This document shows, in pieces, positions 1 through 64,000 of a DNA stretch of 64,000 nt. Made by a program: the position numbers and the translations under genes. Source of the DNA: Fibrobacter sp. (GTDB lineage: Bacteria; Fibrobacterota; Fibrobacteria; Fibrobacterales; Fibrobacteraceae); contig JAZLKF010000008.1 of the NCBI GenBank assembly GCA_045597525.1, forward strand, positions 16,201-80,200, written 5' to 3'. Numbering within the stretch: position 1 is the stretch's first letter; each line of letters opens with the position of its first letter. The notes under the pieces are model-generated. The model was not told the origin of the DNA, ran no database searches, and saw only the letters and a program-made list of their open reading frames with translations.

Positions 1-2
1 AT

Positions 3-920
3 CTCGAGCATAACCTTTCTTGTTTGTCGGATCAATTAGTGGTTGTTTTTAAGAACCTCAAGAAATCAGGGCTGAATGATGTAAGGTCATTGATTAGTCG
101 CTACTATGGTGGTGTCTATTTTTCCTACAAACAAGCTGTTGATATTGATATTATTCTGGAGAATATTCACAGATTAGTTTCAGAAGAGAATCGTGATTTG
201 TTCCTTGCAGCTCTATTAAGTACTGCAAGTGATGTTGTTGATACAGTAGGAAAGCATTTTGCACAGCCAATTAAGGCAAGAGATTCCAAAGGTAAAATAA
301 AGATAACTGTTTACAACAAGGCTGTAAAAGACAAGACTATTGATGTTATTGTACTCTATCGCGAATGGTTGCTAAAGTATAAAAAACTGTCTAAGAGTAA
401 TTTTCAGCACATTACGATGCAGGGTGACTTCGAACAATGTTTAAGGACGCTTCCTGACAACGTGAGAACTGTCTATGCAGATCCTCCATACACTCGTGAC
501 CATTATAGTCGCTACTACCATGTTCTGGAAACGTTGACCCTTCGAGACACTCCAAAGATTTCGACAGTGACAATACATGGTTCAACTCATGTGAGCAATG
601 GCATCTATCGAGAAGACCGTCATCAATCGCCTTTCTGCATCAAGAGTAAAGCCCCTGAAGCATTCCGTAAGATGTTTGAACTCACGGCTTCGACAGGTAG
701 AAACCTGTTGTTTTCATATTCTCCATACGATGAAACTAAAAAAACTCATCCTCGTGTAGTGACTATGCAGCAACTTATTGCACTCGCAGAGGAATACTTT
801 GATAAAGTCGAGACTGTCTCTGCTGGTAGTTTCAAGCATAATAAGCTAAACTCAACAGAGCATTTCCTTGAAGCCTCCGATGAGGCGGAACTGTTGATAG
901 TATGCACTAATAACGAATAA
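3..920 (+). CDS. N6-adenine DNA methyltransferase (Dam/D12-like), 5' end cut by the window edge
   Basis: Frame is open from nt 3 with no upstream stop. Motif IV is VYADPPYTRDHYSRYY, with no FxGxG downstream, so the SAM motif should lie upstream of the window. AT-rich compared with core genes. Confidence 0.6.
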   Translation, partial: LEHNLSCLSDQLVVVFKNLKKSGLNDVRSLISRYYGGVYFSYKQAVDIDIILENIHRLVSEENRDLFLAALLSTASDVVDTVGKHFAQPIKARDSKGKIKITVYNKAVKDKTIDVIVLYREWLLKYKKLSKSNFQHITMQGDFEQCLRTLPDNVRTVYADPPYTRDHYSRYYHVLETLTLRDTPKISTVTIHGSTHVSNGIYREDRHQSPFCIKSKAPEAFRKMFELTASTGRNLLFSYSPYDETKKTHPRVVTMQQLIALAEEYFDKVETVSAGSFKHNKLNSTEHFLEASDEAELLIVCTNNE

Positions 921-933
921 TCCGTAAGATTCA

Positions 934-2622
934 ATGCAGTTAAAAGACAACATAAAATTCTCCATTGACACTCAGATGTCTGTAGGCGGTGAGGATTGCA
1001 AGAACATCCTGATAAAGGGTGACAATAAAACAATTCTACCAGAATTGGTATCTGTGTACGGAGGTAAAATAAAGTGCATTTACATAGACCCTCCTTACAA
1101 CAACGGAGATTCCTATCATTACTACAATGACAATACAACTACGTCTGCCTGGCTCAAAGACATGCGTAGTGTTTTGTCATGGCTTAAGATGCTGCTAAAA
1201 AAAGATGGTAGCATTTGGATTTCCATTGATGATAAGGAAATGGCTTATCTTAAAGTGGAGGCAGATAGAATTTTCGGACGCGAGAATTTTGCGAGCACTA
1301 TTGTTTGGCAACAAAGAAAGACACGTGAGAATCGTGCAGTATTCTCTTGCAATCACGAGTATGTGCTTGTTTATGCCAAAGACATAAAGGCTTTTAAGAA
1401 GTCACGCAATCTTCTTCCGGTTGGTGAAGATTTTGTTGATAGCAAATACAAGAATCCGGATAATGACCCACGAGGTCCTTGGCAGTCAGTATCAGCCAGC
1501 GTTCAAGCAGGTCATGCAGTAGCAAGTCAATTCTACACAATCACATCCCCTGCAGGTATAGAGTTCAGCCCGCCAAAGGGTCGTTGTTGGGCTTACAATC
1601 AAAAGCGTATGCTTCGTGAGATAGCACAAAACAACATTTGGTTTGGTTTAGAAGGAAGAAATGTCCCACGTATCAAAAAATTCCTAGCTAGCGCAAAAAT
1701 AGGTTTGACACCAGAAACCCTTTGGTCAGGCGACAACTATGGTTCCACAGATAGTGCTAAAAAGCATTTACTCTCTTTATTTCCTGAAATGGAAAATGTA
1801 TTCGACACTCCAAAACCAGAAGAATTGATAAAGCAAATTATTGAAATCGCAAGTAACAAAGGCGAATACGTACTTGATTGTTACATAGGTTCAGGTACAA
1901 CCATGGCAACTGCACATAAACTCAGCAGAAACTATATTGGAATTGAAATTGGTAAACAGATGGCTGATTTAGTTGTCAAGCGCATGAACCTCGTAATCAA
2001 CGGTGAACGCGGAGGGATTTCTACCATTATCAATTGGAATGGCGGTGGGGAATTCGCGTTCTTCAACTTTGACAAGAATAAAGTTGAAGAAAGGAAAATA
2101 AAAGTTGAACAGATATCTCACATGCAGCCAGTTGAATACCATCAACTTGACCTCTTCAATCTCTTTGAACAATACGGAGAAAAACCTTTGGTTGAGAACA
2201 ACATGGTTCGCGAAAACATTGGGATCAAATACAGCACGAAACATAATCGTCATAAATTGCCTATCGACCTCACAAAGAATCTCCTTATCTGCAACGTGAA
2301 GAAGGACAATTGGGAGCAGTATCTCAATGGCACTGCAAAAATTTACTACACAGGTAAAAAGTTCCCGACTACTGTAGCGCTCAACAAGCTCTACTACTTC
2401 ATGCCGTACCTCTCTGGCAAGGGCATCCGCGACCTCTATTACATCAAAGTAGCTCGTCTTGGCTACCGCAAGGAAGGTCAAGCGAATGGGGACAAGAATG
2501 ATCTCCGCTTAGTTTTCGAGATTGAACGAGTCGGACAACTCTTCGATGACTACAAGAAAATAGAACTTGAAATTTGGCACACATTTACAGATACTACAAT
2601 AAAAAAGATTACAAACATGTAA
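934..2622 (+). CDS. N6A/N4C DNA methyltransferase (beta-class motif order) with a C-terminal extension of about 180 aa of unknown function
   Basis: IYIDPPYNNG (motif IV) precedes VLDCYIGSGTTMATA (motif I). Starts 14 nt after the previous methylase. The C-terminal third (from about nt 2080) has no motif I recognise. Confidence 0.7.
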   Translation: MQLKDNIKFSIDTQMSVGGEDCKNILIKGDNKTILPELVSVYGGKIKCIYIDPPYNNGDSYHYYNDNTTTSAWLKDMRSVLSWLKMLLKKDGSIWISIDDKEMAYLKVEADRIFGRENFASTIVWQQRKTRENRAVFSCNHEYVLVYAKDIKAFKKSRNLLPVGEDFVDSKYKNPDNDPRGPWQSVSASVQAGHAVASQFYTITSPAGIEFSPPKGRCWAYNQKRMLREIAQNNIWFGLEGRNVPRIKKFLASAKIGLTPETLWSGDNYGSTDSAKKHLLSLFPEMENVFDTPKPEELIKQIIEIASNKGEYVLDCYIGSGTTMATAHKLSRNYIGIEIGKQMADLVVKRMNLVINGERGGISTIINWNGGGEFAFFNFDKNKVEERKIKVEQISHMQPVEYHQLDLFNLFEQYGEKPLVENNMVRENIGIKYSTKHNRHKLPIDLTKNLLICNVKKDNWEQYLNGTAKIYYTGKKFPTTVALNKLYYFMPYLSGKGIRDLYYIKVARLGYRKEGQANGDKNDLRLVFEIERVGQLFDDYKKIELEIWHTFTDTTIKKITNM

Positions 2623-2664
2623 TGACTGAAATCGACTCCCCAAAACTTCTGGAGGTGTACACTT

Positions 2665-2856
2665 ATGAATGGATTTAAAATGCCTGCGGTAATTTTAGCA
2701 GATTCCATGGAAGAGTACATGGCTACGCCTGATCCATACAAGAGCGCTCCCGAAAGCAAAGTGAACATTCTTGAACTGGGACGCTACATGAGACGAACTG
2801 GCAAGACAATTCACGACATGACAGCGGAAGAAATCCTCCAATTTAAGGTCGGCTAG
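2665..2856 (+). CDS. small hypothetical protein (63 aa)
   Basis: ORF only. Follows the methylase pair and precedes a terminator. No recognisable motif. Confidence 0.25.
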   Translation: MNGFKMPAVILADSMEEYMATPDPYKSAPESKVNILELGRYMRRTGKTIHDMTAEEILQFKVG

Positions 2857-2892
2857 TTTCGCGTTATTTTTCCAGCTATCAAAATAGAGATT

Positions 2893-2923
2893 AAAAAAGC
2901 CTCCCTCAAGGGGAGGCTTCTTT
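2893..2923. terminator. bidirectional rho-independent terminator
   Basis: aaaaaaGCCTCCCtcaagGGGAGGCttcttt hairpin flanked by an A-run and a T-run, between convergent genes. Confidence 0.7.
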
Positions 2924-2940
2924 AACGAACAATCGTAAAC

Positions 2941-3588
2941 TTAGCGAAGACCTTTCTTCTTGTAGTAGTACAGTTTCAGCTGGCCTATGGTCTGATCTTC
3001 TGTGGATTCCACCTTGATATCGGTTGCAAAGAACGGATAGATTTCATTGTCGCTATCCTTTGCAATGTACCAAGTTCCATCGGCTGCACCGAACATAGAG
3101 CTGCTAATTTCCGTATCTTCGTTGATTTCGAACATGCTCTTGCATACGGGAGTTTCTGCCGGCAGAGTGCCAGGTTCCAAACCGGTGCTTAAGTCGGCTT
3201 CGTAGACAGAAAGAAGCATGCTCCTTTCAAACATAACGGTATCGACATCAACGCGAAGCTCCAGGTGCTTGGGAATTTCGCCACCAGTCTTGAGGCTAAT
3301 TGACTGCTGCGTTTCAGAGTTGATATCATTGGTCAGGATTGCAGAATCCAGCACCATTTCAATGCAGCGTGAAGAGGAAGAATTTTCGACGGAAGAGGAC
3401 GACTTGGCAGAGGAAGAAGACCCCGGTTCGGTCGATTCGTCGGCATCATCTTTTTGGTCATCGTCCTTTTGGATGTCTTCGGAAGTTTCATCGCCATCGG
3501 CACCAGAAGAACTATCGTCACCACAGGCGATAAGACCGAAGCCTGCCGCAAAAATGGCGGACCCAAGGAGAATTTTTTTGAAGTTCAT
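2941..3588 (-). CDS. secreted lipoprotein, acidic Ser/Asp-rich linker, function unknown
   Basis: Start moved to the internal ATG at 3588 (MNFKKILLGSAIFAAGFGLIAC, a signal peptide plus lipobox) with aaggaa upstream. Confidence 0.6.
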   Translation of the reverse strand: MNFKKILLGSAIFAAGFGLIACGDDSSSGADGDETSEDIQKDDDQKDDADESTEPGSSSSAKSSSSVENSSSSRCIEMVLDSAILTNDINSETQQSISLKTGGEIPKHLELRVDVDTVMFERSMLLSVYEADLSTGLEPGTLPAETPVCKSMFEINEDTEISSSMFGAADGTWYIAKDSDNEIYPFFATDIKVESTEDQTIGQLKLYYYKKKGLR

Positions 3589-3845
3589 ACAGTATTCCTT
3601 TTTTATGCGCACAATTATTTTTTGCACTCAACTGTGCGTTCTAGAAATATTCAAAAAATTGGCGAATTGCCCACGGCCATATTCGAAATAAGCAAAAAAA
3701 CGTATTGTACCAGTTTCTTTTAAGCAATCCCACCTTATGGATATTTTATCCATAAAACGTATTTTGCCTTCTATATAAATTATTCCAACTGGAAATAGTT
3801 TTAGCCATGGTGTTATGGAAATTATTCCATATTGAGGATGGTTAT

Positions 3846-5732
3846 ATGAAAAAGTCTCTTTCCAGTTTTGCTGCTGGCCTTGCTCTGGCAGCTTCCTGTG
3901 CCGTACCGGCTGTTGCTGGCCCAGGCATTGCCGATGGTGCCGCAAAGTTTATCGGTAACATTACCCAGTCCAACACAGCTCCCGGTCCTAACGACCAGTT
4001 TACTCAGCTGTGGAACCAGGCTACCGCCGAAAACGGCTGTAAGTGGGGCTCCATCGAAGGCACCCGTGGCAAGTTCAACTGGGCGGGTTGCGACGCTGCC
4101 TACAACTGGGCAAAAAACAATGGTGGTCATTTCAAGTTCCACGCCCTCCTTTGGGGCGGTCAGTACCCCGGTTGGCTGGAAAGTTTGAGCGTTGACGAAA
4201 CCAAGAAGGCTATTACCACCTGGTTTGACGCTGTCAAGGCCCATTATCCCGATATCGAAATGATCGACGTGGCCAACGAAGCAATTCGTACTGGCAATGG
4301 TCAATATCATTCCGGTTATACCAGAACCAAGATTATCCCTGCACTGGGTGGCGACAACAACGGCGATTACGCATTCTTGACTACCGCTTTCAAGATGGCC
4401 CGTGAACGCTGGCCCAAGGCAATCCTTATTTATAACGACTATAACACCATCCAGTGGCATGTCGACCAGGGCATCAACCTGATCAACACCATCCGAAAGA
4501 ATGGCGCTCCGGTTGACGCATACGGCCTCCAGGCTCACGACTTGATGAGTACCGGCGGTGGCTACAACGGTACCGGTGGTGGCGGCGTCTGCATGAACTA
4601 CAATTCCTTTGTTTCTACCATGCAGAAGATTCACAAGGAAACCAACAACTTCCCGATTCTTATCTCTGAATACGACGTTCCGTCTACTGACGACGGCATC
4701 CAGAAACAGTGCTACTCCGAACAGGTGAAGTACTGGATGGAAGACCCCTATGTCGCAGGCATCACCATTTGGGGTTACATCTATGGTCGTACATGGCTTG
4801 ACTGTAACGGCACAGCAAGCGGCTGCTCCGGTCTCGTCAGAAATGGCCAGGATCGTCCGGCATTGACTTGGATGAAGGAATATCTTAAAAACAACAAGGG
4901 CGTAAATGCAACTGGCCTTGCTACCGGCATTACCGCTGAACCGGAACCGCAGACTCCGTTCAAGGGCACACCTCTTGCAATTCCTGGCACCATCCAGATG
5001 GAAGACTTCGATATTCCGGGCGTTGGTTCCGGCAATGACTCCTACGGCGACGCTGATTTCGAAAATCACGGCGATAGCGACTACCGTAAGGATACCGGCG
5101 TCGACCTTTACAAGAAATCCAACAATCGCATTGTGGTTGGCTACAACAACGAAGGCGACTGGCTGGAATACACTGTGAACGTTGCAGAAACCGGTACATA
5201 CACCGTTTATGCCGCCGTTGCAGCCGCAGGTTCCACCTCCAGCTTCCAGCTCTCCATGGACGGCAAGGCTATCTCCGAAAAGATTGCCGTTCCAGCAGCA
5301 GCATCTGGTGAAGATAACTACGACGATTACAACAAGGTTGCCTTTGATGTGAACCTCACCCAGGGCAAGCATATCCTGCGCTTCACTGTCACTGGCGCTT
5401 GGCTTGACATTGACTACATGAACATCGTGGCCAAGGGCGAAGCCGACCCGAATCCGATTGAAAAGTCTTCTTCCAGCACCGCACCGGTTGCCGGTGAATC
5501 TAGCTCCTCCGTAACTCAGGCTCTCAACCAGAATATCCAACTGGAATTCGAAACCCGTCAGGACTTCGACATATTCGACATGCAGGGTACTTTCATGGGC
5601 CGCATCGGAGCCTACAGCTTCGGACAGGCAATCTCCTTCATCAAGGATAGCGACGTCAAGTTTGCAAAGGGCGTTTACTACCTCCGTTGCAAGAGCACCA
5701 AGCAGATGATGACTTTCAGCCTCACCGAATAA
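3846..5732 (+). CDS. GH10 endo-1,4-beta-xylanase with a CBM6-like module and a T9SS-type C-terminal sorting domain
   Basis: Signal peptide MKKSLSSFAAGLALAASCAVPAVA. GH10 motifs IDVANEA and ISEYDV. CBM6-like block GTIQMEDFDIPG...GDWLEYTVNV. Ser-rich linker. C-terminal FDIFDMQG...GVYYLRCK tail. Confidence 0.8.
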   Translation: MKKSLSSFAAGLALAASCAVPAVAGPGIADGAAKFIGNITQSNTAPGPNDQFTQLWNQATAENGCKWGSIEGTRGKFNWAGCDAAYNWAKNNGGHFKFHALLWGGQYPGWLESLSVDETKKAITTWFDAVKAHYPDIEMIDVANEAIRTGNGQYHSGYTRTKIIPALGGDNNGDYAFLTTAFKMARERWPKAILIYNDYNTIQWHVDQGINLINTIRKNGAPVDAYGLQAHDLMSTGGGYNGTGGGGVCMNYNSFVSTMQKIHKETNNFPILISEYDVPSTDDGIQKQCYSEQVKYWMEDPYVAGITIWGYIYGRTWLDCNGTASGCSGLVRNGQDRPALTWMKEYLKNNKGVNATGLATGITAEPEPQTPFKGTPLAIPGTIQMEDFDIPGVGSGNDSYGDADFENHGDSDYRKDTGVDLYKKSNNRIVVGYNNEGDWLEYTVNVAETGTYTVYAAVAAAGSTSSFQLSMDGKAISEKIAVPAAASGEDNYDDYNKVAFDVNLTQGKHILRFTVTGAWLDIDYMNIVAKGEADPNPIEKSSSSTAPVAGESSSSVTQALNQNIQLEFETRQDFDIFDMQGTFMGRIGAYSFGQAISFIKDSDVKFAKGVYYLRCKSTKQMMTFSLTE

Positions 5733-5760
5733 CACGAAATTAAAACACACCCAAAACAAG

Positions 5761-5791
5761 GCTCCCGGACTTTTCTCCGAGGGCTTTTTTT
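5761..5791 (+). terminator. rho-independent terminator after the xylanase
   Basis: GCTCCCGGActtttcTCCGAGGGC followed by a T7 run. Confidence 0.6.
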
Positions 5792-5847
5792 GTCAGCTAA
5801 TCATTTCCTTGAATAAACTTTGTTCTAGAATGAACTAATTTTTATTC

Positions 5848-7203
5848 ATGCCTAAACGTACTGGTGTAGCGGACTTGCCTTTGCATACGGGGACTGTTCC
5901 CCGTTGGCTTGCAGACCGTATGCGTGATTTGGGCAGACTCATTGCCGAATCCATTGTGGAAAATTACGGCAAGAGGGAATTCCTGGTTCGTTTAAGCGAC
6001 CCACTGTGGTTTCAGTCCTTCGGAGCGGTCATGGGCATGGACTGGCATTCTTCGGGAATTACCACCAGCGTGATGTATGCCCTGAAGCGTGGGCTGAACC
6101 CAATTGCCAGGGATCTTGGGATTTATGTGTGCGGCGGCCGCGGAAAATTCTCACGGGAAACGCCAAACGAATTGCTGCAGATTGCGGACAAGACCGGCGT
6201 GGATGGGTATTACCTGAAGCGCACCAGCTGCCTTTGCGCCAAGGTAGACAACACTGCCGTTCAGGACGGTTTCCAGCTTTACCAGCATAATTTTATCGTG
6301 ACGGATGAGGGCGACTGGGCGGTGGTTCAGCAGGGCATGAATACGGACGCCCGGGCTGCACGACGTTACCACTGGTGTTCCTCCAGTTTGCGGTCTTTTG
6401 TGGAAGAGCCCCACGCCGGCGTGGTGGGCGAAAACCGCGGGCAGATTCTGAACCTGACTCATCAGGATGCAGGCGTGACCCGCAATTCCATTCTGGAGTT
6501 GACTCACGAAAATCCCGACAGGATGATGCGGGAAATTCAGCAGATTGTAGCGCCAAATTCTTCTGTCATTATTTCGCCCCAAATGGATTTGTTCGCCCCG
6601 CCGGAAACCGCACAGGATTTCTCAAGCAGTTCGCTGGTTGGTTCCGCCCACGATTCCGGCAGTATGATTATCGGGCCCGACGGTACTCCCGTGCGAATCG
6701 GCTCCCGCGATCCTATCGTTGCAAATTCTTCCCGCGACTGCATTATGCCTAGCCGTCACGAAGTCCGCGCAGAAGACGTCGACTTAAAGCGCCTCGGTGG
6801 CGTTCTTGCCACCGCCTACGAATCCGACCCCAAGGATTTTGAAAGCCTCTTGCTTACGCCAGGACTTGGCCCCCGCACGTTGCAGTCACTGACACTCGTT
6901 AGCGAAGTCATCAACGGAACGCCTTCCCGCTTTAGGGACCCTGCCCGCTATTCCTTCGCCCACGGCGGAAAGGATGGTCACCCCTTCCCTGTTCCCACCC
7001 GCGTCTACGACGAATCCATCCGGGTTCTGCAAGGCGCCATCGAACACGCCAAAATCGGCGACCGCGAAAAGATGGATTGCCTCAACCGCCTTCACGCCAC
7101 CCAGCTTGCCATCGAAAAAGACTGCGAACCCCTCGCCGACTTTGATAAAACCCTGGAACATGAAAAAGCCCACTCGCAGGAGTGGGGCGGAAGAACCGTC
7201 TAA
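5848..7203 (+). CDS. DUF763-family protein
   Basis: The N-terminus GVADLPLHTGTVPRWLADRM...DPLWFQSFGAVMGMDWHSSGITT matches my memory of the DUF763 family signature. Not verified. Confidence 0.55.
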   Translation: MPKRTGVADLPLHTGTVPRWLADRMRDLGRLIAESIVENYGKREFLVRLSDPLWFQSFGAVMGMDWHSSGITTSVMYALKRGLNPIARDLGIYVCGGRGKFSRETPNELLQIADKTGVDGYYLKRTSCLCAKVDNTAVQDGFQLYQHNFIVTDEGDWAVVQQGMNTDARAARRYHWCSSSLRSFVEEPHAGVVGENRGQILNLTHQDAGVTRNSILELTHENPDRMMREIQQIVAPNSSVIISPQMDLFAPPETAQDFSSSSLVGSAHDSGSMIIGPDGTPVRIGSRDPIVANSSRDCIMPSRHEVRAEDVDLKRLGGVLATAYESDPKDFESLLLTPGLGPRTLQSLTLVSEVINGTPSRFRDPARYSFAHGGKDGHPFPVPTRVYDESIRVLQGAIEHAKIGDREKMDCLNRLHATQLAIEKDCEPLADFDKTLEHEKAHSQEWGGRTV

Positions 7204-7212
7204 TTTTCCATC

Positions 7213-7250
7213 AAAAAAAAGACTCGCCTACTAACAAGCGAGTTTTTTTT
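7213..7250. terminator. bidirectional terminator between DUF763 and pta
   Basis: A8 - gACTCGCctactaacaaGCGAGT - T8. Confidence 0.7.
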
Positions 7251-7269
7251 GCATTAGCCAAACTAGCTT

Positions 7270-8667
7270 TTAAGCTTGAGCCTGAACAGCAGTCAATGCG
7301 ATGGTGTAGACGATGTCTTCCACCAAGGCACCACGGCTCAAGTCGTTCACCGGCTTAGCCAAACCCTGGAGCATGGGGCCGATAGCGATGGTGCCCTGGG
7401 CGGAACGCTGTACAGCCTTGTAGCCGATGTTACCGGCAGAAAGATCCGGGAACACGAACACGGTTGCCTTGCCAGCCACTGCGCTGTTGGGAGCCTTCAG
7501 GCTGCCTACGCTGGGAGTGGTAGCGGCGTCGTACTGCAGCGGGCCATCCAGAGCCATATCGGGGCGTGCAGCCTTAGCAATAGCAGTAGCTTCCTTCACG
7601 AGATCTGCGTCGGGGCCCTTGCCGGAATTGATGGTGCTGTAGGAAAGCATGGCGACGCGGCTGGGCAGGCCAAATGCCTTGGCGGTGTCGTCGCACTGGA
7701 GGGCGATACCTGCAAGTTCTTCGGCAGTGGGGTTCAGGTTGATGGCGCAGTCGCCGTAGACGTAAGTCTGACCAGGCAGGCACATGAAGAACACAGAGCT
7801 GACGGACTTGACACTAGGAGCGCACTTGATGATCTGGAGAGCCGGACGGAGAGTGTCTGCAGTAGAATGGATGGCGCCGGAAACGAGACCGTCCACTTCA
7901 CCCATCTTAAGCATCATGGTGCCGAGGGTTACATTGTCGGCGAGGGCTGCGCGGGCCTGTTCTTCGGTCATGCCCTTGGACTTACGAAGTTCCACCAGAG
8001 TGGGAACATACTTTTCAGCAAGTTCTGCGCTGGGTTCGATAATCTCGATGTTTGCAGGAAGAGTAACGCCCTGTTCCTTGGCCACTGCTTCAATTTCAGC
8101 CTTCTTGCCGATGAGGACAGGAACAGCGATACCGCGTTCGATGGTGAGGGCGGCAGCCTTCACGGTGCGGGGTTCTGAACCTTCAGGGAGCACGATGCGC
8201 TTTACAGCCTTGGATGCCTTCTGGAGAAGGCCTGCGCGGAACATGGCCTGGGAGGTCTTACGTTCGGCAGCGGGAGCAGCCATATCGCGGGCAATGCACT
8301 TGGGGCAACGCAACAAGCGGCTGGGGCAGAACAAATCTGCATCTTCGCCGTCAGCATAAATCTTTGCATCAAGAGCGGTGGCCAGCTTGTCATTGAACTT
8401 GTAGGCGACAGCTTCACTCATGCCAGAAGCACCTTCTACCACCACGGCGTCCACAGCGTCAAAATCCTGCTTCAAAAAATCGGCAGCGATTTTTTCCATA
8501 AGGACCGCACTTTCGCCAGATTTCAGCATGGCTACAGCATCTGCTGCAGAGACGGCAGAAAGGGAATTATAGACACAAGCCTTGAGACCTGCGGCGGAAG
8601 CTGCATCCAGCACTTCCTTGACTCTGCCTTCCATATTGGCAGAAACCACCAGATAAACACGATTCAT
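7270..8667 (-). CDS. pta: phosphate acetyltransferase (long form with an N-terminal regulatory domain)
   Basis: [23 protein letters not shown] and the PTA_PTB core. ATG at 8667 with ggag upstream. The track start at 8673 is a TTG. Confidence 0.85.
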
Positions 8668-8935
8668 ATACAACTCCAGTTCGTGATTTTTTGCTTATTT
8701 CATGGAAAAATTAAGATATTCACCCCCCTTCTGGCACCCCAAATTCCCTCAAAAACCTTCTCAAATAGGCATTTTTTTGCGAAAAATGTGCATAACTCGT
8801 TGATTAATAGCAATTTACAACAAAAGTTTACAAAGCTTTAACCTTACCCCCCTTTTGGGAAATGTTAAAAAAAATTATTTTTGGCGTGGATTTTTTGGTT
8901 TTGTTTTGGTTTAGGGAAACCATAGGAGAGACAGG

Positions 8936-11900
8936 ATGAGGTTTGGACACCTAATCCGGAGCTTGGTATTGTGCCTGGCTCTATTTGGAGTTTTTACAAA
9001 TGCCCAAACTGTGGCAACCGCACATGTCGTTTACAACGGCAGTGGTCTTTTTTACGCAGACAACGAAGAGAATTTCAAGTTCCAACCTGCAAAACAGGAG
9101 CGTAACGGAACCTATACCATCAATTTTTCCGAAGAACGTTTAAAGCCTAGCGCTATCGAAGAGCGACGCCTGCGTTTTGGCCTTCAGTGCACCGAAGGTA
9201 AAAAGGATTGCAAAACCTACCTGTATTCAGACGAAACAACTCTTCCCACCCTGAAGGAGTTGTTCCCCGACTATGTCTATCAAGAAAAGGACCAGCCCGT
9301 TTATGAGGTATGGCTTTCTGTAGATGCAACCGGCGTTACCGTCCTGCCAGGCATTCCCGAAGAATACATAGTTCCCGATTCCGTAGAAAAAGTTGTTCGC
9401 TTGCTCCCCCCGTGGAGCAACACCTCCGCAATTATGCTTGTCGAGGGCAAAAAACACAAGATGGTTCCCGTAAGGTCCAATTACTGCGGATGGTTCGAAA
9501 CCACACTTAAGATTGTTCCCAAGGATGCTTACACATCCTTTACGCAAACCATTGGCGATACATACATCGGCGCCGACGGCATTTCCCACCAGCCCATTGC
9601 CATTGAAGACGAAATTTCCCTAGACTCCATTCTGAATGTTAATCCTAGCGCTGACACCATCTGGATCATGGCAAAACATGGGTATCCTGAAATCTACAAC
9701 ACCTTCCCAGAAGAACTTGGTGACTGCCCGGTCAAGAAATTGCCTGTGATGATGTTCGACTGGCTCCATGGCACAGAAGGAGATGGTATTGAGGGCAACG
9801 GAAATCCCAAATATGGCGTAAGCGCAGACTTCGGTTCTGGTGGCTGCAAAAACTCTAACACAAGCACCGCCATAAAAGGAATGGTTGAAAAAGAACTGGG
9901 GCCTAATGGAGTTCCTGTACGTGCCCAGGATTTTCCTTCCAATTGCAAGATTACAGAACATCTGGATTACTGGTTCACTCCCGAAGTCGTTGCCAAGGAT
10001 GCCGCAGGCAAGCAGTACACCAACGTCACTTGCCGCGACCTGACCCTTGAACTTGACAACGACGGATTCTGGCTTGGCCAGCGTGACAAGGACAGTCCTG
10101 AAAGAGGCTTATTCCTCTTGGATGACTTCATTTGGCTGGATTCTGCACACACCGTCAAGAATCCTTACTACGATGAGATAACAGGCGTCATCGACAACAA
10201 CGATACCATCGGCGTTCACAACTATGGTTTCTCCATGAAAGTCCAGGCCCAGTTCGAATATGTTCCCGGCCAGTATTTTGAGTTCTTCGGAGACGATGAC
10301 GTTTGGGTATTTATCAACAACAAGCTTGTGGTGGATATCGGTGCTCAGCACCACCAAGTAAGCGGCAAGGTAAAATTGGATACCATCGGTGAGAATACCG
10401 GAGACACCTTGGTTCCCGGTGCCACATATCCCTTCCACATTTTCTACGCAGAACGCCACAGTAGCGAATCCAACTTCAAGATGCGTACGTCTATCGATCT
10501 GCGTTCCGACGCCAGCATGCTCCTCAAGGACCTTTCCTCCTCGGAAACCCTCATTCAAAAGGAAGTCTGGCAGAAAGTTCGCGAACGCGCCCTGGCCTGC
10601 GACTTCTCCAGCAGCCCGGAAAACGAAAAGACGGAACGAGGCCCCTCCAACTTTATCTTGTACGGAAAAACCCTTCCCAAGGGTGGCGTGGCTCTGAAGA
10701 CTCTCGACTCCCTCTATTACAGGGGCATCAAGGTCCAGAACGGATTCACACTACTTGAAATTGATCTGGACGCAATCAACAAGGCTAGAGCCCTGCAGCC
10801 GGGAACCTACTACGTTCGCATTACCCTCAAGGATAATCCGGACGAGTACAAGGACGTCTACTTCACCATTGATCCTTACGAAATGCCAAATATCGCCTTT
10901 GCCTTCGTAAAGGACACCAGCTACAAGACCATTGATTTTGACACTCAAGACACCTTGTACATCACGGAATTCAGGAGACCCTGGGGAGACGAAGCCGCAA
11001 GGATTTTTGACGTTAGCAGTGATACTTTGCCACTCAATGCCATCAATAGCAAACGCCCCATCAATCTGGATACTCTTGACAAACTCTGGGCAGGCCGCTC
11101 CTACCCGGTCAGCATCATGTATGCTGAAGAGTGGGCCACCATCTATAACGATGTTGCAGTGAAACTCACAACCTCCACTCCATCTTTGATTCCTTGCGAC
11201 TCCATGGGCAACCCCATCAAAGAAGTTGTCCTGATGAACGGCCATGCAAAATTCTTCGTAAAGGCAGTAGACGAAGTTGTAAACGGAGTGTTGACCCTCA
11301 ACTGCGCAGGATCCACCAACAAGACCGCAAGTTGGACCAACATCAACTTTGTCGTTCCGCCGGTTCCACAGATTGAACTTGCAAACATCTACGACCGCGA
11401 TGGCGACGGCCGCGGTGACAGTATTTGGATTCACTTCAACAAGCCTCTAGGCGGACACACTCCCGAAAAAGAGCAAAGTGTCATTGACTCCTTAAAGTTC
11501 ATTTTCGGAACAGATTTTGACAAGCCCTACACTGCAGAATACAACAAAGGTGACAGTGTTGCAGTACTCTACACCAAGCCCGGCGAAAATTTCGGTTCCG
11601 CAATCTTTACCGGCGGCATCAACATGCCTTACACGGGCAAGATCACCATCTGGTATACCTACATGAATGAAAACGGAAAGCTGATGTACTTCCCGGTGGA
11701 AGGTGCCTTGAACGACAAGATCGGTCCCGTCATTGTTGCAGCAGAACTGGAATACAACAAGGATGGTAACGAGGTATTGAAGGTTGCATTCAGTGAAGCT
11801 GTCGTAGCTGTCAACGCATCCATCGACTTCTTCCGTTTCCATTGCTGGAATGCGGATATTCTAGACTCCGTAGTCACAGCTCCGTCTCAAATTACACCAA

Positions 11901-12877
11901 CCACGCCCAACAACTGGCAGATGGTATACCCCAAGACCGCAGAAACAGCTTTAATACCAATGGTTGGTGACTCAATCCGCTTTAGACCTCTGTCCCAGTT
12001 GGGCAACGCCGTTGACCTCATCAGTAACACCATCCACGAAGACAATCCTTTCGTACGCATTACCGGTGAGCAAAGAATTACCGTTTCCAGCCCTAGTATC
12101 ATTGAACTGAGCCCTGCATCCCCCGCCTTTGACAGCGCAGTGGCAATCGTCCGTAGCGAGCATGCAACTGTACCTAAGCTGGTCAATAGTGAAAAACCCC
12201 TCACCGTAAATCAGGTTTCTGAAATCTATGGCACCCAGGGTCACTACTTGAGCGACCTGGATATGGGCACGTTGGTGGAAAATGAAATTGCAGAAATCGT
12301 CATGGCAGTACAATCCACCCCCACGTACGTGGACAAGGATGCTGCGAATAGCGGTGCCGCTGCACCCACCTATACCATCGAACAAATCATCGACATGGTA
12401 ACAAATGGAGAGATGACCATTGATAAGGCCAAGAAGAAATTCAACTTGAGCGGCACTATCGTAGACGCCTACAAGAACAACTTGCTCACCGCAGAAAACG
12501 TACACAACTACTCTCGCGGTAACGAATCCGATGTTCGTGCTATTGTAGACTCCATGGCCAACAAAACAGAAATGTACTACAAATCCATTTACTACACCAG
12601 CCTAGGCCACTTCGTCAACGAGGACGCAGGTGTAATCCGCTGCGACGACGACATCTTCAAGACTGATGGCCAAAAGAACTGCCTGGGGAACAATGGTCGT
12701 TTCTACTTGGCTTGGAACATGCGTTCTTATGCAGGCAACCTGGCAGGTTCCGGCGTGTATATCGCTCGCCTACAGTTGAAAGTAAAAGTGAACAGCAAGG
12801 TAGTTACCGATAGAACCCGAGATTTCCTGTGGGGCGTTCGCCGTGGCAAGGTAAACGCAATAGATTTGGGTCTTTAA
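8936..12877 (+). CDS. giant secreted fibro-slime-domain protein (PA14-like fold)
   Basis: Signal peptide. Block FGDDDVWVFINNKLVVDIGAQHHQVSGKV...FHIFYAERHSSESNFKMRTSIDL is typical of the Fibrobacter fibro-slime domain. Confidence 0.75.
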   Translation: MRFGHLIRSLVLCLALFGVFTNAQTVATAHVVYNGSGLFYADNEENFKFQPAKQERNGTYTINFSEERLKPSAIEERRLRFGLQCTEGKKDCKTYLYSDETTLPTLKELFPDYVYQEKDQPVYEVWLSVDATGVTVLPGIPEEYIVPDSVEKVVRLLPPWSNTSAIMLVEGKKHKMVPVRSNYCGWFETTLKIVPKDAYTSFTQTIGDTYIGADGISHQPIAIEDEISLDSILNVNPSADTIWIMAKHGYPEIYNTFPEELGDCPVKKLPVMMFDWLHGTEGDGIEGNGNPKYGVSADFGSGGCKNSNTSTAIKGMVEKELGPNGVPVRAQDFPSNCKITEHLDYWFTPEVVAKDAAGKQYTNVTCRDLTLELDNDGFWLGQRDKDSPERGLFLLDDFIWLDSAHTVKNPYYDEITGVIDNNDTIGVHNYGFSMKVQAQFEYVPGQYFEFFGDDDVWVFINNKLVVDIGAQHHQVSGKVKLDTIGENTGDTLVPGATYPFHIFYAERHSSESNFKMRTSIDLRSDASMLLKDLSSSETLIQKEVWQKVRERALACDFSSSPENEKTERGPSNFILYGKTLPKGGVALKTLDSLYYRGIKVQNGFTLLEIDLDAINKARALQPGTYYVRITLKDNPDEYKDVYFTIDPYEMPNIAFAFVKDTSYKTIDFDTQDTLYITEFRRPWGDEAARIFDVSSDTLPLNAINSKRPINLDTLDKLWAGRSYPVSIMYAEEWATIYNDVAVKLTTSTPSLIPCDSMGNPIKEVVLMNGHAKFFVKAVDEVVNGVLTLNCAGSTNKTASWTNINFVVPPVPQIELANIYDRDGDGRGDSIWIHFNKPLGGHTPEKEQSVIDSLKFIFGTDFDKPYTAEYNKGDSVAVLYTKPGENFGSAIFTGGINMPYTGKITIWYTYMNENGKLMYFPVEGALNDKIGPVIVAAELEYNKDGNEVLKVAFSEAVVAVNASIDFFRFHCWNADILDSVVTAPSQITPTTPNNWQMVYPKTAETALIPMVGDSIRFRPLSQLGNAVDLISNTIHEDNPFVRITGEQRITVSSPSIIELSPASPAFDSAVAIVRSEHATVPKLVNSEKPLTVNQVSEIYGTQGHYLSDLDMGTLVENEIAEIVMAVQSTPTYVDKDAANSGAAAPTYTIEQIIDMVTNGEMTIDKAKKKFNLSGTIVDAYKNNLLTAENVHNYSRGNESDVRAIVDSMANKTEMYYKSIYYTSLGHFVNEDAGVIRCDDDIFKTDGQKNCLGNNGRFYLAWNMRSYAGNLAGSGVYIARLQLKVKVNSKVVTDRTRDFLWGVRRGKVNAIDLGL

Positions 12878-12900
12878 GAATCACCCCAAAATTTCAAATA

Positions 12901-12932
12901 AGCGCACTTCCGTAAGGAGGAGCGCTTTTTTA
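12901..12932 (+). terminator. rho-independent terminator
   Basis: AGCGCACTTCCgtaaGGAGGAGCGCT followed by T6. Confidence 0.6.
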
Positions 12933-13124
12933 GTTTATCTTCAAAGGCAAATACGCCTAAAAAATGGGACAAATTTTCCCAGAGTTTAGAATTATAGCGA
13001 AATAAGCCCTTTTTAAGGGTATTTTCAGAAACATTTTACAACTTGGAATAATCTAGTTATTGTGATTTTCATCATAATAAGGTATTTTATATAAGTAATA
13101 TATAATACATTGAGAGAGAACAGG

Positions 13125-16100
13125 ATGTGGTGTAAAAAGCTTTTGAAGGGCGCAGCCCTTTTTGTTGCATTTGGATTTTCCGCAGCATTGGCTCAAAGCT
13201 ATTCTTTGAGCATTAACTATAGTGGAGATGAGCTGTACTACAAAGTCGGCAACGGAGCCTGTACAAAGGCGACCGGTGCCAACGGCAAATTCACAGCCAC
13301 CTTTACCAACGTTCAGCAGAATGCCAACATTTCGTTATTTAGCCAGCAGGGTTGTACTACAGGACAACTCCAATCAGCTAAGGTTACAAATGTTTTCAAA
13401 AATGGGGCCACTACCGCTACCATTGAACTAAAGGCCCCTCCCGCCGGTGGTCAGCAGCCTGGTGAACAACCTGGTGGCGCCCCCACCGTCTCGTCTTCCT
13501 CGTCTAAGCCCGTAGCCAGCAGCTCCTCCAGAAACAATGGCGGATGGGGCGGAGGCAATATTGGCGGCGGAGCAGCCAAACCCACAGGCAAGACTGTCAT
13601 CCGTTTCCTTACTCCCTGGACAAACACTTCCGCAGTCCTTTTCGTAGACGGTAACGAAACCGCAACCATGACCAAGGTCAAGAATTACTGCGGTTGGTTC
13701 GAAGCTTCTCTCAATCCGCCTACAACAGGTTTCAATGTCCACTTCAAACAGACAATCGGCTTGAACTATGTTGGCGCCGAAGGCATGGTCCAGAAGGAGC
13801 CCACCAGCGCCACAGAAATCAGCCTTGACTCCATTGCAGCCCTCACTGACACCATCTGGATTCAGGGCTACAAGAATGACGTTCCCGCAATCTTCGCCAA
13901 GTACCCAGGCGTTCTAGGCGAATGCCCCCTCAAGAAGTTCCCTGTAACAGTATTCGACTGGCTCCATGGAGACAAGGGTGACGGCGCTAACGGAAACGGC
14001 GCCTCTACCAACGGCGTAAGCGCAGACTTCGGTTCCGGCGGATGCTCTGCCAGCCCCATGAAGGGAATGGTGAAACCTCAGCTGGGTTCCAACGGCGTCC
14101 CTGTTCCCGCTGATCCCTTCCCCACAAACTGCAAGCTTACAGATCATCTCGCCAACTGGTTCCTGCCCGAAGTCATTGCCAAGAAGAACGGTGTTGAATA
14201 CACCAACATGACCTGCCGCGACCTCTATATTTCCATGGATAACGAAGGCTTCTGGCTTGCCGAAGTTTCCTCCAACAAAATTTCTGAAGGTAACGAAAAG
14301 AACAAGGGTGGAATGTTCCTTGTAGACGATTTTGAATATCTGGACGAAGCACAGACTATCAAGAACCCCTACTACGACCACTTGAATGGCAGCGGCGGAT
14401 ACCACAACTTCGGTTTCGCCGTGAAGATCCAGGCAACTTTTGAATACATTCCCGGTCAGTACTTTGACTTCTACGGTGACGACGACGTATGGGTATTTAT
14501 CGACAACCGCCTTGCGGTGGATATCGGCGGCCAGCACGGCCAGGTAGCGGGCGCAGTTGATCTAGATACTATGGGCTTGAAGGTAGGCGAAACCTACAAC
14601 TTCCATATCTTCTACGTAGAACGCCATGTAAGTTCCTCCAACTTCCGTATGCGCACCTCCATTGACTTGCAGGTAGATGCATCTATCTTCGTCACCTCCG
14701 ACAAGAAGGGAACTGCAACCAACTACGACATTTGGCAAATCAACAAAAAGAATAAACTCTCCTGCGGTTACGACCCCAACAACACCGAAGTGGATACTAC
14801 TGGCGGTGCCTCTACATTCCGTCTCACTGGCGGAAGCTTGGACGAACCGATGATCCTGAGCGTGGGCAAGCATTTTGAAGGCGGCATCATTATCACCAGC
14901 GATTCCACCTTCTCCATTGACTCCGCACTTATTGTAGATAACAAAGTGTTGGCCCCGGGTCACTACTTCTTGGAAATCGCGCTGAAATCCGATCCTAGCC
15001 AGACCACCATCATCGAAATCGTCATTCCATCTTACCCGTTGCCCAGCGTGGCTTTCGCAGACGAAAGCTGGAAAATTCTCGGCAAGGAAGTAACAGGCAA
15101 CAAGGCAACCATCGGTAGCTGGGCCTACGAAGTCTATCCGGTGAACATCACCTTCTTTAGAGAAAATGACAAGGACAAGATTGAGGTCAACAAGTATAAC
15201 CAGACAATCAACCTCAGCACTTCCAGCCCCCTCATCGACATTGTGGACAAGGATGGCAATGCCATTTCCAAGGTGAACATGACCATGGTCAATGGTGAAG
15301 CCCGCGCCACCTTCTACATCCGCGCCAATGGATACATTCCCAGCGCCACCATCATCGCCAAGGGCACGGCCGCAGCACCTTCCTACTGGAAGGAACTGGT
15401 CTTCGAAGAACCGCCGGTACCCCGTGTTGAAGTGGCCACCCTCTACGACAGAAACGGCGATGGACGAGGCGACAGACTTTACGTTAAGTTCAATAAGAGC
15501 CTGAAGGGCGACAGCAAACTTGACTCCCTGCAGCTCACTTTCGGCGAGACCTTCGCTGTAGTAAACAGCAAGAACATCAAGATTATCTCCGACACAGAAA
15601 TCGAGGTTGTCTCCGCCGCTAGCTGCGATTCAGGTTCCGTATGCGGTTTCGGCACCCGCCAGTTTACCGGCGGCGAATCCTCTATCTACACCGGCAATAT
15701 GTCCACCTGGTTCACTTATACCGAAAGTGGTAAGAATCACAACCTGAAGATCACCAACGAACCTGTAGACGACGGCATGGGCCCCATCATTGTCAAGGCA
15801 ACCAAGGAATCCATGAGAGACGGTAACCGCAAGCTGACAATAACCTTCAGTGAAGCGATTTCCGACGAAAGTCGACAGAACCTCTTCCAGACGATGTTCG
15901 AGTACATTTGCTATCGCTCTGGCGAACAAAAGCAACCCGAAGCCCCTGTACGTCAAGGTGGCAGCGGCAAGACCATCACCATGGTGTTCAGCCCTTCGAC
16001 CCTCGATGCAGTCTTCCCCACTGATGGAGACCAAGTCCGCTTTGTTCCCGGTGAGAACATGGCAGAAGATCTTTTGGGCAACGTACCTCACAAGTACAAT

Positions 16101-17090
16101 CCCTGGGTTATCATTATCGGTGACCAGGAACTGACAAACCAAAGTCCGGGACTTATCGATATTGGCGAGGACCCCTATGGCATCATCGCCAAGAAGGATG
16201 AAACAACTCAACCCTTCTTGATTACCGACACCAAGAAAGACGCCCAGATGGTTGGTAACGATATGGGTGTACAAGGAAACCTGGTAGACTTCGACATTTC
16301 TAAAATCATGGCAGAACAGACCATGAAGGACATTGAAAAGCTGGACAATTACGTTGCAAAGCTCACCGGTGCCTCCAAGGCTGATACCACTTACGAATAC
16401 ACTCAGAAATCAGCAGAAGAAGTCACACAGGAACTCTTCGCAGATATCATGACAGGAGAATTCTCCGCAGGTCTTGATGAAACCACCATCGAAAAGATCA
16501 GAAACGGAGAAATCACCAAGGACAACTACAAGAAGCAAATCAAGAATGAAGAGCTAGAAACCATAGAAGAACTGATTAAGGTTGGTGTGGAAAACAGCAA
16601 GGACTCTACGCCAATCCCCCCCTCGGCTCTCATTACCGGCTATGATGACATCTTCGAAAAAATCGCCAGCGGTGAAATCAAGGAAGCCGACCTGAAGAAG
16701 GCTGGAGTCAGCGAAGAACTGATCCAGGCAATCCGAGACGGTGTGTTGACCTCCACTAACATCGACAACTACCGCAGCGGTAGCGAATCCCTGGTAGGCG
16801 AGAACTCCGTGGTTATGCACTACCGCACCCTGTACTACGACCACCTAGGCAACTACGTTGGCGGCCACTCCGACAAGATCAGCTGCTCCGACAACGTCTA
16901 TGGTGCAGAAGGCTGTCTCAACAACAAGGGTAAGTTGTTCCTGGCCTGGAACATGCGCGACGACAAGGGCCGACTGGTAGGCACCGGCGCCTACATCGCA
17001 CGTCTTGAAGTCAAGGTCAAAGTCAACGGCAAGACCGTCCTGGAACAGACTCGCGACAAGCTCTGGGGCGTACGCCGCGGCAAAAACTAG
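13125..17090 (+). CDS. giant secreted fibro-slime-domain protein, tandem paralog of 8936-12877
   Basis: ATG at 13125 (MWCKKLLKGAALFVAFGFSAALA). Same fibro-slime block (YGDDDVWVFIDNRLAVDIGGQHGQVAG). Conserved C-terminus LAWNMR...GAYIARLEVKVKVNGK...LWGVRRGK. Confidence 0.75.
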   Translation: MWCKKLLKGAALFVAFGFSAALAQSYSLSINYSGDELYYKVGNGACTKATGANGKFTATFTNVQQNANISLFSQQGCTTGQLQSAKVTNVFKNGATTATIELKAPPAGGQQPGEQPGGAPTVSSSSSKPVASSSSRNNGGWGGGNIGGGAAKPTGKTVIRFLTPWTNTSAVLFVDGNETATMTKVKNYCGWFEASLNPPTTGFNVHFKQTIGLNYVGAEGMVQKEPTSATEISLDSIAALTDTIWIQGYKNDVPAIFAKYPGVLGECPLKKFPVTVFDWLHGDKGDGANGNGASTNGVSADFGSGGCSASPMKGMVKPQLGSNGVPVPADPFPTNCKLTDHLANWFLPEVIAKKNGVEYTNMTCRDLYISMDNEGFWLAEVSSNKISEGNEKNKGGMFLVDDFEYLDEAQTIKNPYYDHLNGSGGYHNFGFAVKIQATFEYIPGQYFDFYGDDDVWVFIDNRLAVDIGGQHGQVAGAVDLDTMGLKVGETYNFHIFYVERHVSSSNFRMRTSIDLQVDASIFVTSDKKGTATNYDIWQINKKNKLSCGYDPNNTEVDTTGGASTFRLTGGSLDEPMILSVGKHFEGGIIITSDSTFSIDSALIVDNKVLAPGHYFLEIALKSDPSQTTIIEIVIPSYPLPSVAFADESWKILGKEVTGNKATIGSWAYEVYPVNITFFRENDKDKIEVNKYNQTINLSTSSPLIDIVDKDGNAISKVNMTMVNGEARATFYIRANGYIPSATIIAKGTAAAPSYWKELVFEEPPVPRVEVATLYDRNGDGRGDRLYVKFNKSLKGDSKLDSLQLTFGETFAVVNSKNIKIISDTEIEVVSAASCDSGSVCGFGTRQFTGGESSIYTGNMSTWFTYTESGKNHNLKITNEPVDDGMGPIIVKATKESMRDGNRKLTITFSEAISDESRQNLFQTMFEYICYRSGEQKQPEAPVRQGGSGKTITMVFSPSTLDAVFPTDGDQVRFVPGENMAEDLLGNVPHKYNPWVIIIGDQELTNQSPGLIDIGEDPYGIIAKKDETTQPFLITDTKKDAQMVGNDMGVQGNLVDFDISKIMAEQTMKDIEKLDNYVAKLTGASKADTTYEYTQKSAEEVTQELFADIMTGEFSAGLDETTIEKIRNGEITKDNYKKQIKNEELETIEELIKVGVENSKDSTPIPPSALITGYDDIFEKIASGEIKEADLKKAGVSEELIQAIRDGVLTSTNIDNYRSGSESLVGENSVVMHYRTLYYDHLGNYVGGHSDKISCSDNVYGAEGCLNNKGKLFLAWNMRDDKGRLVGTGAYIARLEVKVKVNGKTVLEQTRDKLWGVRRGKN

Positions 17091-17120
17091 CCTGCAACCG
17101 GCAGCAAAATTCATCGTAAG

Positions 17121-17150
17121 AAACCTCCCTTTGCAGGGAGGTTTTTCTTT
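17121..17150 (+). terminator. rho-independent terminator
   Basis: aaaCCTCCCTttgcAGGGAGGtttttctttt. Confidence 0.7.
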
Positions 17151-17167
17151 TGTACCAATAGTCAAAA

Positions 17168-17205
17168 TTCAAAAAAGAACCCCGCCGAATTGGCGAGGTT
17201 CTTTT
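17168..17205 (-). terminator. rho-independent terminator for rng (minus strand)
   Basis: Hairpin AGAACCtCGCCaattcGGCGgGGTTCT on the minus strand, followed by a T-run. Confidence 0.6.
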
Positions 17206-17230
17206 CAAGTCCAGCGGCTTCAGCAAGGAA

Positions 17231-18766
17231 TTAAACGAAGTTGTACAAGTCAGTAATATCTTCGTTGTTCTTGTCGTACATCCAGAACTGGTTCACGTGG
17301 GCATGTTCATCTTCCACCAGGTTGATGGTCATGCTGTGCTTGTGTTCCAGGTAATTGAACATACGGTTGTGGTCCTTGCAGAATACATCGACCACATAGG
17401 GGCTCACCACGAGAGTGACTTCGCGGAGCTTACCCTTGGCCTTGGCGCGAGCCATCCAGCGGTCAATCATACCGAGAGTGCTTTCCAGAGTTGCAATGCG
17501 GCCACCGCCACAGCAAACCGGGCAGACAGCAGTCTTTTCGGTCATGAGGTTCACGCGGACGCGCTTACGGGTCACTTCCATGAGGCCGAACTGGCTAATG
17601 GGAGCCGGCGTAATGGGGGCCTTGTCACGGCGGATTGCCTTGCGGAATTCCTGGTAGACAGTTTCATTGTCGGCTTCAGTTTCCATGTCAATGAAGTCGA
17701 TGATGATAAGACCGCCCACGTCACGGAGACGCAACTGCTTTGCGATTTCGTGGCAAGCGTCGATGTTGGTTTCCAGAATGATCTTGGCCTGGTCCTTGCC
17801 ATGAACCTTGGGACCGGTATTCACGTCGATAGAGACGAGAGCTTCGGTCTGTTCAATGACCAGGTTACCGCCGCGGGGCAGCGGAACGGTACGCTGCAAG
17901 GAGCGAGCGTAGTCGTTTTCAATCTTGAAGTATTCGAACAAGCTTTCGTTGGAACTCCACAGCTTAACCTTGTCCAGCTTGTCCGGAGACAGAACCTTCA
18001 GGTATTCGCGGAGTGCGAAGTATTCGTCGCGATTGTCGATATACACGTAGTCGGTGTTATCGCTGAAGTATTCGCGGACAGTCTGTTCGATGGAATCGGA
18101 TTCTTCGTAGATGCAGGTTTCGGCAGGCTGGTTCTCGAAGTTGTACTTCGTCTGTTCCCACTTGCTTTCCAGTTCACGCATCTGCTTGTTGATTTCGAAC
18201 TCAGATTCGTTCAAACCATTGGTGCGCACGATATAGCCCACGTCGCGACCCTTCAGGCGCTTTACCACCTTCTTGAATTCACGACGCTTGGCCGGATCAC
18301 GTTCACGCTTGGACACGCCAACAAAGTTGGTACCCGGCATGCAGACCAAGAAACGGCCAGCAAAGCTTAGGTGTGTGGTCAAACGGGCACCCTTGGTGCT
18401 AATAGGTTCCTTAACCACCTGGACCATGATTTCCTGGCCCTCGTGGAGGATTTCATCAATCGAGATCTCCTTGGAGGCACCGCCCTCGTCATCATCGTCG
18501 CCGTATTCGCGACGAAGCAACTCGTTGCGATCCATAGCGTCTTCCTGATGGAGGAAGCCGGCCTTCTCCAAGCCGATGTCGATGAACGCAGCCTTCAGTG
18601 CCGGAAGCACCTTCTGGACCACGCCCTTGTAAATATTGCCCAGAACTCGATTAGAAGAAACACCTTCAACAACCAATTCAACGAGTTCACCATCTTCCAT
18701 GATGGCGATTCGCTTTTCGTACGGTGTCTTACTAATCAAAATTCCGCGCTTACTCTTATTTGCCAT
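17231..18766 (-). CDS. rng: ribonuclease G/E family endoribonuclease
   Basis: S1 domain NIYKGVVQKVLPALKAAFIDIG. Catalytic-core motif SIDVNTG. Zn-link-like CPVCCGGG. aggag RBS. Confidence 0.85.
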   Translation of the reverse strand: MANKSKRGILISKTPYEKRIAIMEDGELVELVVEGVSSNRVLGNIYKGVVQKVLPALKAAFIDIGLEKAGFLHQEDAMDRNELLRREYGDDDDEGGASKEISIDEILHEGQEIMVQVVKEPISTKGARLTTHLSFAGRFLVCMPGTNFVGVSKRERDPAKRREFKKVVKRLKGRDVGYIVRTNGLNESEFEINKQMRELESKWEQTKYNFENQPAETCIYEESDSIEQTVREYFSDNTDYVYIDNRDEYFALREYLKVLSPDKLDKVKLWSSNESLFEYFKIENDYARSLQRTVPLPRGGNLVIEQTEALVSIDVNTGPKVHGKDQAKIILETNIDACHEIAKQLRLRDVGGLIIIDFIDMETEADNETVYQEFRKAIRRDKAPITPAPISQFGLMEVTRKRVRVNLMTEKTAVCPVCCGGGRIATLESTLGMIDRWMARAKAKGKLREVTLVVSPYVVDVFCKDHNRMFNYLEHKHSMTINLVEDEHAHVNQFWMYDKNNEDITDLYNFV

Positions 18767-19124
18767 TAAAACTCCTAAAAGTCGACAAAAAGCATGTTAG
18801 ACACGATAATTGATTTGGCCCCAAGACCGATCCAAAAGTATGGACCCTGTCCGAGCCGCAAGCGCTTCTTGACGGAAAGTACCGCCCGCCCACAACCTGA
18901 GACCTGGGGACTATAAATATATAATATGATTTTTATACGGGGGAAGCCTCCCCCTCGCTCAAGCCCTTTTTAAGGTCTTTTGCTACCCCCTCTGCGGGGG
19001 CACGCCCCCGCAACGCCCCCAACCGTTGACAAATTGTACAACATATTTTTCAGCCAGCGCATCAAAAAAGTTTCGCCAAAATCTATATTCTTCCCGTAAG
19101 GAATTTGGGAAACCAGGAGGCTCT

Positions 19125-19637
19125 ATGTCCATCAGGAAACATTGGGGAAAAATCACCTTGAGTATCGCCGCCAGCTTCTGGGCCGGCTGTAACGAAACCA
19201 CCGAGCCGGAATACATCCAGGGCGGAGAAAACAACTGCACAGATGAGCAGAACTCCGGTTGTGGAAACGCCATCGCCCTCTACGGCGTCGCCCCCACTTA
19301 TGACATCAGCTCCAGCAGCATAACCGGTGACTGCGAATCCTCTTCCAGCATCAATAGCGAATATCCCTACGTGCTCTATTCCGATCCCTCGGTACACTGC
19401 AAGGACAGCACCGTATACGTTCCGTCTCCATGCAAAAACGCCTCCAAAAGCTACGCATCCACTGATGAATACGCCCCTCTGTACGGCATCGTTCCCGTAG
19501 TCTGCTCCACACCGAGCCGTTACGATCCCATTTTCAAATGCGACAACGGCGATTCCCTTTCCACATACAGTTACAAGGAAAAGGACGGCATCATCTACAC
19601 CAACAAAGAGTACGATGAACTATTCGGCTCCAACTAA
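19125..19637 (+). CDS. Cys-rich lipoprotein, function unknown
   Basis: ATG at 19125 after aggagg. MSIRKHWGKITLSIAASFWAGC lipobox. Confidence 0.5.
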   Translation: MSIRKHWGKITLSIAASFWAGCNETTEPEYIQGGENNCTDEQNSGCGNAIALYGVAPTYDISSSSITGDCESSSSINSEYPYVLYSDPSVHCKDSTVYVPSPCKNASKSYASTDEYAPLYGIVPVVCSTPSRYDPIFKCDNGDSLSTYSYKEKDGIIYTNKEYDELFGSN

Positions 19638-19857
19638 GCCAATAATTTAGTAGATTGCCCTGCATGGCCCTGCTCCTCACCATCATTTTCTTCGCCTGGT
19701 TTATCAGCAATATTGTCCGCGGCAACATTTCTCACCAGGGCAGCGAATACCATTTCAGGGAACACCCGGTACAGTTCATCATCATCCAGATATTCATCCT
19801 TGGATTTGGACTATTCTGCCTGAACCGTTTCTTGAACGAAATGGGAATCTACTTGAT

Positions 19858-20826
19858 TTAATTCAAATGCGTTGGCGGGGCGCCGGCGCTATTTTTTATT
19901 GCCGCCTGCTTTACTTCTACGATTTTATCAGCAATGGCACGGGCCTTTTCCGTAAGCCACATCCAGGATTGAGTTGCAGTGCTGTAGTCAGCCTCGCCAA
20001 ACATCTGCACACGGCCATCACGGCGCAAAGATTCCACTTGCTTAAATCCCTTCACGTCACCCTTGGGGTATACGGCAAATGTGCTTCCACCGTTATAATT
20101 CAAGATGCTGAATGCAGGAACATCGCTGGGGCCGTCGGCAATATACACCATGTTCTGAAAAGGTACGCGACGGCTGTCTCGGGCGATGGAGGAATTCACA
20201 TCGATGGTTTCGGGATACTTGTTACTGCCCTTGTTGATTTCAAAAAGATAGCGGGTCTTGGAAGTGTTGTCGAGAGCGCAGGCGATTTGGGAAATTTCAC
20301 TGGATCCATCGCTTCGCTCAGGATGACGCGGGGAGTCCAAAAAACCAGGCTGCAGAATATCCTCGATAAATTCGCATCCAAAGATTCCATCTACAAAAGG
20401 TGCGATGGCGCTGCCGCGAATGGTTTCCGCAAAGCCAGTACTAACAACATAATGTTCCAAGCGGATATCGAAAGCCTTGTACTTGGGATCTTCTTCAATC
20501 GTTTTCTTGATTTCGCCGAAAAAATCGGGAAGCCCCGGATAGAACTTCAATTCCTTTCCAAACTCACGAAGCAGTCTGTTGCTCAGTCCCTTGAAAATCC
20601 CTGCCTTCACGTAAGTCAGAATATGATTCAAGTAGCTGGTATCGGAATTGACGGAAATCCCTTGGGCGCTGTAGCGGGCCTTGAGAGCATTGACCTCAGC
20701 CCAGAACTTCGCACCATCTACGCCATAATGGCGGAACAGGGGATCTTGCATGTAGGCGCTGATCAAAGTCTTGTCGCAATCCCACACCATGGCGATAATG
20801 TTCTGTTCAAACGCGGACTTCGACAT
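19858..20826 (-). CDS. HAD-superfamily hydrolase
   Basis: Motif I MVWDCDKTL (DxDxT). Late motif YIADGPSDVP. ATG at 20826 with gaggaa upstream. Confidence 0.6.
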   Translation of the reverse strand: MSKSAFEQNIIAMVWDCDKTLISAYMQDPLFRHYGVDGAKFWAEVNALKARYSAQGISVNSDTSYLNHILTYVKAGIFKGLSNRLLREFGKELKFYPGLPDFFGEIKKTIEEDPKYKAFDIRLEHYVVSTGFAETIRGSAIAPFVDGIFGCEFIEDILQPGFLDSPRHPERSDGSSEISQIACALDNTSKTRYLFEINKGSNKYPETIDVNSSIARDSRRVPFQNMVYIADGPSDVPAFSILNYNGGSTFAVYPKGDVKGFKQVESLRRDGRVQMFGEADYSTATQSWMWLTEKARAIADKIVEVKQAAIKNSAGAPPTHLN

Positions 20827-20857
20827 AAAAAATTTCCTCACATTTCGAGCCAGAAAA

Positions 20858-21688
20858 TTACTTTGTTATAAAGAAACTTTCCGGATTAATGGGATTTCCA
20901 TCTAGGCGAATTTCGTAATGCAGTCCAATACTTGTTTCAGTACCGCTTTCCCCCACAATGGCAATGGGCTGACCGCGTTTTACCTTGGAGTCAGGCTTTA
21001 CCAAAGCTGTACCCAAGTGCGCGTAGAACGTCCTTACACCCTTCACGTGCTCAATCTTCATGGAAAGACCAAAGCCACGATGCTTGCGGACTTCAGTCAC
21101 AACCCCAGCTCCCGTAGCATAAACCGTATCGCCTTCTGCAGCGACATAGTCAATTCCGCGATGAGGAAGATCCTGATCCGTAAAGGGATCATGCACCATT
21201 TCAAAGCGCTTCTTAATAGCGGGATTATTTTTCATGGGATGCAACACCGGAAGTTTTGCAGCCAGCGCAGAGTCATTTTCAAGAGCTGTGATTAGCTTAC
21301 GGAAGGAAGCCTCAATTTCCTTAAGGCCCTTGCGGCTTTCCAAAGTCTTTTCATCATCGCTCAAAGCAGATTCCAACACAAAGCCAAGACCTCCGGATTT
21401 CAGGGTACTATCGCGGAGTAAACGCGTTTCCTCGGCCTTCAAAATAGATTCGTCCACAGAGGCGCGGATTGTTGAAAGTTCCTTCTTGATGGCAACATTT
21501 TGTCGATGCAGATCAGTAATATTACCGCTCGTTACGTTGTCTAAAATACTTACCGGAGAGAACATCAAAAATCCGGCAATACCCATCACAACACAGACTA
21601 CAGAGACAATAGCCCCGGCTAGGGAAAGCTTGTAGTTCTTGCCCGAGGTGGTCTTACTGGGGAATACATGTATCTCAAGTTTCTTCAC
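20858..21688 (-). CDS. M23 family metallopeptidase, membrane anchored
   Basis: HRGIDYVAAEGDTVYATGAGVV ... GLHYEIRLDGNPINP. One TM helix. Start uncertain: a GTG at 21688 gives a 14-nt overlap with the upstream ORF, and the track start is a TTG. Confidence 0.7.
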   Translation of the reverse strand: MKKLEIHVFPSKTTSGKNYKLSLAGAIVSVVCVVMGIAGFLMFSPVSILDNVTSGNITDLHRQNVAIKKELSTIRASVDESILKAEETRLLRDSTLKSGGLGFVLESALSDDEKTLESRKGLKEIEASFRKLITALENDSALAAKLPVLHPMKNNPAIKKRFEMVHDPFTDQDLPHRGIDYVAAEGDTVYATGAGVVTEVRKHRGFGLSMKIEHVKGVRTFYAHLGTALVKPDSKVKRGQPIAIVGESGTETSIGLHYEIRLDGNPINPESFFITK

Positions 21689-21977
21689 TATTCTCGCCTG
21701 GGTTCTCGATTCGATTTTCCAAACTCTTGATTCGGCGCTTACGTTCCTCAATGGCGCCCAGCAACTCTACCACGGACGGATCGTCCTTGATGGCGGCCAA
21801 AAGGTCATCACGGACAGCCATATGGAGCTTTTGACCCAACGCCTGGAAGTTCTTTTTCAGCTTAGATTCCTCGGTTGCCAGTTCCACACGCAATACGGCG
21901 GAGGTGGCCGCGAACATAGCCTTGTTTTTGAGCTTATTTAGAGGTGTTTCGTGCATAAAATTTTTTTCCTCGTGCAA
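21675..21977 (-). CDS. small coiled-coil protein, unknown
   Basis: ORF in an operon with the M23 peptidase. Heptad-like charged sequence. Confidence 0.4.
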   Translation of the reverse strand: MHEEKNFMHETPLNKLKNKAMFAATSAVLRVELATEESKLKKNFQALGQKLHMAVRDDLLAAIKDDPSVVELLGAIEERKRRIKSLENRIENPGENSEET

Positions 21978-22020
21978 TAAAAAATTAGTTTTTTATCTGT
22001 TAAACAAATGGAGATTTTCT

Positions 22021-22170
22021 ATGAGTCGTCGCGATCGTAGACATGCAAAGCAAGAAGCTAAGAAGTTTGTACCTAAAAAGAAGAACGCTTTGGATACCAA
22101 GGTGATTGTTGTCCTTGCCGCTATTGCCGTTGTCTTCTTCGTCGGCACCATGTTAATCCAGAGAGGCTAG
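22021..22170 (+). CDS. small basic single-TM protein (49 aa)
   Basis: Internal ATG at 22021: MSRRDRRHAKQEAKKF... followed by the TM segment VIVVLAAIAVVFFVGTML. Ends 1 nt before dnaN. Confidence 0.4.
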   Translation: MSRRDRRHAKQEAKKFVPKKKNALDTKVIVVLAAIAVVFFVGTMLIQRG

Positions 22171-22171
22171 A

Positions 22172-23287
22172 ATGAAGTTCGAGATCAAGAAATCCGCATT
22201 GCAGGAAGCACTGCAGACTGCAATCACTGCAATTCCTAACAAGTCCACCCTCCAGATTTTGAACAACTACTCCCTCCGTCTGGAAGGAAACGTCCTTGAA
22301 ATCTGCGCAACCGACTTGAACCTTGGCATCAGGACCAAGCTTGAAGTAAACGGTGAACGCGATGGCGAAATTGTTATCAACGCCCGCAAGTTCTCTGAAC
22401 TCATCAAGGCTCTCGTAGACCCCGCTATTGAAAACATCAGCATCGACGTTCAGGACTACCTGACCAAGATCAAGTGGAGCGAACGCGGTCAGGCTTCTAT
22501 CATGGGCTTTGACGCAGGCGACTTCCCTCCGTTCCCGGAAGTAGAAGGCACCACCTTGACCTTCGCTGCAAGCGAACTGGCATTCCTCGTTGAAAAGACC
22601 GCATTCGCAGTTTCCAACGACTCCACCCGTCAGAACCTGAACGGTGTTTATCTTGAAGCAGTGGACGGCAAGGTTTCCATGGTTGCAACCGATGGTCACC
22701 GCATGGGCCGCGCAAGCATTGAACAGGAAGGCGCAAACCTCAATGGCGGCGTCATCATCTTGCCCAAGGTTCTCCAGCAGATCCTGCGCATGGCAAAGAA
22801 CGACGAACAGATCGAAGTTCGCACTACCGAAACTCACATTCTGTTCAGCACCGGTTCCACCCAGATCATTTCCAAGCTGTACGAAGGCCCTTATCCTAAC
22901 TACCGCGCCGTGATCCCCCAGAATTTCGAACGCACCGTCCAGGCAAATACCAACGAACTGCAGAACAAGGTCCGCAGCATCTTGCCGATGGCCAACCCCC
23001 GCACCCACCAGATTCGTTTCCAGATCGATGGCAACATGATGGAGCTTTCTGCTACCGACCCGGATGTTGGCGGTGATTCCCGTGAAGCATTGGCTGTAAC
23101 CCACAATGGTGAAGGCAACTTCAGCATCGGTTTCGACGGTCGCTACATTTCTGAAATCCTCGGCATGTGCAAGAGCGAAGAAGTTGTTCTTAAGATGAAC
23201 ACTCCCATTGGCGCTTGCATTATTGAACCGGTTGGCGACAACATGGGCTTCAGCTTCCTGCTGATGCCGCTGCGCTTGACTGATTAA
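22172..23287 (+). CDS. dnaN: DNA polymerase III beta sliding clamp
   Basis: MKFEIKKSALQEALQ...TLQILNNYSL..., length 371 aa, C-terminal LLMPLRL. Confidence 0.9.
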   Translation: MKFEIKKSALQEALQTAITAIPNKSTLQILNNYSLRLEGNVLEICATDLNLGIRTKLEVNGERDGEIVINARKFSELIKALVDPAIENISIDVQDYLTKIKWSERGQASIMGFDAGDFPPFPEVEGTTLTFAASELAFLVEKTAFAVSNDSTRQNLNGVYLEAVDGKVSMVATDGHRMGRASIEQEGANLNGGVIILPKVLQQILRMAKNDEQIEVRTTETHILFSTGSTQIISKLYEGPYPNYRAVIPQNFERTVQANTNELQNKVRSILPMANPRTHQIRFQIDGNMMELSATDPDVGGDSREALAVTHNGEGNFSIGFDGRYISEILGMCKSEEVVLKMNTPIGACIIEPVGDNMGFSFLLMPLRLTD

Positions 23288-23312
23288 ACAGGACTCCATG
23301 CAAAATTAAAAG

Positions 23313-23339
23313 TCCCGCCCACAAGGCGGGATTTTTTTT
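23313..23339 (+). terminator. rho-independent terminator after dnaN
   Basis: TCCCGCCcacaaGGCGGGA followed by T8. Confidence 0.8.
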
Positions 23340-23396
23340 ATTGCAAAGCTAGCGGATCATGGCAAGTTAGTTTATTTGTAATAAAAACAGCCGATT

Positions 23397-23942
23397 CTAA
23401 AAACGTTCCACTTGGTAGTTCTTAGCAACAGCGCGATTATAAATGGAAGCCAGCACACCCGATTCATTTAACGACCAATAAACATGGTGTTTAGACTTGG
23501 TCGCAGCCAAGTGTGCGCAGTACCGGGAAGTTTCGCGAGTGTGATGATCTCGATTAAAGCAAGAGATAATAAGCAGGCGCTTTTGTCGCAGAGCCATTTT
23601 ACAAATGCCATTCAATTCTGTAGGCAAGCTCCGCCCCAAAAGCCAAATGGCAGAACCGCCATGAGTCAATACGAAAAACAAGATTTCGCACTCAGCCCGA
23701 GAATGAAAAGTACTGACAATGCACTTGCCGTAGCGCCCCTGGTATTTTGCCCAATGCTCCCGGGCAATGGCCACCACAGGGTCTTGGGACCGAGATGCAA
23801 ATACAGCAATACGTTCCTTTTTATCGTACCACAGTTTCTTATTGCCCAGGCACTTCATGCCTGGAACAAACATACGATCTTCAAGTTTTTCATTTTCACG
23901 TTCAATCAATTTCCAATTGATATTGTCAATCTTGTACGTCAT
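23397..23942 (-). CDS. stand-alone DprA/Smf-like (SLOG-type Rossmann) domain protein
   Basis: IAVFASRS ... IVSTFHSRAECEI...GGSAIWLLGRSLP ... LLIISCF ... parallels the DprA core pattern IAIVGSR / VSGLARGID / GG.TIAVLG.GLD / LLVSE. No flanking DprA domains. Confidence 0.35.
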   Translation of the reverse strand: MTYKIDNINWKLIERENEKLEDRMFVPGMKCLGNKKLWYDKKERIAVFASRSQDPVVAIAREHWAKYQGRYGKCIVSTFHSRAECEILFFVLTHGGSAIWLLGRSLPTELNGICKMALRQKRLLIISCFNRDHHTRETSRYCAHLAATKSKHHVYWSLNESGVLASIYNRAVAKNYQVERF

Positions 23943-24068
23943 TTTTCCTCCATTAAGCTTTTGTACAAAACGTCAGGATATAAAAAAAAGACCGTCTGCG
24001 GTTTACGCAAAAACGATCTACAAACTATGTTAAAAAACTACAGAAGAAATATACAAAAATTTAACGGC

Positions 24069-24770
24069 TTATTTTACACAGCGAACAGAGCGGGCGCTTT
24101 CCTTGTCAAAAGTGTTCAGACTTGCCGCAGGACTACTGAAATCCAAAAAAAGATAATAGGCAAAAGTCGGTTCCTGCTCGTCTGTTGTAGCACTCCAGAA
24201 ATAAGCATAGCCACCAATACCATCAAACTTGGCGGTAGTGTTTCCGTCGGTAGATTCTGCGGCAGACATGTAGCCTGCGGGTAGAGCGTTGAAGCCCACG
24301 GCGTCTGTACCGTTACCATTTTTGAACCAGCCACTGGTAGACTTGAGCAATCTGCCCACAGTTGTAATGTTTGCGGCCTGCGCCATTGCCGCCCCACGAA
24401 CATCGGCCGCCATCAACGCCATAAACATAAAATCAAAATCTTCCACAGTAGGCAAGTGCCAACCCGTAGGGCATGCCTTCTGCGCCATTTCCCAAGTATA
24501 AAGGCGGCCATACTTTTTACAATTGCGGTTGTCACCATCAGGGCAAAAGCTTTTTAAAGTTTCCGCACCGTCGCCAGAATCAACAGCGCCTGCATAGTTT
24601 AGATTTTCCGCCATCCAGGTTTTGCCACCTATGTGAACTACAGTGTAGCTCGTTCCGTCTCGTTCATCAGTGAACTTCTCAGAGCAGGCGAGAAATGTTA
24701 CGGAAAACAAAGCCACGGCAATACTCATAAGAGTTAAACGCGCCGACACGATAAATTCAAATACGTTCAT
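24069..24770 (-). CDS. FISUMP-domain lipoprotein (Fibrobacter major paralogous domain)
   Basis: Lipobox FLAC. GKTWMAENLNY ... YGRLYTW ... CPTGWHLP ... FWS ... SVRCVK. Confidence 0.75.
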   Translation of the reverse strand: MNVFEFIVSARLTLMSIAVALFSVTFLACSEKFTDERDGTSYTVVHIGGKTWMAENLNYAGAVDSGDGAETLKSFCPDGDNRNCKKYGRLYTWEMAQKACPTGWHLPTVEDFDFMFMALMAADVRGAAMAQAANITTVGRLLKSTSGWFKNGNGTDAVGFNALPAGYMSAAESTDGNTTAKFDGIGGYAYFWSATTDEQEPTFAYYLFLDFSSPAASLNTFDKESARSVRCVK

Positions 24771-24771
24771 A

Positions 24772-25410
24772 CTACTTCACATCTACAACTTCGGAATCCA
24801 TGACACAGCGTACTGATAGTCCGAATTCCTTTCCATAGGGGAAGATCGAGACATCCTTGCGGCCAGCCATCATGTGTATGCCAATTGCCTTTTTGCTAAA
24901 AACAGAATCACCTGCAGAAGACTGCGACACCTCCTGCGTCGCGCTCCAGAGGTAAGCGTACATTGTTTGACGGTCGAAGCGCCCGCGGTAATCGCGAAAT
25001 CCAGACGGCGTCGCATTGAATCCATAGGAGTCTTCGCCATTGCCATAATGACTCCAACCCTCTGTGGACTTTAACCTGACTCCCGCGGAATCCTTACCGC
25101 CTACGCTTTCAAAGAGCGCTTGATATTCAGCTTCTGTAGGAAGATGCCAGCCAGAGGGGCAAACATCACGAGCCACATCCCAATTATAGAAGCGGCCATA
25201 CCTGCGGCAGTCATAGCCAAAGCGTGTATAGCACCAACTTTCTTCTGCAGCGAAATTCAAATTCTCCGCCATCCAAACGGCATCTCCAATTTTTACGGTC
25301 TTGTATTCCTGATTGTCACGGGAATCTTTTAAGACGGAGAAAATTGCATCAGAAGCCATCGACTCTTGCACTAAGGCAAGCAATAATACAGACAAGAGCT
25401 TCTTAATCAT
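24772..25410 (-). CDS. FISUMP-domain secreted protein
   Basis: Signal peptide. DAVWMAENLNF ... YGRFYNW ... CPSGWHLP ... SVRCV. Confidence 0.75.
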   Translation of the reverse strand: MIKKLLSVLLLALVQESMASDAIFSVLKDSRDNQEYKTVKIGDAVWMAENLNFAAEESWCYTRFGYDCRRYGRFYNWDVARDVCPSGWHLPTEAEYQALFESVGGKDSAGVRLKSTEGWSHYGNGEDSYGFNATPSGFRDYRGRFDRQTMYAYLWSATQEVSQSSAGDSVFSKKAIGIHMMAGRKDVSIFPYGKEFGLSVRCVMDSEVVDVK

Positions 25411-25561
25411 AATTAGCCAAGTTAGAATTTTTTCGCAGCCGTAAACAGCCTTCTAAAAAACAACATTATAGAATCGCATAAAAAATGTCGTTATCATACA
25501 AATACTACATTCTGCATAGATATTTTCACTCTGCGATGCATGTATAAGGAGATGTAAAAAA

Positions 25562-27307
25562 ATGAGTATCGGAGCCATTGTCGCCTTAATTATTTTCGCA
25601 GTAATAATTATCGGTTCCCAATTAGCATTCAAGCAGTTTCTGATTGAAAAAAACAAGCAGATTCAAGCAGGACGCACTAAGAAAGCAGTAGAAGAGTTCA
25701 TTAAAGATTTAAGCGTCAAGCAAGTGGACACCATCAAGGCTCCTAACGGTACGCGAACATCCACAGTCACTAAAGTTGCACCAGAAAGCGTTATTGATCC
25801 GCTTCTAGCCAAGTACATGCAGAAACTGGAGCCCACCGTATCCAACATAGTTGCGTTCTTCCAAGATTTTCTGTTATTCAATGGCGTTAGCGAAAAACTT
25901 CGCATGCACCTGACAAACCAAAACGGAAGCAGTCCCGACGACGAACTTGCCACTATTTTCCTCACGGACCTGGCCTACATTTCCGAAAAGTCTGGACACC
26001 CCGTAAGCATGCAGACTGCAGAATCCTGCGGGTTCGTTTCTTTGATGTTGCGTTTGCGCTCTACGGCACCCTGCGAGGTGGATTACAAGCGTTTGACTTT
26101 GCAAACCATAGTGAATAACGAAATTGATGTGGACACTTTGGTTTCTGAACTTAAACAAAACCGCGCTCCCCTGGAAAGAGCAGGAGACACATTCCTGTTT
26201 CCATCTATCTTTGCAGAATTCTCTCCAGACGCCACCAAAAAATATATGCGCCTGATGTACGACTTTTCTGCAGCCTTGGCAAACATCGACGGCAAGCTTA
26301 CCATTGCCGAAATTCAATGGCTACAATTCATGGAAAAATATATTGGTTCTGCGCGCTTTGCTAATAGAGCGAGGAATATAAAATTCAGTCCTAGAACCCT
26401 CAAGTACAAAGACGCTGGCGATCCTAGCGACGAAATGGACGGTGCAGCTCTTACCGCAAAAATTTCTGGACTCGGCGACAGCGCCAAGCTTTCTGCAGAG
26501 CAGTGCGGCGAGGAAGCGGAAAAGCAGTTGAACGCATTAATCGGACTTACCTCCGTAAAGCAGGAAGTGATTACATTCCGAAACTTCTTGAAAATTCAGA
26601 ATGAACGCCGCAAGAAGGGATTGTCTGTTCCGCCCACGTCCTACCATTTGGTTTTCTCCGGAAATCCAGGCACCGGCAAAACTACCATCGCCCGCATCAT
26701 GGCACAGATTCTCAAATCCCTGGGAGTGATTTCCAGCGGGCACCTGGTGGAAGCTTCCCGCAGCGACCTGGTGGCAGGTTACATGGGGCAAACCGCCATC
26801 AAGACCAACAAGGTCATCGACAGCGCATTGAATGGAGTGCTGTTCATCGACGAAGCCTACACCCTTTCCAGAAGTTCCGAAAACGACTTTGGCCAGGAAG
26901 CCATCGACACCCTGCTGAAGCGCATGGAAGATGACCGCGATCGCCTGGTGGTGATTATTGCAGGCTACACCGACGAAATCAAGAATTTCGTGAATTCCAA
27001 CCCGGGGCTTGCTTCACGATTCAATCGCTACATCAACTTCCCGGACTACTCCGAAAGCGAGCTGGAAGAAATCTTCAAGATGCTGGTGGATAAGTACGAT
27101 TACGTTTTGAGCGACTCTGCACGAACTGCCCTGAAGCAGACCATCGCCAAGGCTGTCCGTGAAAAGGATTCCCATTTCGGAAACGGTCGCTATGTGCGAA
27201 ACCTGTTTGAAAAGACCATCGAACGCCAGGCCAACCGTTTGGCAAAGGTGGAAAACCTTGGCGCCGTGAACATCAGCGAAATCGACGGAAGGGATTTCGC
27301 TGGATAA
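25562..27307 (+). CDS. membrane-anchored AAA+ ATPase of the CbbX/SpoVK type with a TerB-like middle segment
   Basis: N-terminal TM segment. AALANIDGKLTIAEIQWL (TerB-like ADG...E...L pattern). LIGLTSVKQEV...FSGNPGTGKTTIAR (Walker A). VLFIDEAY (Walker B). GLASRF. Confidence 0.7.
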   Translation: MSIGAIVALIIFAVIIIGSQLAFKQFLIEKNKQIQAGRTKKAVEEFIKDLSVKQVDTIKAPNGTRTSTVTKVAPESVIDPLLAKYMQKLEPTVSNIVAFFQDFLLFNGVSEKLRMHLTNQNGSSPDDELATIFLTDLAYISEKSGHPVSMQTAESCGFVSLMLRLRSTAPCEVDYKRLTLQTIVNNEIDVDTLVSELKQNRAPLERAGDTFLFPSIFAEFSPDATKKYMRLMYDFSAALANIDGKLTIAEIQWLQFMEKYIGSARFANRARNIKFSPRTLKYKDAGDPSDEMDGAALTAKISGLGDSAKLSAEQCGEEAEKQLNALIGLTSVKQEVITFRNFLKIQNERRKKGLSVPPTSYHLVFSGNPGTGKTTIARIMAQILKSLGVISSGHLVEASRSDLVAGYMGQTAIKTNKVIDSALNGVLFIDEAYTLSRSSENDFGQEAIDTLLKRMEDDRDRLVVIIAGYTDEIKNFVNSNPGLASRFNRYINFPDYSESELEEIFKMLVDKYDYVLSDSARTALKQTIAKAVREKDSHFGNGRYVRNLFEKTIERQANRLAKVENLGAVNISEIDGRDFAG

Positions 27308-27317
27308 AGAACATTAC

Positions 27318-27842
27318 ATGTCCGAAATTTTCACCAAGTACATCGCCAACGAAGAACATTACAGCGAAGTCATCGAGCGCATCGCAAAAGTTCGCGACAC
27401 CCTGTGGATCGGTACCGCCGACATCAAGGACTTGTATGTAAAGCAGAACGGCGAGGCCATTCCCCTGCTAGGGCAAATTGCAGGCCTGCTGAAAAAGGGC
27501 GTGGGCGTGCGTTTGGTTCATGCCAAGGAACCGGGCCCAAACTTCCGCGAAGATTTCGACCGGTTTCCGATTTTGGCCACAGACCTGGAACGAGTGCTTT
27601 GCCCCCGCGTACATTTCAAGATGGTCATTTTCGACCTGGAAGTGGCCTACATCGGATCCGCCAACTTGACAGGTGCGGGCATCGGCATGAAAAGTGCATT
27701 AAAGCGTAACTTCGAGGCAGGCATTCTCACCAACGACCCGCAAATCGTGGAAGCCGCCATCAACCAGTTTGACACCCTATGGATGGGCGCCCACTGCAAG
27801 AACTGCGGAAGGCAGGAATATTGCGGGGATCGGATTAAGTAG
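27318..27842 (+). CDS. single-HKD phospholipase-D-family (Nuc-like) nuclease
   Basis: HFKMVIFD...GSANLT is the HxK(x)4D(x)6GSxN motif. 174 aa. Starts 10 nt after the AAA+ stop. C-terminal CKNCG...YCG. Confidence 0.7.
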   Translation: MSEIFTKYIANEEHYSEVIERIAKVRDTLWIGTADIKDLYVKQNGEAIPLLGQIAGLLKKGVGVRLVHAKEPGPNFREDFDRFPILATDLERVLCPRVHFKMVIFDLEVAYIGSANLTGAGIGMKSALKRNFEAGILTNDPQIVEAAINQFDTLWMGAHCKNCGRQEYCGDRIK

Positions 27843-27844
27843 GG

Positions 27845-28486
27845 CTAGGGATTCTTGACACAACGAACCGAGAAGCCGTTGTTCTTATTGCCGTAGTACA
27901 CGAGGGCGCCCTCGTAGCCGTAGCGCAAACCCAGGCCGTACGCGCGGCCACTACTGCCCTCAGTACTAGACCAAAAGCCCGCGAGGTTGCCCTCGAGATC
28001 GAAGTAGACGCTGCTGCTGTCGTAGCGGCCAGCGGGCAACGCCCCAAAGCCGAGGCCGTCTGTACCGTTTCCACTCTTGCCCTTATAGTCATTCCAGCCA
28101 GTAGTGGACTTCAGCACGGTTCCTGCCTTCTTAATATCACCAGCCTTTTGACCGGCAAGTGTTTTAAGGTCTTCAAATTCCTGGTTATTAGGTAGGTGCC
28201 AGCCATCCGGGCAAGCGGTAACAGCCTCTCTCCAAACATAGAGGCGGCCATACTTGTCACAGTTTTCAGGCTTGTTATCGTAACACTTGCTTTTGCCGGT
28301 CTGATAGTTCAGGTTTTCTGCCATCCAGACCTTGTCTCCGATCTTCACGGTTTTGTAGGTCTTGCCATCGCGAGAGTCTTTAAGCCCTCCGCCAAGGTCA
28401 CAGGCAGTAAAAGTCAACGCCGCTGCAGAGACCATCAGAACAGCACCCATCTTTGCAATAAAATTCTTCATAAAATTTCTTTTCAT
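27845..28486 (-). CDS. FISUMP-domain lipoprotein
   Basis: Lipobox FTAC. DKVWMAENLNY ... YGRLYVW ... CPDGWHLP ... SVRCVK. Confidence 0.75.
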   Translation of the reverse strand: MKRNFMKNFIAKMGAVLMVSAAALTFTACDLGGGLKDSRDGKTYKTVKIGDKVWMAENLNYQTGKSKCYDNKPENCDKYGRLYVWREAVTACPDGWHLPNNQEFEDLKTLAGQKAGDIKKAGTVLKSTTGWNDYKGKSGNGTDGLGFGALPAGRYDSSSVYFDLEGNLAGFWSSTEGSSGRAYGLGLRYGYEGALVYYGNKNNGFSVRCVKNP

Positions 28487-28627
28487 TTGTACAAGTTTAT
28501 AATAGAAAATTTGTCTAAAATTTCATCAGCGTTTCATGATTTCTACAAAAAAAGCCATGCTGACAACTTTCAACATGACTTAATTAAAAATTATAGTTTC
28601 TTTATGCGAGTGCTGACTTTATAGATT

Positions 28628-29548
28628 CTACAAGAGTGCCCGTACCCGTTCTTCCGATAGCTTAAGGACCCTGCAGATTTTCTCAACGGAATCGCCATCC
28701 TGAAGCATTTCCCGAGCGGAGGCAAGCTTTTCTTCTTCAGCCTTGGCCCGTTCCTGCTTGCGCCCATTTGCTTCACCCTCGGCACGGAGTACATCGGCTA
28801 CAGACACAAAGCCGTTGCGCTTGCGTTCTGCCATAATTTCTGGACGGTCCATAATTGCCTCCCTGTATTCCGATGATGTTTCCTTCCCTAAGTATAGAAA
28901 AACTTCCTGAATGAAACTACTGTCTATTTTATTTTTCGGATCGAGGAAATACGCCATGGCCTTGTCCATCAGCGGCCTGTACTTTTCGGCATTGAACACG
29001 AATTTCATGGCCACAAGGGCCAGCGACACATAAGGGTTCAGCTTGCTAAAGTCGATGTCGCCAACTTCCTTCCCCACATTAATCATCTCAATCTTGAAAG
29101 GATAGCCGATGTCGTGAAAGTATTCCGGGTACTTGGCATAAAGTTTTGCCTTCAGCGGGTTCCACTTGATTTCGCCGTTGTAAACAATCACCGCCACCAT
29201 GGGGCAGTCTGGGCGGCTGAGGCGGAACAGTTCATAAAAATAATGTTCCAGCTGGGAAACCACATCGTTGTCAGGATATGACTTGTGTTCCAGAACCAGG
29301 CCCACAAAAAGTTTCGTCTTGTTATTGGAATTCTTGATATTAAGGGAAAACGCCAAGTCTGCAGAACCTTTTAAACCTTGGCGATCACTTTCACTGCGTT
29401 CCGCCCGCATGGTCTTCAAATCTACAACCTTCAGAAAACGGGCAAGACTTTTGTTTTTCACAGCAGCCAATTTCAGCAACGAAGCGACGCGTTTTGGATG
29501 TTTGAAGGCAGTCTTGAACATTCCGTCATGATCTTTCTTTTTATTCAT
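28628..29548 (-). CDS. Rpn-family recombination-promoting nuclease / putative transposase (PD-(D/E)XK, YhgA-like)
   Basis: The N-terminal HDGMFKTAFKHPKRVASLLK, ADLAFSL, and LVLEHKSYPD are typical of the family. Confidence 0.65.
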   Translation of the reverse strand: MNKKKDHDGMFKTAFKHPKRVASLLKLAAVKNKSLARFLKVVDLKTMRAERSESDRQGLKGSADLAFSLNIKNSNNKTKLFVGLVLEHKSYPDNDVVSQLEHYFYELFRLSRPDCPMVAVIVYNGEIKWNPLKAKLYAKYPEYFHDIGYPFKIEMINVGKEVGDIDFSKLNPYVSLALVAMKFVFNAEKYRPLMDKAMAYFLDPKNKIDSSFIQEVFLYLGKETSSEYREAIMDRPEIMAERKRNGFVSVADVLRAEGEANGRKQERAKAEEEKLASAREMLQDGDSVEKICRVLKLSEERVRALL

Positions 29549-29756
29549 CCTTTCTCCATAAAAAAAAGACCGCCTCTGCGGTCCGCTGGAAAATTCCAGT
29601 TTCTGGCAGGATAGCGATCTAATGAACTATGTAGCCACGGTTTTTACCCGCAGCAATCAACTTCCTAAAAATATCAAACGCGCTTTCGAAAGTCAAGGGG
29701 CGCGCCTTCACCAGCCATATTTTGCAAACAACTGTTTGCGCGAATGTAGTGGCGAA

Positions 29757-30221
29757 CTACTTCAAATATTCATCAGGAACGTTGTAGCCGTAGGAAGCCA
29801 ACTTCTTGGCGTAGGATTTGTCCTTCAAGCGTTCCCTGGATTCTTCCAGATGCTTGGCGTTGCTCTTGTCTTCGAAGCCGCACTTGACGCGAATGAATTG
29901 CACAAGGCAAAGGACGGCGGCAGCAGCGCAAGCCACCGCGGCAATAGAAATCTTGTTGAAAGTCAACTCGCCCACACGAGCCATTTGCAGGGCGAAGCAA
30001 ACCGCAGAAAATACCAGGAACAGCGGGATCGCCTTCACGTAAAATTTCGGATTTGTGGTCCGCGGATCAAAACCTTCAACGGCCACTTCACGGAATTTCT
30101 TTTCTACAAATTCTTCGCGGCAATCCTTGCAATTGACAATGGGGCTGCCATATGCGTAAGTGTTACAACTAAAACGATTCACCTTGCCGCAATGCGGGCA
30201 CTTGCTTTCAATATAACCCAT
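29757..30221 (-). CDS. zinc-ribbon membrane protein, unknown
   Basis: CPHCG...CKDC ribbon followed by two hydrophobic helices. Strong aaggag RBS. Confidence 0.5.
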   Translation of the reverse strand: MGYIESKCPHCGKVNRFSCNTYAYGSPIVNCKDCREEFVEKKFREVAVEGFDPRTTNPKFYVKAIPLFLVFSAVCFALQMARVGELTFNKISIAAVACAAAAVLCLVQFIRVKCGFEDKSNAKHLEESRERLKDKSYAKKLASYGYNVPDEYLK

Positions 30222-30310
30222 TTGACTCTCCTTTTAACCTGCGGTATAATATAAAAAGTTTGCCGTTAGGAGGGCCGACATAAAACTTGCTTTAAGTGGA
30301 CAAGCTAGCC

Positions 30311-30345
30311 GCATACAAAAAGCCCGCAGCGTTGAACTGCGGGCT
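30311..30345. repeat. left copy of an exact 35-bp direct repeat (hairpin terminator sequence)
   Basis: gcatacaaaaAGCCCGCAGcgttgaaCTGCGGGCT is identical to 35295-35329. Confidence 0.9.
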
Positions 30346-30396
30346 ATAGGGAAAATGTGAAAGATGAATTAAGTAACATCGGGTAATGGAAATATA

Positions 30397-31218
30397 TTAC
30401 CTGTTGCTAAATCCTAAATACGAACTAAAACCCAACATATACATAGCAAGAGTCAAATTGACGTCATCATCCCCTGCATTGTATTTTTTCGCTTGTGTTT
30501 GTAACTCACCAAAAACAGTATCTTTAGGTTCCGATAGCTTTGTTTTTTCAGCAACAACATTCTTTATGACTGCAGGTAACGCCATCATTACTTTGTAGAA
30601 TGCATCAGACTGGCCTGTCACTATGGAATAGAATTGATCCATACTAACTCGACGAATTTTGTTATGGGAATGTTTCTTTTTTTCAAACGACGTTTCCCAT
30701 TTTATATTTTGAGACGTACTTGCAATCGCTTCTACGAGAAAACAAGCACAATCATCATCATCCAAAAGCTGCTGTTGCATTTTTTTGTATGTTTTTTCAG
30801 CACTGGCACTATTCATCGTATTATGTTTATTTTTCATTTCAACATAAATCGTATGAACAAGTTCCTGCTTTTCTGACCCCACATAAACGCCATCAGAATT
30901 TTTATAAATAACATCCCATCCACCATCCTTCCCATTTGGTGGCACAACACACTTATTTATGTACTTAAAAATGTGCTGATGAAAATAACCAATGTAATTA
31001 TTATTCGTTTTGTCTCTTTGACGTGTTATTTCATTACTGATTAAATCTTGCCATGAAATATTAAATAATACTTTGTCAAACGCAAACTTGACAGGATCTA
31101 CAATATTTTTATTAAAGTCCTTTAACGACACGGATTTAAAAGAACCTATATAATTATTTATCGTTTCACGGACATGAGACGTGAAATCTCGTTCTGAAAT
31201 AAATTCAAGATTCCACAT
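30397..31218 (-). CDS. type II restriction endonuclease (PD-(D/E)XK), possibly Eco47II/Sau96I-like
   Basis: Starts 3 nt downstream of the C5-methylase stop, same strand. GGWDV...YVEMKNKHNTMNS fits D...ExK. The family guess is from memory only. Confidence 0.55.
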   Translation of the reverse strand: MWNLEFISERDFTSHVRETINNYIGSFKSVSLKDFNKNIVDPVKFAFDKVLFNISWQDLISNEITRQRDKTNNNYIGYFHQHIFKYINKCVVPPNGKDGGWDVIYKNSDGVYVGSEKQELVHTIYVEMKNKHNTMNSASAEKTYKKMQQQLLDDDDCACFLVEAIASTSQNIKWETSFEKKKHSHNKIRRVSMDQFYSIVTGQSDAFYKVMMALPAVIKNVVAEKTKLSEPKDTVFGELQTQAKKYNAGDDDVNLTLAMYMLGFSSYLGFSNR

Positions 31219-31220
31219 AG

Positions 31221-32258
31221 CTAAAGCTCCTTTAGCACTTTCAGTATCTGAAGGCCAATATCTTTTGCCAGATTTACAGGAACAGCATTACCAACTTGTT
31301 TATATTGCTCGGCCAAATTTCCTGAAAATTTCCATGAGTCAGGAAATGACTGAAAACGAGCATTTTCTCTTACACTGAATGGACGTACTTCCAAAGGATG
31401 ACATCTATCCGTCTGTTTCATTCCCGGATTAGTAAGAACAGTCAAGGACGGTTCATCTAAACCAATTCTTCGTAATATACCAGTCCTTCCGCCTTCCATA
31501 TCCCAACAAGTTTTCATATATGCTTTTGCAACTTTGGGATCAATATCTTTCCAGTAACCACCAGGAGGAACAAGGGCAAAAACTTTTTCCTTTGCTGCGG
31601 AATATCTTGCACAATGATTCTTATCCGGATCTACATCCAGTACAACATCTCTCAGTACAGGCTTATACTTGTGAGGTTTCGGAAAATCATATTTAATTTC
31701 GCCTGCAAGATCTTTTCTAATTCCAACTGTTATTAAACGTTCTCTTTTTTGAGGATTACCATAGTCCCACGCATTCAAAACCTGGTGAAACGTCACATAT
31801 CCCTCATCTTCAAAAATGTTTAGAATTGTCTGATATGTTTTGCCTTTATCATGAGACAAAAGTCCTTTCACATTTTCAAAGAGAAACATCTTCGGTTGTA
31901 GTTTGCGAAGAAATGTGGCATAATGATAAAACATGGTTCCACGAACATCTTCAAGACCTAAACGCTTGCCAGCATAGCTAAAACTTTGACAAGGAGCTCC
32001 TCCCGATAAAAGGTCTAAATCATTCTTTTTTACATTGAATTCGTCTTCAAGATTTCGCCCCGCAACCAAGGCAACATCTTCACATAAGACTTTCCATTTT
32101 GGACGATTTGTTCTTAAAGTCTCTGCAGCAGCTTTATTAAATTCAACTAAACCAATATGTTCAAATCCCGCTTTTTCTAAGCCTATCGCTAAACCACCAG
32201 CACCGGCAAAAAGTTCAATGGATTTAAAAACTTTCTTTTGTTTTTTCGTCTCCGCCAT
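31221..32258 (-). CDS. dcm: DNA (cytosine-5)-methyltransferase
   Basis: FAGAGG (I), GGAPCQSFS (IV), ENV (VI), QKRER (VIII), RPFSVRENARFQSFPD (IX), GNAVPV (X). Confidence 0.9.
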   Translation of the reverse strand: MAETKKQKKVFKSIELFAGAGGLAIGLEKAGFEHIGLVEFNKAAAETLRTNRPKWKVLCEDVALVAGRNLEDEFNVKKNDLDLLSGGAPCQSFSYAGKRLGLEDVRGTMFYHYATFLRKLQPKMFLFENVKGLLSHDKGKTYQTILNIFEDEGYVTFHQVLNAWDYGNPQKRERLITVGIRKDLAGEIKYDFPKPHKYKPVLRDVVLDVDPDKNHCARYSAAKEKVFALVPPGGYWKDIDPKVAKAYMKTCWDMEGGRTGILRRIGLDEPSLTVLTNPGMKQTDRCHPLEVRPFSVRENARFQSFPDSWKFSGNLAEQYKQVGNAVPVNLAKDIGLQILKVLKEL

Positions 32259-32561
32259 CTACTCGCTCCAATCAAAAAGGGTTGAACCTGAGTTCAGCCC
32301 TTTGTTCGGAGCGATGTTCCTAGCCTGCGTAAAAAAACGAAAAGGCGAGGAGCATTGCTGCTTCTCGCCGAAAATTGCGACTTTCTACAATTCAAAAACA
32401 AAACTCGCGGACAATACCGGCGGCGCACCATAGGCGCCAAGCCAGATTTCGCCATACGCCAAAAACGCCTTGGCGCAATTGCACAAAAGCGAAGGTCGAG
32501 ACCATTGGGTACACGACCCCCAGGGTACAATGCGCCCATGGCATTCATGGGCATCCGAGAT

Positions 32562-32623
32562 TTGTCTTATTCCTTGTGTTTTGAAAGTGTCTAAGTTTCA
32601 GGTACAGAACAAGAGCAAAACTC
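32562..32623 (+). repeat. copy 1 of an imperfect direct repeat of about 62 nt
   Basis: ttgtcttattccttgtgttttgaaagtgtctaagtttcaggtacagaacaagagcaaaactc, about 85 percent identical to 32920-32982. Confidence 0.8.
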
Positions 32624-32919
32624 ACATTGCGAGAGTCATAGAAAAACTTGTTTACAAGGTTTTTTCATGACCGAGCATCAAGAGTTTCTACAAAACTCAC
32701 CAAGAGTTTCTCCTGTTCCACATACCCCAACACGATTTCAATAAAAAAAAGGGCGGAGGGGTTGACGTGTCTATCTACCTGGGGCCTTAGACTGCCTTAC
32801 ACAAATAAACGCGCAACCCACGCCCCAAAACGGTCGCTGTGCAATCAGGCAGATCTATTAAATATGCATGTAGCAAAACGATGCCGCTAGGTGCAAGACC
32901 CACCGGCAGACGTGAGCGT

Positions 32920-32982
32920 TCGTCTTGTTCTCCGTGTATTGAAAAGTGTCTAAGTTTCCAGGTAGAGGACAAGAGAAAACTC
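32920..32982 (+). repeat. copy 2 of the repeat of about 62 nt, with an internal 10-bp stem
   Basis: TCTTGTTCTC...GAGGACAAGA can pair (one G-U wobble) around the conserved core ttgaaaagtgtctaagttt. Confidence 0.8.
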
Positions 32983-33151
32983 TTTATGTACATAGGGAAT
33001 ATAGATAATCCTGCATGTCAGTAGGTGTCACTCAAATTTTTTCGGCGCACCTATTGCCCATTTTTATAAAATTGGTTATATTTTGTTCACTAGAACATTT
33101 GTGCATCAAATTTGTGTTTTTATATCCAGCTTGTAACACAAAGGAGTAAAT

Positions 33152-33961
33152 ATGAGCAAGATTGAAGTTATGAATACAGGTATTTCCCTTAAAAAGAATC
33201 ATGACGGGGATTATATAAGTTTAACCGATATGGCGAGATACAAGAATTCTGAGGCTACAGGTCTTGTCATTTCTCATTGGCTCAGTACGCGCTTTGCTAT
33301 CGAATTTTTAGGTATTTGGGAAACTATAAATAATTCCAATTTTAATGTTACTGAATTCAGTAACATTAAAACAAATGCTGGTGCAAATGGAAATGTTCTT
33401 ACCGCAAAGCAATGGATTGAAAAAACAAACGCTATTGGTATCGTTTCTTCTGCCGGTCGATACGGTGGAACCTACGCACATTCCGACATCGCTTTTGAAT
33501 TCGGTTCTTGGCTCAGTCCAGAATTCAAATATTACCTAATTCGTGAGTATCAGCGTCTCAAGGCAGCGGAGCAGGCACAACTCGGCTGGTCCGTAAAGCG
33601 GGAACTTTCAAAGATTAACTACCATATCCACACAGACGCTGTCAAGCAGAACTTGATTCCCGCGACACTCACGCCACAAGAAATTTCCTTCGTATATGCC
33701 AATGAGGCCGACGTATTGAACAAGGCTCTGTTCGGTTTCACGGCAGTGGAGTGGCGCACAGCCAACCCTGCACTACCAGGGAACGTCCGTGATTACGCGA
33801 CGGTCAACCAGCTGATTTGCCTCAGCAACATGGAATCGTTAAACTCCGTCTTGATCAACGAGGGTGTAACGCAAAGCGAGCGCCTGACAAAGCTGAACCA
33901 GATTGCAATTTCGCAGATGACAGTTTTGGAAAGTATCGGGCAAAACAAATTGCTGAAATAA
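33152..33961 (+). CDS. KilA-N domain DNA-binding protein
   Basis: YISLTDMARYKN...ISHWL..RFAIEFLGIWE..NN.NF ... GGTYAHSDIAFEFGSWLSPEFKYYLIREYQRLK. aaaggag RBS. Confidence 0.75.
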   Translation: MSKIEVMNTGISLKKNHDGDYISLTDMARYKNSEATGLVISHWLSTRFAIEFLGIWETINNSNFNVTEFSNIKTNAGANGNVLTAKQWIEKTNAIGIVSSAGRYGGTYAHSDIAFEFGSWLSPEFKYYLIREYQRLKAAEQAQLGWSVKRELSKINYHIHTDAVKQNLIPATLTPQEISFVYANEADVLNKALFGFTAVEWRTANPALPGNVRDYATVNQLICLSNMESLNSVLINEGVTQSERLTKLNQIAISQMTVLESIGQNKLLK

Positions 33962-33966
33962 AAACT

Positions 33967-34821
33967 CTACAGCAAAAAATGTTTCGCCAGCGCCTCCACG
34001 ATGGCGGGGTTCAGCGGGCGTTCCTGCGTTTCCATTGTAAAGATGAGGGATTCGCCGGGGAAGATTCCGTTGGCGGTGTAGGTCTCGAATTTTCCCAGGG
34101 TTTCTGCGATGTATTCAGGGTCATCCATTCGCCCGAAATGCTCCCAGATGAATTCGCGACGGGTGCGAATGTTGAGGCAGGTGAAATCGGGATGGAATGT
34201 TACGGTGCGGCGGGAGCTGTCTCGGCTGCGGCTGTTCCTGCGGACTTTCAGCTGGTGTGGAAATTCATAGCGGTAGGGAATTTTCAGGCGGTCAAGGATA
34301 TCCGCGATGATGACCTCCGACTTGGAGCGCACCCGCTCTCTGCGGGAGGTTTCCAGCAGGGGCGCGTCGACAGCCATCCCCTTCCCGCTGTACTTTACCG
34401 CAAGCCACTGCTCCGCAAATTCTTCGTCGGGAAGACGCTCTGGCTGCACAAATTTTCTGCGGGCCGGCAGCAATTTCTCAAAAATATCGTGCAGCCGCTT
34501 CGGGCAAAAAGATTTCAAAAAGCGATCTAAACTTTTCAACTGTCGCTGCATTTCTGCAAGGACCGTCTGGTCATATTCCTTCTGCGCCAACCGGGCAATA
34601 GTTTTTGATTCCGTTTGCGGCAGATAATCGCCCCACTCTGGAGAAGTATCCGTCACATGATAGTAGTAGGCCCCACTTTCCCTCTGCGCAATTCGCAGGC
34701 GACCTTCAGGCGCATTCTTCAAGTTACGTATTTTTGTCTCAATTGCAGCAAGAAGCTCTTCCGCTTTTGCTTGCAACGAAGACAGGTCAACATCAGGAGA
34801 CAAAAGTTCCTTGATATTCAT
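33967..34821 (-). CDS. coiled-coil protein with a C-terminal PD-(D/E)XK-like (TnsA/Vsr-type) nuclease signature
   Basis: VRSKSEVIIADIL...YRYEFP...FHPDFTCLN...FIWEHFG fits an E...PDF...E-x-H/K arrangement. Family name not recalled. Confidence 0.4.
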   Translation of the reverse strand: MNIKELLSPDVDLSSLQAKAEELLAAIETKIRNLKNAPEGRLRIAQRESGAYYYHVTDTSPEWGDYLPQTESKTIARLAQKEYDQTVLAEMQRQLKSLDRFLKSFCPKRLHDIFEKLLPARRKFVQPERLPDEEFAEQWLAVKYSGKGMAVDAPLLETSRRERVRSKSEVIIADILDRLKIPYRYEFPHQLKVRRNSRSRDSSRRTVTFHPDFTCLNIRTRREFIWEHFGRMDDPEYIAETLGKFETYTANGIFPGESLIFTMETQERPLNPAIVEALAKHFLL

Positions 34822-34980
34822 AGATCCTCAGGATATGTGTTGATATAGCAAAAGCGCTCGCACTCGCAAGCGAAAACATATAGTAAAAGGCAACTAGGTT
34901 GCTAATGACAGCTAAGCTACATTATTCAGGCACTAAAAACAACTTTTTGGATGTTGCGAAGTCATTTTTTCGGATTTTTT

Positions 34981-35205
34981 GTCACTAAACGAATTTATTT
35001 TTGGATTTAGTGACATAAATATTAGTTTGTTCACAACTATTTTGAATCAAAGGATAATCCTGGCAACGAATTTTTGTCACCATTTGTTTGGTTATGGGTA
35101 TTTAGTGACACGAAAATTACCCGAACCCAACCCGAAGAAGACAAAATACATTACTTTGTTCAAAAATTTTTGTCACTAAACGAGCCAATTGGATGATTTG
35201 GTGAC
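34981..35205. repeat. three 34-nt hairpin-capable inverted repeats spaced 95-96 bp apart
   Basis: 34981-35014 GTCACTAAA..TTTAGTGAC; 35076-35109 GTCAC..TTTAGTGAC; 35172-35205 GTCACTAAA..TTTGGTGAC. Each is preceded by a T-run. Confidence 0.85.
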
Positions 35206-35240
35206 AAAATTTTCTAAAAAAGACCTTGTTTCATAGCCAG

Positions 35241-35266
35241 ATTCCCGGTCAAAGCCGGGAATGACA
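35241..35266. repeat. REP-like hairpin (attcccggtcaaagccgggaatgaca)
   Basis: Near-identical element at 47182-47206. Confidence 0.6.
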
Positions 35267-35294
35267 TTAAAACAGCCCTCGCGGAATCTAAACG

Positions 35295-35329
35295 GCATAC
35301 AAAAAGCCCGCAGCGTTGAACTGCGGGCT
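35295..35329. repeat. right copy of the exact 35-bp direct repeat; terminator of lysC
   Basis: Identical to 30311-30345. 9-bp stem, A5 upstream and T6 downstream. Confidence 0.9.
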
Positions 35330-35337
35330 GTTTTTTC

Positions 35338-35402
35338 GTCACTGGATCCTTCGACTTCGCCGCTTTGCGGCTTCGCTCAGGATGACACGCCGCTTGCGGC
35401 GT
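35338..35402. repeat. GC-rich REP-like element with two GCCGC-ttt-GCGGC hairpins
   Basis: gtcactggatccttcgacttcGCCGCtttGCGGCttcgctcaggatgacacGCCGCttGCGGCg. Confidence 0.4.
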
Positions 35403-35403
35403 A

Positions 35404-36723
35404 TCACTTAGTGAATGCGTCGTAGATGGCCTTGATGGCCTTGTTCATGTCGTCTTCATCCACACCGGTGATGATATTGATCTGGGAAGAACCCTGGTCG
35501 ATGATTCGGACGTTGACGCTGTTTTCTGCAAGGGCGGTGAAGAGCTTTGCAGCAACACCGATCTTGTTGGTCATGCCATGGCCAACAGTAGCGATAAGGC
35601 TGATGCCCTTGAAGATCTTGATGCGGTCCGGATGCATCTGCTGAGTGATGTCTTCCATGACCACGTGTTCAACAGCTTCCAGCTTCTTGGTATCCACAAC
35701 GATGCTCATGGAGTCGATGGCGCTGGGGCACAGTTCGTAAGAAAGGCCTTCGCCTTCGAGAACGGCCAGCACGCGGCGACCGAAACCAACTTCCTTGTTC
35801 ATCATGGACTTTTCGATGTAGATCATGGAGAAGCCCTTACGGCCGGCAACGCCGGTGATGGGAAGCTTGGTGGATTCCGGAGTGGGGCCGATGATGGTGC
35901 CGGCGTCTTCGGGGCGGTTGGTGTTGCGGATATTGATAGGAATCTTCTTGGCGCGGCAAGGAGCGATGGATTCGTCGTGAAGGACGCTTGCACCGGAGTA
36001 GGCCAGTTCGCGGATTTCGCGGTAGGACACGTATTCGATGGGCAGCGGATTTTCGACGATGCGGGGGTCAGCCATCAGCATGCCGGAAACGTCGGTCCAG
36101 TTTTCGTAGGTTTCGGCGTCGATTGCATTGGCGAGGATTGCGCCGGTAATGTCGGAGCCGCCGCGGCTGAAGGTCTTCAGTTCACCACGGGTATTGGAAC
36201 CGTAGAAGCCCGGAAGAACGTAAAGCTTGTTCTCGTCGGAAAGGGCCTTGGCGATGGTTTCGTAGCTGGAAGGCAGAATGCGGTACTTTTCATCGAAGGT
36301 GATGATGGGGAAAGTATCCACGAATTCGGCACCCAGGTACACGGACATGACGCGAGCGCTCAGGTATTCGCCACGGCTTACGAGGTAGTCGGTGGTGATG
36401 CTTTCGACGTCGTCGCGCAATTGCTTTTCAAGCTTGTCCAGGTCTTCGGCAACCTTGGGTTCGATACCCAGGTCGGAGCAAATTTCGAGATAGCGGTTGC
36501 GGATCAGGTTCCAGGGTTCGGAGAAATCCAGGTGCTTGGAAGCCAGATCATAGGTGCTGTAGAGGAGGTCGGTCAGCTTGGTTTCCTTGGGATTGCGCTT
36601 ACCGGGAGCGGATACCACTACGACCTTGCGCTTTGCATCGGAGGAAACGATGTTCTTGATTTTACGGAACTGACCTGCGTCGGCGACAGAAGAGCCACCG
36701 AACTTACATACGATTCTAGACAT
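35404..36723 (-). CDS. lysC: aspartate kinase
   Basis: ATG at 36723 (MSRIVCKFGGSSV) with an aaggaaa RBS. ACT-type C-terminus. Confidence 0.85.
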   Translation of the reverse strand: MSRIVCKFGGSSVADAGQFRKIKNIVSSDAKRKVVVVSAPGKRNPKETKLTDLLYSTYDLASKHLDFSEPWNLIRNRYLEICSDLGIEPKVAEDLDKLEKQLRDDVESITTDYLVSRGEYLSARVMSVYLGAEFVDTFPIITFDEKYRILPSSYETIAKALSDENKLYVLPGFYGSNTRGELKTFSRGGSDITGAILANAIDAETYENWTDVSGMLMADPRIVENPLPIEYVSYREIRELAYSGASVLHDESIAPCRAKKIPINIRNTNRPEDAGTIIGPTPESTKLPITGVAGRKGFSMIYIEKSMMNKEVGFGRRVLAVLEGEGLSYELCPSAIDSMSIVVDTKKLEAVEHVVMEDITQQMHPDRIKIFKGISLIATVGHGMTNKIGVAAKLFTALAENSVNVRIIDQGSSQINIITGVDEDDMNKAIKAIYDAFTK

Positions 36724-36945
36724 GTGTTTTCCTTTGGGCTGCCGGCCCCTGGGTCCCAAGCCTCGCGCCCCACCCGGAGCGACATACATCGACTCGAACC
36801 TACTTGCCTAAGCCAGCCACTTGTGAATACCCCGAAACGTCTCCATTCTACGTACTCGAATGTAAAATTTTCAAGGCGGGCGTAAAAATAGTAAGAAAAC
36901 CAGTGTCTTTAAAGGGAAAAATACGTGTATAGGGCGGGAGGACTC

Positions 36946-37905
36946 ATGATTATCAAAGAGAATATGCTTAAAATCGCCGCCAACTCCGACATTTCGGTTT
37001 TGCTCCAGGGGGAAACAGGCTGCGGAAAAGAGGTTGCAGCTCACTTTATACACCAGCAAAGTAAGCGGGCAAACCACCCCTTCGTCGCCGTCAATTGCGG
37101 CGCCATCGCGGCAAACCTTGCCGAAAGCATTCTCGAAGGATCTCGAAAGGGGGCCTACACAGGAGCCGCCTCTGATCAGACAGGCGTTGTTCTTGCCGCA
37201 AATCATGGAACACTGTTTCTTGATGAAATCGGCGAAATGCCCCTAGAGTTGCAACGTAAGCTTTTGAGGATTCTTCAAGAGCGATCCGTAATGCCCATTG
37301 GCACCACCACATGCACCCCCGTAGATTTCAGACTCATCTGCGCCACCAATCGAAACCTCCGTCACGAAGTTGCTGCCGGCCGCTTCCGCGAAGACTTGTT
37401 CTTCAGACTCAACGTGTTTCCCATAAAGATTCCGGCTCTCAGAGACCGCAACGACTTTAGCGATGTGGCTCTAGAACTTTGGGAACTGGAACACACCGCA
37501 ATCCCGTTAACCTGCAAGGAACTCCAGAAACTTCAGGAGCAGCAGTGGCCAGGAAACGTACGCCAGCTGAAGAACGTTCTGCAACGCTACGCCCTGCTAA
37601 AACCCTACGGAATAACCATCGATGAAATCTTACAGGAAGAATTTCATTTAAGTCCTTCGGCAAGCCAGCTTTCAGATAGTACAATCCAAAACGCAAGAGA
37701 CCGGAACAACTCTTGTCAAAGCCCGTGCAACTATAGCCCGCGTAATTATGGCACCCGCAGTTATAACGCCGCTCCCGATTGGGAAACCATTTCAAAGGAA
37801 CTTACCCGCAACAATTGGAACCGCAGCTCCACAGCAAAAAAATTAGGGATCAGCAGAGGATCCCTAAATTATCAAATCAGAAAACACAGTCTTGAAATCT
37901 GTTAG
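36946..37905 (+). CDS. sigma-54-dependent transcriptional activator lacking an N-terminal sensory domain (PspF-like architecture)
   Basis: VLLQGETGCGKE (Walker A). GAYTGA variant of GAFTGA. GTLFLDEIGEM. RFREDLFFRLNV. C-terminal Fis-type HTH TAKKLGISRGSLNYQIRK. ATG at 36946 after gggagg. Confidence 0.8.
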   Translation: MIIKENMLKIAANSDISVLLQGETGCGKEVAAHFIHQQSKRANHPFVAVNCGAIAANLAESILEGSRKGAYTGAASDQTGVVLAANHGTLFLDEIGEMPLELQRKLLRILQERSVMPIGTTTCTPVDFRLICATNRNLRHEVAAGRFREDLFFRLNVFPIKIPALRDRNDFSDVALELWELEHTAIPLTCKELQKLQEQQWPGNVRQLKNVLQRYALLKPYGITIDEILQEEFHLSPSASQLSDSTIQNARDRNNSCQSPCNYSPRNYGTRSYNAAPDWETISKELTRNNWNRSSTAKKLGISRGSLNYQIRKHSLEIC

Positions 37906-38825
37906 AACTTCAAGCCCACTGAAATGTTGTGATAACCACCGTCAAAGGCGGGCTTGGGGCTGTAACCGTAGTCGAATACGATCATACCGAAGGAGGCGCC
38001 AAGACCGCAGCTTACCCCGTTCTTGGTATCCGGACGAATTGCATAACCCAGGCGCAAAGCAAGGGCATTCATGTAGCGCAGTTCGCCACCGAAGTACCAC
38101 TGGGCGTCAGTATCGGCACGGCGGTATCCATCGGCGGAAACATGTACGTTCCACTTTTCTGCAATAGGCAAAATACCAGTTACACCAGCCTGGATCGCCA
38201 TGGGCTCCGCTTCATCTACACCGTCGTAATCACTGACATAACCGAAATTGGTAAGGGCAGCACCAAAGACAAAGTACTTGTTCACCTTGAAGGAGCCAGC
38301 AACATCACCCAAGATGGCAACAGCAGTTTCGTCGTCGATGGTCTGGCTTGCAAAACGTGCGGTAACACCCCAGTTAAAGACATCACCACGACTACCGACT
38401 CCAGCCTGAATATTCCAAGCATATACGCCATAGTCCATTGTGAGTTCGCCATTTTCATCGCGACCTTCAATATTGTCGTAACCGACGAAATCTACGGTAG
38501 CGGAGGCAGCCAGTTTTTTGCCAAAGGCAGTGAACGGGATTCCGTAGTAGACAGAGACAAAGTTGTCTGCAGCACCTTCACCAAAAATAATCTGGTTAAT
38601 ACCCAGTTCAGCATCTTTAGCAACACTCATGGCCAAAGGATTGCGGGACACTTCGGAAACACGGGAAGGGTCGGCGATACCGGCGCCAGACAAGGCCGCA
38701 GTTCGGGCAGACGTCTGCATAGAAAGAAACTTCATGGTCACACCACCGCGTTCAATATTCCAGTGCTCACCGGCCAAGGCGAGGGAACTCAAAATAGCGG
38801 ATGTTACAAGAACTTTCTTCATCAT
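37902..38825 (-). CDS. beta-barrel outer-membrane protein, PorV/PorQ-like
   Basis: Signal peptide. FLSMQTSARTAALSGAGIADP...NPLAMS resembles the N-terminal signature of T9SS-associated barrels. C-terminal aromatic residue (LKF). Confidence 0.45.
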   Translation of the reverse strand: MMKKVLVTSAILSSLALAGEHWNIERGGVTMKFLSMQTSARTAALSGAGIADPSRVSEVSRNPLAMSVAKDAELGINQIIFGEGAADNFVSVYYGIPFTAFGKKLAASATVDFVGYDNIEGRDENGELTMDYGVYAWNIQAGVGSRGDVFNWGVTARFASQTIDDETAVAILGDVAGSFKVNKYFVFGAALTNFGYVSDYDGVDEAEPMAIQAGVTGILPIAEKWNVHVSADGYRRADTDAQWYFGGELRYMNALALRLGYAIRPDTKNGVSCGLGASFGMIVFDYGYSPKPAFDGGYHNISVGLKF

Positions 38826-38925
38826 GGCAGTTAAGATACAAAAAATTGATTAAGGACATTCAAAGGACAAAGGTCAAAAAGATAAAAAACGCTATTCCTT
38901 AACCTTTTATCCTTTAAACTACGCA

Positions 38926-40476
38926 CTACTTACGCCAGCCTTCCATGACCTTGAGGCATTCTGCCAGAAGCTCGGCGGAGCGTTCCTTGCCTTCGGTTTC
39001 CACATAGCAGCGGAATTCCGGGGCGTTGCCGCTGGGACGCAGGTGCACGATGTCGCCGGAATCGAATTCCATACGGTAGCCGTCCACTTCGTTGAGGCTG
39101 ACCAGCTTGCCGTGGAAAATGGGAGCGGGACCATCCTTGGGCTTGAACTTGCTGGGCTTGGCGGCAAACTTGCCGAACAGCTTTTCACCCAGTTTTTGCT
39201 CGCGGATTTCAGCAAGCTTTGCCTTGGAAATCTCGGTGGGGAATTCCTTGAGGCGGTCGCTGACAGTAAAGCGCTTGGGAAGCTTGCGGAGCAAATCAAC
39301 GACGCACATCTTCTGTTCGCGGACCATGACCATCACGGCGATCATAGGCAGCAAGGCATCGCGGGTGGGCAAGGCAGGCAGAGTGCGGGTAACGCCATCG
39401 TAGGCGGTGCGCTTCAAATCAGTCTGCAGCAGGAAACCGCCATTGGCTTCGTAACCTGCGACGGACACGCCGGCGGCAGCACTTGCAGCAGCGTCGCCTT
39501 CCATAAGGCTTTCCATGCCGGCAATCACATACGGAGAACCGATGCGGGTACGTTCAATCTTTTCGAAGCTGCCGCACTTTTCAAGAGAGGTGTTGCAGCT
39601 GACGGGAGTAGCAATGCGCTTGATACCCAGAGCCTGGGAAGCGAGAATGCCAAGGACGTCACCGCGGAGCCACATGCCCACGTCATCAGCCAGAAGCGGG
39701 CGGTCAGAGTCGCCATCGGTACTGAACACGGCGTCCACGTAATCCTTGTGGGTGAACTCGCGGGCCAGTTCCTCATCTTCGGGGCGGATAGCCTCGGTAT
39801 CCACCGGGACGAATACGTCGCTACGGCCAAAAGGCTTGACGCAGGCGCCAAGACTTTCAAGAACGCGGACCACGATATCGCGGCCTACTGCAGAATGCTG
39901 GTACACACCGATGGTAAGGCCCTGCAGGGCCTTTTCACCAAAGAAGGCGGGATAGCGCTTGCAGTAGTTTTCTTCAGCTTCCGTTTCTACAGCGGGAAGT
40001 TCAGGAGCGTTCACCAGCATACCGTCGGCACCAAAAAGCGCTTCGTCAAAATCCACAGACTGGGAAACAATTCCCTGTTCGTCGGCCTTGGTGATTTCGC
40101 CATTGGGATGGTTAAACTTGATGCCGTTGCGGTCGGCAGGAATGTGGGAGCCGGTAACCATGATGGTGGGCAGCTTCTTGTCGAGACCGTAGAGCGCAAT
40201 GGCAGGAGAAGGAATGCGACCGCAGTAGGTCACCTTCCAGCCGGCATCCTGACCAGCCTTCACCAGAGCCTGCAAGATGCGACCGGTACTGGGGCGCAGG
40301 TCGCCAGCGATGGCGATTTCATGATCGCATTTATAGGAAACTTCGCAGTACTTGATAAAGGAACGTGCATAGACATAGCACACGCGATCAGTCATAGCAG
40401 AAACCAGGCCGCGGGCACCGCTGGTACCAAAAGCCACACCAGACTGTTTCATCACATCTTGCATTGCAACGGACAT
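38926..40476 (-). CDS. alpha-D-phosphohexomutase (phosphoglucomutase/phosphomannomutase family)
   Basis: VTGSHIPADRNGIKF (phosphoserine loop). FSTDGDSDRP (Mg site). GNAPEFRCY. Confidence 0.8.
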   Translation of the reverse strand: MSVAMQDVMKQSGVAFGTSGARGLVSAMTDRVCYVYARSFIKYCEVSYKCDHEIAIAGDLRPSTGRILQALVKAGQDAGWKVTYCGRIPSPAIALYGLDKKLPTIMVTGSHIPADRNGIKFNHPNGEITKADEQGIVSQSVDFDEALFGADGMLVNAPELPAVETEAEENYCKRYPAFFGEKALQGLTIGVYQHSAVGRDIVVRVLESLGACVKPFGRSDVFVPVDTEAIRPEDEELAREFTHKDYVDAVFSTDGDSDRPLLADDVGMWLRGDVLGILASQALGIKRIATPVSCNTSLEKCGSFEKIERTRIGSPYVIAGMESLMEGDAAASAAAGVSVAGYEANGGFLLQTDLKRTAYDGVTRTLPALPTRDALLPMIAVMVMVREQKMCVVDLLRKLPKRFTVSDRLKEFPTEISKAKLAEIREQKLGEKLFGKFAAKPSKFKPKDGPAPIFHGKLVSLNEVDGYRMEFDSGDIVHLRPSGNAPEFRCYVETEGKERSAELLAECLKVMEGWRK

Positions 40477-40620
40477 AAAAACCTCATAAAATTGCGCAGT
40501 TTCAGGGCTACGCCAACAATGAACACGCTAAAATTAAAAAAAGCACAGGAATGAGAACAATTTTGGTCAAATTTTCAGCCAAAAACAGCGTCAAACACAC
40601 CTAAGGGAAAATCTTTATAT

Positions 40621-42228
40621 ATGTTTACATTCGATATGAATTTAAAAAACAAGTTTTCCATTGCCGTCATTAGCTTAGCAGCCTATATCCAGGCCCAGGA
40701 TTTGCAGGTCCAAGTTCCCGTGAACGAAGAACCCGACGCAGCCCCGGCCGTAGAAAGCGCTGTTCCAGAAGTTCCCCCTAGCGAAGCCGCTCTCCAGAGT
40801 GACCCTGCTGAATCTACAAATCCGCCGGTCGAAAACGCACCTGAAGAAAGCGTCTCCGAGGCACCCGCTATCCCGGCTCCTGTAGAAGAAAACGCAGCCC
40901 CTCAGGTAGAACCTGCATCGGACAATTCCCAGGAAACTTCGCTTGCCGAAACAACAGAAGTTCCGGCATCAAGTGATTCTGTCGCAGAAGCTGCCGCAGA
41001 TCAAGCACCCCAGGCACAACAGGCGATAGACTTAGCCAGCGTAGAAAGTTCTCCCGCACCGACAAAAGCAGAAACTCAAACCAAATCCAACACCACAAAG
41101 ACTAAAGCCAAGAAAAAAAAACATGCTAAAAAGCATCATTCTGCAACGGTTCATGGATCCGCATACAACATCGTGAACAACGAAGCTGCCGATGCAACAG
41201 TCCGCAGCGATATGGCCATGCCCCACAAGATGATCGATTCTAGGTACGGCTACTTCGAACCCGTCAATGGATTTGGAATTGCCGCATTCGGCTCCAGCAA
41301 CACCTACTTCCTTGCCTTTGATAACAGCGACAAACTCGGTTTGGTAACCGCAGGTGCCACCTTCGGCAATTTTGGTGCATCTCTGAGATTTGCCGTAGGC
41401 AAGAACTGGTACAAAGCCTACCTAGAAGATATCGGCGATTATCAAGAAAATAACACCACATCGTCCGGTACCCTTTTTGGCGCCACCGCTTCCACAAAAA
41501 TCCTAGGCGCCGACCTAGGCGTTGACGTAGCTTACTCCAACACTGACAACCAACAATTTACCAGCAGCAACCTCGACTCCGAAGGAATATATTCCTGGGA
41601 CTTTACAGGCAAGCTCACTTTAGCCAGTTCTTACTACCATCTGTTCTCCTGGTCCGCCAGCATATCATTGCAAAGATATCAAGCCACAAGAACTTCCAGA
41701 ACAGTCATATACTCGACACCTTTTGGCGGTCCTATAACAAAAACCACTTGGCGAACCACGGTAACAGACACGACATCTCATGTGACGGTTACTCCTGAAT
41801 TCAATATCGGCAGCAACATTTTGAAGTCTCCCAAGTCCAAACTTTACATCGGCATGAACACAGCCATACCCATGACTGCCTATGACCGCATTTCCGGTAT
41901 AGTCAGCCGTCATAATGAATACAGTCTACAATTCAGCCCCAACATCTTGGGCGAAGTCGAACTAGGCAAGTATGTCATGGCCTTTGGTAGCGCAAGCTAT
42001 TTGTGGACCGCCTACGAAATGCGCGATAGCTACAAGGGCACCACAGGAGTCAAGGCTTACAACTCCGTATCCGGAACAACTACCGCAAACATCGGTATGA
42101 AATTCCATATGGAATACGCAGCTTTGGAATTGGCATTCACCAACGATTTTATTTCCAATCCTTTCAGTTCCTTTGGTAGCGTAAACGATATCGGATTCTC
42201 CATCGGCGCGTTCATCAACTTTCCCTAA
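40621..42228 (+). CDS. secreted protein with a Pro/Ala/Glu-rich region, a Lys-rich tract and a putative C-terminal beta-barrel
   Basis: Signal-like N-terminus. Low-complexity first 170 aa. KTKAKKKKHAKKHH. Alternating beta pattern ending AFINFP. Confidence 0.4.
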   Translation: MFTFDMNLKNKFSIAVISLAAYIQAQDLQVQVPVNEEPDAAPAVESAVPEVPPSEAALQSDPAESTNPPVENAPEESVSEAPAIPAPVEENAAPQVEPASDNSQETSLAETTEVPASSDSVAEAAADQAPQAQQAIDLASVESSPAPTKAETQTKSNTTKTKAKKKKHAKKHHSATVHGSAYNIVNNEAADATVRSDMAMPHKMIDSRYGYFEPVNGFGIAAFGSSNTYFLAFDNSDKLGLVTAGATFGNFGASLRFAVGKNWYKAYLEDIGDYQENNTTSSGTLFGATASTKILGADLGVDVAYSNTDNQQFTSSNLDSEGIYSWDFTGKLTLASSYYHLFSWSASISLQRYQATRTSRTVIYSTPFGGPITKTTWRTTVTDTTSHVTVTPEFNIGSNILKSPKSKLYIGMNTAIPMTAYDRISGIVSRHNEYSLQFSPNILGEVELGKYVMAFGSASYLWTAYEMRDSYKGTTGVKAYNSVSGTTTANIGMKFHMEYAALELAFTNDFISNPFSSFGSVNDIGFSIGAFINFP

Positions 42229-42233
42229 TTAGT

Positions 42234-43091
42234 ATGTTCAAAGATATTGCACTGGTTCTTGAAGGTGGCGGAATGCGTGGAGCCTATTCCGCAGGCGTTC
42301 TCGACGTTCTTCACGATCAGGGATTTAAGTTCGGCGGCTATGCAGGAACATCTGCAGGAGCCACCCACCTTTGCAACTATCTTTCAGAACAACGTAACAG
42401 AAACTTTAGGCTGGACACCATACACTCCCAGGATAAGCGTTACATGAGCTTCGGGAACTGGCTGCGCACCGGCAACTATTTCGACTTGAAGTTCTGCTAC
42501 CACACAGTGCCCGAAGAACTGGATCCCTTTGACTACGACAAGTTCCGCGAAAATGCAGCCGTTTCAGACTTCTACGCCGCAGCAAGCAATGTAGAAACTG
42601 GTGCTCCCGAATACTTTATCGTAAGGGATCTGCAAAAAGACCTTGAGGCAATCCACAGTTCCTCTTCGTTACCCTTGATGAGTACCATGGTCCATTACCA
42701 GGGCAAGATTATGATGGACGGAAATATCGCCGACAGCATTCCCTTTGAATTCATGGACAACATCGGCTTCAAAAGGCAGGTCGTCATTACCGCACGCCCT
42801 GCCGGCTACAAAAAGCCAGCCAATAACCTAATGCCCATTTACAAGCTGGTGTACCGCAAGTATCCTAAGTTTGTAGAAGCCATAGGCAATCGCCATATCC
42901 GTTACAACAAGTGCCTTGCCACTCTTGCCGATTGGGAAAAGCAGGGCAAATCCTTTGTGTTTCGCCCCAGCGTGAATATGAAAATCGACCGCGTCGAAAA
43001 AAATGCAGCCAAGATTACCGCTCTCTATGCCTTAGGAGTCAAAGACGCCCAAGAACATCTGGAAGATTTGAAGAGATTTTTAGACTTCTAA
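42234..43091 (+). CDS. patatin-like phospholipase
   Basis: LEGGGMRGAYSAGVL (oxyanion GGGxRG). GTSAGA (GxSxG). DGNIAD (catalytic Asp). Confidence 0.8.
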   Translation: MFKDIALVLEGGGMRGAYSAGVLDVLHDQGFKFGGYAGTSAGATHLCNYLSEQRNRNFRLDTIHSQDKRYMSFGNWLRTGNYFDLKFCYHTVPEELDPFDYDKFRENAAVSDFYAAASNVETGAPEYFIVRDLQKDLEAIHSSSSLPLMSTMVHYQGKIMMDGNIADSIPFEFMDNIGFKRQVVITARPAGYKKPANNLMPIYKLVYRKYPKFVEAIGNRHIRYNKCLATLADWEKQGKSFVFRPSVNMKIDRVEKNAAKITALYALGVKDAQEHLEDLKRFLDF

Positions 43092-43377
43092 ATCTTTACA
43101 TTTCCCCAAAAAAAGCATTTTTTCACCCCGCATCTTTGTAAACTTTTTTAAAACAAGAAAAATCCCCACGACTTGCGCCATGGGGACTTTTTTGGGGGTT
43201 AGGAGGCTCTTTTGCTATGTAGCCATAACTTTTACGTCTTAAATGTAGTATTGTCTATGTAAATTTTGGAGATTTTTTTGCAAAAAAAACTTTGCTTTAG
43301 GCCTAAAAGTGAAAATTATCACAAAATATTTTGTATGCATCGGGCAACAAACTTACAATAAAACTACTTTTTGGGTC

Positions 43378-44751
43378 ATGAGCAATAAAGATCAGATTCA
43401 AGAGCCTGTAAAAGGCAATCCGAAAGCCCTTTTACCCATCGCCGTATTCCTGGTTTTATATCTAGGAATGGGTATTTCATTCGAATACGTGCTGAAAATC
43501 CCCATGGGATTCTACAACATCCCCATCGTGGCGGCTTTTCTGGTGGCCATTTTTGTGGCGTGCATCCAGAACCGCAAATTGAATTTCGACAAGAAGATGA
43601 ACGTGATGGCAGGCGCCATAGGCGATCGCAATATCTTCCTCATGATTCTGGTGTTTTTGTGCGCAGGTATCTTCGCAGGAATCCTAGGACGCTCTAGCGC
43701 AAGCGCGGCGGCCTACCTGCTGCTGGACTTTATTCCGGCGCAGTTTGCGGTGGTTGTACTTTTCGTGGTGGCAGCCTTCGTTTCCACCGCCATGGGAACA
43801 TCCGTAGGCACTATCGCAGTGGTGACGCCTATTGCCATTGAAGTTGCAGGAGCCGCAGGTTTTGGCATTCCCTTCTGTGTCGCTTCCGTCATTGGAGGCG
43901 CCATGTTCGGCGACAACCTGAGCTTTATTTCCGATACAACCATTGCGGCAACCTCCACACAGGGCGTCGCCATGAAGGAAAAGTTCAAGGTGAATTTCTG
44001 GATTGCATTGCCTGCCGCCTTGGCAGCCATCTTGATTATTGCAGCTATCTCCTTTGCCACCGACGCCCGGGAAGTCGTTAGCGGCGAATACAATCTGATT
44101 CAGCTGGTGCCCTACGTTCTGGTTCTCGTTCTGGCGTTGACCGGAATTAACGTGTTCACCGTTTTGCTGGTGGGCATCGTGGCCGCCGCAGTCGTCATGG
44201 TAGGTAGCGGCCAGCTGGATTTCGTCGGTCTTTTGACCCACGTGGGCAACGGCATTTCCGGAATGTACGAGACCATCATGGTGGCAGTTCTTGTTAGCGC
44301 CCTTTGCGGCCTCATCCGCATTCACGGCGGCTTCGCCGCCCTGCTGGATTTCATCCACAAGGTCTTCAAGGGTCACAAGAGTGGCCAGCTGGGCGTCGGC
44401 CTTCTGGTCAGCGCCATGGACGTTGCAACCGCTAACAACACCGTGGCCATCGTCATGGCAGCCCCCATCGCCAAGCAGATGAGTGACGAATACAGAATCT
44501 CCCCGCAGAAGACCGCATCGCTGCTGGATATCTTCGGATGCATCGTACAGGGCCTGCTCCCCTATGGCGCCCAGATGCTGGTAGCCCTTTCCGCTGTGGC
44601 CGCCGCTGGAGCCGCAGCAGTTGCCGAAGGTGGCGTCGCACAGAATGTCAGCGCCTTCGATGTCATACCTTACATGTTCTATCCCTTCCTGCTTCTGATC
44701 AGCGTGCTGGCCTTCATCGCCATCTCGCCCAAGAGAAAGAAGAAGGCTTAA
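43378..44751 (+). CDS. Na+/H+ antiporter NhaC-family membrane transporter
   Basis: About 11-12 hydrophobic helices. ATG at 43378 (the track start is a GTG). Family call from overall resemblance. Confidence 0.5.
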   Translation: MSNKDQIQEPVKGNPKALLPIAVFLVLYLGMGISFEYVLKIPMGFYNIPIVAAFLVAIFVACIQNRKLNFDKKMNVMAGAIGDRNIFLMILVFLCAGIFAGILGRSSASAAAYLLLDFIPAQFAVVVLFVVAAFVSTAMGTSVGTIAVVTPIAIEVAGAAGFGIPFCVASVIGGAMFGDNLSFISDTTIAATSTQGVAMKEKFKVNFWIALPAALAAILIIAAISFATDAREVVSGEYNLIQLVPYVLVLVLALTGINVFTVLLVGIVAAAVVMVGSGQLDFVGLLTHVGNGISGMYETIMVAVLVSALCGLIRIHGGFAALLDFIHKVFKGHKSGQLGVGLLVSAMDVATANNTVAIVMAAPIAKQMSDEYRISPQKTASLLDIFGCIVQGLLPYGAQMLVALSAVAAAGAAAVAEGGVAQNVSAFDVIPYMFYPFLLLISVLAFIAISPKRKKKA

Positions 44752-44790
44752 GGCCTCCCGCAACTTCGGCTTTTTTCTATCTTTCTTCCT

Positions 44791-45588
44791 ATGGATAGAG
44801 CTCGTCGTAGAAAATTTGGTCAGAACTTTTTAGATGTCCCTACAGCCATTGCTATTGCAGGGGATCTGCCCGCCGACGCTGGCGAAGCCGTTCTGGAAAT
44901 CGGACCGGGCCACGGTGCCCTTACGGAGCATTTGTTGGACCGCGGTCTGGATCTGACCGCTGTTGAAATTGACGAGCAGTGCGTTGAAGTTCTGAACGAA
45001 AAGTTCAAGGGTCGTGAAAACTTCCACATTACGAACATCGATTTTTTGAAGTTCGACCTGAACGGCTTTTTAGATTCCCACGAAAAGCCCTGGGTTACAG
45101 GCAATCTTCCTTATAACGTTTCCACCGCCATTATAGCAGGTCTCATGCCTCGTTTGCATTTGACCAAGGGTTTCATGGGCATGGTGCAGTTGGAAGTTGC
45201 AGAACGCATTTGTGCCGCCCCTTGCAGCAGCAATTATGGCAGCCTCTCCGTTTTAGTCAGCGCCTTTGCCGACACCAAGATTTTGCGCAAGATTGGCCCG
45301 GAGCATTTTACACCGAAGCCAAACGTTGACAGCGCAACCATGCTCTTGACCCCGCGTACAGAACCCATGGATTTTAAAGGCGCCGATATAGACAAGTTCT
45401 TTGAATTTGTTCGCGCCGCCTTTACTCAAAAGCGCAAGACCTTAACAAACTCCTTCGGGAAAGCATACGATAAAAAGAAAATCCAGGAAGCCATCGAACG
45501 ATTGGGCTACCCCGCCACCGTTCGTGCCGAAGAACTTTCTCCGGAACAGTTCCTGGATTTCTATAACATCATTGTGGCAGGAAACTAG
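44791..45588 (+). CDS. rsmA: 16S rRNA (adenine1518/1519-N6)-dimethyltransferase
   Basis: KFGQNFL, VLEIGPGHGALT, GNLPYNVST. Confidence 0.9.
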   Translation: MDRARRRKFGQNFLDVPTAIAIAGDLPADAGEAVLEIGPGHGALTEHLLDRGLDLTAVEIDEQCVEVLNEKFKGRENFHITNIDFLKFDLNGFLDSHEKPWVTGNLPYNVSTAIIAGLMPRLHLTKGFMGMVQLEVAERICAAPCSSNYGSLSVLVSAFADTKILRKIGPEHFTPKPNVDSATMLLTPRTEPMDFKGADIDKFFEFVRAAFTQKRKTLTNSFGKAYDKKKIQEAIERLGYPATVRAEELSPEQFLDFYNIIVAGN

Positions 45589-45662
45589 CCACTAATTCCG
45601 CAGTCATCTCCGCCCCAAAAAAACATCTTCCACATTGGAATAGGGATTTACGGCACACCCTC

Positions 45663-45691
45663 TTGACCAAAGCAGATTTGAGCCGTATATT
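45663..45691 (+). promoter_or_regulatory. near-consensus sigma-70 promoter
   Basis: TTGACC, a 17-nt spacer, then TATATT. Confidence 0.55.
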
Positions 45692-45697
45692 CTACAC

Positions 45698-45788
45698 ATA
45701 GACCGGATGTAAACCGGAACGCGGAGCCTACGGGCACTGCAGAAATAGAAACGAGTCGGCCCTCTTCAGAGCGCCGACCGTTTTTTTG
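45698..45788 (+). ncRNA. candidate small RNA of about 90 nt (promoter to terminator, no ORF)
   Basis: Follows the promoter above. Ends in GTCGGCCCTCttcaGAGCGCCGAC plus T-run (45755-45788). No downstream same-strand gene. Confidence 0.35.
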
Positions 45789-45804
45789 AATTTTTTCAAA
45801 AATA

Positions 45805-45936
45805 GGTTACTAAACAAACATTTTTATAGAGTTTGGTAACCCTATTTTTAGTTTATACAAAACGATTTCAGGTTCACACTCGTTTTTACAATGTATAAAG
45901 GTTACTAAGTAAATACTTATTATTCACTTAGTAACC
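45805..45936. repeat. two 37-nt hairpin-capable inverted repeats 95 bp apart, same family as 34981-35205
   Basis: 45805-45841 GGTTACTAAAC..GTTTGGTAACC; 45900-45936 GGTTACTAAGT..ACTTAGTAACC. Confidence 0.8.
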
Positions 45937-45988
45937 CCAAAACAGAAATTCGGCCTTTTTTAAAAGGACAAACACACATAATGTGGAT

Positions 45989-46976
45989 TTATTTCTTGGA
46001 CTTTTTCTTTTCAGCCTTGGCGGCGTCCACAGCTGCCTTCAGGGCTTCCTTCTTGGCGGCTTCTTCTTCGGGAGTGGGCTTGGTATCTTCTAACAGACGA
46101 TCGGCCCATTCGTCCCAGAAGCGACAACGTTCGCCGTCCAGCTTCATCTTGGCGAATTTCACCGGTTCTGTTTCTACAGCCAGCGTCACCACAGATTCCT
46201 TGTAGGCCTGAGGCATGCCTGAAACGTGAGCCATACGCAGCTTCAGTTCTGCAACGGTGGCATCGAGAATTTCAACATCGAAACGACGCTGGATATAGCG
46301 GCGGGTAATGAAACCCATAGACATAAAGTAGTCGCCCTGGTTACCTTCGGCAAGGTAATTGCGAACGCGAAGTTCCTTAAGAGCCAGCACCGCTTCCTCG
46401 TATGGAGGCAAGCGCGGGGCTTCTCCCTGCTTGCGGAACTTCTTGTGGAGGAGCCATCCCAAAAGAACCAGCACCACACCGCCCAGCACGCACAGTGCAA
46501 TAATCAGCCACTGAGGCAAGCGCGGGTCCGCCATCGGTTCTTCCACATCCAAGATGTCGTCTTCTTCGCCGGTTGTGCGGTTGGAAACCTTCACAGCCAC
46601 CGGGTCCGTATTGGTCTTGACGGTGTCCTTATCCACGATGGCCACCACCTGCTGGGGAGCAATCATAAAGTCGCCACTGACGAAAGTATTCAGCGTTGCC
46701 AACCAGGTGAACTTTGCCGTACCCTTGGGCATGCCTTCGGTAATACGCTCGTTCTTCATTTCCTTTACTTCGAAACTACCAAGGTTACCCACAAAGCTGG
46801 GCAGGTCCACAATGGCGTTTTCGGGAGCGGTCACGGCGATTTCGTAATTGAACATGTCGCCGATAAAGACCTGAGCGTTATCTACGTTGGCCTTGACACT
46901 TACATCGAATGCAAAAGAAGGCAGCGCACAAACCGCGGCCAAAACACACAAACGCGAAACAAAAGACTTAATCATA
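45989..46976 (-). CDS. BatD-like / DUF4381-like membrane protein
   Basis: Start moved to the ATG at 46976 (MIKSFVSRLCVLAAVCALPSFA). N-terminal beta-rich ectodomain, one TM segment (LPQWLIIALCVLGGVVLVLLGWLL), Lys/Ala/Glu-rich tail. Confidence 0.35.
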
Positions 46977-46993
46977 CAAGAGTGAATATACAA

Positions 46994-47150
46994 AAAGGCG
47001 AGAGCAGTGACCAAGCTTGCTTGGGCATTGCCGAGCCGAAGTATATGCATGCGAAGCATGCCATATCAGAAAGGCGAGAGCAGCGACCGCCGAACTTGTT
47101 CGAGCGGGCATGACCGAGCCGTAGTATATGCGCATGAAATGCGCCATATA
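46994..47150. repeat. tandem REP-like units of about 76 bp (2 copies), each with two hairpins
   Basis: Both units begin aaaggcgagagcag(t/c)gacc and end ccgagccg(a/t)agtatatgc..gccatat. Inner stems differ but stay complementary (CCAAGCttGCTTGG versus CGAACttGTTCG). Confidence 0.75.
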
Positions 47151-47181
47151 CAAATTTTATGATTACGAAATAAAAAAGGAG

Positions 47182-47206
47182 ATCCCCGGTCAAGCTGGGG
47201 ATGACA
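47182..47206. repeat. REP-like hairpin (atccccggtcaagctggggatgaca)
   Basis: Second copy of the element at 35241-35266. Confidence 0.6.
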
Positions 47207-47215
47207 CGTTCAAAC

Positions 47216-47767
47216 CTACTTACCCAAGAGGCGCTTGCGGCGGATGGCAGCTGTAGGATGTTCCCGGTACATCAGGGCAAACACAGGCGTATAAGGAATT
47301 TCGCATTCCGCCAAATTGCGAAGAGCATTCTTCACAATATTCTTTTCTACACGTTCAAAAGCGTAGCGGTCTGCTTCCAGTTCCTGCCCCCAGCAATAAG
47401 TGTGAAACACAATGCGTCCGGGAATGGCAGCCAAATGAAGCCACACGAAAGCAACCCAAAAAGGCATTTCGTAGCGCCCAATCACAAGCGCAATCAGACC
47501 CAGCGAAAGCATAAGCATTACGACCTTCACCAAATTGCGAAGCAATCCATGATGCAATTTTTTGTGGGCTTCCTCGTGGGCGGCAGCAAACTTTCCCTCT
47601 TCAGGGTCCCTGCGATGTTCCGGCAAAGGAATAAAATCGTTCACCAGCGGAATCACACGAAGAATGGAAAAGACCCCGCCACGAACCTGGGTAGCGCGGC
47701 GTTCACGAATCTCCAGTACAATGCGAAGAATCACTTCCATTATCAGCAAAGTCAAAAGCCAGATCAC
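47216..47767 (-). CDS. small M48-like zinc metallopeptidase, membrane bound
   Basis: HEEAH (HExxH) in AAHEEAHKKLHHG, downstream ELEADRYA, and three or four hydrophobic helices. Confidence 0.5.
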   Translation of the reverse strand: MIWLLTLLIMEVILRIVLEIRERRATQVRGGVFSILRVIPLVNDFIPLPEHRRDPEEGKFAAAHEEAHKKLHHGLLRNLVKVVMLMLSLGLIALVIGRYEMPFWVAFVWLHLAAIPGRIVFHTYCWGQELEADRYAFERVEKNIVKNALRNLAECEIPYTPVFALMYREHPTAAIRRKRLLGK

Positions 47768-47779
47768 AAGTGCCTCAGC

Positions 47780-49660
47780 TTAGTTTTCAGTCTTAACCAA
47801 CTTGGCAATGGCATTCAGACGGCGAAGTTTTTCTTCCACTCGGGTCTTTTCCCATTCAGTAAAGCCCTTGTCCACCGGGTGGGCAGCATCATAGTCGTCG
47901 AAGATTTCACGGCCACGTTCGAAGTCCTTGTCCAGACCATGGGACACACGTTCAAACCATTCCTTTTCCAGCTGGCGATAACGCTTTACCAGTTCCTCGA
48001 AAGATTCCGGCAGAGGTACCACTCGGACAATGTCCTTGTTGGCTTCGGTAGTGATTATGCGGCGCAGTTCCTTAACAGGCTGATTCTGCAGAGAGCTATC
48101 ACTTACAACCAAAGTAATGATGGATTCCAGAACGAAGCGTTCCATGTACTCGGCGTAAGTATGCAAGGCCTGCTGGCGCACGCGTTCACGCAGGAAGTTT
48201 TCACCTAGGCCATCAATGTGCTCCTTGGTATAAACATCGCGAATAACACTGACCTGCAAACGGCAGTATGCATCGTACACATAGCGCAAGGTTTCGGCAT
48301 TAAAAATACTGCAAAAAGATGCAGGTACAACGCCCTTGCCGCGAATGGAATACTTGTAGGCGTTGCGGTCCAAAGCGTAGGCATTGCGTGCGTAGTTCCA
48401 GCCTGGCACAATCTCGTTCAGCTTTGCAGGAACGCCAATCAACTGCGGGTCACCGGGGCGAATCAGGGAGAAGGGAAACTTCACACGCTGAGGCAAGGTG
48501 GTGACACCAGAAGCGATCAAGGTAAAAGGAGATTCCCGATAGTTGGCAGGGAACTTGATGTTCACCCCAAGGCCAAAGAACAAACCTTGGCCCGGCATTA
48601 CTTCCTGGTCCGGCATACGGCCAGTGTGGTTACTACCGACATTTGCACCATAGCCAAGATTACCGCAGCCCTCAGGCCACAAAGCGGCAATCAACAAGGA
48701 GTGGTGGTGCATCTGAGTCATGGGGCCCATGTAGGAACTGTTCACTTCGCCTTCTTCGATATGGCAGCAGGGAGCCACAATAGAAGACTTAACGATAGCC
48801 TTGCAAGCCACCTTAGTACGACCCATCAAAACAGAGCCCTGAACTTCGGCACCAGTATGAACGGTAACGCCCATCTGCACATCGGAGTTTTCAAGAATCA
48901 CGGAATCGTAAATGTGACTCGGTTCTTCCAGAGAACTTAGAATCACTGAATTTCGAATCTTGGCTGCGCCTTCAATACGTGCGTGCTGGCCAATCCAGCT
49001 GTTGCGAATAATGTTGGTATTGCTTACCACAGCGCCCTTGCCGATAACGCCAAAAGGCAAGGCAGTTTCTTCACGGTAAGTCTGCAGCTGGTCTGCAAAA
49101 GCCTTGGACACTTCGGCATCCGGTCTATTGAAAAGCTGGACATCCACCAGGTCCGTAGTAATCTCGGGAAAAACCAAAATACGGCGGCCACCCATTTCGT
49201 TTCCGACACTCATGGAAGAGCCGATCATGTAGTTGATCTTTCCGGAACTGACCAAAGAACCGACGTTCTGCACCACAGCACCAACACGAATCAATTCATT
49301 GGACAACATACCTACACGATAGACCAGGGCATTTTCAATAATGCAATTATGGACCAGGCTGTCGTAAATACCGGTGGGATAGGAAATATCACCCGGCAAA
49401 AGCAAGGTGCCAAAGAAACGGGGCAGATAAACTTCACCAGCGAAAGTGGAGCCATGAATACGCATGGGATCGAAGTCCTGATCCACAAGGACCTTAGCCC
49501 AGGATTCGGAACGGTTCCCATTTTTTACCAGCACCTGAATTTCAGCTTCGGTCAGAGCGCGGTACTTGGAGGTTGAAGCCTTGATCGCCTTGAAATTTTC
49601 CACGGCGGAGGCAAAAACACTATTCTTTAGGACTTTTTTCAATTTCAACAATCGCTGCAT
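47780..49660 (-). CDS. left-handed beta-helix (hexapeptide-like) protein, probably DUF4954 family
   Basis: Repeated [LIV]-G/x hexad-like runs through the middle (GAVVSNTNIIRNSWIGQHARIEGAAKIRNSVILS...). Size of about 626 aa. The family name is from memory. Confidence 0.4.
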   Translation of the reverse strand: MQRLLKLKKVLKNSVFASAVENFKAIKASTSKYRALTEAEIQVLVKNGNRSESWAKVLVDQDFDPMRIHGSTFAGEVYLPRFFGTLLLPGDISYPTGIYDSLVHNCIIENALVYRVGMLSNELIRVGAVVQNVGSLVSSGKINYMIGSSMSVGNEMGGRRILVFPEITTDLVDVQLFNRPDAEVSKAFADQLQTYREETALPFGVIGKGAVVSNTNIIRNSWIGQHARIEGAAKIRNSVILSSLEEPSHIYDSVILENSDVQMGVTVHTGAEVQGSVLMGRTKVACKAIVKSSIVAPCCHIEEGEVNSSYMGPMTQMHHHSLLIAALWPEGCGNLGYGANVGSNHTGRMPDQEVMPGQGLFFGLGVNIKFPANYRESPFTLIASGVTTLPQRVKFPFSLIRPGDPQLIGVPAKLNEIVPGWNYARNAYALDRNAYKYSIRGKGVVPASFCSIFNAETLRYVYDAYCRLQVSVIRDVYTKEHIDGLGENFLRERVRQQALHTYAEYMERFVLESIITLVVSDSSLQNQPVKELRRIITTEANKDIVRVVPLPESFEELVKRYRQLEKEWFERVSHGLDKDFERGREIFDDYDAAHPVDKGFTEWEKTRVEEKLRRLNAIAKLVKTEN

Positions 49661-49691
49661 ACCATAAAAATAGACTAAATTCTACCCGAAA

Positions 49692-50174
49692 ATGAAAGAG
49701 TTGCTTTTTAATTTGATTGGAAAACACAAGTATGATATTTCTATCTACACAGAAGAAATATTTGAACGCCGTTGCCAAGAAGAAATTATCCGCAGTGACG
49801 AGGACAATAGCTCCTTTGTCTACATTGAATTTGATTTCGAGAACATAAAAAAGCAGCTAAGCAACGAAGAGGACTACAACACCTTCTGGGAAATGTTCCT
49901 CACTTCACTGCACAAGAGCAACCGAGGTTCCGACATCATCGGATTGCTGGAACACGAATCCGGCATCGGCATGCTTCTTTTGGATTCCAAGATCGAAGGC
50001 TGGAACCGCGTCAAAGGACGCATCGAACAAACTTCCATCAGCCACGACTTCAACAAAGCCAAGGAAATCCTGGACAAGGCAGTAAGACCCATCGTCTATC
50101 CGGCTTGCATTCAGCCCGCCGAAATTAGCGCTTCTGCAGAAAACGCACTTTCTACAGCAGCCACCTCCCTGTAG
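49692..50174 (+). CDS. hypothetical protein, possibly a degenerate GGDEF-like fold
   Basis: RGSDIIGLLEHESGIGMLLLD loosely resembles R..D..gR.gGDEF..ll. Weak. Confidence 0.25.
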   Translation: MKELLFNLIGKHKYDISIYTEEIFERRCQEEIIRSDEDNSSFVYIEFDFENIKKQLSNEEDYNTFWEMFLTSLHKSNRGSDIIGLLEHESGIGMLLLDSKIEGWNRVKGRIEQTSISHDFNKAKEILDKAVRPIVYPACIQPAEISASAENALSTAATSL

Positions 50175-50176
50175 CT

Positions 50177-51439
50177 ATGGTTAAAAAAGTTCTAGTCATC
50201 GGGTCCGTGTACCCACGCTTCCATGAAGATGCGGAGGTGCCCTGGCTCCGCGCGTCCGTCGCACATTTGCGCAGCGCTGGAGTTGATGTTCAGGTTTTGG
50301 CCCCCACGTACAAGGGGCTAAAAAGTCATGAAATTGACGGTGTAAAGGTTAATCGTTTCCGCTACGCTCCCAAGGACTGGGAAATGCTGACCCACGAGGA
50401 AGGCGCCCCCAGCAAGATGGCTTCGAAACCCTGGCTGCAGTTGCTTGCCATTCCCTACATCATCAGCGGTTTCTTCCGCTGCTTGAACCTGTGCCGCAAA
50501 TGGAAGCCCGACGTCATTCACGCCCACTGGCCGTTCCCCCATGCGTTCATTGCACTGGGCGCCGCCAAGCTTTTCCGTATCCCGCTGGTACTGAACTTCC
50601 ACGGGGCAGAACTGCTCCTGATCCGCAAGAAGAAATGGGTAAAGCCGTTCCTGAAGTTCGCCATCAGTCAGGCCCAGGCTGTATTTGCAAACAGCAGCTT
50701 TACCGCAAGCAAGATCAAGGCGTTGCGCAATGTGGAAGTGGAATGGAGCCCCTATGGAACAACCTTAGGCTCCGCAGCAGTGGATGCCGGCGAGAACGAC
50801 TTTAGTAAGAACGTCTCAGCCCCCGCAGCCCACCCCATCAACGGCAAGTTCAAGATTTTATTCGTGGGCCGCCACATCGAACGCAAGGGTATCTGCTACC
50901 TGATTGAAGCAGCCAAGTACCTGCCCGCCGACCAGTTCGAAATCCGAATCGTAGGCGTAGGCGACCTGACCGAAGAGCTGAAGAAGCAAGCACAGGAAAT
51001 AGCCACCTCCGACGAGGCCATAACCGGCAACGAATACGGCGGACCTTGCGACATCATCTTTACAGGCAAGCTTTCGCCTGAAGATCTTGAAGCCGAGTAC
51101 AGGAACGCCAACGTCTTTACGCTGCCTGCCATCGTCGATAGCAAGGGCGATACCGAAGGTCTGGGCGTCGTGCTTATCGAAGCCATGGAACTGAACCTGC
51201 CCATCGTTGCAAGTAACGTAGGCGGTATTCCCGACGTGGTTGTAGACAACGTAAGCGGACTGCTGGTGCCGGAAAAAGATCCCCAGGCATTGGCTGAGGC
51301 CTACAAGCGCCTTGCCGCAGCCCCCACTCTCGTCGCAAACCTTCTCGCAGGCGCCCGCAAGCGCATCGAAGAATGCTTCACCTGGGACGGAATCATTGAA
51401 CGCCAAATTGCAGTCTACAACAAAGTCTGCAAGAAATAG
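50177..51439 (+). CDS. GT4-family glycosyltransferase
   Basis: EGLGVVLIEAMELNLPIVASNVGGIPDVV (E-x7-E region). N-terminal GT-B half. Confidence 0.75.
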   Translation: MVKKVLVIGSVYPRFHEDAEVPWLRASVAHLRSAGVDVQVLAPTYKGLKSHEIDGVKVNRFRYAPKDWEMLTHEEGAPSKMASKPWLQLLAIPYIISGFFRCLNLCRKWKPDVIHAHWPFPHAFIALGAAKLFRIPLVLNFHGAELLLIRKKKWVKPFLKFAISQAQAVFANSSFTASKIKALRNVEVEWSPYGTTLGSAAVDAGENDFSKNVSAPAAHPINGKFKILFVGRHIERKGICYLIEAAKYLPADQFEIRIVGVGDLTEELKKQAQEIATSDEAITGNEYGGPCDIIFTGKLSPEDLEAEYRNANVFTLPAIVDSKGDTEGLGVVLIEAMELNLPIVASNVGGIPDVVVDNVSGLLVPEKDPQALAEAYKRLAAAPTLVANLLAGARKRIEECFTWDGIIERQIAVYNKVCKK

Positions 51440-51456
51440 TTTTTTTAGGAGGAGAT

Positions 51457-52290
51457 ATGTTGGAAAACAAAGAAATCATGAATTTGGCTCGACGCCGTCT
51501 GAGTGGCAATTGGCTCACCCCCATTTTTGCAAGTATCCTATTTATTGTTGGATACATCTTTTTGTGGGCAATTGTATACATGCCCATAAATTCACTCTTT
51601 GGTGAAAATACAAGTTCCATAATCGATATTGTTCTAGAAATTTTACTTATCGCTCCAACTTATATTGGCTTTGCCTACTTGTTCTACAAGATTGTAACCT
51701 CTGACGACGCCAACATCGCTGACGCTTTCAAGCCTGTGGGATTTATATTCAAAAAAGATAAGCGCAAAACCTACTGGCGCAATCTTCGTGCACTTTTGTT
51801 CTTAGGGGTTTGTAGTGTAGTGATCTACGGGATTTGCTTCATACCCATGTTCTTCAGCCTTATCGGTAGCCAAGATCAAGTAAATAACTTAAATGGTTTT
51901 TTCTACGTTACCTTCGCAATTTCCATGATTCTCTTCAGTATCGCCATGATTCTTTTTGGTCCCACTTACAACACATTCCTATATAAGTTGGCAACGGATG
52001 AAAGCATCAATGCGATTCCCTGTCTCAAACAATCCTATAAAGTCACTGTGGGAAACCGTTATCAGTATTGGTGTCTTAACTTCCGTTTCATTGGCTGGGC
52101 GCTACTCTGTTGCGTCACCTTCGGTATTGCACTCCTATGGGTCGTTCCCTACATCTACACATCTTACACTATTTTCTGCAAGGAACTATTTGATAAATAC
52201 AACGCCACTACCACAGAGAACACATATGTCTCTGCAGAAGACACCCTGAAAGAAGAATCTCAAAAGGAAGAAACTCTTCCCGAAGAATAG
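51457..52290 (+). CDS. DUF975-like integral membrane protein
   Basis: RRRLSGNWLTPIFASILF opening and about five TM helices. Acidic tail. Confidence 0.45.
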   Translation: MLENKEIMNLARRRLSGNWLTPIFASILFIVGYIFLWAIVYMPINSLFGENTSSIIDIVLEILLIAPTYIGFAYLFYKIVTSDDANIADAFKPVGFIFKKDKRKTYWRNLRALLFLGVCSVVIYGICFIPMFFSLIGSQDQVNNLNGFFYVTFAISMILFSIAMILFGPTYNTFLYKLATDESINAIPCLKQSYKVTVGNRYQYWCLNFRFIGWALLCCVTFGIALLWVVPYIYTSYTIFCKELFDKYNATTTENTYVSAEDTLKEESQKEETLPEE

Positions 52291-52336
52291 CTTCGAAAAT
52301 ATCTGGTTAAAACCTTAACCACCCTAAAAATCAAAA

Positions 52337-52367
52337 ACTCGTCGGCAGCACCGGCGAGTTTTTTTTC
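52337..52367. terminator. bidirectional terminator
   Basis: aaaaACTCGTCGGcagcaCCGGCGAGT followed by T8, between convergent genes. Confidence 0.75.
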
Positions 52368-52414
52368 ATTTGCAATTTTCGTCGCAAAAGTGCGCGACAC
52401 CTGCGCGATAAATT

Positions 52415-53650
52415 TTAGGAAGCGCTCTTTTCCAGGTCCTTATTGGTCATGGCGCAGACGCAGGAATCGGACCAGACGTTTTCTGCAGTTTCAATCATGT
52501 CAATGATTGCGTACAGCGGAAGGATCACGCCCATAACGCCGATGTTTGCGTTCATGCCCACCATGAGGGAAAGGGTGAGGAAGTAGCAGCCCATAGGCAC
52601 GCCTGCGTTACCCACAGCGCTAACCACGGAAATCAGAACCCACATCAGCATGGTGCCGATGGAAAGCTCGATGCCGCTATTCTGCATCACAAAGAGGCTG
52701 GTCACCAGAATGAAGGCAGCACAACCGTTCATGTTGATGGTGGTGCAAATGGGGAGCACAAAGCGGGAAACTTCCGGATTCACCTTCAGGTTGTCTTCAG
52801 CAGACTGCATAGTCACAGGAAGAGTAGCAGCAGAACTCTTGGTGAAGAAAGCCATCATCACAGCGGGGCTCATCTTCTTCAGAACATGGAGCGGGTTGAG
52901 GCCGCGAGCCAAGAGGAACAAAGGCAGCACCACGCAGAACTGCAGGACGTTTCCGCCCATGACCACAGCCAGGTACTTACCCAGAGAACCCACCACAACG
53001 CCTGCGCTCACCTGTGCAGAAAGCTGGGCAGCAAAGGCCACGACGCCAAGGGGCAAAGCCCATACAAGTGCGCGAATCAAGGTGAACAGCAATTCACGAA
53101 GACCAAGGATTGCCTTCATCAAGGCGGACTTGTTTTCGGATTCCGGCATAAAGGCAAGGCCAAGGCCCACGGCAGCAGCCACCATCAAAATGCCAAGCAC
53201 ATTACCGCTGAGGAAAGGCTGCACCATATTGTTGGGCACAACACTCAAGAAGTGGTCATAGTAGCTCATGGCACTCAGGTTCTGAGGCACGTCGCCAGCG
53301 GCGCCACTCACCACATCCATAGGCAAGTTACCCGGAGCAATGACCAGGTAAAGAATCAGGCCAACTGCAGCGGCTGCGAAAGTGGTAAGGAGGGTGTAAA
53401 TGATGGTGCGGCCAAAAATGCGGCCAGTGTTCTTCTTGACACCGAGAGCAGAAAGGGTGGTCATCAAAGCGAGAGCGATGGTGGGAACCGCCACAAACTG
53501 GAAAAGACGGGTGTAAACAGAGGCAATAAAGTTCACCAGGTTTACAAGGCCTTCGCTCTTGATAAGACCCAGGAGGGCACCTACGATCAGGGCCACCACC
53601 CAAATGATAATCTGCTTTTTCGGGAAAGATTTCGGTTTATTAGTTGTCAT
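52415..53650 (-). CDS. dicarboxylate/amino acid:cation symporter (DAACS family)
   Basis: FFTKSSAATLPVTM and TTINMNGCAAF motifs. ATG at 53650 with an aggaaa RBS. Confidence 0.75.
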   Translation of the reverse strand: MTTNKPKSFPKKQIIIWVVALIVGALLGLIKSEGLVNLVNFIASVYTRLFQFVAVPTIALALMTTLSALGVKKNTGRIFGRTIIYTLLTTFAAAAVGLILYLVIAPGNLPMDVVSGAAGDVPQNLSAMSYYDHFLSVVPNNMVQPFLSGNVLGILMVAAAVGLGLAFMPESENKSALMKAILGLRELLFTLIRALVWALPLGVVAFAAQLSAQVSAGVVVGSLGKYLAVVMGGNVLQFCVVLPLFLLARGLNPLHVLKKMSPAVMMAFFTKSSAATLPVTMQSAEDNLKVNPEVSRFVLPICTTINMNGCAAFILVTSLFVMQNSGIELSIGTMLMWVLISVVSAVGNAGVPMGCYFLTLSLMVGMNANIGVMGVILPLYAIIDMIETAENVWSDSCVCAMTNKDLEKSAS

Positions 53651-53704
53651 GATAGTTTCCTGTTTTTTCCTCAAGATAATAAATGCACTAGACCCTCGCC
53701 AAGG

Positions 53705-54295
53705 CTACAACAAAATCATGCCTACCACAGCGGCCACCACAATCATCTTGATGGGGCCCACTTTTATTTTGCGGTCTTTGATGGTAAATCCCTTGGTAAA
53801 AATGAATGTAAAAACAAACAAGGACACAGCCACGGCAAAATGCCTAATGTCTGAGGGAGTGCTAAAATTCTCGGAATTGGTCAACATCAAGACGGCGGCA
53901 AGCAACAGCCCCACCACCACAGGGCGCAAACCCTTGAACACTGCCTGCACATTGGGGTGATTGGCGTACTTCATAAAGAAGCGGCTAATGAGCAGCATCA
54001 AAATCAGGGACGGCAGCACCACGGAGAAAGTGGCAACGCAACTGCCCAGCACACAAAGCCAGGGTTCCGCACCCGTATTCTGCAAGGCGGTAAAGCCTGC
54101 GTAAGTGGCGGAATTGATTCCGATGGGTCCCGGAGTCATCTGGCTAATGGCCACAATGTCGATGAAGTCCGAAGAAGTCATCCAGTTGTGATTGAAAACC
54201 ACCTCACGCTGGATCAGGGAAAGCATGCCGTAGCCGCCGCCAAATCCAAAAAGACCTATCTGGAAAAAGGTAATGAACAGCTGGAGGAAAATCAT
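53705..54295 (-). CDS. chrA: chromate transporter (CHR) half-protein
   Basis: FGFGGGYGMLSLIQREVV...EFIDIVAISQMTPGPIGIN. Confidence 0.75.
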   Translation of the reverse strand: MIFLQLFITFFQIGLFGFGGGYGMLSLIQREVVFNHNWMTSSDFIDIVAISQMTPGPIGINSATYAGFTALQNTGAEPWLCVLGSCVATFSVVLPSLILMLLISRFFMKYANHPNVQAVFKGLRPVVVGLLLAAVLMLTNSENFSTPSDIRHFAVAVSLFVFTFIFTKGFTIKDRKIKVGPIKMIVVAAVVGMILL

Positions 54296-54936
54296 TTCTT
54301 TTCCTCCGAAGTTTCAGCATTGGACGTTTCGGCGTTGGAATTCGTCGGCGAAGCCTCAGGTTTATTACTGCCGCGGCCAAAAAGATAACCACCAACACCA
54401 GCTGCCAGAATAATCAGAACCGGCGACACGCCCAATAGCCAAATCAACAAGGCGCTGACCACAGGAATCCAGAACGTGTAACGGTTCAGCTTCGCCTTCT
54501 TCGCAAGGTTAAATGTGGGCACCGCAATCAGCGCCACCACAGCGGGGCGAATCCCGCGGAAGGCCGCTGCCACAATCTCGTTGTCCTTGAACTGATGGAA
54601 GAAAAGAGCAATCAGCAAAATGATGACGAAGGAAGGCAGCGCCGTGCCGATGCAGCAAGTCAACGCCCCCTTCACACGCCTCAGACGATACCCGATAAAG
54701 ATGGCGATGTTGGCCGCAAAAATCCCAGGGCAGCTCTGGGCAATAGCCATCAGGTCCACGAACTCGTCGTGGCTCACCCACTTCTTCTTCTCGATGACCT
54801 CCGCCTCGATCAGCGGAATCATGGCGTAGCCCCCGCCAATGGTAAACAATCCAATCTTGAAGAACGTCAAGAATGAATCGAGGTAAATGTTACGGGATTT
54901 TTCGGGCATAGGCCAAAGATAGAAAATCAGTAGCAT
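54292..54936 (-). CDS. chrA: chromate transporter (CHR) half-protein
   Basis: FTIGGGYAMIPLIEAEVIEKKKWV...LMAIAQSCPGIFAAN. 4-nt overlap with its partner. Confidence 0.75.
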   Translation of the reverse strand: MLLIFYLWPMPEKSRNIYLDSFLTFFKIGLFTIGGGYAMIPLIEAEVIEKKKWVSHDEFVDLMAIAQSCPGIFAANIAIFIGYRLRRVKGALTCCIGTALPSFVIILLIALFFHQFKDNEIVAAAFRGIRPAVVALIAVPTFNLAKKAKLNRYTFWIPVVSALLIWLLGVSPVLIILAAGVGGYLFGRGSNKPEASPTNSNAETSNAETSEEKK

Positions 54937-55001
54937 TCACACTACTGATTTAAAACATACATTACTCAATACTATTAACTGCAGAATCTTAAAATAGGCA
55001 C

Positions 55002-55385
55002 TTACTCCAGCGAGCAGGAATTTACTTTTTTCTCTGAAGCCTGCGGGCTTGAATGAGAGCATTCCCATTTACTAATACTTGCGGCGCAACGTTCAACATT
55101 ACCACAATTTTGCACACAGGCGCCCATAAGATGATATTCAATAAGGATATCAAATCTTTCGCAGCTATTGTCACTCGCTGCCTTATAAATAACGCCACCC
55201 ACTATAATACCTGCAGTAACAGCTTCTTCGGGATGGTCTGCTATAACTTGAGCGCCTTTTTTCGCAAGACTAGAAACCCTTGACCAAAGGCTAGCCTTTG
55301 GAGGTTCTTCCTCCAAGCTATCTTGCTGCGCAAAAATATTAGATACAAATACCAGCAACGTAATTATCAATAAAATCTTTTTCAT
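55002..55385 (-). CDS. small secreted/anchored Cys-rich protein, paralogous to the C-terminus of 55835-56374
   Basis: Signal peptide MKKILLIITLLVFVSNIFA. ggagg RBS. Gly/Val-rich segment AGIIVGGVI, then C..F.ILIEYHLMGAC..C....CA..IS...C. Confidence 0.5.
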   Translation of the reverse strand: MKKILLIITLLVFVSNIFAQQDSLEEEPPKASLWSRVSSLAKKGAQVIADHPEEAVTAGIIVGGVIYKAASDNSCERFDILIEYHLMGACVQNCGNVERCAASISKWECSHSSPQASEKKVNSCSLE

Positions 55386-55397
55386 TCTACCTCCGGA

Positions 55398-55820
55398 TTA
55401 AAAATCAAATTCGTCCTTACCCTCACTATTCTTAGGAAGCCTATACTTTTTATCTGCCTCCTCTTTTTCCAACGGGTGCAAAACTTCTCGTCTAAAGGAA
55501 TCCATTACATCTTGGCCCAAATTTTCCACAATCCATCGTTTCGGATCATCGGATTCTCTTTCCTTTAAAAACTTTTTTAGCTTGGTTAAGAAAAAAATTG
55601 CAGGACCAATTCTGTTTTTAGGAACATTATTCCAATATTTTCTTTCTATGCAATTTGCATAGACAAAGGCATCATCAGATGTTTTCTTTTTTGATTCGTC
55701 TTTGGGATACTTCTTAAAATACTCCGTTACCGCCTGAGAATACTTCATACCCCTAGCATTAAGCATTTGCTCAACTTCACCATGAATATTTTGCAAATTC
55801 AATTCTTCGCCTAAAGACAT
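55398..55820 (-). CDS. hypothetical cytoplasmic protein (140 aa)
   Basis: ORF sits tightly between two operon neighbours. No motif recognised. Confidence 0.4.
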   Translation of the reverse strand: MSLGEELNLQNIHGEVEQMLNARGMKYSQAVTEYFKKYPKDESKKKTSDDAFVYANCIERKYWNNVPKNRIGPAIFFLTKLKKFLKERESDDPKRWIVENLGQDVMDSFRREVLHPLEKEEADKKYRLPKNSEGKDEFDF

Positions 55821-55834
55821 ATCCAGTTCGTTCC

Positions 55835-56374
55835 TTATCTAAAATCAATTGGGCAACTTTCCACATCAGAGCCAACAAACTTCGGATGCTTACACAAATA
55901 CTCGCTGATTTTTTTCGCGCAGCTTTTTACTCCATAGCCGTTATACTTGCAACAATCCATCAGGTAATATTCAGATTCAAGACTATATGTAGCGCAGTGA
56001 GTTGTTAAAGGGGTATCGACCAAGTCTCCAACCACAACTCCAGCAGCAAGACCAGAAGCCACAAGAATAACGCCTTTCTTTGAAGGTTTCTTCGGCAAAT
56101 TTGAAGCTTTAGCAGCATCTCTAGCTTTTGATGCGGCTTTTTGAGTAGTTTCCTTCAGTTTTTCAACAATCTGGGCATCCTCAAGGAATTCCTTAGTTCT
56201 TTTTTTCGACACTTCTGCAAAGGACTGACCCGCTTGTTTTGCCTTTGACCCAACATCAATGGCTTTTTCACGACCTTCCTTGGCCAATTCACTCGCCTTT
56301 GAGGCGGCTTTTTTAGCAGAATCCTTCAAATTTTCAAAAAATTGGCGTTTTTCCATAATTCTTTTTTGACCCAT
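55835..56374 (-). CDS. helical Lys/Ala-rich protein with one TM segment and a Cys-rich C-terminal domain
   Basis: Likely ATG at 56374 or 56356 (the track start is a TTG). GVILVASGLAAGVVVG, then C.TYSLESEYYLMDCC......C.KKISEYLC. Confidence 0.45.
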   Translation of the reverse strand: MGQKRIMEKRQFFENLKDSAKKAASKASELAKEGREKAIDVGSKAKQAGQSFAEVSKKRTKEFLEDAQIVEKLKETTQKAASKARDAAKASNLPKKPSKKGVILVASGLAAGVVVGDLVDTPLTTHCATYSLESEYYLMDCCKYNGYGVKSCAKKISEYLCKHPKFVGSDVESCPIDFR

Positions 56375-56460
56375 TTTGACCCATTCTGTTGTTCTATGAT
56401 TGTAAACATCAAGGGAATCAACCACCAAATATTAACAAATAAAACAAAAGAGAGGTTCAC

Positions 56461-56694
56461 ATGCTTCACATTTCCACCAACAAGCGTATCAACGAGTACG
56501 TCAACAACATCTTGAAATCTGGTGATTGGGAAATTCGACATTCCAAACATTTTGTACTCAAGCACAAAACCGGCGTGGTCTTTGTAGTTCCGCCTACGCC
56601 TCGCCGCAACAACAACTGCTTTGACATTTTCATGGAGCAATACCGTCGCGCCCTCCGCAAGATTTTTGAAATCCAAGGGGTATTACAAAGATAA
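56461..56694 (+). CDS. small basic protein with HicA/YcfA-like features
   Basis: gagagg RBS. GDWEIRHSKHFVLKHKTGVVFVVPPTP resembles the G.....GSH..f.h..g....vp.H core. Weak. Confidence 0.3.
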   Translation: MLHISTNKRINEYVNNILKSGDWEIRHSKHFVLKHKTGVVFVVPPTPRRNNNCFDIFMEQYRRALRKIFEIQGVLQR

Positions 56695-56740
56695 CTAGGA
56701 ACACAACGATATATATTTATTCAAAAAAGGAGAATTCAAA

Positions 56741-58630
56741 ATGGAATACACAAAAGAAAATATCGAAGAATTAATCACGATGCTTCTTGAGGACCTTCTC
56801 AAATCGCATAAAAAAGATAAGATCAATCCTTCACCCATCCTCAAAAATCTTGAAAGCAAGGGTGTATCAAAAAATGATCTTCTAAATTACTTTGGCGTCG
56901 ATCGATTGATTGATGTTCTTTCACAAATGAACAACATCCAACTTACCCTTGACAAACACGGCACCACCTACGCAAGCTTTAAGACAACCTCTTCTGAACC
57001 TATCCAGGACGTTGATACAAGTTCAACTGAAAATACAAAAGAGAAAGCCACTCCCATGAGCATGCATAATCGAATTAGAATCATCCTGAGCGCTCTCAAT
57101 AAGGGACTCTATGGAAAAGAAGAAGCTATCCGCCTTGCACTGCTTTCTGCAGTGGCTGGAGAAAGTATTTTCTTCCTTGGTCCTCCGGGTACCGCCAAGA
57201 GTATGATTAGCCGTCGTATTCACCAAGCGTTTGTTAAAGAATCAAAGTACTTTGAATATCTGATGAACGAATTTTCCACCCCCGATGAAATTTTCGGAAC
57301 CATTAAATTGAAAGGTCTTGATGATGGCATTTACGAAAAGAACACTGTTGGCTACCTTCCTCAATCCAACATCGCCTTTCTTGATGAAATTTGGAAGAGT
57401 GGTCCGGCAATTCTCAATACTCTGTTGACGATCATCAATGAAAAGAAATTCCATAACGGCAACAAGGTGGAAACAGTTCCTTTGCAGGCACTGATTTCCG
57501 CTTCTAATGAACTTCCAAAAGAAAAAGCCGGTCTAGAAGCTTTGTATGATCGATTCATTATACGAACCATTGTGGATTACGTTAACGATGAAGAGGATTT
57601 TAAGAGCCTATGCGAAGGTGATTCCGAAGAAATCGTCATTGACGAAAAGATTCTGTTGAACAATGCAGAAATTGCAGATTGGCAAAAAGACATTAAGGCA
57701 ATTAAAATCAACGATACCATTTGGGACGTAATTCTTAATGTCAAAAAGGAACTCATCCGTAAAAACCAGGAACAAAACCGTGATCCCAAGGAAAAGTTCC
57801 AAGTATCCGACCGTCGTTGGAAAAAAATCATTCACCTTCTGAAGACATCTGCATTCCTCAGCGGTCGCGAAGAAGTTGATTTAATGGATTGTCAGTTGCT
57901 CACTTACTGTCTCTGGGGAACAAAGAAACAGCTAGATGAAATCAAGGGAATTGTTGAAGAAGTCGTGCAACAGCATGGAATCGAATGTACTACAGCCATT
58001 GACGACATTGAAGAACAACTTAAAAACTTCAAATCAGTTATTACTGCCACCTGGTATAAGATGAGTGACAAGAAAACTCATCAGGAAATCATATCAAAGA
58101 AAGAATCTGACAACCGTATTTACTACAAATTACAGAGTAATCAATATGGGTACGAATGGATTTCTAAAAACACCATTGATAATGACTATTACGGTCGAAA
58201 CTATAAACGTCATTATTATATAGACATGCATGGTAACAAAATTAATATCGACTATGTAGAAATCAACGAAAATAATTTCACCATGAATGTAAATCACTAC
58301 CAAAGCTACAGCATTCCTCTTGAAACAAAAATCATCGTCGATGATAAGGGCGGCCTCGTCAAGAATCCAGAACTATTTAACAATGCCCACGTATATGAAG
58401 CTACGATGGAAAAATTTGACAAGGAAGCCTATCTTCCTTTGATGAAGAACATTGAAACAGAAATCAGCGACCTTTCTGCTTTCAAAGAATCGGTAACCCA
58501 AAAATGCGAAAGCAACATCTTTGCTCAGGAATCTTTTAAGAACATCATCATGACCAAGATTGACAAATCCATGAAAGCATTGGAAGACTGTAAGGTCAAA
58601 CTGGAAAAGCTCCATAAACTTTATGCTTAA
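56741..58630 (+). CDS. ravA: RavA-like MoxR-family AAA+ ATPase with an extra N-terminal region of about 105 aa and a divergent C-terminal half
   Basis: GLYGKEEAIRLALLSAVAGESIFFLGPPGTAKSMISRRI, FEYLMNEFSTPDEIFG, GYLPQSNIAFLDEIWKSGPAILNTLLTIINEKKFHNG, ISASNELP and VSDRRWKKIIHLLKTSAFLSGR run closely parallel to E. coli RavA as I remember it. Confidence 0.75.
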   Translation: MEYTKENIEELITMLLEDLLKSHKKDKINPSPILKNLESKGVSKNDLLNYFGVDRLIDVLSQMNNIQLTLDKHGTTYASFKTTSSEPIQDVDTSSTENTKEKATPMSMHNRIRIILSALNKGLYGKEEAIRLALLSAVAGESIFFLGPPGTAKSMISRRIHQAFVKESKYFEYLMNEFSTPDEIFGTIKLKGLDDGIYEKNTVGYLPQSNIAFLDEIWKSGPAILNTLLTIINEKKFHNGNKVETVPLQALISASNELPKEKAGLEALYDRFIIRTIVDYVNDEEDFKSLCEGDSEEIVIDEKILLNNAEIADWQKDIKAIKINDTIWDVILNVKKELIRKNQEQNRDPKEKFQVSDRRWKKIIHLLKTSAFLSGREEVDLMDCQLLTYCLWGTKKQLDEIKGIVEEVVQQHGIECTTAIDDIEEQLKNFKSVITATWYKMSDKKTHQEIISKKESDNRIYYKLQSNQYGYEWISKNTIDNDYYGRNYKRHYYIDMHGNKINIDYVEINENNFTMNVNHYQSYSIPLETKIIVDDKGGLVKNPELFNNAHVYEATMEKFDKEAYLPLMKNIETEISDLSAFKESVTQKCESNIFAQESFKNIIMTKIDKSMKALEDCKVKLEKLHKLYA

Positions 58631-60623
58631 GCAGGTTACCCCTATGATAAAGAAAATTTCAGATCGATCTCGAGAATTTTCTAATACCGCATTGGGAATT
58701 CTTGAAAAAATCAAAGCCAAATATCCCAAATGCCCCTCCTATGAAAAATTGACGGAAGAAGAAAGAGCTCTACTTTTACGCCAAATTAATCAGGCCGGGA
58801 ACGCCGTTGCAGCCACCCATTACAAGGGTTTCAGTTTCTACGAAGATCTAGTAAAGGAATCTCGCAACATAGACGCACATTCAACCAAAGATGATCCACA
58901 AACCATCAATGGTATTTTTAGCCGTCTGTACAAATTTATAGACGTTGCCAAAACAGAACTTCGCCAAAATATTGGCAAGATGTTTTCCTCGAACAAGAGT
59001 GTTCGTCGCTTTGAAAAATTTGGAAAAGCTTTTTCTAGTGAAGAAAAGCGCAAACAGTTTTCCGATGGAATCCAGAGTACTTTCAACGAAGGTGATTTTA
59101 AACCGAATTTTGAAAATGCCAAAGAAAATGCCCTTGCGAAGGCAACGCAATCTGTTTTAACACCCGCAAATAAAGACCAGAAGGAACTTCTTGACTTCGC
59201 AAAGAATGAGGGAAGCCTGTTTGAATCTATTCAAAAGGAAATAATTGAATGGACAGAAAAAACCAACAAGATTCTTGAAGAACAAAACCCTTTTATTAAG
59301 GAATCTCAATTTGTTGGTAAGTTGAAGGTTTCCCCTGCTGACAACCTCCAGGAAAACATTGAAAGCCTTCAAAGCGAATATAACAGCATTGATTCCGTAA
59401 AAAAGTTCAAATCCAACGCAAACTTTGAATTTTTCACAGAAAAATTCAAGGAAAACCAAAGCACTAAGAAAAAGCCCAAACCAAAGGATATGATTTCCAA
59501 GGACAACGAAATCCTAGCTCGCAATCTTATCAAAGATTTACAGCAAGAATTAGATCGCAGAAAGACGGCCTGGGAACTTGATCAGATAGAAAAACAGCGA
59601 CAGGAACTTCTCAAGAAATTGTACGAAAAAATTGAAAATTTCAAGAAGTTGATGGAAACTTTAAAATCCTTTACTAAGGATTACGGCCGCCTTTGGGATC
59701 TCGCTCAGGGAGAGTTACAAGACAATGGATTTGACATTCTTGAAAAGTATGGTGATCTTTTGCAAAACGACGAAGGTCTAAAGGAACTTGCCGAGATGAT
59801 CGGCAGACATAGAGACGAAGAACAAAAATTTCATAAAGAACTTCGTGAAAAAATTGTTGTCGAAACTGTGTATAATCCTGAACCGGCATTTAAGGGTGAA
59901 ATCGCAGGACTTACAATTTCAGATAACTTACCAGATACACTGCCTAGCGAATTAGGTCTTTATAGTAATCCTAAAACAAAGCAGATTTTCAAGATGAAAT
60001 TTGCACAGAAACAACTTCTATCGTACGCATACACTAGAAATGTCAAGTACCAAAAATCCCACAGCGAAACTGAAGAAGTTGAAGTCGGAGAAATCGTAGA
60101 ACATAAAGGTCCTATGCTTGTATGCGTAGATACGTCCGGTAGTATGAACGGCACTCCCGAAAGAGTTGCAAAAACCATCTGCTTCGCTCTCGCAAAAAAA
60201 TCCCTCGAGGAACAGCGGGGTTGTTACTTGATTTCATTTTCCACTGGAATAGAAACCATGGACTTAAGTACCTTCAATTCTACTCAGGGACTTACTAATC
60301 TGGTAAAATTTCTGCGAATGAGTTTTCATGGAGGAACCGATGCCACGCCAGCATTAAATGAATCTCTACGTCAAATAGAAAAAAAAGATTGGAAAAATGC
60401 AGATGTGCTCATGATCAGCGACTTTCAAATGAGTGACCTAGGAGAGGATTTGACAAAACGCATAAATGCCGCCAAAGAGAATAAAAGTCGATTTTTCTCT
60501 TTGGCAGTGACAAACGGTGGAAGCAATCAGGTCATTTCCTGTTTCAACAATAATTGGATTTACGATACACGCTCTAGTGATTCTACATCAAAGCTTATTC
60601 GTCAATTACATGAAATGCAATAA
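58623..60623 (+). CDS. viaA: ViaA-like vWA protein with a novel helical N-terminal module of about 330 aa carrying an RNxxxH signature
   Basis: C-terminal half: GRLWDL, KQLLSY, MLVCVDTSGSM (MIDAS DxSxS), CYLISFST, FHGGTD, VLMISDF. Start ATGCTTAA overlaps the ravA-like stop by 8 nt. R81-N-I-D-A-H86 lies at nt 58863-58880. Confidence 0.7.
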   Translation: MLKQVTPMIKKISDRSREFSNTALGILEKIKAKYPKCPSYEKLTEEERALLLRQINQAGNAVAATHYKGFSFYEDLVKESRNIDAHSTKDDPQTINGIFSRLYKFIDVAKTELRQNIGKMFSSNKSVRRFEKFGKAFSSEEKRKQFSDGIQSTFNEGDFKPNFENAKENALAKATQSVLTPANKDQKELLDFAKNEGSLFESIQKEIIEWTEKTNKILEEQNPFIKESQFVGKLKVSPADNLQENIESLQSEYNSIDSVKKFKSNANFEFFTEKFKENQSTKKKPKPKDMISKDNEILARNLIKDLQQELDRRKTAWELDQIEKQRQELLKKLYEKIENFKKLMETLKSFTKDYGRLWDLAQGELQDNGFDILEKYGDLLQNDEGLKELAEMIGRHRDEEQKFHKELREKIVVETVYNPEPAFKGEIAGLTISDNLPDTLPSELGLYSNPKTKQIFKMKFAQKQLLSYAYTRNVKYQKSHSETEEVEVGEIVEHKGPMLVCVDTSGSMNGTPERVAKTICFALAKKSLEEQRGCYLISFSTGIETMDLSTFNSTQGLTNLVKFLRMSFHGGTDATPALNESLRQIEKKDWKNADVLMISDFQMSDLGEDLTKRINAAKENKSRFFSLAVTNGGSNQVISCFNNNWIYDTRSSDSTSKLIRQLHEMQ

Positions 60624-60649
60624 ATTACAGTATAAATAAGGAGCCCCTC

Positions 60650-60799
60650 ATGTCCAAGCAGACCAACCTCAATAATCACGCAAACCAGCTGAACGCAAAC
60701 AAGGGCACAAGCGGTTTTAACAAGGCTTATACCGCCGCCATGAATAACCACGCCAACCAACAGAATCCCAACAACAAACTTTACAAGGGAGGCAAGTAG
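60650..60799 (+). CDS. unannotated 49-aa Asn/Gln-rich micro-protein
   Basis: Below the 60-aa track cutoff. Strong aaggag RBS 7 nt upstream. MSKQTNLNNHANQLNANKGTSGFNKAYTAAMNNHANQQNPNNKLYKGGK has a duplicated NNHANQ motif. Confidence 0.5.
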   Translation: MSKQTNLNNHANQLNANKGTSGFNKAYTAAMNNHANQQNPNNKLYKGGK

Positions 60800-60881
60800 T
60801 CTTTTCGCATGCCCTTTCGCGGAGAAACTCACGACCCATGATTTTTGCACCAGTCAAAAAATCATAATTTTTTTCACATTC

Positions 60882-60935
60882 TTGCAAACAGTTGTTTGCA
60901 AAATGAAGGCAGGGCCATATTTGACCCTGTCATTT
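60882..60935 (+). promoter_or_regulatory. palindrome (TTGCAAACA-gt-TGTTTGCAA) plus hairpin/T-run element, copy 1
   Basis: 9+2+9 palindrome at 60882-60901, then aaatgaagg, then CAGGGccatatttgaCCCTG tcatttt. About 26 nt shared with 63257-63282. Confidence 0.6.
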
Positions 60936-60936
60936 T

Positions 60937-62550
60937 ATGTATAAAATCACATGTTCAAAAAAAATTGGATTATATGTCAAGTTTTTACCAGGATATATTC
61001 GTATGTTAAAGGGTATGGATTTAACTTTTGTTTCTCATTTTACGGCACGGCCGGTACCTGCAATTAACTTTAAGCAGTATCTTTCCGCATGGAAGGACGG
61101 TGTAAAAAGTATGTCCGAGGTAGACATCATTGAAGCCTCACGCAGATACATGGCCTCCGATGGAGAATACAGCGATTACACCGTTGAAGGTGTTTGTTAC
61201 GATAACGATTCTGATTATAAGGCGCTAGGGTTTTACGGAACCCTGCTCTTAGCCAACAATCAAGTTGTGAAAACCCACATGGTGATGCATTTAGGCAAGG
61301 AGGAATTCCAAGGCGAAATTTATGTTACCTTCATGAATTTTCCGCTAGATAAGCCCTTTGAAAGAAGATTTTTTTCTCTATGGACTATTTTGAACAAAAA
61401 CATGTTCAAGGAATGCACACCCTTTCAATGGGCACCGACGTCCGTACCAAATATTTCATTGGAAAAATCCCAACTGGAATGGATCCTGAAGGTAATTACC
61501 AGACAAAGCAAACATTCCTACGTAAATACTTTGGCTGCGCGGTGGAAATTCGCTTCGGCAGGAGACTCCTCGGCGGAATCTACAAAAGAATCCACTATTG
61601 AAACCACGACCTCATCAGAACCCATCGCAATAGAAACCGCGGCAGATGTTCCAGAAGTCGTGCCTGCAGCTGTTGAAAATGCCTCGGTAGGCGCAACAAA
61701 CGCTCCCGCAGCAGATACTATCATCCCTGCAGACCAAATCGCAAAACTCCAGGAACAGCTAGACGAATATAAAAGCGAAAATGAAAAACTGTCCGAAATC
61801 AACGAACAACTGGCTTCTGCATATCGTGAACTGAAGAAAGACAAGAAATCGCTGGTTCAAAATATCGAAGATCAAAAGAAACGCCTCAAGGTTCTCAAGA
61901 AGCGTGTAGAAAGTGCAGAGGCTCGCGCCAAGGAATCCATCAATGGCGATGTCAAAGAGTTCTGCGATTACTTCGATAAGGAACAAGAAAGGCTCGAAAA
62001 CGAATGCACGGAGAAAGACCGACTCATCGAAAAACTGCAGCAGGATCTTGATACTGCCAACGGCAAGATCACATCCCTCAAAGGTCGACTCAATAAGCAG
62101 AGTTCCGACAAAGGCATCAGCGGCCTGCTTGCCGCTCCCGAATTTGAAACCGAAAAATACGAAGACGAATTTGGAATCGCAATTTTCAGCGCTCTGCACA
62201 AGGCTATCGAAAAGACTCCCACAAAGAACAATTCACCGCACACGAGATGCATTGATGTATGGCAGGCAATCATTGACGCAAACCCCGACCTGGAAAAAGC
62301 ATTCGGGCAATTCTGCGACAATAAGGACGCCTTAAAGAATGCCATTGTTAGCGGTGAGCTGGATAAGAAAAAGCACCTTCTGAATCCGTTCAATCTAACC
62401 TACGGAAAGCACACCAACTGTCACGGGAAAATCACCTTCGGCAGCGATGAGCGATATATAGCAAGTACCGCCTCGACAGCCAGTGAAACTGCCGCAGGGT
62501 TCAGCAACTGCGCCAAAGATTTAAGAAATACATTTCTCTATCCCACATAA
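60937..62550 (+). CDS. unknown 537-aa protein: globular N-terminal domain, acidic/Thr-Ala-rich linker, long coiled coil, C-terminal domain
   Basis: ORF and composition only. Start uncertain (alternatives at 61003 and 61015; no clear RBS). Confidence 0.5.
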   Translation: MYKITCSKKIGLYVKFLPGYIRMLKGMDLTFVSHFTARPVPAINFKQYLSAWKDGVKSMSEVDIIEASRRYMASDGEYSDYTVEGVCYDNDSDYKALGFYGTLLLANNQVVKTHMVMHLGKEEFQGEIYVTFMNFPLDKPFERRFFSLWTILNKNMFKECTPFQWAPTSVPNISLEKSQLEWILKVITRQSKHSYVNTLAARWKFASAGDSSAESTKESTIETTTSSEPIAIETAADVPEVVPAAVENASVGATNAPAADTIIPADQIAKLQEQLDEYKSENEKLSEINEQLASAYRELKKDKKSLVQNIEDQKKRLKVLKKRVESAEARAKESINGDVKEFCDYFDKEQERLENECTEKDRLIEKLQQDLDTANGKITSLKGRLNKQSSDKGISGLLAAPEFETEKYEDEFGIAIFSALHKAIEKTPTKNNSPHTRCIDVWQAIIDANPDLEKAFGQFCDNKDALKNAIVSGELDKKKHLLNPFNLTYGKHTNCHGKITFGSDERYIASTASTASETAAGFSNCAKDLRNTFLYPT

Positions 62551-62619
62551 CTGTTTTTTATTTTGCGCAACTGGTGGCTACAAGCAAACAAAAAATTATA
62601 TTTGCGGCTGTAATAAGGA

Positions 62620-63186
62620 ATGAATATGGCAAAAGAACATAAGCTTGAAATGAATCTCACATCCCGCTTGGATAAGTATTCTCTGAAGCTGCAGCAGCTC
62701 ATGGTGAAGTCCAAGTTCACTCTCAAGGCCATGGAATACGGCGCAACCCATGTGATGCTTCGTGACCTCATCAAGTACGGCGTAGAACTCGATGGCGTTT
62801 TCAATAGCGTCGGTGATTTCTGCTTCTCCAAGACAACACTCCCCCTGGATGAATACGCCCTGGATATGGATGTTCAATTCGATGCAGTGACTCTTACCGC
62901 ACGCCTCATGAGCGTGAACATTTCCAGCAAGCGAACCAAGGATGGCAACACCGAAACGGAATATTCCTTCAACTTCGAAAAGGATGCCGACAAGGAAGAT
63001 TTTGACTTGGTGATTCCCTATTTCAAGGTCAAGGAACCTGACGAAGAACAAGACGACCCCAACAAGGTAGACATGGGCGGTATCCAAGATTTGGTCTCCG
63101 GTCTTGAAGGTGGCGGTAAAGGCAAATTCAAGCGCAAGAAGAAACGTCCCTTTATCTATTACGATACATACTTCACTATTGAATAA
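62620..63186 (+). CDS. unknown 188-aa protein with an acidic middle and a basic KGKFKRKKKR tail
   Basis: aagga RBS favours the ATG at 62626. Followed by a terminator on the same strand. The antisense ORF 62596-63195 looks non-protein-like. Confidence 0.5.
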   Translation: MNMAKEHKLEMNLTSRLDKYSLKLQQLMVKSKFTLKAMEYGATHVMLRDLIKYGVELDGVFNSVGDFCFSKTTLPLDEYALDMDVQFDAVTLTARLMSVNISSKRTKDGNTETEYSFNFEKDADKEDFDLVIPYFKVKEPDEEQDDPNKVDMGGIQDLVSGLEGGGKGKFKRKKKRPFIYYDTYFTIE

Positions 63187-63256
63187 CTTAAGCAATACAA
63201 TGTCGTACAGATGTGCGACTTTTTTGTAAAGGGAAAAAGTTGTTTACAATTACGAA

Positions 63257-63311
63257 TGCAAACAACTGTTTGCAAAATGAGGACAAGGAAAAAAATAGCC
63301 TTGTCTTTTTT
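63257..63311 (+). terminator. palindrome (TGCAAACA-ac-TGTTTGCA) plus rho-independent terminator, copy 2 of the 60882 element
   Basis: tgcaaacaactgtttgcaaaatgag, then GACAAGGaaaaaaatagCCTTGTC followed by T6. Confidence 0.65.
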
Positions 63312-63349
63312 CATTTCTATACTACTTTTTAAATAATTAGGAGGAAACT

Positions 63350-64000
63350 ATGAACAAGATAAAATTCTTGGTACCTATGGGTATCATGTTACTTGGCGCC
63401 TGCACTAGCAAGGAAACCATCAATAACACGGTAGATGTTCCGGCAGATGTTCCAGTAGACGTTGAAACCCACTGGAATTCCGCGTTCCCAATTATAGTTG
63501 ACGAAGCTGCAAATACTATTGATATCCAGATGGATATTTCCTACGAAGCTTGCCACATTATCGAGATTGAAGACGATTACACTGCCAATTGGAAGTCCTC
63601 GCTGTTGCAAGTTTCCAATACCATGCATTACATCATGGACAACGGTACTTTGAAAATGTGGTCTGAAGAAAATGGAGAAAGCAGTGCAAAAATGTATTCC
63701 GGCAATAGTAGCGGAAGTATTTTCGGCACCTGGAACTACAACGATGACAATCACATTATGAAGATCACTCATGATTCCATCTACACCACAGAGCTATCCA
63801 ATCTTGGAGCAAGCGCTACAAATCCTGTAGAAGCTCAAATCCATCTTGCCAATTCCCGCTTTATGTACGATTTGTATACCTGCGGAAATCAAGAATTCGA
63901 TTGTAGATTCAATTACCAGCATCTTACCAAAGATGCGTCTGATCTTATAAGCGATATTGTTACAGAACAGGAAATCCAAGTTCAGGAAAAAACAGACCGC
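63350..64000 (+). CDS. lipoprotein, unknown, 3' end beyond the window
   Basis: aggagg RBS. MNKIKFLVPMGIMLLGAC lipobox. I translated the frame by hand and it stays open to nt 64000. Absent from the ORF track because there is no stop. Confidence 0.6.
   Translation, partial: MNKIKFLVPMGIMLLGACTSKETINNTVDVPADVPVDVETHWNSAFPIIVDEAANTIDIQMDISYEACHIIEIEDDYTANWKSSLLQVSNTMHYIMDNGTLKMWSEENGESSAKMYSGNSSGSIFGTWNYNDDNHIMKITHDSIYTTELSNLGASATNPVEAQIHLANSRFMYDLYTCGNQEFDCRFNYQHLTKDASDLISDIVTEQEIQVQEKTDR

Follow-up and report, generated by a model that had tools for sequence, protein, structure and literature searches.

A divergent, horizontally acquired RavA/ViaA-family gene pair in Fibrobacter with a HEPN-like domain on its vWA protein

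Organisation of the gene pair

The window, a 64,000-nucleotide stretch of a Fibrobacter sp. contig, contains two consecutive genes encoding a RavA-like MoxR AAA+ ATPase and a ViaA-like vWA protein (Table 1), both ORFs being present in the sequence as the initial annotation had given them. Pfam, the NCBIfam RavA and ViaA models, the PDB RavA structure 3nbx, Foldseek and hhalign agree on the family assignment. Among MoxR AAA+ ATPase/vWA pairs, this one is a divergent representative of the RavA/ViaA family and was acquired horizontally. The two genes are tightly coupled. An 8-nt overlap between them (ATGCTTAA) is present when the vWA gene is read from its first ATG; however, the start is ambiguous, with a second ATG at 58644 yielding a 659-aa protein and a 13-nt gap, and this second start is used in homologs and in the gene call of a 95%-identical strain. 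Because E. coli ravA and viaA overlap too, by 7 nt, such tight coupling is ordinary for the family.

Table 1. Positions of the gene pair, its predicted domains and the ORF upstream of it
Feature	Residues	Position	Strand	Basis or remark
HicA-like small ORF	77 aa	56461..56694	+	PADLOC HicA-like model (6e-8); directly upstream of ATPase gene
ATPase gene, RavA-like MoxR AAA+	629 aa	56741..58630	+	Strong Shine-Dalgarno (AAGGAG) upstream
ATPase N-terminal domain	1-80	56741..56980	+	Small helix and beta-hairpin domain; AF2 pLDDT ~75-90
Disordered linker of ATPase	81-104	56981-57052	+	Joins N-terminal domain to AAA+ core
AAA+ core and lid	105-405	57053..57955	+	Pfam, 3nbx; Walker A GPPGTAKS 57179-57202, Walker B FLDEIW 57377-57394, VSDRRWKK 57803-57826
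ATPase C-terminal region	420-628	57998..58624	+	AF2 pLDDT ~85-95; RavA triple-helix/LARA position
vWA gene, HEPN-like domain fused to ViaA-like vWA protein	666 aa	58623..60623	+	Length from first ATG
HEPN-like four-helix domain	9-124	58647..58994	+	AF2 model, conserved motif, sub-threshold Pfam matches
R81-N-I-D-A-H86 motif	81-86	58863-58880	+	Rx4H, end of helix 3
ViaA N-terminal-like helical region	189-490	59187..60092	+	NCBIfam ViaA model, hhalign
vWA domain with intact MIDAS		60102..60605	+	Pfam VWA_CoxE, VWA_2; DTSGS 60129-60143, GGTD 60330-60341, ISDF 60414-60425

The ATPase core is as close to RavA as had been proposed, with 3nbx aligning across residues 104-412 (E=2e-79) and the NCBIfam RavA model matching at 1e-102 (344.7 bits, under the 681-bit cutoff). 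Pfam matches comprised bpMoxR (2e-53), AAA_5 and AAA_lid_8, the Walker A, Walker B and VSDRRWKK motifs were confirmed, and 20 homologs show no variation in the catalytic residues. Compared with enterobacterial RavA-ViaA (E. coli b3746/b3745; PDB 3nbx, 6q7l), the AAA+ core shows roughly 49% identity over some 290 residues, AAA_lid_8 is common to both ATPases, and the genes are likewise adjacent, overlapping or nearly so. Unlike RavA, the ATPase carries about 104 extra N-terminal residues by the NCBIfam RavA and 3nbx alignments, close to the 105 initially estimated. The AF2 model of this N-terminal domain (helices 5-23, 31-39, 44-51 and 56-61; strands 66-70 and 76-80) looks winged-helix-like, a putative fold for which a family search returned no match. 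The domain is conserved in homologs of 617-640 aa and missing in forms of about 530 aa.

The initial annotation described three non-canonical extra modules in the pair, two of which, the ATPase C-terminal half and most of the vWA protein's N-terminal region, are of the ordinary RavA LARA-like or ViaA N-terminal kind. It is correct that the ATPase C-terminal half cannot be aligned to RavA by sequence: E. coli RavA matches both LARA_dom and ATPase_RavA_C, whereas this sequence matches neither, and the LARA-position domain and the C-terminal helices are unrecognisable at this level. However, the modelled order of elements is that of RavA, with a helix (420-438), a beta-rich domain at the LARA position (439-541) and two long helices (549-591 and 597-628), and Foldseek aligned the ATPase model to the 481-residue RavA chain over 564 columns (E=4e-18). 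The C-terminal half was accordingly rejected as a candidate novel module on the strength of the model, in which it has the layout of RavA's triple-helix bundle and the LARA domain inserted there. Sequence conservation of the region extends to homologs from Spirochaetota and some Bacteroidota.

Like ViaA, the partner protein combines a helical N-terminal region with a C-terminal vWA domain, whose MIDAS motifs were confirmed and whose MIDAS residues are, across 25 homologs, invariant (D503, S505, S507, D600) or nearly so (T572). The NCBIfam ViaA model aligned vWA-protein residues 189-661 to model positions 32-484 of 487, and hhalign aligned residues 321-653 to positions 147-475 of E. coli ViaA (E=3e-43). 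Because the ViaA model aligns from residue 189, and because the helical, RavA-binding N-terminal domain of E. coli ViaA itself comprises 319 residues (PMC9489729), the actual extension amounts to about 185 residues rather than the 330 first reported, most of which are ViaA's own N-terminal domain.

A HEPN-like domain at the N-terminus of the vWA protein

Unlike ViaA, the partner begins with a HEPN-like domain of about 125 residues followed by a linker of about 60. In the AF2 model of residues 1-200 (pLDDT 83, pTM 0.78), helices at 14-33, 45-63, 73-86 and 92-119 form what looks like a HEPN-like bundle spanning residues ~9-124, a novel feature of the pair. Among homologs, R81 and A85 never vary and N82 and H86 are at least 90% conserved, so that R-N-x-x-A-H is near-invariant although the rest of the domain is only 22-57% identical. 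In published HEPN domains, helix 3 ends in the motif, an insert separates helices 2 and 3, helix 2 contains an E, and the residue after R is typically N (PMC3710099). The model agrees with this layout in its helix 3-end motif, helix 2/3 insert and helix-2 E, although this last position, E in the family, is N in the clade to which the window belongs.

Profile searches point in the same direction. In Pfam searches with 10 divergent members, 11 of the 26 listed matches were to HEPN-clan families (AbiU2, Swt1, DUF4145, MAE_28990, RiboL-PSP and Apea; best E-values 5e-5 to 3e-4), all covering the motif region, and we also observed a weak profile match to Cthe2314. The HEPN Pfam models all stayed below their gathering scores, a Foldseek search of PDB and BFVD with the N-terminal model retrieved no HEPN structure (best E-value ~1), and profile and sequence searches of PDB returned nothing relevant.

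The domain is found in every long vWA partner and in no short one, and it is modular: it is fused to LRR proteins (P0260, P0264), and many Treponema loci encode a separate 92-108 aa mini-HEPN between the ATPase and vWA genes (hhalign probability 98.6%). In a few members of the family (P0225, P0266, P0273) the R or the H has been lost. We read the domain as an N-terminal HEPN-like addition to the ViaA-like partner, predicted to be a metal-independent RNase. The initial annotation did not mention this HEPN-like domain, which with its conserved Rx4H motif occupies the very start of the vWA protein and is the only feature that lends substance to the conflict hypothesis raised there.

Genomic setting

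We found the pair to be an accessory module that was acquired by horizontal transfer and lies in a low-GC patch varying between strains. Conserved gene order with other Fibrobacter genomes ends at 54,897; three related genomes have the chrA-SDF side in common at 80-94% nucleotide identity and carry different genes past chrA, which bears out the proposed accessory location and argues against a conserved syntenic housekeeping locus across Fibrobacter. The AT-rich block is likewise real (GC 0.40 at 54.9-64 kb versus 0.49 for the rest of the window), and the GC of the pair itself is 10 points lower than in the remainder of the window. At seven other loci checked, the GC of the pair was below that of its flanks by 1-12 points in all and by at least 4 in five. 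Whereas chrA has a dense series of Fibrobacter homologs at 75-94% identity, the pair has relatives in one sister strain (95-96%) and then among Treponema proteins (54-65%), with no homologs between 95% and about 60-65%. No full-length copy was found in phage records (best coverage 47%), and among plasmid records only a 382-kb replicon of Treponema saccharophilum carries one.

The small ORF upstream of the ATPase gene showed no Pfam HicA_toxin match, and no HicB partner was found for it. It is called, nearly identical, in the sister strain, and at locus L008 of Fibrobacter sp. RGIG10017 the divergent pair is immediately preceded by a homolog with 43% identity. The ORF may be a third component or a co-transferred toxin-like gene. 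Toxin-antitoxin or Abi genes often adjoin the pair in other loci, including HicAB (L087 and L081), RelB-YoeB and ToxN (L094) and Abi_2 (L083). TM1812/CARF-like and sigma-like genes lie upstream in 10-11 of 24 compared loci (about half of the Treponema-type loci), a WD40-type beta-propeller gene precedes a four-gene version (L083-L085), and some loci (L088, L089) are flanked solely by housekeeping genes.

Proposed function and alternatives

The domain composition, the conserved catalytic ATPase, MIDAS and Rx4H residues, the accessory status and the tight coupling of the two genes are supported computationally. The added HEPN-like domain suggests a conflict system that targets RNA under ATP control, and not a chaperone with a housekeeping task. 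Our leading explanation, to which we give slightly less than an even chance, is an ATP-regulated HEPN effector module. For its RNase activity, ATPase regulation, trigger and biological role we infer the following scheme. The ViaA-like protein would dimerise and bind the hexameric ATPase via its helical N-terminal region, by analogy with E. coli ViaA and RavA, and the nucleotide state of the ATPase would determine whether two HEPN domains pair into a composite Rx4H active site. Candidate sensors of the trigger, perhaps an invader protein or a stress signal, are the MIDAS site, the beta domain in the LARA position and the ATPase N-terminal domain. Sensing would switch on the RNase, and RNA cleavage would lead to growth arrest, resembling abortive infection or a toxin-like response. 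Because PADLOC matched neither the ATPase nor the vWA protein, and no known defence system matches the pair, we infer a defence role rather than assign one.

Further points against the HEPN effector reading are the lack of full-length copies in phage records and their near absence from plasmid records, the family members without the R or the H, and the N at the helix-2 position in the window's clade. In addition, the relative that has been characterised, E. coli RavA-ViaA, has respiratory complexes and membranes as its targets, not RNA. A lineage-specific chaperone-like system doing the enterobacterial job of remodelling or targeting membrane or respiratory complexes is unlikely, yet is the strongest competitor; the N-terminal bundle would then be a non-catalytic interaction or nucleotide-binding domain, its Rx4H-like motif serving binding and not cleavage. 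The retention of the AAA+ core, lid, LARA-position domain, ViaA N-terminal region and vWA/MIDAS would fit such a system, as would the silence of the defence models, the sub-threshold HEPN assignment without Foldseek support, the housekeeping surroundings of some loci and the existence of HEPN domains without catalysis (PMC3710099). However, R, N and H are kept at the exact catalytic-HEPN positions, both proteins fall well under the NCBIfam equivalog cutoffs, at about half of them, and the distribution is patchy, with the pair absent at the same locus in close Fibrobacter relatives. Unlike enterobacterial RavA-ViaA, the pair is an accessory element with GC consistently under that of its flanks and, as first noted and confirmed in the window, no ldcI, nuo or frd adjoining it; toxin-antitoxin, Abi and CARF-like neighbours in other loci also speak against a chaperone.

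It is improbable that the locus is a toxin-antitoxin-like addiction cassette that stabilises the variable island without sensing invaders, the HicA-like and/or HEPN-vWA proteins being toxins that the ATPase or its N-terminal domain neutralises. The HicB-less HicA-like ORF, its homolog beside the divergent pair of a second Fibrobacter and the toxin-antitoxin modules adjoining the pair in three Treponema loci would suit such a cassette, and the mini-HEPN paralogs, whose motifs are often degenerate, could be inhibitory partners in related loci. However, the HicA-like gene, called by one PADLOC model with Pfam silent, is missing from most Treponema loci, an AAA+ ATPase of 629 aa that keeps its catalytic residues would be an unusual antitoxin, and the vWA/MIDAS domain is left without a role.

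Membership of the MoxR-vWA-VMAP/beta-propeller ternary conflict systems (Kaur, Burroughs, Iyer, Aravind 2020; PMC7159879), with which the pair shares the concept of a MoxR ATPase, a vWA protein and a predicted effector as well as an accessory, patchy distribution, is very improbable: the suggestively named bpMoxR match marks only the RavA-like core because E. coli RavA matches that family more strongly (1.5e-56), and despite the beta-propeller gene of the four-gene version, this two-gene locus has no VMAP, iSTAND or beta-propeller genes in the window, most of the 24 compared loci lack such a third gene, and the ATPase and vWA protein are of the RavA/ViaA clade with the effector-like domain on the vWA protein itself. 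RavA-ViaA is the housekeeping example in that study, and a term search found 'HEPN' in its reference list only and no description of a HEPN-bearing RavA/ViaA-type pair.

Among the closest known systems are also the HEPN RNase effectors of defence and toxin systems (Csm6/Csx1, Abi2/AbiF, AbiU2, RnlA and HEPN-MNT; PMC3710099), with which the domain shares a predicted four-helix bundle and an R-N-x-x-x-H ending helix 3. It differs from them in its sub-threshold family-model scores, its lack of a Foldseek structural match and its hypothetical control by a MoxR AAA+ ATPase; vWA, MoxR, ViaA and AAA+ are nowhere mentioned in that 2013 survey, as judged by term search. The gene clusters of Treponema relatives include a TM1812/CARF-like gene, recalling the CARF and HEPN combination of Csx1.

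A RavA/ViaA-family pair that falls below the curated cutoffs

Two long open reading frames (ORFs) on the plus strand encode the pair where the initial annotation had placed it, and each motif it had read there was recovered with recomputed coordinates (GPPGTAKS, FLDEIW and VSDRRWKK in the ATPase; DTSGS, GGTD and ISDF in the vWA protein). Residues 104–412 of the ATPase aligned to solved E. coli RavA in a PDB search (E=2e-79), the protein matched the NCBIfam RavA model (1e-102), and its family matched E. coli RavA by hhalign (4e-73). Pfam matches to bpMoxR, AAA_5 and AAA_lid_8 identify a MoxR-type AAA+ core, the catalytic residues of which are invariant among homologs. The vWA protein matched the NCBIfam ViaA model (NF008230, 2e-77) and, in a profile comparison by hhalign, E. 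coli ViaA (3e-43). Both proteins scored at about half of the curated cutoffs (344.7 bits versus 681 bits for the RavA equivalog NF010054, and 261.5 bits versus 500 bits for ViaA, NF008230), indicating that they are family members and not orthologs in the curated sense; positions 3–318 of the 498-position NF010054 model are all that align to the ATPase, short of full-length coverage. The pair descends from RavA-ViaA, which is also its closest working likeness, but it differs from RavA-ViaA in missing the equivalog cutoffs and in carrying added domains. No ldcI, frd or nuo gene lies within about 9 kb of it.

Coordinates of the pair, its neighbours and related features in the window and in homologous loci from other genomes (L0xx)
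Feature	Location	Coordinates	Strand	Size or description
ATPase ORF	window	56741-58630	+	629 aa
vWA ORF	window	58623-60623	+	666 aa
HicA-like ORF	window, directly upstream of the ATPase gene		same as ATPase	77 aa; PADLOC HicA-like model 6e-8
Asn/Gln-rich ORF	window, just 3' of the vWA gene	60650-60799	+	49 aa
Coiled-coil protein	window	60937-62550	+	537 aa
Cys-rich small protein	window	55002-55385	-	127 aa
Cys-rich small protein	window	55835-56428	-	197 aa
Fibrobacter-1 sRNA	window	18819-18919	-	Rfam RF02983, 101.8 bits
Mini-HEPN ORF	L006	9340-9639
Mini-HEPN ORF	L008 (Fibrobacter sp. RGIG10017)	11454-11732
Mini-HEPN ORF	L009	12105-12398
Mini-HEPN ORF	L011, L012, L013, L014, L016, L017
CARF-like and sigma-like genes	L081	8352-9925
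CARF-like and sigma-like genes	L083	8313-9907
CARF-like and sigma-like genes	L091	942-2528
vWA-only ORF	L014	15100-15594
vWA-only ORF	L010	13938-14255

The 8-nt overlap of the two genes described in the initial annotation (ATGCTTAA) is present when the first ATG of the vWA gene is taken as the start, but the homologs all begin at the equivalent of M8 (58644), as does the gene call in the 95%-identical strain, and this start leaves a 13-nt gap. Coupling of the two genes is tight whichever start is used, and because ravA and viaA of E. coli share an overlap too, of 7 nt, tight coupling is a family trait.

The ATPase does carry an extra N-terminal region, of about 104 residues. In the AlphaFold model, residues 1–80 form a small domain of helices plus a beta hairpin, and a disordered linker comes after it; the extension is present in homologs of 617–640 aa and absent from forms of roughly 530 aa, and a family search with it gave no match. 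The C-terminal half, which had been described as unalignable to RavA, is indeed so by sequence, with the NCBIfam RavA alignment stopping at residue 425 and no sequence match to LARA_dom (PF20265) or ATPase_RavA_C (PF12592), families that E. coli RavA matches at 1e-39 and 2e-23, respectively. It is, however, probably not an added module, as its predicted layout is RavA-like. In the AlphaFold (AF2) model (pLDDT about 85–95 in this region), a helix at 420–438, a beta-rich domain at 439–541 and two long helices within 549–628 follow the order of the RavA triple-helix bundle with its inserted LARA domain, and Foldseek aligned 564 columns to the 481-residue RavA chain, nearly the whole chain (E=4e-18). 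By these models, the C-terminal half is probably a divergent counterpart of a known RavA module; since comparison of the ATPase family with E. coli RavA by hhalign gave no alignment past RavA residue 288, the equivalence to LARA is one of predicted topology only.

For the vWA protein, the roughly 330 extra N-terminal residues first proposed shrink to a true extension of about 185, because positions 32–484 of the 487-position ViaA model align to residues 189–661 and E. coli ViaA itself has a helical N-terminal domain of 319 residues (PMC9489729). The remainder has, as judged from sequence, the features of ViaA: a C-terminal vWA domain with an intact MIDAS site, the residues of which are invariant or nearly so among homologs, and a helical, putatively RavA-binding N-terminal region.

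The pair occupies a variable, low-GC site

The accessory location in a low-GC patch suggested by the initial annotation was borne out by a break in synteny, by patchy relatives and by GC content. A Fibrobacter-1 sRNA in the window supports its Fibrobacter origin, as do the Fibrobacter homologs of the genes flanking the pair. Three other Fibrobacter genomes share 80–94% nucleotide identity with the window over 44.2–54.9 kb; synteny ends at 54,897, the start of chrA, and past chrA each genome carries different genes, including an AAA_14 ATPase, SbcCD and DnaJ-domain proteins, making the site a variable hot spot. Fibrobacter homologs of chrA form a dense series at 75–94% identity; the ATPase and vWA protein have one sister-strain copy (95–96%) and then nothing above 54–65%, with Treponema proteins as the next relatives. 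The GC content of the pair (0.38) is 10 points below that of the rest of the window, and at seven other loci the pair lies 1–12 points below its flanks (at least 4 points in five of the seven). We conclude that this is almost certainly an accessory, horizontally acquired RavA/ViaA-family pair.

Neighbours of the pair in other genomes include HicAB (L087 and L081), Abi_2 (L083), and RelB-YoeB, ToxN and a CI-like repressor (L094), and at some homologous loci housekeeping genes are the sole flanks. Phage records held no full-length copy of the pair and plasmid records held one, on a Treponema megaplasmid, with no other mobile-element association in the phage and plasmid collections; no tRNA, integrase or flanking repeat defining an integrative element around the pair was seen in the window. 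The HicA-like ORF upstream of the ATPase gene had no Pfam HicA_toxin match, and no HicB homolog with which it could form a HicAB pair was found within the window. A 43%-identical HicA-like homolog lies directly upstream of a divergent pair in Fibrobacter sp. RGIG10017.

The vWA protein begins with a probable HEPN domain

Alignment of 25 full-length vWA homologs, 39–96% identical to the window protein, revealed a conserved block near the N-terminus, R-N-x-x-A-H-[ST], represented in the window by R81-N-I-D-A-H86. R81 and A85 do not vary, and N82 and H86 are each retained in at least 90% of sequences (17–25 homologs). In its sequence the block corresponds to the HEPN Rx4-6H signature, in which a polar residue typically follows the arginine (PMC3710099). 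An AlphaFold model of residues 1–200 (pLDDT 83, pTM 0.78) contains helices at 14–33, 45–63, 73–86 and 92–119. This predicted four-helix layout is that of the published HEPN fold, an up-down bundle, with the motif (residues 81–86) at helix 3's end and an insert between helices 2 and 3 (PMC3710099). A further trait of that fold is an acidic residue in helix 2, where position 60 is E in 14 of the 25 homologs and N in the clade of the window protein.

Pfam scans of individual family members gave repeated matches to HEPN-clan families (AbiU2, Swt1, DUF4145, MAE_28990, RiboL-PSP, Apea, Cthe2314 and HEPN_Toprim_N), all spanning the stretch that holds the motif; the best E-values were 5e-5 to 3e-4, and every match fell below its gathering score. 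In one such scan, 11 of the 26 matches listed were to HEPN-clan families, which by our estimate account for well below 1% of the models in Pfam. A Foldseek search of the N-terminal model against PDB and BFVD returned no HEPN structure, and although a small all-alpha bundle in a 200-residue model is a hard case, this negative result lowers our confidence in the HEPN reading. Profile and single-sequence searches of PDB with the domain gave nothing relevant. A profile search with the HEPN-like region against 1.84 billion representative proteins retrieved only 38, all belonging to the same family, its fragments or two leucine-rich-repeat (LRR) fusions, with no bridge to named HEPN families; these searches thus reached no significant match to a HEPN family profile or solved HEPN structure. 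Taken together, we regard the HEPN assignment of the N-terminal domain as probable, and such a domain would be predicted to act as a metal-independent RNase.

The HEPN-like domain is a recurrent and independent module

Across 95 fetched loci, R-N-x-x-[ASG]-H occurs at position 69–93 in every vWA partner whose N-terminus is extended by about 180 residues, and the motif is present in all long-form partners in 26 loci. These long forms were found in Treponema, in a second Fibrobacter, in one Leptospiraceae MAG and in two MAGs of Bacteroidota; none of the canonical ViaA-like partners of 450–570 aa (Vibrio, enterics, Bacteroides and Saprospiraceae) has the motif. Two metagenomic proteins of 537–544 aa (P0260 and P0264) fuse the HEPN-like domain (…RKLRNHFAHITE…) to a C-terminal leucine-rich-repeat-type region without ViaA, indicating that the domain is an independent module.

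At nine of the loci compared, a separate ORF of 92–108 aa lies between the ATPase and vWA genes and encodes a stand-alone paralog of the HEPN-like domain (mini-HEPN; hhalign probability 98.6%). The Rx4H motif of this paralog has often degenerated (HNRLxH, GKRLSY and AERISH), and the paralog may be a regulatory partner. The ATPase is about 690–800 aa long at seven of these nine loci, and some of these ATPases carry PF07603. At 10–11 of 24 loci compared, two conserved genes precede the pair, producing a four-gene cluster. One encodes a CARF-like protein of about 205 aa that matches the TM1812/TIGR02221 Cas family (5e-10 to 6e-12), an annotation also given by NCBI in T. saccharophilum; the other encodes a protein of about 310 aa that weakly resembles sigma-70. 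We looked for both genes in the window and they are absent from it.

L014 carries an ORF of the C-terminal vWA part alone about 1 kb downstream of the full-length copy, and L010 carries an extra ORF of this kind and has a vWA gene that is seemingly split (88, 441 and 105 aa), which suggests module duplication or decay in some Treponema genomes.

Comparison with known defence systems

Scans of the pair and eight neighbours with PADLOC (PADLOC-DB v2), PHROGs, Pfam and NCBIfam gave no defence-system match except for the 77-aa HicA-like ORF, and neither the ATPase nor the vWA protein matched PADLOC-DB v2. Matches of the 537-aa coiled-coil protein to JetC, LmuB and SMC were dismissed as non-specific coiled-coil noise. 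We also rejected the bpMoxR match as a sign of membership in the beta-propeller ternary systems, because E. coli RavA matches bpMoxR more strongly. The window contains no VMAP, iSTAND or beta-propeller third component, and no such family recurs across 24 related loci; the pair is alike in logic to the MoxR-vWA conflict systems described by Kaur et al. (PMC7159879), but without their third component, and the same authors regard RavA-ViaA as housekeeping (PMC7159879). CARF-linked vWA-MoxR-VMAP modules noted near type III CRISPR loci (PMC10910872) offer a loose precedent for the four-gene version in Treponema. The 2013 HEPN survey (PMC3710099) does not mention vWA, MoxR or ViaA, and full-text literature searches that paired ViaA with HEPN, or RavA/ViaA with phage defence, found no description of a HEPN-ViaA fusion.

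A proposed mechanism

The domain composition, residue conservation and genomic behaviour of the pair are established computationally, and conservation of the ATPase catalytic residues, the MIDAS site and Rx4H alike argues that three active parts are under selection. From here we infer an RNase activity, its regulation by the ATPase, a trigger and a biological role. HEPN RNases are dimeric enzymes with a composite active site. In E. coli, ViaA forms a dimer, and its N-terminal domain binds RavA in a nucleotide-dependent manner (PMC9489729). Combining the two, we propose that the ATPase may control how the two HEPN domains of a ViaA-like dimer pair or become exposed. A signal would then switch on RNA cleavage, leading to growth arrest; it could be sensed via the MIDAS site, via the beta domain in the LARA position or via the N-terminal domain of the ATPase.

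That the pair is an ATP-regulated HEPN RNase conflict module is a possibility we place slightly short of even. The conflict-system interpretation of the initial annotation is to this extent partly supported, through the pair's accessory status and through a HEPN-like block that the annotation had missed. More speculatively, this RavA/ViaA branch might be an RNA-targeting immune or abortive-infection system in which a MoxR ATPase gates a HEPN RNase on a ViaA-like adaptor, wired in Treponema to a CARF-like sensor and a sigma-like protein. If so, it would represent a defence architecture absent from PADLOC-DB v2 and the literature searched, and would hint that canonical RavA-ViaA toxicity (aminoglycoside sensitisation and persistence) descends from a conflict function.

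RavA-ViaA occurs widely and has been well studied at the structural level, and its cellular role has been unsettled for two decades, with the LdcI cage, Frd/Nuo maturation, membrane binding and aminoglycoside sensitisation all under debate. A predicted RNase effector fused to ViaA suggests, concretely and in a form open to mutation, what a MoxR/vWA pair can regulate, in a HEPN-ViaA branch that behaves like mobile accessory cargo beside toxin-antitoxin, Abi and CARF-like genes. Were the domain non-catalytic, the finding would be of modest interest, a RavA/ViaA pair that is divergent and horizontally transferred. If confirmed, a compact two-gene ATP-dependent HEPN system would join the known defences of Spirochaetota and Fibrobacterota in rumen and gut, and would offer a tractable model in which to study the coupling of AAA+ motors to effectors by vWA/MIDAS adaptors.

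Other features of the window

The 49-aa Asn/Gln-rich ORF (MSKQTNLNNHANQLNANKGT...NNKLYKGGK) is the sole sequence past chrA common to other Fibrobacter genomes (about 77–78% nucleotide identity), and its protein is conserved in the homologous loci L096 and L098. Given its position just 3' of the pair, it may be the right-hand limit of the block in which the pair resides. The 537-aa coiled-coil protein is 75% identical in the sister strain, compared to 95% for the pair (nucleotide), and nucleotide alignment is lost over the 60.9–61.7 kb that encode its N-terminal half, so that this half varies strongly between strains; no homolog of it was found beside the pair in other loci. The 127-aa and 197-aa proteins share a similar Cys-rich C-terminus (…Y.LM..C…C……C…IS…C.H), which in the 127-aa protein is about 50% identical to proteins of 128/129 aa that L096 and L098 carry at the corresponding site, and this small-protein family looks fast-evolving. 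GC content also falls to 0.38–0.41 at 1–3000 and 30000–32000, versus about 0.49 for the window outside 54.9–64 kb, and these patches may be other accessory regions. The window additionally encodes a Fibrobacter-1 sRNA.
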